This document shows positions 1 through 52,749 of a stretch of 52,749 nucleotides of DNA, in pieces. Every line of letters begins with the position of its first letter. The stretch's first letter is position 1. The notes under the pieces are model-generated. The model worked only from the letters and a program-made list of their open reading frames with translations. It had not been told where the DNA came from and ran no database searches. Made by a program: the position numbers and the translations under genes. The DNA is taken from NCBI GenBank assembly GCA_032718475.1, contig JAUCBJ010004461.1, positions 1 through 52,749 on the forward strand, given 5' to 3'. The DNA is from Nemertoderma westbladi (taxonomy: Eukaryota > Animalia > Xenacoelomorpha).

Positions 1-123
1 AACGCTGGAGTCTGGATCCCAGTACAGGTAAAAATCATTAGCAGAAGAGGTCATGGGGGCTGGAAGGGAGGAACCACTTATAGTCCAAAGAAGTGTAGCA
101 GTATTGTCAGCTCCATCGTAAAT
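1..123 (-). CDS. Exon 3 (runs off the window edge) of a secreted CUB-domain protein gene: C-terminal half of the CUB domain
   Basis: Minus strand reads ttttaccag|ATT TAC GAT GGA = IYDGADNTATLLWTISGSSLPAPMTSSANDFYLYWDPDSSV. The IYDG...G...P...S motif is the second half of a CUB domain, and the phase-0 acceptor matches the phase-0 donor at 5487. Confidence 0.9.
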   Translation of the reverse strand, partial: MYDGADNTATLLWTISGSSLPAPMTSSANDFYLYWDPDSSV

Positions 124-409
124 CTGGTAAAATTTAGAAAATTATACTAGGTGAGACAAATAAAAATTTTAATAGCTCCAGTAGTTTTCGAGATATGAGG
201 AGTTCCCGGCACCCGTACCATATCACTACTTTTCGGAATTTATAAAATTACTCAAAATACATCACCTTTCAAGACTTTGGTATAACCATTAAACCATATT
301 ATGCTTTATTGGTTATTCGAATTAATTATTAGTAATCGAAAGCGAAATTAGAATAAGATCTTCATTGTTTATTTTATAATAGACACTAAAAGACCAAAAA
401 TGACATGTA

Positions 410-605
410 GCTCTACTACTACTATTAGGATCGGCATGCTGCATTGCAGCTGCATTTTTAAGAATGCTGTGCCGGCTTGTCGACAAAATTGCGACGCCAA
501 AATTCCCTATCACCCATGACATTTGCTAGATCATCCGCATCTTCAAGACCAGTGTCCTTTAAGTTGCGTCTCAAGAAAGTCATGGGCCGTCCACCATGCT
601 TATTC
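410..605 (-). mobile_element. 3' end fragment of an RTE-clade LINE
   Basis: Translation GRPMTFLRRNLKDTGLEDADDLANVMGDREFWRR resembles the RTE C-terminal GRP...DTGL...M.DR..WR motif; followed by a short (TAG)n tail at about 412-425. Confidence 0.6.
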
Positions 606-659
606 ACAATACACACAGCCAAAATTAAAACCCCCGACCCCCTCACATCCAAATAGATC

Positions 660-2270
660 TGAGGGGACCGCTGATATGGAGGTATGGTGATATGGAGGGG
701 ACCGCTACCCCCGATGATAAATCCCACTCAGGGAAAGTCGACGAACCCGAGAGGCGAAGCACAGCCAACGTTGAAGGAGGCTACATCCTTACCGTCGAGT
801 GCGCTGGAAGTTCAAGCGATGGGAATGGCAACACTCATCGACGCGCTGAAAACTAGAATTGTGCTGCCGCCCATGGAGCCTTTCAAGTTTGATGGTGGTA
901 AACCGGAAGAATATCTACAGTTCCGGAGGATGTACAGCAACGAGATCTTGACAAAAAATCTCACACCTTAAATATCTACAAGTCTATACAGGGGGGGCAG
1001 CCTACGACATCGTGAGGCAATACCAAGGTATTGAAGGAGGATTCACGACCGCGTGGAGAGCCCTGGACAGGGAATTTGGCCATCCTGCGAAGATTATCCG
1101 ACCAACCTTAAGGGGAATAACATCAGGCGGACTCGCAGATAACCCCGTTAGCATCAAGACTTTCGCTAACAAAGTAGAGAAGGCTCTAATAGTGTTAAAT
1201 ACTCTAGATGCACCTTACGAACTCAATGCATCAAACAACATCACCACAATAGCGCAGGCACTACCGATTTGGCTACCGCTTTCTCCATTTGAGAAAAGAA
1301 AGGTGCAGAGCCAGGGTTGGAGGAGATGTCAAACTTCCTTAACTATGAGGCAGAGTTAATAACGGATCCAGTCTATAGTGAAGAAAGTATCGGTAATGTA
1401 CCGAAAGCGGAATGCAGCCGACCTAAACCTGAACATAGTCCGGCGTATGCATTTCCGAAAGTGAGGCAGTCCCTACTGCATGCGGCCACACAGGGGACTA
1501 CAAGTCCGTAGGGAGCTTGGAGTAGAGCCACATCGTGGCAGGGACAGAGACAAAATAACAACAGTGGTAGGTATAAACCTAATACCCCCAGTAGGCCGAG
1601 TCCAAGCAACCAAAACACCAAACCACTAAATATGAATCTAAGCGCAATATGTGAAGCGCTATATAAGGAATGCTACAATCCTGATTACAAATGTCAACTG
1701 CATAGAGATGGGACCCATAAGTCCATAGATTGTAAGCATTGGCAGGCGTTACTTAAACAAGATAGGATAGCCTATACTGGAAAGAATGGACTATGTCACC
1801 GATGCGCCGTAGGAGGGCACAGAAAGGATGAACGTCAAGAACCACCAATCAAGTATGCCGAGACTGATGAAACTGGAGGCCAGACAATGGCGATGAGCAC
1901 CATGGGAGCAAGGAGGAAGATAACAGTACTACTCGGAGTAGTATCTGTGAGAATAATAAGAGAGAACGGGCTGTCAGTTACGACGCTACTGTTGGTCGAT
2001 AGCGGGGCAGTGTTCATGCTAATGGAGAGTTGGGTTGCCGAGAAGATAGGATTACAAACCAGGCCAAGTAAAATGGCGGTGACCACGATCTCAAGTAAAA
2101 ACGCGGTCATGAAGATGAGGACGGGATGGTGTGAAATCGAAGCGATAACACCAGGGTGCGACTATGGGGCTACGATCAAACCCATAAAAATAATAGAGTC
2201 AATCAAAATCAATGCCAGGCGACCAACAAAGATCGAGATCGAGCAATACCGGTACCTGGACGACATTATT
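660..2270 (+). mobile_element. gag: Degenerate Bel/Pao gag-protease remnant (intronic, antisense to host gene)
   Basis: Broken ORFs 684-971, 1012-1359, 1317-1511, 1632-2297: FDGGKPEEYLQF and AWRALDREFG (DUF1759-like gag), Zn-knuckle relics CQLHRDGTHKSIDC and CHRCAVGGH, aspartyl protease LLVDSGA. No LTRs recognised. Confidence 0.8.
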
Positions 2271-2299
2271 CCACACTCGACATTATTCATTAATTAGTC

Positions 2300-4900
2300 C
2301 ACAGAGAACTACAGCCATAGTTTCATTATAGATATAGATTCTGATCGAACAATTCCTATCCTAATCAGACAACATCCCTTCATGCATGATAGTGTTGTCA
2401 TTGGCACCTATATTCCACCTATCTGCAATCGTAATAGTGACAAGCAGGATTATATTACTGTAAGCTATCTTATATATACACTGGCAGAGGATGCCATAGG
2501 TAATAATCAGAAACCGATTATAGCTGGCGACATCAATGGCAGTGCTCTTTTCAATAACAATGAGAACAACAACAGCTCTCGGTCTCAGCATGTTAAAAAA
2601 TCTCAATTCGTACAAATCTTTAATGATAGTGTCACTACCCCATTGGATCTTATTGCTGCTGACATGTGTAATATTGCTGCTGGGCCGCCAATCACTTTCA
2701 GGTTCTACTCAAAAGATGGACCCGTATTGAGATCCTCATACATTGACCACATCTTTATTCCCTCGAATATGGAACATAACGTAACTCGCAGTCAAGTGGC
2801 CAACCAGAAGCCAAGGAATCTGTCAGATCATACCCTTGTTAGCATAAGTCTAAGTTTTCATCATGAGGGAAAACCAATGAAAACTCACTTTCCAGATAGA
2901 CAACGGCAACAAAGGTAATACATACCTTTTCAGCGAAGCAACTGAAGCTAAGTTAAATAGTTATCAAGACTACGTGCACAATACTATCATCAACTCTCCA
3001 TTATATACAACAAGGTTCCATAATACGGACATGATAGACTCAGCCCTAGAGACAATATCTAATGCACTATTAAAATCATCATCGAACAATATTCCATTTT
3101 TCTATAAGAAACAACCCAAAAGTAGAAATGCAGGATCATGCACCAGAGCATTATAACTTCTCAAGAGGAACCACAACAATGACACCTTATTGGGGAGAAT
3201 GGCTAATGAAAGAGCAGATTGGATTAAAGATGGGCAGCCTACAGATCATCCCAATATAACGTGGCAAAACTACAAGTCAGCCACCATAGGTATGCCACCA
3301 GGCATTCAGAAGACAACAAGCAAGGCAAGAGAGCCTTTCATATCACGAATGTGTCAATTCATTAGCGATTATTATTCAATTCATTAGCGATTATTTTTCA
3401 ATTCCTAAGCGATTATGTCATTCAAATGATCAGAAATTCTGGCGCTTCATAAAAGAGCAGAGCAATAATTATGAGTTACCACACCACACATCACATGACA
3501 TTCTGAATCTATATACAGAAAAGTTCTCATATGTTGGGGACCATGCTGGAGAATTAGATGAGAAAGAGCAAACATTTAACCTCAGTAGAAACCATCACAA
3601 CCGAAATGACTCGGTAATCTTACAAACTAAAGATATTGAAGATGCAATTACAACCTTGAATAATAGAAAGGCTGCAGATATCTATAATCGGGTGGCTGAA
3701 CATCTGTTATATGCGAGGAATACCTCACTGTGTGAATTCATTGCAAGATTGTTCAATTCTATGAGGGAACTGGAATATTACCACAGCAAACTAAGCCTAT
3801 CCCTAATCACACCTGTCCTGAAGCGATCAAATCTTGATAAAACAAGGGCAAACAATTACCGCGCAATCACCATACTGGCTTTAATCGCTAAACTCTGGGA
3901 AGCTACTATTGTGAAGGAACTGCAATGCCTTTCCTCCAGTGAACTACAACTTGCATACAAAAAGAAAACAAGCACAGAAGTGACCTACATGGCCACAACT
4001 AGAATTATTGACTATTTTAATAAACATAATTCTCGAGTTTATGCACTGTCACTCGACTTGAAAGCATCGTTTGATACTGTCAGCTATGAAAGCTATTTGA
4101 GCTCCTTGACGAAACTAAGATTCCCACCAGCCTAATTAATATGTTTGTTAAAATAATGCTACACTATCTTTTTGCATCCGTTAATGTACAGCACTCTGGT
4201 TAGATCTACGATAATAAGATTAATTTCTGGCAGGGCGTTGGACAAGGTGGGATATTATCACCAATAATGCTCTTCAATTTCTATTTATCAAAGCTGTTTA
4301 CAAACATTGAAAACTCTGCACTTGGAGTCCACCTAGCGTCAAAATCTTACGGAATAGTTGGATACACCGATGATATCATGCTATTGGCTAACTTGAAGAG
4401 TGACCTAATCAAAATGGCTAACATCAGCTATAATTTCTTCAATAATAACCTTCACCCGAATACAAATATAGGAAAGACAGACTATATGGTTTTTGGCTCA
4501 GATGGAGAAACTATCACCGGGGATGAATTAAAAATAGATAGCATTTGAATATCTTTATCTTCTTGCAAACTGTCTATATACTTAGGACTACCTTTACCCT
4601 GTACAAATAACAATATTATAAATTGCATACAAGCTGAAACTTACGTCCAACTCAACCGCCTCGGGACGAAGGGCTTTGGGATTCATGAAGTTGCCCTTGA
4701 CGTAATAGCAAAGATCTGGAAGCATGTGTGTACACCCGCACTCTTATATGGAATAAGCACTCGCAGCAACTTAGTGATAGTTAAGGTTATAGACATATTG
4801 CATGAAGCTATCAGGAAAATCATCAAATGTGGCAACTATATCTCCAATTACGCTATAGAAAACTTATGAGGCAAGGTGAACTCAGGTAACACCTCATGAA
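2300..4900 (+). mobile_element. Degenerate non-LTR retrotransposon (APE endonuclease + RT; RTE-X-like)
   Basis: APE motifs IIAGDIN, SYIDHIFI, NLSDH (2382-2918); RT motifs AEHL, NYRAITIL, LDLKASFDTV, QGGILSP, YTDD (3656-4548); many stops and frameshifts. Confidence 0.85.
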
Positions 4901-4912
4901 AATCTTAGTTCT

Positions 4913-4957
4913 TAGTCAGTAGTCAGTAGCCAGTAGTCAGTGGCCAGTAGTCAGTAG
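4913..4957. repeat. (TAGTCAG)n 7-bp microsatellite, possibly a LINE tail
   Basis: About 6 imperfect copies directly after the LINE body. Confidence 0.7.
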
Positions 4958-5191
4958 TTTTTTTTCTTACAGTAATCAAGTCTAACGACTTGCTAAATAT
5001 ATATAAAATTAATTCCATTGTCATGCCATTGCCATTCTTCGCAAGTCTTTAATTATAATTTTCTTTGCATGAGAGACATTTTAGAGTTCTAAATTAAGGA
5101 TTATTATCTTTTATCTGACTGGAGTAATATAAGATAGGATAATATATTCAAGCAACAAAGTCTTGCAATAAATAACATTTATTTCCTCCAT

Positions 5192-5268
5192 ACCCTAACG
5201 TGTCTTAAGTATAATATGATATCTCTAAAGGGGGGAGTTTGGATTCACTCCATAAATGCAGTTCACCA
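5192..5268 (-). repeat. Diverged fragment of the repeat family duplicated at 42804-48857
   Basis: Reverse complement tggtgaactgcatttatggagtgaatccaaactccccc...atacttaagacacgttagggt aligns to 45193-45265. Confidence 0.75.
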
Positions 5269-5487
5269 TTTTTCATTCATAATTCTTCCAGTCACAGTAT
5301 ATATTTACATCCCATCTGTAAAAATGGCCCGAAACCGTTCGAATCCAAATGATATAATTATTATTACTTAAACCAGACATTAATTATTATATTATTCATA
5401 AGGTATAAGTATATGTCCATAGAGCACAGTAAATTTTTTAGTGAAATTAACAGTAAAATTAAAGAAGTAAGTGGTTTTTATACTTAC

Positions 5488-5660
5488 GTAAAGATAATCA
5501 AATCCACTTTCTATATCAATAAGATCCCAGGTGAGGACAATATCACTACCGGCAGGTCCGTGGATATGGTAACCGCATTCCAGATAGTTGCCGTAAAAGT
5601 TCGGATGGTTTGGAGACTGGATGACACCGGTGGTAGCATCGTAATAGTTAGCGGGACAAG
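5488..5660 (-). CDS. Exon 2 of the secreted CUB-domain protein gene: N-terminal half of the CUB domain
   Basis: tttcag|CT TGT ... CTT TAC|gtaagt; 173 bp, phase 1 to 0; reads CPANYYDATTGVIQSPNHPNFYGNYLECGYHIHGPAGSDIVLTWDLIDIESGFDYLY (CUB consensus G.I.SP.YP..Y....C.Y.I...D.E...DYL). Confidence 0.92.
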
Positions 5661-6475
5661 CTGAAATATATAATATTCAAATTATATTACAGCTGACAGT
5701 ACTCATAACAGAATAAAGATAAAAATAATTAAAATAAAATACTAGCCAAGTAAACTTATGTTCGTCCTTTTAGGCCATTAATATTGAGAGGTATTTCTGA
5801 GGAGGTAGTCCTATAATGTAAAGCATTATTCCCGCCGAAATGAAAATTTACCTAGCACCCTTGAGGCGCGGCGCCTGAACCCAGATTATAATTGAAGTTT
5901 CTACAAGAACTGAACAGTAAATGTTATAAATAAATGTTATACTTAGCATAATATTTATAACTACTCGGTATTGTTATTATATTTTATATAAGTTATTGTT
6001 CATAAAATATATCTTTATAGCGTTGCGGCACGAGTTATTGGCGGTTAAGGTGTTGTGTTTCCCAACAATAACTATTTACATTATGACGTCAAATGTAGCA
6101 CATTTCAGCGTTTCCGGTATGACCCGGGTATTTCTGTAAAGAATGAACGCAGGTTTACATAAATATACGAGGGTAAACCGCTGAATATCGCCCCTTTTAC
6201 ACAATGGTGTATATGTGTGTATATTATATGTATATATGTGTATACAGTATGTAGTTTTGTTACATTGAGTCAACTTAACAGCATTCTGAATACTTGATTA
6301 TTAGCTTAAATATTGTAATGATTAGTGATAATGAGAAATTCATATCATTTTTAATTGCAGTTACTGTAACAACAAACTCTAGAAGTATATTGTTACTAAG
6401 AAAACATAATGTAAACATAACACACATAATAAAATATTATTAAAATAATAAACATTAAATATAATGTATTTGCGT

Positions 6476-6708
6476 CACTCTCACAACATTTTAACCGCTC
6501 CCCCACAGCGCTCTCACCGCTCTCTCACAGCGCTCTCACCGTTCTCTCACAGCGCTCTCACCGTTCTCTCACAGCGCTGTCACCGTTCTCTCACAGCGCT
6601 GTCACCGTTCTCTCACAGCGCTGTCACCGTTCTCTCACAGCGCTGTCACCGCTTTCTCACAGCGCTCTCACCGTTCTCTTACAGCGCTCTCACCGTTCTC
6701 TCACAGCA
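6476..6708. repeat. 21-bp minisatellite, block A (CTCTCACAGCGCTGTCACCGT)
   Basis: About 10 tandem copies; same unit as 8571-9805. Confidence 0.95.
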
Positions 6709-8570
6709 TTTAAAATGGAAAACGCATTTAAAACATTTAAAAGGGAAATGCGACATAATAAGAAAAATTTTATAAAAAATAAGGCGAACAAAATTGCGGA
6801 ATCTCATCTGAAAAGGATTACAATACTTTCTGGAAAGATGTACAAAAACAGGGTAAGGTAAATGTGCCACTGCCAAATGTAGTAAGTGGTGAAGTAGGTG
6901 GTGTAGATATTTGTGAACTGTTTACTGATGAATATTCCAATTTATTAAATTCTAATTCGAACAGTAGAATTTCTAACGAAGAGATTGATGCATTATTAAA
7001 AACTGTAAATATTTCTTCGTCGGAACATATCTCTGTTGGTGAAGTTAAGTGTGCAATTTCTAACTTAAGTTTTGATAAATCACCAGGTCCAGATAACTTG
7101 GCAGCTGAACATTTTAAACATAGTAATAGTCACCGTTTAAATGTTTTGTTAGCTTTATTGTTTAACTCGATGGTTTTTCATGGGTATATGCCAGAAGGAA
7201 TTATTCATAGTTTGATAATTCCCGTGATTAAAGATAAAAATGGTAGTATTCAAGAGAAATCTAATTACAGGCCGGTTGCTATAGCTACTATTATAAGTAA
7301 GATATTTGAATACATAATATTATCTCGTATTGAGTCTCATATTATTACAAGTGAATATCAGTTTGGGTTTAAACGTGGTAGTGGTACAGAGGTGTGCATT
7401 AATACACTAAAGGAAATAATAAATTACTACATATCTAATAACTCTCCAGTATATATTTGTTTTTGTGATGCCTCGAAGGCATTTGATAGACTCGATCATA
7501 ACTTACTATTTCAGAAACTTATTTCCATAAATATTCCTATTTACATTGTGCGTATCATTGCTTATTGGTATAGAAATCAATCAATTAGGGTCAAATGGGG
7601 TTCTACATTATCTAGGTTATTCTCGTTCAATGGTGTCAAACAGGGTGGTATTTTGTCTCCGTATTTGTTCAATCTCTATATGGATGACTTATTAAGTTAG
7701 TTAAGTAGCTTGTAATGTTGGTTGTATGCTAGTTGGTAACTGTCTAAATCATTTAATGTATGCTGACGATATTTGTCTGATATCAAATTCTGCATTAGGG
7801 TTACAGCGCCTTTTGGATTGTTGTGCAACGTTTGCTGTCTCTCATATTCATTTTAATTTAAGAAAACTAAAGTTATGCATATAATTCCATCAGGTTGTAA
7901 GTTAAATTCATTTGCATCTTTATTTCTAAACGATCATGTTATTCCAAGAACCAATACATACAATTATTTAGGTCACATTTTTTATGATACCTGTGATGAT
8001 GATTATGATATAAATTAGTTTATAAGAGGTTTATGTGCAAGAGGAAACTCCCTCGTTCGAAAGTTTTCTGCCTGCTCTGTACCGACTAAGGTTATGTTGT
8101 TCCGTGCATACTTAACACCGTTGTATTGCAATGCCTTGTGGGCTCGTAGTAACTTTTCCGCTGGCGTTTACATGTACACAAGGGCTAGAGTTGCATATAA
8201 CAATGCTGCAAGAATGCTATTTAAGATCCCTCACAGGAGTAGTATGTCTCAATTCTTTGGTGTTCATAACCTTCCTTGTTTTATACATATTAGGTACCGC
8301 TCAATTTCAAGTTTAAATTCACGTATAATTAACTCCAGCTGTAGTTTGGTAACCTGTGTCTGTCTATAATGAGTCCTATTCTAGAATTCGGGCCATGTGC
8401 GATTTAGAATTGTCAACTTAATTAGAAACTATTATTGTCATATTGTGCTACTGCTACTTAATACTACTGTAGGTTGCATTATTTTTAGATTACGATATGG
8501 GAGATTTATTTTATTGCTGTTAATAGTAATAATTTTAAATTTTCTGGATTAAAGATGATAATAATAATAA
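6709..8570 (+). mobile_element. 5'-truncated RTE-X-like LINE inserted in the 21-bp minisatellite
   Basis: RT ORF 6864-7700 (KSPGPD..AEHF, NYRPVAI, QFGFK, DASKAFD, GVKQGGILSPYLFN), continuing by frameshift to YADD (~7760) and YLG; ends in a (TAA)n tail at 8556-8570. Confidence 0.9.
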
Positions 8571-9805
8571 CAGTGCTGTCACCAGTCTCTCACAGCACTG
8601 TCACCGCTCTCTCACAGCACTGTCACCACTCTCTCACAGCACTGTTACCGCTCTCTCACAGCGCTGTCACCACTCTCTCACAGCGCTGTCACCACTCTCT
8701 CACATCGCTGTCACCACTCTCTCACAGCGCTGTCACAGCTCTCTCACAGTGCTATTACCGCTCTCTTACAGCACTGTCACCAATCTCTCACAGCACTGTC
8801 ACCGCTCTCTCACAGCACTGTCACCAATCTCTCACAGCACTGTCACCGCTCTCTCACATCGCTGTCACCACTCTCTCACAGCGCTGTCACAGCTCACTCA
8901 CACCGCTGTTACCGCTCTCTCACAGCACTGTCATTGCTCTCTCACAGCACTGTCACCACTCTCTCACAGCACTGTCACCGCTCTCTCACAGCGCTGTCAC
9001 AGCTCGCTCACAGCGCTGTCACCACTCTCTCACAGCACTGTCACCACTCTCTAACAGCACTGTCACCGCTCTCTTACAGCGCTGTCACCGCTCTCTCACA
9101 GCACTGTTACCGCTCTCTCACAGCGCTGTCACCACTCTCTCACAGCGCTGTCACCACTCTCTCACAGCACTGTCACTGCCTCACAGCACTGTCACCACTC
9201 TCTCACAGCACTGTGACCGCTGTCACACAGCGCTGTCACAGCTCGCTCACAGCGCTGTCACAACTCTCTCACAGCAATGTCACTGCTCTCTCACAGAGCT
9301 GTCACCGCTCACTCACACCGCTGTTACCGCTCTCTCACAGCACTGTCACTGCTCTCTCACAGCACTGTCACCACTCTCTCACAGCACTGTCACCGCTCTC
9401 TCACAGCGCTGTCACAGCTCGCTCACAGCGCTGTCACCACTCTCTCACAGCACTGTCACCACTCTCTCACAGCTCTGTCACCGCTCTCTTACAGCGCTGT
9501 CACAGCTCTCTCACAGCGCTGTCACCGCTCTCTCACAGCGCTGTCACCACTCTCTCACAGCACTGTCACGACTCTGTCACCGCGCCGTAACCGCTCTATC
9601 ACAGCACTGCCACCGCTCTCATCACTCTTTCACCGCACTGTCACCACTCTCTCACAGCGCTGTCACCACTCTCTCACAGCGCTGTCACCACTCTCTCACA
9701 GCGCTGTCACCACTCTCTCACATCACTGTCACCGCTCTCTCACAGCGCTGTCACCGCTCTCTCACAGCACTGTCACGACTCTCTCACCGCGCTGATAGCT
9801 CTCTC
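8571..9805. repeat. 21-bp minisatellite, block B
   Basis: Tandem CTCTCACAGC(G/A)CTGTCACC(A/G)CT-type units; core ACAGCGCTGT is palindromic. Confidence 0.95.
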
Positions 9806-10320
9806 AGACCAACACCACCATATCAGCCCATAAAATCACATTGGCAACACGGACCAACACCCCAATATCAGAACATAAAAACGCATTGGCAACACGGACC
9901 AACAACCCCCGTATCAGAACACACCAACACATTGGCAACACGGACCAACACCACGATATCAGAACAACAAAACACATTGGCAACACAGACCAACACCCCC
10001 ATATCAGCACATAAAAACACATTGGCAACACGGAGCAACACCCTCATATCAGAAGAACAAAGCACATTGGCAACACGGACCAACACCCCAATATCAGAAC
10101 ATAAAAACGCATTGGCAACACGGACCAACAACCCCCATATCAGAACACACCAACACATTGGCAACACAGACCAACACCCCCATATCAACACATAAAAACT
10201 CATTGGCAACACGGAGCAACACCCCCATATCAGGACAGCAAAGCACATTGGCAACACGGACCAACACCACCATATCAGCACATAAAAACGCATTGGCAAC
10301 ACGGAGCAACATCCCATATA
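9806..10320. repeat. Diverged ~40-bp satellite variant (CATTGGCAACACGGACCAACACCCC...) at the array edge
   Basis: About 13 copies; alignable to the main satellite core CATTGACAAACACAGATCAACACC. Confidence 0.9.
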
Positions 10321-13300
10321 AGCACCACACCTTGACAAACACAGATCAACACCCCCCTATAAGCACCACGCATTGACAAACACAGATCAACACCCCATAT
10401 AAGCACACTAGCATTTACAAACACAGATGAACACCACCATATAAGCACCACTCATTGACAAAAACAGATCAACACTACCGTATCAAAATTCGCGCATTGA
10501 CAAACACATATCAACACACCACCATATAAGCACCACGCATTGACAAACACAGATCAGCACCCCCTTTAAGCACACACGGATTGACAAACACAGATCAACA
10601 CCCCATATAAGCACCACGCATTGACAAACACAGATCAGCACCCCCCTATAAGCACCACGCATTGACAAACACAGATCAGCACCCCCCTATAAGCACACAC
10701 GCATTGACAAACACATATCAACACCCCATATAAGCACCACGCATTGACAAACACAGATCAGCACCCCCTATAAGCACCACGCATTGACAAACACAGATCA
10801 ACACCACCATATAAGCATTCGCGCATTGACAAACACAGATCAACACCCCATATAAGCACCACGCATTGACAAACACAGACCAACACCCCATATAAGCACC
10901 ACGCATTGACAAACACAGATCAAAACCACCATATCAGCACCACGAATTGACAAACACAGATCAGCACCCTCCCCCCCTATAAGCACACACGCATTGACAA
11001 ACACAGATCAGCACCCCCTATAAGCACACACGCATTGACAAACACATATCAACACCCCATATAAGCACCACGCATTGACAAACACAGATCAGCACCCCCC
11101 TATAAGCACCACGCATTGACAAACACAGATAAACACCACCATATCAGCATTCGCGCATTGACAAACACAGATGAACACCACCATATAGGCACCACGCATT
11201 GACAAACACAGATCAACACAACCATATAAGCATACACGCATTGACAAACACAGATGAACACCACCATATAAGCATACACGTATACACGCATACACACATT
11301 GACAAACACAGATCAGCACCCCCATATAAGCACCACGCATTGACAAACACAGATCAACACCCAAATATAAGCACACACGCATTTACAAACACAGATTAAC
11401 ACCACCATATAAGCACCACGCATTGACAAATACAGATCAACACCCCCATACAAGCATTCGCACATTAACAAATACAGATCAACACACCCCATATAAGCAC
11501 ACATGCAATTACAAACACAGATGAACACCACCATATAAGCACAACTCATTGACAAACACAGATCAACACCCAAATATAAGCATACACGCATTGACAAACA
11601 TAGATGAACACCACCATATAAGCACACACGCATTGACAAACACATATCAACACACCCCATATAAGCATACACGCATTGACAAACATAGATGAACACCACC
11701 ATATAAGCACACACGCATTGACAAACACATATCAACACACCCCATATAAGCATACACGCATTGACAAACACAGATCAGCACCCCCCTATAAGCACACACG
11801 CATTGACAAACACAGATCAACACCACCATATAAGCATTCGCGCATTGACAAACACAGATCATCACCACCATATAAGCATTCGCGCATTGACAAATACAGA
11901 TCAACACACCCCATATAAGCACACATGCATTTACAAACATAGATGAACACCACCATATAAGCACAACTCATTGACAAACACAGATCAACAACCACCTATA
12001 AGCACACACGCATTTACAAACACAGATGAACACCACCATATAAGCACCACTCATTGACAAACACAGATCAACACCCAAATATAAGCATACACGCATTGAC
12101 AAACATAGATGAACACCACCATATAAGCACACACGCATTGACAAACACAGATCAGCACCCCCCTATAAGCACACACGCATTGACAAACACAGATCAACAC
12201 CACCATATAAGCATTCGCGCATTGACAAACACAGATCAGCACCCCCTATAAACGCACATGCATTAACAAACACAGATGAACACCACCATATAAGCACCAG
12301 TCATTGACAAACACAGATCAGCACCCCCCTATAAAGCACCACGCATTGACAAACACATATCAACACACCACCATATAAGCACCACGCATTGACAAACACA
12401 GATCAGCACCCCCCTATAAGCACACACAGATTGACAAACACATATCAACACACCACCATATAAGCACCACGCATTGACAAACACAGATCAGCACCCCCCT
12501 ATAAGCACACACAAATTGACAAACACAGATCAACACCCCATATAAGAACCACGCATTGACAAACACAGATCAGCACCCCCATGTAAGCACACACGCATTG
12601 ACAAACACAGATTAACACCCCCATATAAGCACACACAGATTGACAAACACAGATCAACACCCCATATAAGCACCACGCATTGACAAACACAGATCAGTAC
12701 CCCCCTATAAGCACCACGCATTGACAAACACAGATCAACACCCCCTATAAGCACCACGCATTGACAAAATCAGATCAACACCACCATATCAGCATTCGCG
12801 CATTGACAAACACAGATCAGCACCCCCATATAAGCACACACGCATTGACAAACACAGATCAACACCCCCCTATAAGCACCGCGCATTGACAAACACAGAT
12901 CAACACCACCATATCAGCATTCGCGCATTGACAAACACAGATCAACACCCCCCCATAAGCACCACGCATTGACAAACACAGATCAACACCACCATATAAG
13001 CACACACGCATTGACAAACACAGATCAACACCCCCCTATAAGTACCACGCATTGACAAACACAGATCAACACCACCATATCAGCATTCGCGCATTGACAA
13101 ACACAAATCAACACCCCATATAAGCACCACACCTTGACAAACACAGATCAACACCCCCCTATAAGCACCACGCATTGACAAACACAGATCAACACCCCAT
13201 ATAAGCACACACGCATTGACAAACACAGATCAACACCCCATATAAGCACCACGCGTTGACAAACACAGATCAACACCACCATATCAGCATTCGCGCATTG

Positions 13301-16300
13301 ACAAACACAGATCAACACCCCCCTATAAGCACCACGCATTGACAAACACAGATCAACACCCCCCTATAAGCACCACGCATTGACAAACACAGATCAACAC
13401 CCCCCTATAAGCACCACGCATTGACAAACACAGATCAACACCACCATATCAGCATTCGCGCATTGACAAACACAGATCAACACCCCCCTATAAGCACCAC
13501 GCATTGACAAACACAGATCAACACCCCCCTATAAGCACCACGCATTGACAAACACAGATCAACACCACCATATCAGCATTCGCGCATTGACAAACACAGA
13601 TCAACACCCCCCTATAAGCACCACGCATTGACAAACACAGATCAACACCACCATATCAGCATTCGCGCATTGACAAACACAGATCAACACCCCCCTATAA
13701 GCACCACGCATTGACAAACACAGATCAACACCACCATATAAGCACACACGCATTGACAAACACAGATCAACACCCCCCTATAAGCACACACGCATTGACA
13801 AACACAGATGAACACCACCATATAAGCACACACGCATTGACAAACTCAGATCAACACCCCCCTATAAGCACACACGCATTGACAAACACAGATCAACACC
13901 ACCATATCAGCATTCGCGCATTGACAAACACAGATCAACACCACCATATAAGCACACACGCATTGACAAACACAGATCAACACCCCCCTATAAGCACACA
14001 CGCATTGACAAACACAGATGAACACCACCATATAAGCACACACGCATTGACAAACACAGATCAACACCCCCCTATAAGCACCACGCATTGACAAACACAG
14101 ATCAACACCACCATATAAGCACACACGCATTGACAAACACAGATCAACACCCCCCTATAAGCACACACGCATTGACAAACACAGATCAACACCACCATAT
14201 CAGCATTCGCGCATTGACAAACACAGATCAACACCCCCCTATAAGCACCACGCATTGACAAACACAGATCAACACCACCATATAAGCACACACGCATTGA
14301 CAAACACAGATCAACACCCCCCTATAAGCACACACGCATTGACAAACACAGATGAACACCACCATATAAGCACCACGCATTGACAAACACAGATCAACAC
14401 CACCATATAAGCACCACGCATTGACAAACACAGATTAACACCACCATATAAGCACCACGCATTGACAAACACAGATCAACACCACCATATCAGCATTCGC
14501 GCATTGACAAACACAGATCAACACCCCATATAAGCACCACACCTTGACAAACACAGATCAACACCCCCCTATAAGCACCACGCATTGACAAACACAGATC
14601 AACACCCCATATAAGCACACTAGCATTTACAAACACAGATGAACACCACCATATAAGCACCACTCATTGACAAAAACAGATCAACACTACCGTATCAAAA
14701 TTCGCGCATTGACAAACACATATCAACACACCACCATATAAGCACCACGCATTGACAAACACAGATCAGCACCCACCTTTAAGCACACACGGATTGACAA
14801 ACACAGATCAACACCCCATATAAGCACCACGCATTGACAAACACAGATCAGCACCCCCCTATAAGCACCACGCATTGACAATCACAGATCAGCACCCCCC
14901 CCCCTATAAGCACACACGCATTGACAAACACATATCAACACCCCATATAAGCACCACGCATTGACAACACAGATCAGCACCCCCCTATAAGCACCACGCA
15001 TTGACAAACACAGATCAACACCACCATATCAGCATTCGCGCATTGACAAACACAGATCAACACCCCATATAAGCACCACGCATTGACAAACACAGACCAA
15101 CACCCCATATAAGCACCACGCATTGACAAACACAGATCAACACCACCATATCAGCATTCGCGCATTGACAAACACAGATCAACACCCCATATAAGCACCA
15201 CGCATTGACAAACACAGATCAGCACCCCCCCCCCCCCCCCCTATAAGCACACACGCATTGACAAACACAGATCAGCACCCCCTATAAGCACACACGCATT
15301 GACAAACACATATCAACACCCCATATAAGCACCACGCATTGACAAACACAGATCAGCACCCCCCTATAAGCACGACGCATTGACAAACACAGATAAACAC
15401 CACCATATAAGCATTCGCGCATTGACAAACTCAGATCAACACCCCATATAAGCACCACGCATTGACAAATACAAACCAACACCCCATATAAGCACCACGC
15501 ATTGACAAACACAGATCAACACCACCATATCAGCATTCGCGCATTGACAAACACAGATCAACACCCCCCTATAAGCACCACGCATTGACAAACACAGATC
15601 AACACCACCATATAAGCACACACGCATTGACAAACACAGATCAACACCCCCCTATAAGCACCACGCATTGACAAACACAGATCAACACCACCATATCAGC
15701 ATTCGCGCATTGACAAACACAGATCAACACCCCATATAAGCACCACACCTTGACAAACACAGATCAACACCCCCCTATAAGCACCACGCATTGACAAACA
15801 CAGATCAACACCCCATATAAGCACACTCGCATTTACAAACACAGATGAACACCACCATATAAGCACCACTCATTGACAAAAACAGATCAACACTACCATA
15901 TCAAAATTCGCGCATTGACAAACACATATCAACACACCACCATATAAGCACCACGCATTGACAAACACAGATCAGCACCCGCCTTTAAGCACATACGGAT
16001 TGACAAACACAGATCAACACTCCATATAAGCACCACGCATTGACAAACACAGATCAGCACCCCCCTATAAGCACCACGCATTGACAAACACAGATCAGCA
16101 CCCCCCTATAAGCACACACGCATTGACAAACACATATCAACACCCCATATAAGCACCACGCATTGACAAACACAGATCAGCACCCCCTTATAAGCACCGC
16201 TCATTGACAAACACAGATCAGCACCCCCCTATAAGCACCACGCATTGACAAACACAGATCAACACCCCATATAAGCACACACGCATTGACAAACACAGAT

Positions 16301-19300
16301 CAACACCCCATATAAGCATACACGCATTGACAAACACAGATCAGTACCCCCCTATAAGCACCACGCATTGACAAACACAGATCAACACCCCCCTATAAGC
16401 ACCACGCATTGACAAACACAGATCAACACCACCATATCAGCATTCGCGCATTGACAAACACAGATCAGCACCCCCATATATGCACACACGCATTGTCAAA
16501 CACAGCTCAACACCCCATATAAGCACCACGCATTGACAAACACAGATCAACACCCCATATAAGCACCACGCATTGACAAACACAGATCAACACCACCATA
16601 TCAGCATTCGCGCATTGACAAACACAGATCAACATCCCATATAAGCACCACGCATTGACAAACACAGATCAGCACACCCCTATAAGCACACACGCATTGA
16701 CAAACACAGATCAGCACCCCCTCTAAGCACACACGCATTGACAAACACATATCAACACCCCATATAAGCACCACGCATTGACAAACACAGATCAGCACCC
16801 CCCTATAAGCACCACGCATTGACAAACACAGATCAACACCACCATATCAGCATTCGCGCATTGACAAACACAGATCAACACCCCATATAAGCACCACGCA
16901 TTGACAAACACAGATCAACACCCCATATAAGCACCACGCATTGACAAACACAGATCAACACCACCATATCAGCATTCGCGCATTGACAAACACAGATCAA
17001 TACCCCATATAAGCACCACGCATTGACAAACACAGATCAGCACCCCCCTATAAGCACCACGCATTGACAAACACAGATCAACACCACCATATCAGCATTC
17101 GCGCATTGACAATCACAGATCAACACCCCATATATGCATACACGCATTGACAAACACAGATCAGCACCCCCCTATAAGCACACACGCATTGACAAACACA
17201 GATCAGCACCCCCCTATAAGCACACACGCATTGACAAACACATATCAACACACCCCATATAAGCACCACGCATTGACAAACACAGATCAACACCCCATAT
17301 AAGCACCACGCATTGACAAACACAGATCAACACCACCATATCAGCATTCGCGCATTGACAAACACAGATCAACACCCCATATAAGCACCACGCATTGACA
17401 AACACAGATCAGCACCCCCTATAAGCACCACGCATTGACAAACACAGATCAACACCACCATATCAGCATTCGCGCATTGACAAACACAGATTAACACCCC
17501 ATATAAGCATACACGCATTGACAAACACAGATCAGCACCCCCCTATAAGCACACACGCATTGACAAACACAGATCAGCACCCCCCTATAAGCACCACGCA
17601 TTGACAAACACAGATCAACACCACCATATCAGCATTCGCGCATTGACAAACACAGATCAACACCCCATATAAGCATACACGCATTGACAAACACAGATCA
17701 GCACCCACCTATAAGCACACACGCATTGACAAACACAGATCAGCACCCCCCTATAAGCACACACGCATTGACAAACACATATCAACACATCCCATATAAG
17801 CACTCACGCATTGACAAACACAGATCAGCACCCCCCTATAAGCACACACGCATTGACAAACACATATCAACACACCCCATATAAGCACCACGCATTGACA
17901 AACACAGATCAACACCCCATATAAGCACACACGCATTGACAAACACAGATCAACACCACCATATCAGCATTCGCGCATTGACAAACACAGATTAACACCC
18001 CATATAAGCATACACGCATTGACAAACACAGATCAGCACCCCCCTATAAGCACACACGCATTGACAAACACAGATCAGCACCCCCCTATAAGCACCACGC
18101 ATTGACAAACACAGATCAACACATCCCATATAAGCACTCACGCATTGACAAACACAGATCAGCACCCCCCTATAAGCACACACGCATTGACAAACACATA
18201 TCAACACACCCCATATAAGCACCACGCATTGACAAACACAGATCAACACCCCATATAAGCACCACGCATTGACAAACACAGATCAACACCACCATATCAG
18301 CATTCGCGCATTGACAAACACAGATCAATACCCCATATAAGCACCACGCATTGACAAACACAGATCAGCACCCCCCTATAAGCACCACGCATTGACAAAC
18401 ACAGATCAACACCACCATATCAGCATTCGCGCATTGACAATCACAGATCAACACCCCATATATGCATACACGCATTGACAAACACAGATCAGCACCCCCC
18501 TATAAGCACACACGCATTGACAAACACAGATCAGCACCCCCCTATAAGCACACACGCATTGACAAACACATATCAACACACCCCATATAAGCACCACGCA
18601 TTGACAAACACAGATCAACACCCCATATAAGCACCACGCATTGACAAACACAGATCAACACCACCATATCAGCATTCGCGCATTGACAAACACAGATCAA
18701 CACCCCATATAAGCACCACGCATTGACAAACACAGATCAGCACCCCCTATAAGCACCACGCATTGACAAACACAGATCAACACCACCATATCAGCATTCG
18801 CGCATTGACAAACACAGATTAACACCCCATATAAGCATACACGCATTGACAAACACAGATCAGCACCCCCCTATAAGCACACACGCATTGACAAACACAG
18901 ATCAGCACCCCCCTATAAGCACCACGCATTGACAAACACAGATCAACACCACCATATCAGCATTCGCGCATTGACAAACACAGATCAACACCCCATATAA
19001 GCATACACGCATTGACAAACACAGATCAGCACCCACCTATAAGCACACACGCATTGACAAACACAGATCAGCACCCCCCTATAAGCACACACGCATTGAC
19101 AAACACATATCAACACATCCCATATAAGCACTCACGTATTGACAAACACAGATCAGCACCCCCCTATAAGCACACACGCATTGACAAACACATATCAACA
19201 CACCCCATATAAGCACCACGCATTGACAAACACAGATCAACACCCCATATAAGCACACACGCATTGACAAACACAGATCAACACCACCATATCAGCATTC

Positions 19301-19646
19301 GCGCATTGACAAACACAGATTAACACCCCATATAAGCATACACGCATTGACAAACACAGATCAGCACCCCCCTATAAGCACACACGCATTGACAAACACA
19401 GATCAGCACCCCCCTATAAGCACCACGCATTTAACAAACACAGATCAACACATCCCATATAAGCACTCACGCATTGACAAACACAGATCAGCACCCCCCT
19501 ATAAGCACACACGCATTGACAAACACATATCAACACACCCCATATAAGCACCACGCATTGACAAACACAGATCAACACCCCATATAAGCACACACGCATT
19601 GACAAACACAGATCAACACCACCATATAAGCACCACGCATTGACAA
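10321..19646. repeat. ~9.3-kb array of a 39-42-bp C/A-rich satellite with higher-order repeats
   Basis: Near-invariant core GCATTGACAAACACAGATCA plus a few recurrent variable halves (acaccccatataagcaccac, gcacccccctataagcacacac, acaccaccatatcagcattcgc). Confidence 0.97.
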
Positions 19647-19685
19647 CCAGTTAGAATAATAACTATTAGCAAAGATAATACTTAC

Positions 19686-19767
19686 TAATACCAGGTGTGG
19701 TGTCCGACCAGGAGGAACCACAGAGTGCGTGGAGAGGTAGGGTAGCTAGTAAGATTAGCCACAACAT
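19686..19767 (-). CDS. Exon 1 (signal peptide) of the secreted CUB-domain protein gene
   Basis: ATG at 19767; MLWLILLATLPLHALCGSSWSDTTPGI followed by A|gtaagt. The phase-1 donor joins exon 2 in frame (A+CT = Thr). Intervening small exons cannot be excluded. Confidence 0.82.
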
Positions 19768-19848
19768 CGTCGTTGGTTTGTTGTTGGAGTTTCTTGATAC
19801 GTTTTTTAAAATAAATTTTTTAACTTTTTTCTGCATTTCAAACGCGTC

Positions 19849-19856
19849 TATTTATA
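19849..19856 (-). promoter_or_regulatory. TATA box (TATAAATA) of the CUB gene
   Basis: Consensus TATA box about 85 nt upstream of the ATG on the same strand. Confidence 0.6.
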
Positions 19857-20227
19857 GTATTTGTACAAAGGATTGCTTCGTAATTAATAATCGTAAGGCT
19901 TGCATTTCAGTATGCAGCAACGTGGGTAATTTGAGTTAATGATAGCAGTAAGTGCGATAGTATGTACAGTGGAGCGAAGTCTGTCTCTATGTAATTGCAC
20001 TAAGTGGCAAACCATTAGTTACATTAGAGAACAATGGTAGCATTACCATTAGTATAAATGGTCCCACGCTAATAATATAACAATGGTCCTAATAGATTTA
20101 AGCGTTATAGGCAGCAGTCCGTTTTAATAGGTCTGTAATCGACATGATTACGCGATACAATAGTGTTACTGGCTTGTCGCTTGCTCACCACGTAAAAATG
20201 TTGCGCAATAAGTAAACGGCGCAGCTG

Positions 20228-21542
20228 TGCATATATGCCGGCACGCATACATGAACGCATATATGCACGCTTACATGAACACTACATATGTACGCATACA
20301 TGTACGCATATATGCACGCATACATGAGCTCATATATGCACGCATACATGAACGCATATATGCACGCATACATGAACGCATATATGCACGTATACATGAA
20401 CACCCCATATGCACGCATACATGAACGCATATATGCACGTTTACATGAACACCACATATGCACGCATACATGAACGCATATATGCACTCATTCACGAACG
20501 CATATATGCACGCATAAGTGAACGCATATATGCACGTATACATGAACACCCCATATGCACGCATACATGAACGCATATATGCACGTATACATGAACACCC
20601 CATATGCACGCATACATGAACGCATATATGCACGTATACATGAACACCACATATGCACGCATACATGAACGCATATATGCACTCATACACGAACGCATAT
20701 GCACGCATACGTGAACGCATATATGCACGCATACATGAACGCATATATGCACGCATACATGAACGCATATATGCATGCACGCATACATGAACGCATATAT
20801 GCACGTATACAAGAACACCACATATGCATGCATACATGAACGCATATATGCACGCATACATGAACGCATATATGCACGCATACATGAACGCATATACGCA
20901 CACATACATGAACGCATATATGCACGCATACATGAATGCATATACGCACGCATACATGAACGCATATATGCACGCGTACACAAACGCATATATGTACGCA
21001 TACACGAACGCATATATGCACGTATACATGAACACCACATACGCACGCATACATGAACGCATATATGCACGCATACACGAACGCATATATGCACGCATAC
21101 ATGAACGCATATATGTACCCATACACGAACGCATATATGCACGTATACATGACCACCACATATGCACGCATACATGAACGCATATATGCACGCATACATG
21201 AATGCATATACGCACGCATAAATGAACGCATATATGCACGCATACATGAACGCATATATGCACGCATACATGAACGCATATGTGCACGCATACATGAACG
21301 CATATTTGCAAGCATACACAAACGCATATATGCACGCATACATGAACACCACATATGCGCGCATACATGAACGCATATATGCACGCATACATGAACGCAT
21401 ATATGCAGGCATACACGAATGCATATATGCACGCATACATGAACACTACATATGCACGCATGCATGAGCATCACATATGCACGCATACATGAACGCATAT
21501 ATGCACGCATACATGAAGGCATATATGAACGCATACATGAAC
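20228..21542. repeat. 24-bp minisatellite (ATGAACGCATATATGCACGCATAC)n, block 1
   Basis: Tandem 24-mer, almost entirely alternating purine/pyrimidine, with internal palindrome GCATATATGC. Confidence 0.95.
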
Positions 21543-21759
21543 TGGTATGTCTGCACTATCGGAATATCCCCAATAATATGAATATCAATAGTATATAAGG
21601 CAGACACGTATAATATAAAAGTGTAGTACAGCAGTACAGTGTAATATCAGTACAGCATAGCAATAGGGAAAACCCTCCACCTATCTAGTGGTACCGGTAT
21701 CTTAGGTACATAGTCCTATAAGGGGCGAGCCATGTATATTGTACATATCAGTACATATA

Positions 21760-22225
21760 ATGAACGCATATATGCACGCATACATGAACGCATATATGCA
21801 CGCATACATGAACGCATATATGCACGCATACATGAATGCAGATATGCACGCATACATGAATGCATATATGCACGCATACATGAACGCATATATGCACGCA
21901 TACATGAACGCATATATGCAGGCATACACGAACGCATATATGCACGCATACATGAACGCATATATGCACGCTTACATGAACGCATATATGCACGCATACA
22001 TGAACGCATATATGCAGGCATACACGAACGCATATATGCACGCATACATGATCACTACATATGCACGCATGCATGTACACCACATATGCACGCATGCATG
22101 AACGCATATATGCACGCATACATGAATGCATATATGCACGCATACATGAACGCATATATGCACGCATACATGAATGCATATATGCACGCATACATGAACA
22201 CATATATGCACACATATATGCAAGC
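21760..22225. repeat. 24-bp minisatellite, block 2
   Basis: Same unit, separated from block 1 by a ~220-bp unique spacer. Confidence 0.95.
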
Positions 22226-22239
22226 ACTATATGCTTGAG

Positions 22240-22400
22240 GTGTAAGGATTGTGTTCTGTGACAAAACTACGGCATTTTAAAGAGTTTGGCATATACTGAT
22301 TGCTAAGAATCTTAGAATAAGTGGCACATTTCTAAAATGGTTTGAAAGCTATTTTTGTCAGCTACCAGAGTGACTAAATTGATCAGGTTTCTGTGTTGCT
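22240..22400 (+). mobile_element. Short CR1/L2-like RT fragment
   Basis: Translates as RIVFCDKTTAF*RVWH...ISGTFLKWFESYF, similar to the F.D..KAFD.V.H...G.LL.W..SYL motif. Confidence 0.55.
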
Positions 22401-22414
22401 GATCGGATAGGGTT

Positions 22415-22463
22415 ATAAGAATTAAGTTTTATTTACTATTTTAATATAATAAAATAAATATAT
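22415..22463 (-). repeat. Inverted copy of the Penelope 3' terminal (pLTR) sequence
   Basis: 49-bp reverse complement of 41996-42044 with one mismatch. Confidence 0.85.
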
Positions 22464-22870
22464 CATCCAACTAGGGTTACTTAAAATATAAGTAGCTACT
22501 ATTAAAAATAACATACAAAAAGCACAATGAGTATCGGGGGGGGGGGGGGGGGGAGGGTTAGGGACCGTGAACCATCTCGTAGAGTCCCTCGTTATTGCTG
22601 AGTGAGGGGTCCACAGTCCCTATGATGGAGGCCGCGTTGCCGACTAGGATGGCGATGGCCAGCCTCTGCAGGAGGAAGCGGTGAGATCGGGGCTCTTGGA
22701 TGACAGAGTGGAGTCTGGCCCCGATCTCCTTCAGGAACTCGGATGTTTCAGGGCCGGGGCGGCCCAAGGTCTCGTAGGCTACCGGGTGGAAGAGGTAGCC
22801 CCGGTCCATGAGTTCCTGATACTTGCGGATCTTTAGAGATTCCGCTTCCTCCGCAGTACGGCCTCCCGCG
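22464..22870 (-). mobile_element. 5'-truncated CRE-clade (restriction-like endonuclease) non-LTR retrotransposon
   Basis: AEEAESLKIRKYQEL...FHPVAYETLGRPG...FLLQRLAIAILVGNAASIIGT is the typical CRE C-terminal REL signature; GC-rich relative to its flanks. Confidence 0.8.
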
Positions 22871-22874
22871 GATA

Positions 22875-23070
22875 ATCTCCCCGAGTCATTTATAATTCCT
22901 TACGAAAGTGTAATAAGTCCCTTGATAGCCTTAAGGTAACCAGTGAAGACATACCAACAAAGCCACAACGCCCTGAATTCAATATAGGACTGCCTTATGT
23001 AAAGGGACTAACAGAACCTCTAGAACGAATGTGTAAGTAATATGATGTCGGCACATATACGGTTAGGGGT
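22875..23070 (+). mobile_element. Penelope-like element, RT-endonuclease linker (left part, split by LTR insertion)
   Basis: IGLPYVKGLTEPLERMCK*YDV matches the Penelope LPY..G.SE.I.R linker and continues after 41466 as GRTLRSYL. Confidence 0.8.
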
Positions 23071-24261
23071 TGTTCGCGCTTTCAGACCTTTAGCAGTTTA
23101 ACCTGCCAAATTTAGATGTCTTCTAGATTATAAATCGACTTTAACCTATGACGAGTATTTGATACACTACATTAGCCGAAGCCAGTCTATGCGCGACCAT
23201 TCACCCGCTGGATATACCCGGGAGACTGGATTCGGAAGCTTTGACCTTATTGCGGTGTAGACCTACTGTATTATTCGACTGATTGTTAATATATAATCTC
23301 TGACCAATATTATTCACTTTCGGGAAATATTAACAGTTCCTTTAGGACGTGGCGCTCTAAATATGTAAACAGAGTTATGACTTATACTAGACACAACAGG
23401 ATGGCTATGGATTCACGTATAAAGCGCATTCTTTAGGAGATGCTTCGTTACCTGTCACAGTCATGCACACTACCGCACAATGCTGCACACCGATCTGCCG
23501 ACCTTCACTAATTTTAGTCACATATAAAGAGAACAGCAACAAACACATGTAGTGCCTATGAAATAGCATTAGAATCACTCCAAAACCAATGTAATGTAAG
23601 TCGCAATTGTTATATGTAACCGGTCTCTCTTACCTTCAGTATATCAAGAAGATTGAGGGTTTTATAATAATTTATCGATATTATCCAATATAATAATATT
23701 CCATCAACTGATATAATTAATAACCGACAGTCAATAGCAGTAAAAATGCGGTGCGTAGTTGACAATATGATTTGACACACTGACTGGCCTTGTGTCGTGT
23801 GGCGATATGATGTGGTAACAGTTATACGTTTCTATGACTAAAGCCTACTAATGTTTGGATAAAGTCTGAAACCACAGAAATTCTGAAAGCCGGTCTTCTG
23901 GCATCAGGAAAAAAGGTCAACATAAACAGTAATGCATTGCGCGATTTCCCGGAGGTTTCTGTACAAATAACAGGAGAATCGCTGTGATTGGTTGTCCGAA
24001 CAAAGAGACAAAGGAAAAGCTCCACCTGTACAGATCAGCTGTTAGCCGTCGTCATAGTAACTACACTGTGTCAAGAGGATTTTAGCGTATTGCGACATAA
24101 AATTGCTAGTTATGTCCGCTAAAGTACACATACAGCAGAAATGGCTTTTTATGTCCATTAAAACACCGGTACAGTAAGGAAACGGCTTTTTATGTCCGTT
24201 AAACCAACTACAGAGTACTTTGCGGGAAAAATAACCAGCTAATTCCGCAAAAGCTTTTACA
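23071..24261 (-). repeat. 3' LTR
   Basis: TGTTCGCGC...CTTTTACA; about 12 differences from 40276-41465 by eye; ~42-bp internal tandem repeat at about 24143-24210. Confidence 0.95.
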
Positions 24262-24269
24262 CCGCTCCC
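24262..24269 (-). other. Polypurine tract (GGGAGCGG|TGT)
   Basis: Purine-rich tract abutting the 3' LTR; identical in the second copy at 51682-51689. Confidence 0.75.
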
Positions 24270-24339
24270 ATAAAATGGGATTTAATTCTATAAAATATAA
24301 AAAATCACAGTTTCTAAAATATAAAAATACTCTAAACAG

Positions 24340-26330
24340 TTAGTCTTTCTTACGCGGACGGCGTTTACGCAGTTTTTTGAGGCTAGTAAGAGTCCTTTTC
24401 TCTTTGGGGCGAGCCACTTTACTAGGAGGGCTATAACTCCTGGGCGAAGGGTGCAATACAATTGCATCAGAAGGTTTAGGATTACGATCGGTGTATCCGC
24501 CGGTCGAGGTACCTGGTTGATCGATATCAACTTCAGTGGAGCGAGGTCTAACGGCCTTTAGGGCGCGTCTTAGGACAGCAGCTCCTACTGGTCCATGACG
24601 AGTCGTCTAGACAATAGCGGTAGGTGGACCGTGAGTGGTGAGAAACTTCCTCGGTTTAATGGTTCTTTCCAGCTCGCGTTCTCTGGCTCGATATTCGTAG
24701 GGCCGTCAAGATACTTCCTGAAACTCAGGGTGAGAGTTGATAAATAAATCGCCATACTCAGGGTCTTGACGGATGAAATTGATCAAATGGTATGAATTAA
24801 TATCGTTAGGATTGACGTTCCTGAGATATTTTCGAACAAATTTGGTGGAAATATACTCACCAACACGCTTCATTAGTTCGTAACTCGGTGTGCGTGTTTT
24901 TTGTTCAACAGACGCGAATAGATAAGGATGGAACGCGTGAACTCCCTCGTAGGCGCGTCCAGGGTAATAGCGATGGCGTGACTCACAATGTAAATCCGCG
25001 TTCACTTCCCAAGCTCGGATGTAGCGCAGGGTAATCATCTCATCTACGCTTTCCAAATCCCGGTTAAAAGGGCAATTAAAACTGGCATGTCCTTTAAGTT
25101 GACAGTGGTGGCATTGAGTCATAAATTGGGGGCAGACTGCAAAAATGTGCGAGTTATTAAGTCTGCAATACGCACAATAGATCTCCATCATCGGTTGTTC
25201 ATGGAAATAGGAGCAGGGTACGTCTGAGTCCATAGGGGTGAAATGATCTCTCGATGAGCATAATCGGCAACGTTTTCGAGAAACATAGTTGGCATGCCGA
25301 TAATCGTATGCGGTGAGACATTGTGGACCTTGATACCATTCCAATACGTAGTCGTTATCGCTGCTCCGGGGCGCTGTAGGCTGAATCTCCTCAGATTCTA
25401 AGCATGTTGGTTCGTCTTCCAATTGCATAGATGAGATAGGTGCGGCTGTCTCCGCAAGCGAACCCACTGTCTGAACTTCCACGACAGAATAACCCGTGGG
25501 TATTCGAGGTCTTTGTATAACAGATGAATGCAAGTTCTGTATACAAACGTCCTTGAAAAGGGCAAATCCCGCGCTGTCTAACTTCTCTGCAGCTGAGTCT
25601 CTTAGGCTGAGTTTGGTCAGAGCGCGGTCCTTGAACTGACTATCAACATTACGGAACGGAGTCAGAAAGCGCCTGAAACATTCGAAGCGGATGAATTTAT
25701 TGAGTTCATCTAGCTTGGCGAGTTTGGTTCCAAGTATTAAGGGATGGGCGCGTATGGTACGACTGCACACATCGGCTAGCCAACCGGCAAGTGCGGCGTT
25801 TTCAAAGATCGTGTATATAGCTAAGGAGGGACGAAGTGGAACACTCATAAAGCTATACACGGCGCCAGGTGCGGTCAATGGTCCGTCAAAATATAATCGA
25901 GAATAATGATCTCCATATACTTGTTGGTAATTGATAGGATTGCCAACCTTGAAATTCCATCCGTATTCTTGAAAGGCAAGATGTCCGATGGAGGTTCGTT
26001 GTACTTTAGTAATGCCGCTAGGTGTATTTGCATACATAGTGCGGAAGAAACCTCGGCCTTCTGCCCAGGGAGCAATCAGCTGAGTATCGATGAAAGGGTA
26101 TGGAATGTTCTCCATGTTCCCGTTGTATGCCTAACATGTTTTCCGACAGTGATGGTAGAGCAGAGGAAAAACTATTTCGCATTCTGAAATATTCAGAAAT
26201 ACGATCTCAGTAGGAGGATTCAAACGTTCGAAGACTATCTCCAAATGAATTTATCCCCAGTGATTAGGGGGGTGAACAACCAGATTTATGACACATAATG
26301 GTACCAGTTGTTCACAAACTATCCGCGTGC
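24340..26330 (-). pseudogene. Accessory ORF of the LTR element: triple CCHC Zn-knuckle protein with basic C-terminus (core ORF 24706-26115, extended through premature stops)
   Basis: Knuckles CX2CX4HX9C, CX2CX5HX4C, CX2CX4HX4C. The stop at 24706 (TGA) and a downstream TAG are CGA and CAG in copy 2. Read-through ends KKLRKRRPRKKD* at 24340. The upstream limit is uncertain. Confidence 0.75.
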
Positions 26331-26899
26331 CCTTTCAGTCCTTGTATCACGGTTGTGGACTTAAGGAAATTATTGATGGTTGATTTTCTAATCAACAACG
26401 AGAGGGTGGAAGTTGATATCATAAATATCAACAGAATGTGACATGGATATGAGGTGCGGACACCAATATAAGCATCCACATTAATAGTAAGGGATGGGAG
26501 GTTTAGTAAGAGACAGTATGATCAATACCATGATACGGCAATGATTGGTCGATCGTTTCCCAAAGCTCCGAGCGCATTGGGAAGAGAAGGTGGGACGAAA
26601 TATGTTGTATTTTCAATAGCGATGTATAGAGGGATAAGGGTAGTAAAGAGGAGGAAGGATATATGGTAGTATCTGTAAGATACCACGATGGACTTGTTTT
26701 CTGTTATGTCACCATTTATTCTTGCTCTTCAATTGCGACACTGATCACAATAATTCAGGAAGATGATGAAATAAGAGAAAATTACAGCCTCCCGAAGGAG
26801 ACCGCCCGCGAGCACCCGTGCCCCGGGGAAAATTATTCACATTATGGATCCTGGACATCAATGTATGTCTTTTCTCCAGTAGTTCTCCTCTACTTGTCT

Positions 26900-27298
26900 T
26901 TACAAACCTTCTTCCTCATTCCATCTTTCGAGTCGGTTTCGAATATAATTCTCGTGTTCTATTCTCAGTTTATCGTTCCGACTCCGCTGGGTATGATATT
27001 TAAATAAAACCATTTCCCTTTCGGTGTCTACATCGTCCGTATCGTGTAAATCGATAGGATGGCCAGTAGTTAAGAAGTCCATATACGTACCATTACGATG
27101 CGTATAGCGAGCGGTGAATTTTCTATAGTCCAATTCACGCGTAAGTTGCTCCTGGGACATTGGCGGTTCGATATAACGACCATCGTCCTCCGTAGTAGTT
27201 GGACCAGCGTCGCCGCGAATCAAGCTATCGACAAACGCTTGTAAAGGTAGAGTATATCGCTCCCTGATACCAAGATCATCTTCTATCAACTCAGTCAT
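26900..27298 (-). CDS. 132-aa acidic ORF of unknown function in the 3' internal region of the LTR element
   Basis: ATG-initiated, protein-like composition, same strand as the Zn-knuckle ORF; no recognisable motif. Confidence 0.4.
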   Translation of the reverse strand: MTELIEDDLGIRERYTLPLQAFVDSLIRGDAGPTTTEDDGRYIEPPMSQEQLTRELDYRKFTARYTHRNGTYMDFLTTGHPIDLHDTDDVDTEREMVLFKYHTQRSRNDKLRIEHENYIRNRLERWNEEEGL

Positions 27299-28121
27299 AT
27301 CTGCTACATGAGTTTATCAATATTATAATGAGTTTATATTTAGGCTAGCGGGCGTCGCTGCCTACCCCTCTCTGCCCCCGGACAGTGCAAGATCCTCAGC
27401 GCCGATGTACCGTCGTCGCTGTGCTTTCGCCAACGTAGTAGCTACACAACGACAACGATAACCGGCACAAGTCACTCCACTGTCCGTCCCAAAGGCTTAG
27501 ATTTACTTCAGGTTCTTGCTGCAGAGTTAGGGCTACTTTCACAATTGCGACTCGCTACTGTAAACACACTTTAGTAGTAACATTCACCTATAAACGCACA
27601 AAGTCCACACAACTGTCACAAATTGTACACATTCGGGCCATTTGTCCGTTAGTCAAGTGCCTTCCAGAATGCCATGTTATTATTATGTATCCTTGGATAC
27701 TAGCAGTGTGCTATTTATTCCCTATACTATTCAATGGGGTAAGCTTTCTATTGTTCTTTTATCTCACTTCTAATTCTAGCGTGGTTGTTGCTATGGTGAC
27801 ATTATGGAAAGCTAGCGGTAGAATTAGGGTAATTCTCATGCATACAGATCTGGGATGCTATTTAATAGTAATTCTTTAATTGTCAATATTCCTCTTTATA
27901 CATGATTTTATGAATTTTGTCGGCTATTGACTATATATTGGAGGTTCTCGCACACTAATATACTTAATAGGGTGAATCTCCGCTCCCATGATCTATTAAT
28001 TAATGGAATTTTGGGAATGTTATAAATTGTACAAAAATGACAATTTATCAAATTCATTAAAATATGAATTTAAATTTATTCCCGTAAATTTTATTATTTA
28101 ATATTATAATAGACATAATTT

Positions 28122-28385
28122 TATTCCAGAACATGTCTGGGGACTGGGATCCTTAATTCTAGGAAATTGGTCTTTTAAATATATCGGTGGGTGCTACGAT
28201 ATCTTAATAGACTAGAATTTTATAGGATCTAAAATTCGACAGATTTTGTAAATATTAATAATTAATATTTAGGATGGGCACCAGTTTATTCCAGAACTTG
28301 TCTGGGGACGTTAACCACTGATTCTAGAATTTTGTCTTTCAAGTATATCGGTGGGTGCCGCGATATCTTAATCGACTAGAATTGC
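28122..28385. repeat. Two diverged ~100-bp direct repeats (~165-bp period)
   Basis: ttattccagaac.tgtctggggac...tatcggtgggtgc..cgatatcttaat.gactagaatt occurs at about 28122 and 28287. Confidence 0.8.
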
Positions 28386-28430
28386 AGATGGTCAAAGGGT
28401 TTAACAGATTTATTTTGCGTTATACGCTAC

Positions 28431-28914
28431 TGTTAAAGGGACATCACGCTACTATATGTATTATTTAATATACGGTATGAGAGCAATATCGCACGAAGCA
28501 ATGTCAGTGAGAAGAGGCAAGTCGTTTCCAAGGTCTACCCAGAGCTTGGTTTAGCCGAGACACGAGGATCTGAATTTTGCATTCCTAATACTCTGCTTAC
28601 CAATAATACTTAAATATAGTAGGAGCTTTATTGTACTTTAATAAGTACGGATATTTCATCTTACTGTAGTTACGTATTTGTAATGTAATACGGACAGTAA
28701 GGAAAGAGAAAAAGAATTATTTCTCGCCGTCACTGTAAATATATAATATATAAGTAATTAAGTAATAAACACTAATATATATTGCACTAATCTACTAAAT
28801 AACCGCTAAAATAACATTCTACTAAATAAAATTAAAGAAAACGATTATAATAAAATTACAAAATAATACATACATAAATATAAAATAATAAGAATATAAA
28901 ATAGTATAGTCACA
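28431..28914 (-). other. Unpaired internal LTR-like segment (TGT...AACA) directly after pol
   Basis: PPT-like GGAGTGGGTG (28915-28924) just after the pol stop, then TGTGA...AATAAA (28627-28632)...TTTAACA. No second copy found in the window. Confidence 0.4.
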
Positions 28915-28932
28915 CACCCACTCCAGACGTTG

Positions 28933-31900
28933 TTAAGTTGGGGAGTCCCTAGATGTTTGTTGGATTAGGGAGGTGGTCGTGGGAAGAGTATCTTGCCTTC
29001 CATAGTTTCCGGAGAGTTCTCTGTCTCTTTCCAGTAAACATAAACGACCAACTGGGCGATTGAGCTGCTGTGTCTCGAAGACAATTCCCGGTTTCTTAAA
29101 GTTACGTCGCATGACGATGAGTTCTACCGATCGCACCAAACCGTCATCCGAGATATGAGTCTCGATGATACAACCTGTCTGCCACCGCTTACGTGGAAGA
29201 TCGGAATCCACAATAAGGACCATGTCTCCAGCGCTGACGTTTTCTTGCTGCGCAAACCACTTAGTTCGAAGTTGTAGCGTGGGCAGATAATGTTTTTCGA
29301 AATGGTCAGCGAAACGACGGGATAACAACTGCATAAGTTGCCAAGTTTGCCGGCAGTATTCGTCTCCGTCTGTGATTTCCGATCGTGGGAGCATGGCTAC
29401 CGGTTTCTTCAGTAGGAAGTGCGCGGGTGTTAGCGCTTCCAGGGAATCGGGACTCGATGAGACTGGCATAAGCGGTCTCTCGTTGAGATAGGCGGAGATT
29501 TCCTCCATTAACGTCCGCAAAAGTTCGTCGGTGAGATACGCGCGGCACGGCACTATGAAGTGAAATGCGGTCTTCACGCTCCTGATTAATCTCTCCCAAC
29601 TTCCTCCCCACCAAGGGGCGTCGGCGGCATTGAAGGTCCAGCTAGACACTGTTACCCTTAGCTGATCGTCCACCTGTCTTTGGTTCCAATCTTTGACGTA
29701 AGCTTTGATTTCATTGTTGGCACCAATGAAGTTCGTTCCCTTATCAGATCTCATCGTGTTACTAGTTCCAAAGCGAGCGATCTGTCGTTGTAAGCTCAAT
29801 AGGAAGCTGTTGGTAGATAAATCGTTCACCATATCGAGATGGATAGCTCTACAAGTCATACAAACAAAGATGACACACCATCTCTTGACTATAGTCCTAG
29901 CACGATATACTTCAATAGGGCCAAATAAATCTACACCGGTATTAGTAAAGGGTGGTTCATAGAAGCTTACTCGTTCCCTAGGTAATTCTGCCTCTCGCTG
30001 TGTTAAAGGCCTACTGAATGCTTTCCTACAGGGTATGCAGTTCCTAAGAACTTGGTTCAGAGCTCTACGGGGTTTATAAAAATAATAGCGAGTTCGAATT
30101 TCGCTAAGAACTCGTTCTCTACCAGCATGATAAAGTTTGCCAACGTATCAACCCATCTATCATTGTGCTAGGGAAACGATCCCTTAAGCGCATCTGTGGA
30201 TTTCTCAACAACAGGAAATACTTATCGGAATCCTCATAGCATTGCAGGAGTCTCAGCATCTGCTTGTTGGTTTCTTCATGCTCCTGATAACTTATCTTCT
30301 CCTTCAGAAACCTGTCGGATATCTTATATTTGGGAAGATCTTTAACAACATGGACCTGCACAGATGTCAGTGGAGAGGTATCACTATTAGTCTTCGCCCT
30401 GGAGTAATGATGATGAAAACATCGTTTTAAATATGTAACGGCCTTACAGAGCCGGTTCCAGGAACTGTAGTGATATATCGCTCTCTGCAGGAGAGGTGAG
30501 AGTCCTTGCGAGACGTCTGGTATTCCAGATTTCCAATCCCTCTCTCTGATTTCCACAACAGACTTATTTGTGGCTGTGGGTTTCGGATCCAAAGCGTCGT
30601 CTCCGGAAGTGTGTAGTACAGACAGATCTACCACGGGTTTAAATAACTTCGATTTACTCGCCTGCGTTTTAGGTTTGACTTTCTCCGCTCCCTTGGCCTG
30701 TCTAATCTCTGTCGTAGTAAGATGAGGAGGCCATTCATCCTCTTCCTTGCTTAGGAAGTCGGGTCCACCTAACCAGTCTGGAGTATCTATCAGTTCTTGT
30801 GGAGTTGCTCCCCTGGAGGCGATGTCTGCTGGATTAATCGTTCCGGGGCAATGTCTCCATTGATCCATCTTCGTGCGACTAAGTATAATGGCTACTCTGT
30901 TGGTAACGAAGACGCTGAACTGACAGACTTCATTGGTTATATACTCCAACATGAGTAAAGCATCAGTCCAATAGACAGTTTTCTCCAGTGGATAGTCGAT
31001 CTGTTCTGTTACATTCCGGCCTATAGCTGTAGTGTATAGAGCCGCTTTTAACTCCGCTCGAGGAACTTTCACCTTGTTGTTTATCAATGCCTTAGAGGTA
31101 ACCAAGGCGACTTTGATTCCATCCGGAGTTTCCACTCTCAGGTAGGCTACTATACCTATTCCCATATCGCTGGCGTTTCCAAACACATGGAGTTGATAGG
31201 AATACGTAGGGAGAACATGACCAAAATATGAACGGGAAATTATAAAGTTCTCGATGGCTGGTAGAGAATCTTCCCATTTCATCCACTTCTTTAATAATTC
31301 TCCCTTAAGTGGATCGTCCCATGAGTGGTTTTCAAGCCACATTTGTTGTACTAAACTCCGAGCAATCAATATAACTGGGCTAATGAATCCCAATGGATCG
31401 AAATAAGTGCTCAGGATGTTTAGTCCGAACTGGATTATCTCGCTGTTTTAGCTGGAAAAACAGGATATCTCTCTCTGTGTCCCATTTCAAACCAAGTGTC
31501 TTGGTCTCTGGAAGATCATCTTTGATTAGGTCTAGGTCTTTCGCTCCTCGATCTTCTACCGGGATCGATTCCAGAAACTCACGGGAGTTGCTGGTGAATT
31601 TAGTTAATCGAAATCCACCTTTTTTTAAGCACTCTACCGTTCCTTTGGCGACATCAATGGCTTCTTCCACAGATGGAAGGGACTTTAGATTGTCGTCCAT
31701 GTATATATCTCGTTTGATGTTGTCGATCACCTCTTTTGAGAAGGCGTCCCGGTTGTCATCAGCAGTGGTGCGCACCACTGAGCAGGCGTTTGAAGGGCTT
31801 GAGATGATCCCAAAAGCCTGGATGGTCATCCAATACTCCACCGGTTTCTGGTTGAGGTCTCCTTCAGGCCACCACAGAAATCGTAGGCTGTCTCGATCCC

Positions 31901-34900
31901 TATCCAGCGCCTTGACTTGTAAGAACATGCCTTCTATATCGGAGGCGAAACTGGTAACAACTCGGAATTAAGGGATTGGCCCATGTAGAGGGCGGAGCCG
32001 TCGAATACTACTCGTACCTCATGAGGTTTACCGGGTTTGGGAATGTAATGATGTGTTAAATAGTACGTTCTTTCAGTTAGGGGTGTTCCTTCCGGTACTC
32101 GCTCCGCATATCCCTTATTAATAAATTTCTTCAACTGAGTCTGATACATTTCTTTAGCTGAAGCATTTGCCGTAAGGCGTCGATGTAGTTGAGCAATTCT
32201 TTTTTCCGCCAAGGGTCGGTTGTTTATGAACTTTGGTTCTCGCTTTCGGAATGGGAGACCGATCTCATATCTACCTTGATCTTTAAGAAAACGTGTAGTT
32301 GTCTCCTGGATCTGCTTGGCTCTTTCTTCTTCTACCGATAGGGCCTTATCGTAGGAATTGGGCTCTACATCCTCTTGAGTAAAGAATCGTACGGCGTGTT
32401 CATCTCGAGTTTTCGTGTTATATCTCTCTATTACTTCATTCAGTTTGTCGTTATAGTCGACTCGTTCTGATGGACTAATGACTTGACATAAGTTTACTTG
32501 GTTTTGCCAAGTCTCGTTTTCCGTAAGGATATCGATGTTATTCTCCTCGTCGAAGAGCTGGTGGATATTGTCATTATCTGAGGAGTATGGTATTCCCTCA
32601 GTTGGGTCGTCAACTTCACTGCTCTCCACTTCCCATTCACTTAATTGATATACCTGTTCTTTTGGTAATCTTTCCATAAGAGTTCGACGGGAAGGGCCAG
32701 TAAAGTACCAACCTACTCTAGTTCTTCCCGCATAGACTTGTAATGGTTGCGGTTGAGCAGGCCGTTTCTCCAATGTCTCAAGCGCTTCATGCGCATTTTG
32801 GCCGATGAGTATTTGCACTCCAGGGTAATCTGTGTTGAATCTAGGTATATTAAGCTGCTGGGTGGAATCGTCCTCATCCCAGTTATAAGGTTCTACTTGG
32901 CTGGTAGCGAAGTTCTTTATCGCCACCATCTTTACTGATCTTATGCTATGTTCTCCTAGTTCATCCTGGGTGGTGGACAACGCACCTACATAATAATCCG
33001 CTATTACTGTAGATTTCCAAAGCTGCATAATTCCTGACATGTTTAACTTAGTTCGGAACTTGGGTTGTCCAGCAAAGATGTCTTCGGCTAGTTCTTTGTC
33101 GATGAATGTTCCTGTGCTACCGGAGTCAAGGAGGGCGTTCACTATATAACTCCTTTTAGGTCCGTGGACCCTTAACTGCACTACGGGAAATTCACGGATT
33201 CTTACATTGGAAGTTGGTGCTTTCCAAGATGGTTGTCGGTCAGAAGTAGTTAGGGTGAGCTCGCAGTCTGTGTCTTTTTCATACGTAAGTGCTCGATACA
33301 CTGCAGTATTTATCATGTAACAGGATTCATCTTCGTCGGAGAATTCGTCCGTATAGAATCCTTCCATCTCAGAACTTTGGTCAGTGTCGTTCACATCACT
33401 GAATTGGACATGTAGTTCTGAATCACTTACCTGACTCGGGCTGTTTCGTTCGAATTCAGTGTGCAACAAGATATGATGTTTTGCGCCGCACTTCGCACAC
33501 CTTGCATCGGAGTAACAGGTTCGCCTTTGGTGTCCTTGTCTGAGGCAATTATAACACAACCGCTTATCCCACATGACTTCCCGTCTATCCTTTAATGATT
33601 TCTTTAGGAATTCATCACACACATTCAAACGGTGGGTCCCGTCGCATAGCGCACATTTCGGTTTGATGTTACTTACCTTATTTTGAGTAACATTGTGCAC
33701 ACTCGTTCTTTCTTCGGGCTTTCTTAACTGAATTCTCTTAGGAGACGTAGGAGGAGTTTTTCTTACCTGTTCTCTCCTGTCATTGGTTCGAGACTTGAAT
33801 TTACTTACGTCTTTAGGCGTTTTATTGACATAATAAGATCTTTCAGTGTCTTTCCCGCTGTCTTCTTCTTGAGAAGCCTGGCTTTCGCCGTCGTCGGTAT
33901 AACACACTGGTGTTACTTTTCTCCTAGAAACGGGTTTCTCACTTACCTTGTTTTCCGGTGTCTTCTCTCTGGACTGCTTAGGAGCTGTAATTTCACTTCT
34001 CCATCTAAGAATGACATGAGATCAGCCATGGTAGGGTCTCGTTGTTGTTGTTCCATCATATATAACACTTTCTTATCCCAGCGTGTACCTACTCCACCCT
34101 TCGGTAAAGTAGAGGCCACGGCTCCAATAACCATAGAACTTTGATATTCATGAGACTTACCTAGCCAATCTAATTGTCTACAGATCTCCTGAATCTCATC
34201 GGAAAACTCTATAATCCCGCTGCTAATGAATTTTTGGGGCGCTACCAATTTTGCATACAAATACCTAGCTATGTTATTCCTATTACCATACCTGATGTTT
34301 AGTGTATCCCAAACTTGTCTTAATCCATCTGGATGTCCAATAAACTTTAACGCCATTAACTTGGGAGATCCTTCCAAGCACTCGATGAGGAATCTAAGTT
34401 TCTCTCCGTTAGATAGCACGGAGTTCTGTATGTTATCTTTGTAATATTCATTAAAAGGTAACCATTTCATCTCATCTCCATTGAACTTGACGATCTCTCC
34501 CACCTTTACCGCTTGACGGGCTTCGGTTCTAGCCATTTGACGCGTAAAACTTTCTTGGGCCATCATGTTATTTAATATCGAGTTATCGGTATATAAATTT
34601 ATCGGATTATTATCAAGTCTATATGGAATATCATTGTCAACAGGTTTATAATTACCCTTAATAGGGTTTACTATAGGAGTTTCCACTTCACTAGCAGTAT
34701 AGATGCGGGTAGTCTCCACACCTTGCGCATGAAATACTTCAAACCTAACAGGTTGACACATTGTAACAGGGGGTGGTGGTATACCCTTTTGTGTATTTAC
34801 TAATTTATCGCGTTCTAATGCGATACTCTGCTGCACTTCTTGCAACTCTAACCTACTTTCCCTTACTGTTCCTTTAAACTGATGAACAGTCTCCTGCATC

Positions 34901-35700
34901 TGCCCGAGCAGGAGATTCATCCCCCGCCGCCCCTCATCCACCCACTCGACCGCCGGAGCGGGAGCCGCCAACGTAGTAGCGGGTAGACGAGGGACAACGG
35001 GCGACAAATCATTGATGTTTCGCTCGGAGTCCAGGACTGGAACTGTCACAGGGGTTGTTTTGTGGGGCACAGGTAGTTTAGTACTGTGCAAAGGGAATTT
35101 AGAGGTAGGTTCTGGGAGCACAGATGTCTCTATCACCGAAGGGGTGATTTCAAGAACAGGCCTAATTATTTCAGGCTCATCTACTATAGTAGGGAGTCTT
35201 TTTATTTCAATTATTTGGTCTGTGGGTTCTGTACTACCTAAGTCTGTGTTAGTTAGTTGCCTTCTAACAGCTGGGGGCAAATCAGGCAATTTCTGACGGT
35301 GGGACATTCTTCTACGTCTGCTTAGACGAGATCTATTTCCTCCGCCTTCAGGATCGGTGGTATCGCCTTCATCAGATGATGTATCGCTTGCGTCCTTCTG
35401 GGCTCCTCCCCGAGGCGCACCCACGAGGCGGATGCTGTCCCACTACCCTTGGGGCCAGTCCGACTCCGTTTTTATCAGACCGGGCCGGAGGGTAGCCCGA
35501 TGCTTCCCGGGTTCAATTTTCAATCCCCCGATCACACCGGCACAGCTCGTCGCACATGTAGCCAGATGGTCGGCTACTGTCAACTTACTGTGGCCTGACT
35601 GTACATTGAGCCAACTCAGAGAGTCAACCGGCAGGTGGACCAGTCGATAGCGATTGAGCATCAAGGTCGCCCTTGAGCCAAACCGACGGTCTTGTCCCAA
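28933..35700 (-). pseudogene. gag-pol: Bel/Pao gag-pol polyprotein, disrupted
   Basis: DUF1759-like gag (KFNGDEMKW...EKLRFL...YGN), three Bel-type knuckles (CALCDGTH, CYNCLRQGH, CAKCGAKHHILLH), protease LLDSGS, RT (VRVVFDGSA, LRFLWW, YMDD), RNase H (LHVFGNAS, YWTDA, NPADIASRG), integrase (HAG..C..C, GVDLFGP, SDKGTNF, GGSWER), DUF5641-like tail. Frameshifts or deletions near 33990, 31955, 31410 and 30140; in-frame stop at 35443. Confidence 0.93.
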
Positions 35701-36540
35701 GTGGGCTTGCGCTACCCAACATGGAATATTGACACGTTTTCACCCGCCTCACTGGCAGTATTGAGGGGAAGTTGGTTCCGCAAACAATACTGACTAGCTC
35801 GAAAGCTAGGAACAAGTAACCACTTACCAGTCACTGTACACGTGTACTCAACAGATGTTCACAATATCAAGTACACTACGGTAAACACAAAATCTGACAC
35901 ATACCATGCACACACAGAGGACATAATCGGGAAAGACCAAATCGGTGACAAAATCAGAGGGGACAAAATTGTATCGACTGTTAAAAGAGTCGAGAGTACC
36001 TTATTTTGCCTTCAGGGCAAAATAACTTTGTGTGCACAAAGTATGCTGGGGCGCAGTAAAGATATGGTCCTACTAATACCAGCGGCGTCTGGACCAACCG
36101 GCAAGGGTTCCCATACTCACTCGCAGTGGCCATACATACACTCACGTATACCACGTACCCACAGCAACTGAAGCTCAAGCAAACAGCCACTGATCGTCCA
36201 CACACAAACCACAGATTCCAGAGTATCATTCACTCGGACCACACTACAACACCAACCCCTCCTTGCAGCCAATATTCCGGGTGCTACCTCCATTCCAATA
36301 GTAGTACCAACAGAATCATCAGAAATCTGCCCATTCCGATGCAACACCTCCATTCCAATAGTGCTACCCTGGGAAAAGACACGTTTTGGCAACCGATCGG
36401 AGACAGTAAAGAGTCTGGTCAACTCATACATACCAAACATAGACCTACCACATAGACCACATAAACCACAGATCACACTAAGCCACCACCCCTACTGTGT
36501 ACAGGACTGGCAGTACGGCAACAGGCCGACTAGACGGTAC

Positions 36541-36550
36541 CACGGCACCA
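36541..36550 (-). other. tRNA-His-type PBS-like 10-mer (AACA|TGGTGCCGTG) in the element interior
   Basis: Complementary to the tRNA-His 3' end CACGGCACCA and preceded by an LTR-end-like AACA; the match is only 10 nt. Confidence 0.45.
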
Positions 36551-36683
36551 TGTTGATTCATGGTTCGTAAGACACGAGGGCCTTCAGTAACTCCCTTGCA
36601 CTATAAAGACGATTGAACGTGCCCCCAGACCCTCACGAGTCCGCCGCCGCCTGTTAGGGACCCCCTATAGAGACCTCACCTCT

Positions 36684-38090
36684 TTAGGATCCCTGTCTTT
36701 TGGGAGTAGATCGATTCATCATCTGCATATTACTAGCTGTTAACTGTTTATTTATGCAGTCTTGATTCTCATGAATATTTTCCAACTCTAGTTGGGTGGT
36801 CTCTTCAGATGCACTTCGTTCTGCTTCTGCCATTGCTATTTTTCTTTCCGCTTCTGCCGCTGCCTCTGCCGCCTTTCTTTCCGCTTCTGCCGCTGCCATT
36901 GCCGCTGCTGCTGTCTTTCTGTCTTCTATACGTTTTTTCTTGACTTGTTCTTCTTGGACCCTAGCGATGCGGAGCCTTTCATCAAATTTAGCTTGGTTCG
37001 CAGCTATCATATCCGCATCGATTGCGTCCAACACAAGCTTGGCTCCTTCACTATTAGGGCTAAGTCCAGACAGCCGTCTCCTCAACTCTTCGTCACCTAC
37101 AAAGCGTTGATAGTCTGACAGATAGATGTCAATAGCATCCCTCTTATGCGGTTTCTCTGCTGTCGCTTCGCTTTCCACTTGGGAAAAGGTAGCGTCTGTT
37201 GATTCTCCATGGATTGAGCGCTCAGCCAGCTGAGATTTCCACTGGGCAGTTCCTTGAACTTGGAGACTCACTCGCTGAAACCAAGTCTTTACGGCAACTT
37301 GCAACGACGTGTCTTGTCTTCTTTTCGAAGCCTCCTCAAAGGCCGATAAGATTAGTCTGATTCGTAGAATTCTTTTTCTAACTTGATAAAGCAGCTCTGC
37401 CTGCTCTTGAGGTCCTTGGGGTTGTCGAAACAGTTGTTCCTTTAATCGCTCCATAGAGCTGAAGAATCCCTGTACCAATCGTGCTGCTGACCTCTTCCAC
37501 ACAGCTGGATCGCTGGTTTCTTTTGTCACTCCCATCCTGTGTATGTCTTCCCAGGCAGCTTCCAATAAGTCAAACGGGAGTCCGGGTCCAGGGAAGTTCC
37601 ATTGCGACTCGACAATAGACTTCAGTTCTTCACTTGTGCATCCCGCATAACTATCCTTGGTCGATCGCTTACTTCTCGCCCAATCAATTTGGTGTTCCTC
37701 CACCGCAATCAATACCCTAGTGAGTACGGCTGCAGGAAGGATGAGAAGGGGATCCGAATAAACCGCATCTGCCATCTTTGCTCCGCGCTCGGATGTCAGC
37801 TCTACAGTATCCGCACTACTGGAGCTGTCGGGCCGCTGAGAAATAAGTTCTCGGCTCGAGTGTTGCTGCTGTTCCGCTGCTTCTTGGTCCCGCTTGACCT
37901 GAGCTCGAGTGCCTATGATAGACCTACGGTATTGGACTAGCCTAGGGTCTGATATTACTACTGGAGGGATGATCTTTCTTACAGTAGGAGGTGAATTGAA
38001 CTTCGGTCTCATACGTTCCACACTCCTGTCTGGGTCACAGATGGTTGTATCTATGAGGCTGTCTGACAGGTTTTGCTTTGTGTCAGACAT
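36684..38090 (-). CDS. 468-aa upstream ORF with coiled-coil/Ala-Glu-rich C-terminal part (probable gag N-terminus or separate ORF0)
   Basis: Intact ATG-initiated ORF; AAAAMAAAEAERKAAEAAAEAERK helix resembles Bel/Pao gag N-terminal low-complexity regions. Confidence 0.65.
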   Translation of the reverse strand: MSDTKQNLSDSLIDTTICDPDRSVERMRPKFNSPPTVRKIIPPVVISDPRLVQYRRSIIGTRAQVKRDQEAAEQQQHSSRELISQRPDSSSSADTVELTSERGAKMADAVYSDPLLILPAAVLTRVLIAVEEHQIDWARSKRSTKDSYAGCTSEELKSIVESQWNFPGPGLPFDLLEAAWEDIHRMGVTKETSDPAVWKRSAARLVQGFFSSMERLKEQLFRQPQGPQEQAELLYQVRKRILRIRLILSAFEEASKRRQDTSLQVAVKTWFQRVSLQVQGTAQWKSQLAERSIHGESTDATFSQVESEATAEKPHKRDAIDIYLSDYQRFVGDEELRRRLSGLSPNSEGAKLVLDAIDADMIAANQAKFDERLRIARVQEEQVKKKRIEDRKTAAAAMAAAEAERKAAEAAAEAERKIAMAEAERSASEETTQLELENIHENQDCINKQLTASNMQMMNRSTPKRQGS

Positions 38091-38227
38091 GTTTGTTTGT
38101 ACAGTTGAATGCCTACTGCTATATTACAATTAAAGCAAGTCTAGTAATTCAGTATCAACTGTTAGCCTAGTAATTAATTACCGATACTGCTACTCAGTGT
38201 AGCGTGATATATATATATAATATATTA

Positions 38228-38478
38228 GAATACCAGTATGCTTATAGTATATATATAAGTATTATTACAGACTAGGTTTGTCACAGAATACTGGTATATA
38301 ATTTCAGCACAAATATATATAAATATATAATAGGCCTATCGTGAATACCGGTATACAGCTTACACTTATAGTATATATAAGTATAATTATGGACTAGAAT
38401 TAATTACAGAATACCGGTATAATTTCAGCCTAAATTTATAGAAATAAATATGATAAGCCTATTGTAAATACCGGTATG
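38228..38478. repeat. ~120-bp diverged tandem duplication with recurring AATACCGGTAT motif
   Basis: Two alignable AT-rich units in the 5' leader. Confidence 0.65.
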
Positions 38479-39429
38479 TCAATTATTTTAGAATAATTTA
38501 ATTTCTGAATTTTAGGGGTTACTTGGTTACTTTACCTTACTTTATTACCGTTATTTAAGCAGTAGTTCAACTGACATTAAGACCTAATTGATGTATGACA
38601 GGCCTACTATTTTATAAATCGGTTTGAGTTGATTTATAATATATATACCCGTTTAATGGGTTTTGTCAATGTTTGAAATAAATGTTATTATTTCTGGGAA
38701 GGAGTCACTACAGAGAAGCTGTGTGCTCTCAGTGAAGTGCTACTTGTTGGACACTAAAACAAATAATTCTAATTTACCTAAGTTACTTAATACTACAAAT
38801 TACGTACAATTCGGGGTGAGATTACAATCTCTAAATAAACACAAAAATTACACGTACGAATTTTTAGGGTAATTTTACAAGAAGTCTACAAACCAGCCTA
38901 ACAAAGGGTTAGAATATCTGGTTATTACAACGGACAGGGTACTACGGTATTTGAAAATAACAAAGCAGTAGTAAATATACTACGTTGTCCAGATAGGAAA
39001 AATACCACCGTCTGACGACTTATAGCCGTATCGCTATAAGTACTACGTTATGTATCACGGAGTGTCCCTACCTAGAAGTTAATTACCGCGGTCTACTAGA
39101 ACGAACGTGTCTATTAACCACTTTACAACACAAATATTCTGGCTACACACTAATTACCTTCGGAAAGTATTGTACACTAAACCCTAAATTAGGTACAAGT
39201 ACTTATACAACAAATAATCAGCAGTTAGAAATACTTGTACAGCTAAAAGAACCACGGTATCTGCTGGAGTGACCGGGGCACAAAATCACCAGTCTTTACC
39301 TACGCCAAGCAGCCCTGATGTAGTACCGGGGTTAATTTAACTATAACGGTATGTATAACAAGCACAATTACTGTAGGAATAAACTTGGGGTTATGAATGT
39401 TGCGAATAATCGCATAAACTCTGAATAAT

Positions 39430-40002
39430 AAATATTACGCTACGCGTACAGACTACTCAAACAAAATATAGACCAAATGCTGGCAGACTACTATCAAGCC
39501 CAAACAAACTACAGTATATGCAGACTCCGAAATGGTTAGTTAGTATGCGTTCTAACCGAGTAGTACGACTTATTCTTTCAGGGGGATTGACCTAACAACA
39601 CTGGAAGCCCCTACATTCCTAACTAGTACTTTATCGGACATACATTCTACACACACCACAATCTCTTCAGACCTAACAACAGCCAGACAACAATCCAGCC
39701 TACAAATTATCTAAATAAGAAATATTACGCTACCCGTACAGACTACACAAACAAAATACAGACCAAACGCTGGCAGACTACTATCAAGCCTAAACAAACT
39801 ACAATATAGGCAGACTCCGAAATGGTTAGTTAGTATGCGTTCTAACCGAGTAGTACGACTTATTCTTTCGAGGGGATTTACCTCACAGCACTGGAAGCCC
39901 CTACGTTCCTAACTGGTACTTTATCGGACATACACTCTACACACACCGCAATCTCTTCAGACCTAACAACAGCCAGACAACAATCCAGCCTACAAATTAT
40001 CT
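39430..40002. repeat. 290-bp tandem duplication in the 5' leader
   Basis: aatattacgctac...tacaaattatct at 39431-39712 and 39721-40002. Confidence 0.9.
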
Positions 40003-40263
40003 GTACAATCTGAGCAGGCTTACACGCCTTCTGCTCAATATTGGCCTACAAATAAATAAAACTGACAGAAATAAGTAAAATCCCAATAAAAACCAGGCGT
40101 ACCCGATTACTTATTAAGACCTACCGGTATATAATTATAAAAATCGAATAATACTGCTGTACCTGTACTGCTGTAAGTACCGGTCCGGGTGGTTAGGTAG
40201 TTAGGCCTACTGGGTACCGGTTGACCAGTACTTCAGCTTTATTGCCTACTGCAATACAGAAGC

Positions 40264-40275
40264 TATAACTGTTAC
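40264..40275 (-). other. Non-tRNA primer-binding site (GTAACAGTTATA), complementary to LTR positions 41020-41031
   Basis: Abuts the 5' LTR end, lacks TGG, and forms a perfect 12-bp inverted repeat with a sequence inside the LTR. Confidence 0.7.
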
Positions 40276-41465
40276 TGTTCGCGCTTTCAGACCTTTAGCA
40301 GTTTAACCTGCCAAATTTAGATGTCTTCTAGATTATAAATCGACTTTAGCCTATGACGAGTATTTGATACACTACATTAGCCGAAGCCAGTCTATGCGCG
40401 ACCATTCACCCGCTGGATATACCCGGGAGACTGGATTCGGAAGCTTTGACCTTATTGCGGTGTAGGCCTACTGTATTATTCGACTGATTGTTAATATATA
40501 ATCTCTGACCAATATTATTCACTTTCGGGAAATATTAACAGTTCCTTTAGGACGTGGCGCTCTAAATATGTAAACAGAGTTATGACTTATACTAGACACA
40601 ACGGGATGGCTATGGATTCACGTATAAAGCGCATTCTTTAGGTGATGCTTTGTTACCTGTCACAGTCATGCACACTACCGCACAATGCTGCACACCGATC
40701 TGCCGACCTTCACTAATTTTGGTCACATATAAAGAGAACAGCAACAAACACATGTAGTGCCTATGAAATAGCATTAGAATCACTCCAAAACCAATGTAAT
40801 GTAAGTCGCAATTGTTATATGTAACCGGTCTCTCTTACCTTCAGTATATCAAGAAGATTGAGGGTTTTATAATTATTTATCGATATTATCCAATATAATA
40901 ATATTCCATCAACTGATATAATTAATAACCGACAGACAATAGCAGTAAAAATGCGTTGCGTAGTTGACAATATGATTTGACACACTGACTGGACTTGTGT
41001 CGTGTGGCGATATGATGTGGTAACAGTTATACGTTTCTATGACTAAAGCCTACTAATGTTTGGATAAAGTCTGAAACCACAGAAATTCTGAAAGCCGGTC
41101 TTCTGGCATCAGGAAAAAAGGTCAACATAAACAGTAATGCATTGCGCGATTTCCCGGAGGTTTCTGTACAAATAACAGGAGAATCGCTGTGATTGGTTGT
41201 CCGAACAAAGAGACAAAGGAAAAGCTCCACGTGTACAGATCAGCTGTTAGCCGTCGTCATAGTAACTACACTGTGTCAAGAGGATTTTAGCGTATTGCGA
41301 CATAAAATTGCTAGTTATGTCCGCTAAAGTACACATACAGCAGAAATGGCTTTTTTGTCCATTAAAACACCGGTACAGTAAGGAAACGGCTTTTTATGTC
41401 CGTTAAACCAACTACAGAGTACTTTGCGGGAAAAATAACCAGCTAATTCCGCAAAAGCTTTTACA
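40276..41465 (-). repeat. 5' LTR
   Basis: About 99% identical to 23071-24261; followed by TSD GGGGT. Confidence 0.95.
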
Positions 41466-42086
41466 GGGGTAGAACGTTAAGATCATACCTACTTAGAGGC
41501 CATAAACCGAAAGACCCACCCAGAGGTATAGTGTATCAGATACCGTGTTGCTGTGGCAACATATATGTAGGCCAAACCTTATACAGTCTTGATGTCCGTC
41601 TGACCCAGCATCAGGGCGATGTTAAACACCGTAGGCCCAACGCATCCGAGTTGTCGGGCCATCATGTAGCTACTGGACACATTCCATTATGGGATAGGGC
41701 AACAGTGATAGACTTGCACGGTAGGCTAATATTAGAGAGTATGTATATTCAATCATTGGGACCCCGGGCAGTTAACAAGAGATTATCCACAGACGTAGAT
41801 CATTTAAGTATAGCAGTGTTGGAAAGCGGGGGGTTCCTGAAAATTAAATCATTTTGTGCGTATAGTAATTTAGTAGTTAGGTAGTTAGGTACCTTTGTAC
41901 TGTTAAAAACATTTCATAAATAGGTAGCTGTAATAATGCATTAATTGTGTTTACATTCAGTTGATTATTGACAATGTGGGCCCTTAGCCCTTGAAATATA
42001 TTTATTTTATTATATTAAAACAGTAAATAAAACTTAATTCTTATTGATATTGCCTTACCATCCTCAATCGACTATTAACTGATTAT
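41466..42086 (+). mobile_element. Penelope-like element, GIY-YIG endonuclease and 3' pLTR (right part)
   Basis: GIVYQIPCCCGNIYVGQT...RLTQH...HHVATGH...RLILESMYI. Candidate 9-bp TSD GGATAGGGT at 22405-22413 and 42087-42095. Confidence 0.88.
41960..42005 (+). ncRNA. Degenerate minimal hammerhead ribozyme-like motif in the Penelope pLTR
   Basis: TTGACAA (consensus CTGANGA), then GGGC/GCCC stem, then GAAA, at the expected pLTR position; the core is mutated. Confidence 0.3.
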
Positions 42087-42099
42087 GGATAGGGTAATG

Positions 42100-42156
42100 T
42101 TTAGGAATGAAAAACCCTTAGACCCGTGCGGGGCTCGAACCCACAACCTCTGGGAC
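42100..42156 (-). mobile_element. tRNA-derived SINE-like head fragment
   Basis: Minus strand gaggttgtgGGTTCGAGCCCcgcacgggtc (B-box/T-arm); 5' half missing. Confidence 0.5.
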
Positions 42157-42829
42157 AAGTTATATGATTTCGGAGCGGATTAAACCATAATGGCGGGATG
42201 GGACTTAAATATGTATTTTTAATTATTTGATTAAATTATTTTACGTGGTGAAAGGTGTATATATAGTAGATAATAAGTAAATAATAAGAATTGACAATTA
42301 GTTTCTCTCTTGTAATTCCTCATAAAAAATATATTAAAATAAGCGCAGATAATTATATTCTGTGACAACATAACAATTTTCGTCTATATTATAATATTTT
42401 ATTTATAATAGCTAGGGCCTTGAAAAGGTTAAGACAGTCATACAATTTTGCATTGAACAATAAACTATGTAGGTCACCATCCACCAGTTAGGGGGGAAAA
42501 CTGGACGCAATAAAAATTCATCCCCCTCCAGGGGAAAGTTTACGTGAATAACAGCAGATTACTCTCAAAAATAAAACTGCAACCTGTTTAGTGTTTAGTT
42601 TATTGTTTTGGTTAAAATAACATGCCATTGAAACCTGCTCCTATCCCTAAATTGAGAATTTAATATTGAGGCGGGATATTAATTCGCCAAGATGGCGAAT
42701 TCATCCAATTCATCCAGTACCCCCCCCCCCCCCCCCCCCCCCCCCTTTCTCTCATCCACAGTTTGAATTATAACATCTGGAGAAAACCAGTCACTCAACC
42801 CTTGGTGGGATAAATATTTCTCCATTTGA

Positions 42830-45495
42830 CGCAACACCGCCGCGGCCGCTATGAGGGAGGTGAATACCGCGGCCGCTCCTAAAGCCGCAGGCCATCGCTA
42901 ACTATATAGGTTAACTTGGGATTCTGGGGGACTTTTCGATGAAGGAACTGACCAAATTTTTTTATTTTCTCACCAGGGGAGCGGCTCGGAATTCTAAGAT
43001 ATTAGCAACTCTAACATTATTAAATCTAACACTTCGACGGACAAGGCGGACAAAAAACCGTCATTTTTTCGACAATTTTAAAATTTTTTTGAAAGGCGCT
43101 CTACAGTGGCTCGAAAAAACCCTAGGTTATTGCTTAGCCGACGCCGGGATACGATAGAAGGGATTAATTAGTGAATTCGTTTTTTTTTTCAAAAAAGATT
43201 ACCACGCCTTTTTTCCGAAAATGTCCGTCAAAGTTGAAAAAACGGACAAAATGACTTTGCGGGATCCGCTATAACTCGGCTAATATTAATCGTACGGGGA
43301 CGAAAGTAACGCGGTTGGAAAGGGGAAGAGTGGTACTACCTTCGTATCGAATGGGGGTAAGATATTTATTAAAATTTCGGGTGGAAAAAGGGGCTGTAAA
43401 TTTGTACGTTTTTGTCCGTCTTTTTTGGAACAGTTATTTCCGAAATGTTTAATTCGACAACGCGGGTAGGAATCCACTAATTCTTTTATGAAACTCGTAG
43501 AAGACCATTGGGGCTACGTTCCTATCGAATGGGGGTACAAAAAATATGTCGGCAATAGGGGCCAAAAAGGGCCAGAATTTGTAAAGTAGTTTTTATCGAA
43601 TAATTTTTTATTTTTAACTTTAGTTGGTTAAGGTACATTCTATACAGTCAATATCCATACGGGGAATTCAAATATGCTATCGGTTTTGCTCCAAGGATGA
43701 TATTAAAAAAATGAGGGCCAAAATTATAATTTCGCGCTTCAAACTTGCTTCGCGGGAAATCGTCTAGCTCGAAAACTACTTAACTTACGGGAGATTTGTT
43801 TACACAGACTTATAGTGCGTTAAATTATCTATCTAACAGCGTTAATCACAGCGCCGGAGGTATTATAAAACTGGAGCGGCAGGCGATCGTGTGAAATATA
43901 ATATTTATAAAAAGGGACGAAAAATTTTTTTTTTTAACAAATCGCTATTCCATTATAATTTAGCGTATTGCGCCAAAAGTACCTGTAAAAAGTATCAAAT
44001 TAACTCCGCTATCTTTTATCTTAACATATATAATTAAAATTACGAATTTTAAGGGTCGAAAAATATCGCGTTATTTTGGCCCTTTTTTTTAATTTTTTTT
44101 GGGGCCAAAAATAACCCCTTCTCAAAAGATTAAGAAAAAAATTACGGCAAAGAATATACCAATTTTATTGAATTTGGACCACCAGAACCGAAGTTAGAGC
44201 GATTTTAGTGAAAAAATAAAAATAATTTTTTTTGCAAAAAAATTAAGAATGGTCAGGTCAATATTGGATTTCGAACCCGCGAACTTAGGTTTCATTAACG
44301 TGATTGATAACCACTAGACTATGTGACCAAGAGAATTTGAAATTTTCGAGTGACTATTTTTAAACATCAATAACTTCGGTTCTACTGGGCCGTTTAATCT
44401 GAAACTTTTTTCATTGGATAGAGGATAGATTGTAGTGTGTGAAATAGGATAAAACTTGGGAAAAGACTTATGTGCACTTAGTGCAAAATGCACTTAAATA
44501 GTGAACATTTTTTCGATATTTCAAACACTATTATTTCCAGTTCTATTCATCGTAGAATGTTATTTTTTGGATTAAAATGTAGTTTGGAATGATTTCTAAC
44601 TATAATCGTAACATTTGTTTAACTTTTTATGTCTATAAAGTGACTTAAAATGTCCATGAATATGGTCCATAATCGCAAATCCAGATTTATTAAATTGGAT
44701 TTTTGACACTTTTAGCGACTGACACTTGATCATACACCATCGTAGATCGGTAGAGGATAAACATAAGTTTGTTAAATAAGAGCCACCATTACGATCTGCT
44801 AAAGTGCATTTGTACAAATATGTGTGCAAAAGTGCAAATTTTTTAATAAGGTCAAATTATATAGTATTGGGTTATTTTCTTTGCAGATACTTTATTTTCA
44901 TATTAATATGTTGTTTGAACCTTACTGAGCGCATTAGGGGATATGCGTACAAATAACCGGCCCTTATGAGGCTTCGATTGGGTAAATTAATAAAACATAA
45001 GGTTGTATAGTATAATATTCTAAAAACCAGTGTGATATTAAATGCACTTTAAATAATAAATAGAAATCAAATAACAATTGGACCACACAATTAAAACTCG
45101 CACAATTTTGTACTTATTATATCGCTTCAAATTAATTCAACAGTGGATATTTGGGGGAAGGGGGAAGTTACAGTGTGCATTCGGGGGAAGTTTGGTGAAC
45201 TGCATTTATGCAGTGAATCCAAACTTCCCCCTTTGATATATCATATACTTAAGACATGCTAGGGTGACGGGGAAATATTTGTTACTGTCACACTTTGCTT
45301 CCATTTATCCTATCCTTTATTATTACCCCAGTCAGATAAGAGATAATAAATCAGTAAAAACTAAACTAAACTGTCTTTCATGCAAACAAATTTCTAACTA
45401 AAGACGGGTGAATGACCATGACCATGGAAATAATTTTAAATATAATTGTATATCAACTATTTGGGGAGGCTTCCAAGTTAAACCCGAAAACAATT
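42830..45495 (-). mobile_element. Non-autonomous Helentron/HINE-like element (second copy about 45857-48525)
   Basis: Subterminal inverted 9-mer TTAACTTGG (42911-42919) / CCAAGTTAA (45473-45481), T-run at one end, GC palindromes GCGGCCGC x2 (42842, 42869) beyond the other repeat; non-coding; a diverged fragment also occurs at 5192-5268. Confidence 0.5.
44256..44328 (-). other. 73-nt tRNA-like module (A and B boxes) inside the repeat unit
   Basis: GGTCA..TAGTCTAGTGG...GGTTCGAAATCC..TGACC; acceptor ends pair but there is no proper anticodon stem. Confidence 0.55.
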
Positions 45496-47281
45496 ATTTT
45501 GTTACTTATAGTAAATAACGTTGTATGTTCTTCTTCCTCTCATAATAAAATATAAATGAAATATCTCAGATCGCTATGCCCTGTAACATTTCACAACCAA
45601 AATATTTAAGTGTGAAAAGTGTAGGCCTACCACACTCCGCCCAAACAACCGCAAACGCATAGCCAACAAATTTAACAAAAGGTTACATACATGTTGGGTT
45701 CATGACGAGATGAGTGAAAATTGATCGCGTAATATAAAGTAAAAAATTAAGAGACGGGCTGGCTCTCCTCCACTTTCTTACCCAATGGATATGTTGTTGT
45801 AATAATCTAATATTGGGGCGGCTTTCTCTCGGTGGGATAAATATTTCTCCATTTGACGCAACACCGCCGCGGCCGCTATGAGGGAGGTGAATACCGCGGC
45901 CGCTCCTAAAGCCGCAGGCCATCGCTAACTATATAGGTTAACTTGGGATTCTGGGGGACTTTTCGATGAAGGAACTGACCAAATTTTTTTATTTTCTCAC
46001 CAGGGGAGCGGCTCGGAATTCTAAAATATTAGCAACTCTAACATTATTAAATCTAACCCTTCGACGGACAAGGCGGACAAAAAACCGTCATTTTTCGACA
46101 ATTTTAAAATTTTTTTGAAAGGCGCTCTACAGTGGCTCGAAAAAACCCTAGGTTATTGCTTAGCCGATGCCGGGATACGATAGAAGGAATTAATTAGTGA
46201 ATTCGTTTTTTTTTTTCAAAAAAGATTACCACGCCTTTTTTCCGAAAATGTCCGTCAAAGTTGAAAAAACGGACAAAATGACTTTGCGGGATCCGCTATA
46301 ACTCGGCTAATATTAATCGTAAGGGGACGAAAGTAACGCGGTTGGAAAGGGGAAGAGTGGTACTACCTTCGTATCGAATGTGGGTAAGATATTTATTAAA
46401 ATTTCGGGTGGAAAAAGGGGCTGTAAATTTGTACGTTTTTGTCAGTCTTTTTTGGAACACTTATTTCCGAAATGTTTAATTCGACAACGCGGGTAGGAAT
46501 CCACTAATTCTTTTATGAAACTCGTAGAAGACCATTGGGGCTACGTTCCTATCGAATGGGGGTACAAAAAATATGTCGGCAATATGGGCCAAAAAGGGCC
46601 AGAATTTGTAAAGTAGTTTTTATCGAATAATTTTTTATTTTTAACTTTAGTTGGTTAAGGTACATTCTATACAGTCAATATCCATACGGGGAATTCAAAT
46701 ATGCTATCGGTTTTGCTCCAAGGATGATATTAAAAAAGTGAGGGCCAAAATCATAATTTCGCGCTTCAAACTCGCTTCGCGGGAAATCGTCTAGCTCGAA
46801 AACTACTTAACTTACGGGAGATTTGTTTACACAGACTTATAGTGCGTTAAATTATCTATCTGACAGCGTTAATCACAGCGCCGGAGGTATTATAAAACTG
46901 GAGCGGCAGGCGATCGTGTGAAATATAATATTTATTAAAAGGGACGAAAAATTTTTTTTTTTAACAAATCGCTATTCCATTATAATTTAGCGTATTGCGC
47001 CAAAAGTACCTGTAAAAAGTATCAAATTAACTCCGCTATCTTTTATCTTAACATATATAATTAAAATTACGAATTTTAAGGGTCGAAAAATATCGCGTTA
47101 TTTTGGCCCTTTTTTTTAATTTTTTTGGGGCCAAAAATAACCCCTTCTCAAAAGATTAAGAAAAAAATTACGGCAAAGAATATACCAATTTTATTGAATT
47201 TGGACCACCAGAACCGAAGTTAGAGCGATTTTAATGAAAAAATAAAAATAATTTTTTTTGCAAAAAAATTAAGAATGGTCA

Positions 47282-47354
47282 GGTCAATATTGGATTTCAA
47301 ACCCGCGAACTTAGGTTTCATTAACGTGATTGATAACCACTAGACTATGTGACC
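47282..47354 (-). other. Second copy of the tRNA-like module (B-box mutated to GGTTTGAA)
   Basis: Duplicate of 44256-44328. Confidence 0.5.
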
Positions 47355-48899
47355 AAGAGAATATGAAATTTTCGAGTGACTATTTTTAAACATCAATAAC
47401 TTCGGTTCTACTGGGCCGTTTGATCTGAAACTTTTTTCATTGGATAGAGGATAGATTGTAGTGTGTGAAATAGGATAAAACTTGGGAAAAGACTTATGTG
47501 CACTTAGTGCGAAATGCACTTAAATAGTGAACATTTTTTCGATATTTCAAACACTGTTATTTCCAGTTCTATTCATCGTAGAATGTTATTTTTTTGGATT
47601 AAAATGTAGTTTGGAATGATTTCTAACTATAATCGTAACATTTGTTTAACTTTTTATGTCTATAAAGTGACTTAAAAATGTCCATGAATATGGTCCAAAA
47701 TCGCAAATCCAGATTTATTAAATTGGATTTTTGACACTTTTAGCGACTGACACTTGATCATACACCATCGTAGATCGGTAGAGGATAAACATAAGTTTGT
47801 TAAATAAGAGCCACCATTACGATCTGCTAAAGTGCATTTGTACAAATAAGTGTGCAAAAGTGCAAATTTTTTAATAAGGTCAAATTATATAGTATCGGGT
47901 TCTTTTCTTTGCAGATACTTTATTTTCATATTAATATGTTGTTTGAACCTTACTGAGCGCATTAGGGGATATGCGTACAAATAACCGGCCCTTATGAGGC
48001 TTCGATTGGGTAAATTAATAAAACATAAGGTTGTATAGTATAATATTCTAAAAACCAGTGTGATATTAAATGCACTTTAAATAATAAATAGAAATCAAAT
48101 AACAATTGGACCACACAATTAAAAACTCGCACAATTTTGTACTTATTACATCGCTTCAAATTAATTCAACAGTGGATATTTGTGGGAAGGGGGAAGTTAC
48201 AGTGTGCATTCGGGGGAAGTTTGGTGAACTGCATTTATGCAGTGAATCCAAACTTCCCCCTTTGATATATCATATACTTAAAACATGCTAGGGTGACGGG
48301 GAAATATTTGTTACTGTCACACTTTGCTTCCATTTATCCTATCCTTTATTATTACCCCAGTCAGATAAGAGATAATAAATCAGTAAAAACTAATCTAAAC
48401 TGTCTTTCATGCAAACAAATTTCTAACTAAAGACGGGTGAATGACCATGACCATGGAAATAATTTTAAATATAATTGTATATCAACTATTTGGGGAGGCT
48501 TCCAAGTTAAACCCGAAAACAATTATTTTGTTACATAGTAAATAACGTTGTATGTTCTTCTTCCTCTCATAATAAAATATAAATGAAATATCTCAGATAG
48601 CTATGCCCTGTAACATTTCACAACCAAAATATTTAAGTGTGAAAAGTGTAGGCCTACCACACTCCGCCCAAACAACCGCAAACGCATAGCCAACAAATTT
48701 AACAAAAGGTTACATACATGTTGGGTTCATGACGAGATGAGTGAAAATTGATCGCGTAATATAAAGTAAAAAATTAAGAGACGGGCTGGCTCTCCTCCAC
48801 TTTCTTACCCAATGGATATGTTGTTGTAATAATCTAATATTGGGGCGGCTTTCTCTCGTTGGTATATAAATGAAGATATATATGCAACAAAATAATATA

Positions 48900-50144
48900 T
48901 ATAATGGTAGATACGAAGTCCAACTCCAAACGGAATGAATTAATCTTAAAGTCGAACCATCTTCCGATAGTAAATGTTGAGGGAAGAATTCACCAGGTTT
49001 CTCCCATGTGCTTGGGTCCCTTAGCGAACTCCGTAGGTTTCCAATAATTACATCACGGGGGTATATCGTATAGTTTTTAAATATGACTTCATGAGGAACA
49101 TTATAACCAACTTTACTTCGAGCAATAACCCCAAATCTGAGAACCTCGAACAAACAAGCCTCAAAATATGGCATCTTGGAGAAATCTTCTACTGTGGGAA
49201 ATCTGTCTCTACCGACAACTTCAACTAATATTTGTTGATATTTCATCTGGATATCAGGATATGTCTCCATTATGAGGCCAAACCAGTTCAATGCGCTTGC
49301 GGTTGTTTCTGATCCAGCAAGGAAAATATCTGATATTGAACATTTGAGGTTGAGATCTCTGTAACAAGCTGATGTCTCTGGTTGACTTGATTTGCTCCAT
49401 TTCTTTTCCTCTATAAGGTGACAGTCAATGTAATCTCTGGGTGATTCGTAGTCTATGGACTCGCGATGCTCCCACATGATTTTTCTAAGTATTTTAAATA
49501 ATTTTTCTCGAAGTTTAAAAAGGTTCTTATGATCACTAATGAATATATTGGTTAGAAATTCTGGCAATGAAAAGAGAAGAGGATTTATCCGAATATGTTG
49601 ATCTACCAAATCAACCAGTTGGTTAAACAATTTATCTTCATAATCAAATCGTCCAGTAAAGACAACGCTGTTGAGAACATTTACAGCTTTATTGAGGATC
49701 TTATGTGAATCAAATGCCTCACCATCAAGTTTGGCGATCCAATCATTGAACATACCCACCTCTTCCATAGCATGGTCTTCTAAGCTTCTTCCGCCAAGGT
49801 GGACTTGCCTTTAAGACTGACATGAATAATTTGCGATGGTAAGACCATACCTTCCCGCTAGCTGTTCCTATACTGAAAATTGGCTGCTATTATCGACCAA
49901 AGCTTGTCGTATCAAGCGAAAGGAATTAATTATAATAACATCAATACCTGGTCCTTGGTATGTACAAAAATATAATCCCAGAGTTCAACTCTGCTCCATT
50001 TGGCCCATACAGCTTTTCTATTGAGAAAGCGGGTGTTCCAGAGCGTGAGAATATTTCCGATAATGGGCAATCCCTATGCTTGGATCTATTGAGCATAAAG
50101 TATGTAACAAAAACAGAAACAAATAAAATTACAATAGTCAACAT
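48900..50144 (-). pseudogene. Intronless cytochrome P450 pseudogene (CYP2-clan-like)
   Basis: N-terminal TM anchor, GLPIIGNI (shifted frame), PRDYIDCHL, I-helix FLAGSETT, K-helix EVLR. The heme motif is frameshifted and mutated to PFGVGLRIY (Cys to Tyr), then truncated. Confidence 0.9.
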
Positions 50145-50229
50145 CCTCAGGTCATTGGAGCAGGCTGCGCATTTGGTCTTTTTATACTTGTCTGATGATA
50201 AGGGAACAAGCTCCAGGAATGGACATCAA

Positions 50230-50490
50230 CATAAGCTTGTTGATTAGTTCTGCTACTTGGGATCATGGATCCAGAAGTCAGGTGAGGACCTGAGGACTGA
50301 GACAGCATTAATTGGATTATCAGGATTTGGATTCGAATACATCCTTAATGCTCGACTATTTACAGCAGCAGTGGTAACAGTACTCCTATATGGGAGTCTA
50401 GACAGAGCTCTAACTGGTGAGGACACCAATTCTCTAGATGGCACATATAGAAGAATGCTTTGTCCGGTTCACTGTGCCAAAGCCAAGCAC
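50230..50490 (+). mobile_element. RTE-clade LINE RT-thumb fragment
   Basis: YLGSWI...RLFTAAVVTVLLYGS...LDGTYRRML motif. Confidence 0.65.
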
Positions 50491-50492
50491 AC

Positions 50493-51681
50493 TGTTCGCG
50501 CTTTTAGACCTTTAGCAGTTTAACCTGCCAAATTTAGGTGCCTTGTCTTCTAGGTTATAAATCGACTTTAGCCTATAACAAGTATTTGATACACATAAAG
50601 TTACATTAGCCGAAGCCAGCCTATGCGCGATCATTCACCCACGGTTAAGGGAGACTGGATTCGGATGCTCTGACCTTATTGCGGTGTAGGCCTACTGTAC
50701 TATTCGATTGATCGTTAATATATAATCCCTGACAAATATTATTCACTTTCGGGAAATATTAACAGTTCCTTTAGGACGTGGCGCTCTAAGTATGTAAACA
50801 GAGTTATGACTTACACTAAACACAACGGGATGGCTTATGATTTACGTATAAGGCGCATTCTTTAGGAAATGCTTTGTTATCTATCACACTCATGCACACT
50901 ACCGCACACTGCTGCACACTGATCTGCCGACCTTCACTAATTTTAATCATATATAAGGAGAACAGCAACTGACACATGTAGGGTCTATGAAATAGCATTC
51001 AATTCACTCCACAACCACTATAATGTAAGTCGCAATTGCTATATGTAACCGGTCTCTCTAACCTTCAGTATATCAAGAAGATTGGGGTTTTATGATTATT
51101 TATCGATATTCTCCAAATATAACAATATTCCATCAACTGATACAATTAATAACCGACAGTAAATAGCAGTAAAATAATGCGGTGAAAGGTATGTATAGTA
51201 TTTGAGTCTGACCAGTTTGGTTTGTGATATGCTGTGATAACAGTTATACGTTTCTATGATCAAAGCCGTTCTAATGTTTGGCTAAAGTCTGAAACACAGA
51301 ATAATTCCACAGCCGGTGTTCTGGGCTCAGGAAAAAGGGTAAACAAAAACCATAATGCATTGCGCGATTTCCCGAAGGCTTCTGTGCAAATAAAATGAAA
51401 ATCGCTCTGATTGGTCGAGCCGAACAAAGAACAAAGAAAGCTCTACGTGGACATATCAGCTGATAGATGTCGTCATCTGAACTACACTGTATTAAGAGTA
51501 TTTTGGCGTATTGCGGCATAAAATTGCTTGTTATGTCCGCTAAAGTACACATACAGAAGAAATGGCTTTTTATGTCCACTAAAACACCTACACAGTAAGA
51601 AAACGGCTTTTTATGTCCGCTAAAACACCTACAGAGTACTTTGCGGGGAAAATAACAGCTAGATCCGCAAAAGCCTTTACA
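50493..51681 (-). repeat. 3' LTR of a second, diverged copy of the same LTR family
   Basis: TGTTCGCGC...CTTTACA, alignable throughout to 23071-24261 with clearly more divergence; adjoined by the same PPT and 3' ORF. Confidence 0.93.
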
Positions 51682-51759
51682 CCGCTCCCAGAAAATGGGA
51701 TTTAATTCTATAAAATATAAAAAATCACAGTTTCTAAAATATAAAAATAATCTAAACAG

Positions 51760-52614
51760 TTAGTCTTTCTTGCGCGGACGGCATTTACGCAGTTTTTTGA
51801 GGCTAGCAAGAGTCCTTTTCTCTTTGGGGCGAGCCACTTTACTAGGAGGGCTATAACTCCTGGGTGAAGGGTGCAATACAATTGCATCGGAAGGTTTAGG
51901 ATTACGGTCGGTGTATCCGCTGGTCGAGGTACCTGGTTGATCGATATCAACCTCAGTGGAGCGAGGTCTAACGGCCTTTAGAGCGCGTTTTAGGACAGTG
52001 CTCCTACTGGTCCCTGACGAGTCGTCTGAACGATAGCGGTAGGTGGACCGTGAGTGGTGAGAAACTTCCTAGGTTTAATGGTTCTTTCCAACTCACGTTC
52101 TCGGGCTCGATATGCGTAGGGCCGTCGATGTACTTCCTGTAACTCTGGATGCGAGTTGATAAACAAATCGCCATACTCCGGGTCTTGACGGATGAAATTG
52201 ATCAAGTTGTATGAATTAATATCGTTAGGATTGATGTTCCTGAGATATTTACAAACAAATTTGGTGGAAATACACTCACCAACACGCTTCATTAGTTCGT
52301 AACTCGGTGTGCGTGATTTTTGTTCAACAGACGTGAATAGATAAGGATGGAATGCGTAAACTCCTTCGTAGGCGCGTCCAGGGTAATAGCGATGGCGTGA
52401 CTCACAATGTAAATCCGCATTCGCTTCCCAAGCTCGGATGTAGCGCAGGATAATCATCTCATCTACGCTTTCCACATCGCGGTTAAAAGGGCAATCAAAA
52501 CTGGCATGTCCTTTAAGTTGACAATGATGGCATTGAGTCATAAATTGGGGGCAGACTGCGAAAATGTGCAAGTTATTGAGTCTGCAATACGCACAATAGA
52601 TCTCCATCACCGGT
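51760..52614 (-). pseudogene. C-terminal part of the accessory Zn-knuckle ORF, copy 2
   Basis: Homologous to 24340-25195; 1-bp deletion near 52000; interrupted at 52615 by another LTR. Confidence 0.85.
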
Positions 52615-52749
52615 TGTTCGCGCTTTCAGACCTTTGGCAGTTTAACCCACCAAATTAAGATGTCTTCTAGATATTAAATCAGTTTTTAGTCTATGACAAG
52701 TATTTGATTCACTACACTAGTCGAAACCAATCCGTGCGCGACCATTCAC
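52615..52749 (-). repeat. End of a third LTR of the same family (runs off the window)
   Basis: TGTTCGCGCTTTCAGACC..., diverged from both other LTR types. Confidence 0.9.

Follow-up and report, generated by a model that had tools for sequence, protein, structure and literature searches.

A selected, knuckle-bearing gene in the envelope position of a giant BEL/Pao retrotransposon, with a possible role in the export of unspliced RNA

The question raised by this locus is what is encoded by a long open reading frame (ORF) that occupies the env position of a very large retrotransposon. The window, i.e. the whole stretch of 52,749 nucleotides of Nemertoderma westbladi DNA that was analysed, is animal-like DNA rich in repeats. 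A first-pass annotation made from its letters had proposed that the ORF encodes a nuclear RNA-binding protein of the element under purifying selection, which could chaperone a self-priming duplex, export RNA or counter silencing. To our knowledge, the means by which long, intron-like retrotransposon RNAs exit the nucleus in unspliced form have been established for few elements. The analysis described below establishes that the accessory gene is real, selected and part of a giant BEL/Pao element, while its product is likely a nuclear zinc-knuckle RNA-binding protein.

The host of the ORF is a BEL/Pao LTR retrotransposon of 18,395 bases (~18.4 kb), which occupies 41465 to 23071 of the minus strand and contains the following parts.

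40276..41465, minus strand: 5' LTR with TG...CA ends
36684..38090, minus strand: ORF0 of 468 codons, upstream of gag, for which a homolog was not found
28933..35442, minus strand: gag-pol, with DUF1759, triple Cys-His box, protease, RT, Peptidase_A17, integrase and DUF5641
26900..27298, minus strand: small acidic ORF of 132 codons after pol, without family match
24340..26115, minus strand: accessory ORF, copy 1, 591 codons in the element-sense frame
23071..24261, minus strand: 3' LTR with TG...CA ends

The two LTRs differ by 11 mismatches in 1190 sites (~0.9%), and their outer ends are flanked by five identical bases, which represent the target-site duplication of an insertion that splits a GIY-YIG reading frame. 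A truncated 5' LTR was considered as well, an idea dropped after the LTR edges had been placed. The gag-pol region of this copy (copy 1) consists of five pieces separated by four frame changes and has a Gypsy-like domain order, in which DUF1759 (E 1.5e-11), Peptidase_A17 (E 3.2e-33), integrase (E 9.1e-6) and DUF5641 (E 1.2e-19) are recognized. PF05380 was found in 54 of the 55 relatives of the Peptidase_A17 piece, the best identity being 42% over half of the query, and no loci related to the integrase were found in viral or metagenome contigs. All three motifs of the BEL/Pao triple Cys-His box, given in the available part of PMC554778 as CX2CX3-4HX4C, CX2CX2-4HX4-5C and CX2-4CX3HX4H, are present in the gag frame 31934-34021. 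The element is nearly twice the usual upper size of BEL/Pao elements, which are 4.2-10 kb long according to the available part of PMC3118150, and the additional length accommodates three ORFs besides gag-pol, namely those of 468, 132 and 591 codons.

The frame of the accessory ORF is open from 26130, with the first ATG at 26115 in a good start context (A at -3, G at +4) and the final stop at 24342-24340, and is interrupted in copy 1 by two in-frame stops, at codon 470 (24708-24706) and codon 503 (24609-24607). The ORF was originally delimited as 24340-26330, of which 24340-26115 is retained and 26131-26330 lies outside it. Its placement after pol and before the 3' LTR, as a non-env sense ORF, is correct; the 3' LTR begins 78 nt past the stop (LTR edge 24261), and on the other side the ORF is separated from pol by 2.8 kb including the 132-codon ORF. 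Three other ORFs and about 15 kb separate it from the promoter LTR. The longest stop-free frame reaches 474 codons, compared with a maximum of 193 when the pol-to-LTR interval was shuffled 1000 times. Codon usage was tried as a link to gag-pol and rejected, as the correlation (r 0.38) is indistinguishable from that of the off-frame control (0.32). Next to the ATG, at a bin boundary, the summed contig depth falls by a factor of about 11 to 49, and the small ORF and the end of pol have a higher depth than the accessory ORF, in a measure that cannot rank the parts.

A second, incomplete copy of the ORF is present in the window together with its own LTR.

51760..52614, minus strand: copy 2 of the accessory ORF, last 286 codons only
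50493-51681, minus strand: 3' LTR belonging to copy 2 and following it

Copy 2 comprises the last 286 of 592 codons, and an LTR from a different subfamily interrupts it at 52615. Aligned with copy 1 it shows 52 mismatches over 857 bases and a gap of one base, which is in copy 2, close to position 24580 of copy 1. The reading-frame breaks of the two copies are at different places, in agreement with the complementary lesions reported in the first-pass annotation, and the six synonymous codon pairs named there are all present. The terminus KKLRKRRPRKKD is read directly in frame in copy 1. The junction to the 3' UTR, polypurine tract and LTR is identical in both copies, which, together with the location of the ORF inside the LTRs and the target-site duplication, supports its being encoded by the element. 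In all four DNA runs described below, 99.8-100% of the contig depth reads otherwise at the first stop of copy 1, and this stop is therefore private to copy 1.

For the half of the ORF present in both copies, 282 of the 286 codon pairs are usable, four with a stop or gap being excluded, and contain 27 synonymous and 23 non-synonymous differences. The resulting dN/dS is 0.24 (bootstrap 0.13-0.45), far below 1, where a neutral null with the same base changes scattered gives 0.69 and is as low as the observed value in 0 of 2000 trials. The ratio is 0.26 before the first stop and 0.20 in the tail after it, so the tail past this stop is also coding. Across six blocks of 48 codons it ranges from 0.12 to 0.68 and is low in all of them. 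For the half missing from copy 2, contigs of four public DNA runs from three studies were aligned to 25200-26130, where runs X1 and X2 represent one sample and one run may be the source of the window, and the best-supported 40 of 226 variant rows were analysed. Synonymous variants account for 28 of these 40 (null 12.1). When the sites were divided into family-wide and private ones by their share in run X2, 26 of the 32 listed sites varying among the other copies proved synonymous (null 9.8, 0/20000), as did two of the eight listed sites private to copy 1 (null 2.3). By region, synonymous sites make up 13 of the 16 listed in residues 1-200 and 7 of the 14 listed in the acidic linker (residues 201-262). 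A wider alignment contains 15 rows of the ORF among the 40 listed of 1139, with seven synonymous, seven non-synonymous and one at a stop; this even split, which speaks against selection, concerns rows chosen for near-fixed differences and fits mostly private sites. Indels at a share of at least 10% are confined to one row in 931 bases, from one contig of run X4, and none of the 12 listed of 69 indel rows in the wider alignment falls in the accessory ORF. The accessory ORF is accordingly under purifying selection over its whole length, as had been proposed, and the variants show the pattern of purification while the gene replicates and of neutral decay after insertion.

The encoded protein contains a predicted helical domain, an acidic linker and three knuckles, followed by a basic C-terminus.

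25072..25269, minus strand: three Cys/His knuckles, identified by motif spacing
24343..24378, minus strand: basic C-terminal tail, a candidate NLS or arginine-rich RNA-binding motif of putative function

Knuckle 1 (CX2CX4HX9C, residues 283-301) and knuckle 2 (CX2CX5HX4C, residues 314-328) are variants, and knuckle 3 (CX2CX4HX4C, residues 335-348) is the only canonical motif of the three. The earlier description of three Zn-knuckles thus holds strictly for knuckle 3, and has to be qualified for the two variants, the first of which is missing from copy 2. Two or more knuckle-like motifs are found in 0 of 20000 protein shuffles, the eight ligands of knuckles 2 and 3 are all identical in copy 2, and the single listed variant at a ligand of knuckle 1 is synonymous; spacing and ligand conservation together suggest that the knuckles bind zinc and RNA. 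The basic tail has nine K/R in 11 residues, a density reached by 1 of 5000 shuffles. Its origin as a by-product of the short polypurine tract, which lies at about 24262-24269, between the ORF stop and the 3' LTR and next to the latter, was considered and dropped, as the LTR edge is 78 nt away. Motifs resembling a nuclear export signal (NES) are at chance level (4 found, 3.7 expected).

No homolog at E<=0.001 was found for the 591-residue read-through in 1.84 billion representative proteins, or for the 474-residue frame among 3436 near-length candidates of a 5.8-billion set. PDB sequences gave nothing better than E 0.49, NCBIfam has no family for the protein, and no locus related to the ORF was found in viral and metagenome contigs. 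The Atlas yielded no usable match, a result that speaks for neither absence nor novelty. The only Pfam match is zf-CCHC_3 (E 3.5e-4), whose 20.9 bits are below the cut-off of 27. A capsid, RRM or ORF1 domain was not matched in Pfam or in the comparison with the gag of the element itself, where the likeness is restricted to Cys/His spacing (E 0.01) and another comparison gave nothing. Foldseek returned nothing at E<=0.001 for single-sequence models whose pLDDT (33.6 and 34.0) is too low to be meaningful, and the protein may have a remote capsid, RRM or ORF1 fold. The knuckle spacing had been said to recall Nanos or Air/ZCCHC7, with which the protein shares several Cys/His ligands in a short stretch. 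Nanos has the pattern CX2CX12HX10C and Air proteins such as Air1 and Air2 have five knuckles, whereas the spacing of the accessory protein differs from the former and its three knuckles from the latter. As zf-nanos was not matched in Pfam by the whole protein or by a 100-residue knuckle piece, and neither the sub-threshold zf-CCHC_3 match nor the homolog searches connect the protein with these families, this likeness is not supported. The accessory protein is thus, on its sequence, neither env, nor a recognizable Nanos or Air protein, nor a recognizable captured gag, and no known gag or ORF1 was matched. With a dN/dS far below 1 and no such match, neither of the outcomes named in the first-pass annotation as refuting its reading was obtained.

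Two explanations can be judged at this point. A degenerate or unusual envelope gene is very improbable, as a hydropathy scan revealed no transmembrane or signal-like hydrophobic segment (best Kyte-Doolittle mean 1.19 over 19 residues), which agrees with the absence of a TM helix already reported, and the protein contains one N-glycosylation sequon, has its only RXKR/RXRR word at the very end, arranges its cysteines as Zn ligands and matches no viral fusogen among PDB sequences, the 1.84 billion representatives or Pfam. Even less credible is a chance open frame, or a constraint acting on the RNA or on an antisense frame. The dN/dS values of two antisense frames (0.38 and 0.50) are as such coupling of frames predicts, but the sense frame has the lowest value of all six, 26 of the 40 listed family variants are at third positions, and the five other frames contain 8-26 stops in the same 858 bases.

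If the ORF is translated from a spliced message, splice signals are expected, and candidates for them were found at two places.

33425..34162, minus strand: donor-like cluster in gag, identified by motif only
26131..26170, minus strand: candidate splice acceptor, a pyrimidine-rich run followed by YAG at 26133-26131, phase 0

A survey of the 16-kb interior of the element with the donor consensus G/GTRAG (the slash marks the splice point), gave nine sites, five of which are within 730 bases of gag. These comprise four copies of AG/GTAAGT, with the first intron base at 34160, 33946, 33676 and 33430, and AG/GTAAGA at 33766, and their sequence contexts are not copies of one another. AG/GTAAGT occurs nowhere else on either strand in three stretches covering 48 kb of the window, and its four occurrences in gag compare with a mean of 0.11 in codon shuffles that keep protein and codon usage fixed (0/3000). 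This exact 8-letter word was picked after the first survey, and the fairer figures are those of broader patterns, i.e. five sites versus 0.81 for AG/GTRAG (2/3000) and five versus 1.06 for another pattern (9/3000). A further donor word is present in the leader at 35827. Four of the five gag donors are in phase 0 of the nucleocapsid frame, like the acceptor at 26131, a match that presumes a single gag frame in intact elements, as copy 1 changes frame at 33943-34021. The candidate acceptor opens the frame of the accessory ORF 16 nt before the ATG, and is weak, lying outside the nine sites with at least 11 of 14 pyrimidines. The other copies diverge just upstream of 26120, with loose ends in eight and three contigs, so the acceptor may not be common to them.

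Two RNA structures are predicted in the same transcript.

27379..27486, minus strand: hairpin A, between pol and the small ORF, a candidate response element
34914..35010, minus strand: hairpin B, a rod inside the gag frame

A scan of the sense strand of the element in 229 windows of 150 nt, with 25 shuffles each, gave two outliers below a z of -5 (-5.5 and -10.1), the next being -3.7. With 200 shuffles, z is -5.44 in sense and -0.56 in antisense for hairpin A, and -6.21 and -0.94 for hairpin B, which points to G-U-rich rods predicted to exist only as RNA of the element's own strand. Hairpin A is predicted as a rod of 44 pairs, nine of them G-U, whose tip is formed by a 15-nt word at 27442-27428; the same word occurs near the tip of hairpin B at 34980-34966, and folds differently in the two predicted hairpins. 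These are the two strongest hairpins of the element and lie 7.5 kb apart. A common word of 15 nt is reached in 0 of 5000 shuffles (maximum 13), and with up to three mismatches the word has only two matches in the whole window. Against its significance, 22 of 200 shuffles of the element's interior yield a 15-mer that is repeated. Rfam gave nothing at gathering score in 23000-41500, no match at E<=1 for hairpin A, and for hairpin B only a generic microRNA-precursor match (29 bits, cut-off 93). The donor cluster, knuckles, basic tail and hairpins are present beyond chance.

These features can be united in a model in which the accessory protein is a Rev/CERV-like exporter of unspliced element RNA, made from a spliced message, a tentative reading that is preferred here at somewhat less than even confidence. 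Splicing of the gag donors, or of the leader donor at 35827, to the acceptor at 26131 would produce either a stand-alone protein of 591 residues or an in-frame fusion to a Gag N-terminal part. An RNA with such donors would need help in leaving the nucleus unspliced; the basic tail would bring the accessory protein into the nucleus, where its knuckles would bind the 15-nt word that both long hairpins present. Hairpin A is inside every predicted intron and would mark unspliced RNA only, whereas hairpin B would be removed if the leader donor is used and kept if the gag donors are used. Against the export model, hairpin B, which is upstream of the gag donors, would stay in the Gag-fusion message. 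Binding of the hairpins by the Gag knuckles of the element, for packaging, or by a host export factor would be equally conceivable. Among the three roles suggested in the first-pass annotation, RNA export gains circumstantial support from the donor cluster and the hairpins, and chaperoning of the self-priming duplex and countering of silencing gained none. The fullest version of the model, a complex BEL/Pao element that has independently evolved a complete Rev/RRE-type switch, exports its 17-kb unspliced RNA through the 15-nt word on two hairpins, is self-primed from its 5' end and bears a further two orphan genes, is doubtful as a whole.

Other functions have to be weighed against export. The accessory protein may be a second nucleocapsid-like module, made alone or as a Gag fusion, which chaperones or packages the long genomic RNA including the self-priming duplex and uses the hairpins as packaging signals. 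Its succession of helical domain, linker and three knuckles is a Gag-like layout, phase-0 gag donors would yield an in-frame Gag fusion, and an LTR-to-PBS duplex of 19 pairs is present in the element; but the triple Cys-His box of the gag is already complete, the accessory protein resembles this gag in Cys/His spacing alone and matches no capsid family, and the terminal basic cluster would fit a nuclear protein better. This reading is unlikely, though it deserves serious weight. Slightly more unlikely is another kind of nuclear regulator, acting as an activator of LTR transcription or as a suppressor of small-RNA silencing. Foamy-virus Tas and HTLV Tax are transcriptional activators of the LTR. 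The position of the ORF just before the 3' LTR, the basic tail and the acidic linker are compatible with such a regulator, as are the orphan status, which fits fast evolution in conflict with the host, and the nuclear accessory proteins described in the same region of plant elements in the available part of PMC7264820. However, the donor cluster and twin hairpins would then be left unexplained, a DNA-binding or silencing-factor domain was not found in Pfam or NCBIfam, and the six low dN/dS blocks give no sign of an arms race within the family of this genome. The last candidate is a gag/ORF1 or host gene, recently captured or nested from another element and passively carried, which is quite improbable. 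Retroelement Gag/ORF1 proteins typically contain triple CCHC arrays, and the low-confidence models are compatible with a capsid or RRM fold, but the protein searches gave no homolog, the junction downstream of the ORF is the same in both copies, and selection among copies with neutral decay of the inserted copy indicates active use. Passive carriage is thus largely refuted, while the ORF may have originated by ancient capture.

Among known systems, the exporter model is closest to CERV of Cer1, a Ty3/Gypsy element of C. elegans, which is described in the available part of PMC10309623 as an env-position orphan that is spliced from exons of gag, contains an NLS and a Cys finger and is required for the export of genomic RNA. 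The accessory ORF is likewise an orphan, non-env and located before the 3' LTR, in a BEL/Pao rather than a Gypsy element. CERV possesses a C4 finger and a G-like domain where the accessory protein has three CCHC-type knuckles, export has been demonstrated for CERV and is suggested here by the sequence, and twin hairpins with a common word are found here, where the phrase 'response element' is absent from the main text of PMC10309623. CERV was not matched among the 1.84 billion representatives, a set that may not include it, and the accessory protein is not assigned to the CERV family. In the literature consulted, parts of papers included, CERV is the only retrotransposon protein found to have been shown to export unspliced RNA. 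If the export model is true, the accessory protein would be a second, unrelated exporter in another superfamily, i.e. a convergence on retrovirus-like regulation, accompanied by a short, repeated candidate cis element (the 15-nt word).

The likeness to HIV-1 Rev/RRE, as outlined in the available part of PMC10309623, consists of a structured RNA in the would-be intron and a basic motif in the predicted spliced product, and the accessory protein differs from Rev by having no NES above chance. The constitutive transport element (CTE) of Mason-Pfizer virus differs in that it needs no element-encoded protein, as stated in the same part of PMC10309623. The model also departs from Rev in the protein itself. 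Rev is a small protein lacking zinc knuckles.

Regardless of export, the accessory protein is a new, selected, orphan protein of a BEL/Pao element. Only env is described as an extra gene of BEL/Pao elements in the available parts of PMC13524379, PMC554778, PMC3118150 and PMC2774666, with an F-type env in Roo and gB/Chuviridae-type ones in Tas, Cer7 and mosquito elements (PMC13524379, PMC554778, PMC3118150). These env-bearing elements share superfamily and gene position with the element described here, and differ by their envelope features, their length (4.2-10 kb versus 18.4 kb) and the three extra ORFs found here. The available part of PMC8220671 contains nothing relevant. The literature searches gave no knuckle-bearing, non-env ORF in a BEL/Pao element, and Repbase, supplementary tables and subscription journals may hold some. 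Extra ORFs in the same position are described for the plant Gypsy elements Grande (gene23), Retand and RIRE2 in the available part of PMC7264820, where the nuclear examples are antisense and the accessory ORF is sense. Rotifer ORF3 differs in encoding GDSL lipases, DEDDy exonucleases or membrane proteins, and none of the plant or rotifer ORFs is described with knuckles in this position, as far as the available parts of PMC7264820 and PMC5408684 extend. Giant planarian elements also carry extra ORFs in the same position, according to the available part of PMC6431247.

The 18.4-kb BEL/Pao retrotransposon on the minus strand is a candidate for Tf1-like self-priming, as judged from base complementarity between the following segments.

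40264–40275 with 41020–41031, also 23815–23826: candidate self-priming pair

The first 12 bases past the 5' LTR (40264–40275) lack the usual TGG start that pairs with a tRNA, and are the exact complement of an LTR-internal site at 434 nt, with which the duplex can be extended to 19 pairs (computed energy, −19.4 kcal/mol). As a chance control, the complement of the 12-mer was present in 6 of 20000 LTR shuffles. The complementary site is kept in the LTR of copy 2, the second, partial copy of the accessory ORF and its 3' LTR, with one change at which G-U pairing is possible.

Besides the accessory ORF and gag-pol, the element carries two further reading frames and two repeats, and it splits a frame on the opposite strand.

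36684–38090, minus: open reading frame upstream of gag, 468 codons
26900–27298, minus: acidic open reading frame, 132 codons
39420–40002: tandem duplication of 290 bases in the leader (the stretch after the 5' LTR), 94% alike
28084–28383: repeat of 137 bases after pol, 80% alike
22900–23070 and 41466–41884, plus: GIY-YIG endonuclease frame split by the element (weak Pfam match, E 0.002)

The 468-codon ORF is Ala/Glu/Lys-rich and helical-looking at one end, and none of the 7995 candidates scored was a homolog. The acidic ORF, which matched no family in Pfam or NCBIfam, starts about 80 nt past hairpin A (a predicted RNA hairpin and candidate response element), which might instead aid its translation. 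The GIY-YIG frame, assigned from this weak match, belongs to a Penelope-like element, which is the insertion target. The gag-pol of this copy (28933–35442, minus) contains four frame changes, reflecting either real decay or assembly error, yet the LTRs differ by only 0.9%.

One contig of the public DNA run X4 is missing 1509 bases between 25419 and 26929. It carries about three quarters of the run's depth at 25419–26929, has a further single-base gap at 25369, and is a deletion derivative in which the N-terminal domain of the accessory ORF is lost and the knuckles are retained; the deletion could join the 132-codon ORF to the knuckles.

The ORF of copy 2 is cut within 52610–52749, where 5 bases are common to the break point and the LTR end. 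The LTR beyond the break is not the sister of copy 2's own 3' LTR, as the two are 17% diverged (22/127). Lying close to the end of the window, the break may be due either to a nested insertion or to a recombination event involving two subfamilies.

The rest of the window contains the following features, with the cytochrome P450 frame adjoining the 3.03-kb duplication.

952–7700: remnants: gag-protease of another BEL/Pao element, two RT frames of LINE-like type
8400–22300: large satellite arrays with units of 22, about 42 and 12 bases
42801–48834: tandem duplication, 3.03 kb, 96–100% identity
48710–49810, minus: cytochrome P450 frame, 366 codons

Follow-up and report, generated by a model that had tools for sequence, protein, structure and literature searches.

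A Bel/Pao-type retrotransposon of Nemertoderma westbladi that probably primes reverse transcription with its own RNA

Introduction

How does an LTR retrotransposon with Bel/Pao-type proteins begin minus-strand DNA synthesis when no tRNA primer-binding site (PBS) adjoins its 5' LTR? This question is raised by an element on contig JAUCBJ010004461.1 of Nemertoderma westbladi, of which we analyzed a stretch of 52,749 nucleotides, here called the window. A first-pass annotation, made from the sequence alone, proposed that the element primes with a segment of its own LTR. The ICTV profile of Belpaoviridae describes the family as tRNA-primed, with an 18-nt PBS for tRNA-Arg or tRNA-Gly and a length of 4.2-10 kb (PMC8742986).

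Self-priming is described for Tf1. In this element, RNase H separates base 11 of the RNA from base 12, and the 11 bases at the start of the RNA anneal to the PBS (PMC7175516, PMC4600332); a preprint describes a three-duplex 'pretzel' around the PBS (bioRxiv 10.1101/2022.12.06.519325). Self-priming has also been predicted for Tcn1 and for the TAR lineage of plant Ty1/copia elements (Houba, Osr-1) (PMC6317226). The latter prediction lies outside Tf1/sushi, so that recurrence of the mechanism has already been proposed. For Bel/Pao, we found no published report of self-priming among titles and the beginnings of abstracts, with subscription journals and Repbase outside the scope of the search. In the main text of a Bel/Pao survey (PMC3118150) the words primer, PBS and tRNA do not occur, and passages of PMC3601003, PMC6934838, PMC8220671 and PMC3587641 gave nothing further on Bel/Pao priming.

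Results

Self-comparison and alignment delimit a full-length Bel/Pao LTR retrotransposon at 23071..41465 on the minus strand. Its 5' LTR (40276..41465; 1190 bp, TGT...ACA) and 3' LTR (23071..24261) differ at 12 of 1191 aligned columns, about 99% likeness, and the target-site duplication ACCCC was aligned at 41466..41470 with its second copy at 23070-23066, also in minus-strand sense. The LTR pair with ACCCC on either flank therefore represents one intact insertion of 18,395 bp. A polypurine tract (PPT), GGGAGCGG (24262..24269, minus strand), directly precedes the 3' LTR; its spacer of 0 equals the offset of the putative PBS described below.

The gag-pol region (28933..35442, minus strand) consists of five frame pieces that contain DUF1759, a protease region, reverse transcriptase (RT, with YMDD), Peptidase_A17 in the RNase H region, and integrase with DUF5641. 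Pfam searches of the element identified DUF1759, Peptidase_A17, an integrase zinc finger and DUF5641, with PF03564, PF05380 and PF18701 above the cut-off. All 120 of 120 homologues among the matches listed carry PF05380 and are Bel/Pao-type, at about 26-43% identity. Frameshifts and stops break the coding region, and intact relatives map across several of its frames. Two further open reading frames lie on the same strand: one of 479 codons upstream of gag (36684..38123), without a Pfam match and without homologues, and a Cys/His-rich one of 474 codons after the integrase (24706..26130), for which the homologue search found no homologue of near length. The leader is 2.2 kb long and includes a 290-bp tandem duplication (39420-40002). 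Rfam gave 0 matches.

Gag, RT, RNase H and integrase of Bel/Pao type, the order PR-RT-RH-IN between LTRs, the presence of DUF1759, Peptidase_A17 and DUF5641, the 1.2-kb LTR, the short PPT and the 5-bp target-site duplication are all shared with Belpaoviridae. By contrast, the element has two extra open reading frames, lacks the 18-nt site for a tRNA 3' end (no TGG occurs within 47 nt of the LTR) and, at 18.4 kb, is nearly twice the upper size given by the ICTV. Judged by its proteins, this is a Bel/Pao variant, an atypical rather than a typical member. Pfam and the homologues thus confirm the Bel/Pao assignment of the first-pass annotation and exclude the chromovirus-type pol that it had named as contrary evidence; no chromo family was matched.

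On the minus strand, the 5' LTR terminates at 40276 in GCGCGAACA, and GTAACAGTTATA comes next (40275-40264). We take these 12 nt (40264..40275) as a putative PBS, which has no TGG and abuts the LTR end at offset 0. The nearest TGG is at 40227, 48 nt into the leader. In the whole window, the exact complement of GTAACAGTTATA is present only at 41031-41020 in the 5' LTR and at 23826-23815 in the 3' LTR. The first copy, a putative self-primer core (41020..41031, minus strand; LTR nt 435-446), lies 744 nt upstream of the LTR end. As in Tf1/sushi elements, the PBS is complementary to a segment inside the LTR in register with the LTR end. A complement of at least 12 nt at offset 0 was obtained in 4 of 20,000 dinucleotide shuffles of the LTR (analytic value 2.0e-4), and in 17 of 20,000 when offsets of 0-5 were allowed; 2 of 15,983 other internal positions reached 12 nt. 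Both alignment and shuffles uphold the central observation of the first-pass annotation, an exact 12-nt LTR complement in register with the LTR boundary.

Two arguments that had accompanied this observation fared less well. A diverged LTR (86%) of a deleted relative (50493..51681, minus strand), whose own PBS was lost in the deletion, does carry an 11/12 match to the core at 51248-51237, and its adjoining sequence is poorly conserved as described, with 48 of 74 nt after the match kept. We rejected this conservation as support because 60% of 12-nt LTR windows retain at least 11 identities. Likewise, pairing can be extended beyond the core, by about 6 bp after a small loop, between 41032..41045 (minus strand) and 40263-40250. 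This extension is equalled by 20-33% of random LTR pieces (p 0.20 and 0.33) and was rejected as support for this element. The same segment includes an Inr-like TTAGTC, a candidate start region.

Five sequencing runs contain the stretch or part of it. Family variants were taken from contigs of four runs aligned to 40228-40310, at places away from contig ends only, and their shares refer to summed depth, not copy number. Six substitutions were listed, five of them inside the 12-mer and one adjoining it. In runs X1 and X3, respectively, the plus strand differs in 90% and 85% of summed depth at 40268, in 71% and 69% at 40270, and in 44% and 33% at 40271. At 40275, two other letters make up more than 90% of summed depth, a share that may be inflated by the flanks of 3' and solo LTRs. 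No substitution was listed at the LTR end (40276-40288) in contigs of the four runs. None of the variants listed from these contigs creates a TGG at the junction, a case that would have spoken against self-priming.

A fixed tRNA primer would not explain a junction variable at 4 of 12 places, because dependence on a single host tRNA should preclude variation of this kind. If instead both primer and PBS are encoded by the element, the two could drift in step, and variation of the PBS would be accounted for. It counts against the self-priming reading that the more common PBS letters are mismatched with either LTR type of the window. At 40275, one of the two alternative letters is complementary to the base that is changed in the diverged LTR, and would pair with it if both are in phase.

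These data also bear on priming by a host RNA that lacks a CCA end, for example a 5' tRNA half as in some Copia elements; the match in the LTR would then be coincidental or derive from capture of the primer sequence. Copia lineages are known to use half-tRNAs as primers, and the 12-mer can be read as a stem followed by CU-GUU-A, which we take to resemble an Asn anticodon arm. However, four of the 12 PBS places differ at high share, and the conserved U33 would be lost through the change at 40270 (69-71% in X1 and X3). A host-RNA primer would, moreover, leave unexplained both the exact LTR complement and the family-specific complements of the relatives presented below. A tRNA search of the window found none. 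We consider priming by a host RNA highly unlikely.

The alignments contained further structural variants. Contigs in three runs leave the element at 40281 and go on with letters that could form a short hairpin with the PBS, and another subfamily, present in all four runs, keeps the PBS end and departs at 40267 into a different leader directly after it. A joint at 41340-41304, seen in three runs, combines a short duplicated stretch and an insert of 12 nt close to the beginning of the LTR and represents a U3 subfamily variant. Run X5, which we guess to be RNA, has no cover at 40964-41251; neither this nor depth differences between bins was counted as evidence.

Distant Bel/Pao relatives were collected by a profile scan of metagenome contigs, in which 78 loci were kept from 561 confirmed stretches. 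Thirteen loci were taken forward from self-alignment, in which the other 65 had no readable LTR end, and three of these (L019, L060 and L073) were dropped because their repeat ends were not LTR termini or a PPT was missing. Among the ten readable relatives, for two of which (L017 and L036) the LTR ends were corrected by hand, a TGG site is present only in L006, 5 nt past the LTR, and this locus lacks a self-complement (self-pairing p 0.93). The other nine, from eight families, have no TGG in the first 12 nt. Eight relatives have self-complements of 10-15 nt, each with p<=0.006 in the same search on shuffles. The complement is contiguous in L016 (11 nt) and L036 (12 nt) and split in L005 (15 nt), L011 (12 nt), L017 (11 nt), L026 (12 nt), L046 (11 nt) and L050 (10 nt), where a match arises only when a GT-AG interval of 67-186 nt within the LTR is taken out. 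L039 fails the acceptor filter (p 0.44-0.49) and by eye has the same split site as its sister L050. In the relatives with a split site, L039 included, splicing of the predicted LTR intron would build the primer.

The letters of the self-complements differ between all families, and the loop was tabulated at about 90-180 nt in the relatives versus 744 nt in the element of the window, a much greater length that counts against self-priming there. Extended pairing over the eight relatives was borderline (Fisher p 0.046 and 0.051), with none of the eight individually at or below 0.05. Exploratory junction scans of 32 loci gave further candidates of 11-13 nt (among them L007, L010, L023, L037, L040, L041 and L053), which had no calibrated control and were left uncounted. 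A search for a spliced primer in the window's element found none. A strong splice-donor-like sequence, GAAG|GTAAGA, is present inside its LTR downstream of the primer (40840-40832, near 40837); it is weakened in the diverged LTR and has no clear acceptor. The LTR-end pattern gave 0 matches in metagenome contigs, three IMG/VR matches to the junction pattern were rejected as chance since they had no BLAST similarity to the window, and protein scans of viral contigs found no relative.

In six of nine elements, including the one in the window, the PBS offset equals the spacer after the 8-nt PPT (permutation p 0.003, rho 0.82), a rule that was chosen after the data were seen. The gaps from PPT to LTR and from LTR to PBS match at 3/3, 2/2, 3/3, 4/4 and 0/0 nt, and at 0/0 nt in the window's element; the misses are 1/0, 4/2 and 4/3. 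Such symmetry would be expected if these sites set both ends of the linear cDNA.

Is the match then a product of chance, or a structural or regulatory pairing at a junction that is not a working PBS, with a different priming site (such as the TGG at 40227) or some other route of mobilization? Events at 2e-4 do occur when very many windows are screened, PBS letters unable to pair with this LTR account for most of the family depth, and this copy is broken in its coding region. Correct TG...CA ends require priming at the LTR end, whereas priming 48 nt away from it would give incorrect ones, and recurrence of the same register in eight families, where it tracks the PPT spacer, also argues against chance. 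A chance or purely structural match is accordingly improbable in our judgment.

The RT and RNase H of the element form long branches. In the larger trees, of which the RNase H one is a quick tree, the element is placed outside the branch with the nine self-pairing loci. In trees of 31 rows, joining it with the self-pairing relatives was not rejected (p-AU 0.70 for RT), and RNase H placed the element and these relatives on one side of a branch at 88; the trees were built without reference lineages. Because identity is 35-48% and the element is a long branch drawn outside their group in the larger trees, we regard the self-pairing relatives as analogues and not as close kin.

By analogy with Tf1, transcription of the element would start at or upstream of 41031, and the RNA would fold back so that 41031-41020 pairs with the PBS and closes a loop of about 744 nt. 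RNase H would cut 3' of the paired piece, after 41020, and provide a free 3' OH, from which RT would extend through U5 and the remainder of R. The poly(A) site would lie downstream of 41020, so that R stays available for strand transfer. The Tf1 primer is reportedly not removed, as the title of one study has it.

In RNA folds predicted to 40200, a start at 41044, at the Inr-like TTAGTC, gives the 12 pairs a probability of about 0.9; for starts at 41031 or 41100 the value drops to about 0.25, which counts against the reading. Across the assumed 5' ends, the predicted probability of pairing between core and PBS is 0.22-0.92. In the spliced relatives, only 4-9 primer bases are located in the first exon, and their transcripts therefore probably start further upstream than the core. 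The narrow start at 41030-41045 that had been proposed for the window's element is thus unneeded, and a start anywhere from 41031 upstream would suffice. A predicted U5 multibranch stem that abuts the PBS (40276..40409, minus strand) is a candidate counterpart of the flanking duplex of Tf1. It was predicted in all four LTR ends of the window, with 97% of cells paired, a measure of covariation not above the shuffle control (175/500). No LTR-downstream duplex with the post-PBS leader stood out in the predicted folds.

The primer could also be the 3' end of the RNA, made by cleavage or polyadenylation at about 41020 in the 3' LTR, with no RNase H cut near the 5' end. The 3' LTR carries the same 12-mer, as this reading requires, yet neither AATAAA nor a scanned variant is found within 300 nt upstream of 41020; the candidate poly(A) signals are at 41398 or, downstream of the 12-mer, at 40881, 40871 and 40477. 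We give very little weight to a primer formed in this way.

The remainder of the window includes other repeats and fragments. In the deleted relative (50493-52749), the LTR end at 52615 passes directly, through a GAACA microhomology, into the equivalent of about 25200; about 930 bp of 3' internal sequence and then the diverged LTR follow the joint, and its two LTRs are markedly unlike. A decayed fragment of a second LTR retrotransposon (952-4135, plus strand) contains DUF1759-like, aspartyl protease and RT sequences, with no LTR seen in the window, and a further RT fragment (6783-7700, plus strand) lies between arrays of 22-bp repeats. About 13 kb of satellite arrays with units of 22, 45, 42 and 24 bp (8576-22234) adjoin the 3' end of the element. 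A tandem duplication of about 3.03 kb with 98.7% identity spans 42801-48866, and an open frame of 366 codons with a cytochrome P450 match (48710-49810, minus strand; E 4.7e-48) lies on the strand of the diverged LTR, about 700 bp downstream of it.

Discussion

In the family of this element, minus-strand DNA synthesis is likely primed by a segment of the element's own RNA and not by a tRNA, a reading to which we assign a probability of about 0.8. The proposal of self-priming in a Bel/Pao element is sustained by the Bel/Pao-type pol, by the absence of TGG among the listed variants and by eight families with the same register, and loses the arguments from conservation in the diverged LTR and from extended pairing.

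Like Tf1, Tf2 and Tj1 and the Tf1/sushi chromoviruses including Tcn1 (Metaviridae), the element has a PBS that adjoins the LTR and is complementary to about 11-12 nt inside it, and has no tRNA site. Members of Tf1/sushi have a Ty3/gypsy chromovirus pol and an integrase chromodomain; the element, in contrast, has a Bel/Pao pol, no chromodomain that we could find, and a 744-nt loop. A transcription start that coincides with the primer and the full 'pretzel' belong to Tf1; in the element both would be putative. By analogy, then, and at the confidence just given for self-priming, it would work like Tf1 without being a member of Tf1/sushi. The TAR copia elements differ from it in both superfamily and host kingdom.

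With the relatives included, we see even odds that a large part of Bel/Pao, mostly from marine invertebrates, generally self-primes without tRNA. There, PBS and primer would drift together, the primer being either ready-made, as in the 18-kb lineage, or built by splicing, as in seven of nine relatives, and the giant with its 744-nt loop may have a separate origin. The relatives point to host splicing as a possible gate on the formation of the primer.

If this is true, the ICTV definition by tRNA priming would be wrong for much of Bel/Pao, and annotation tools for which a tRNA PBS is mandatory would overlook or misclassify such elements. The family of the window's element is high in copy number and its PBS is naturally variable, which makes a direct computational covariation test possible. 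Escape from tRNA fragments that target the PBS would be expected of self-priming elements, and self-priming would extend to all three LTR superfamilies, shown in Gypsy and predicted in both Copia and Bel/Pao.
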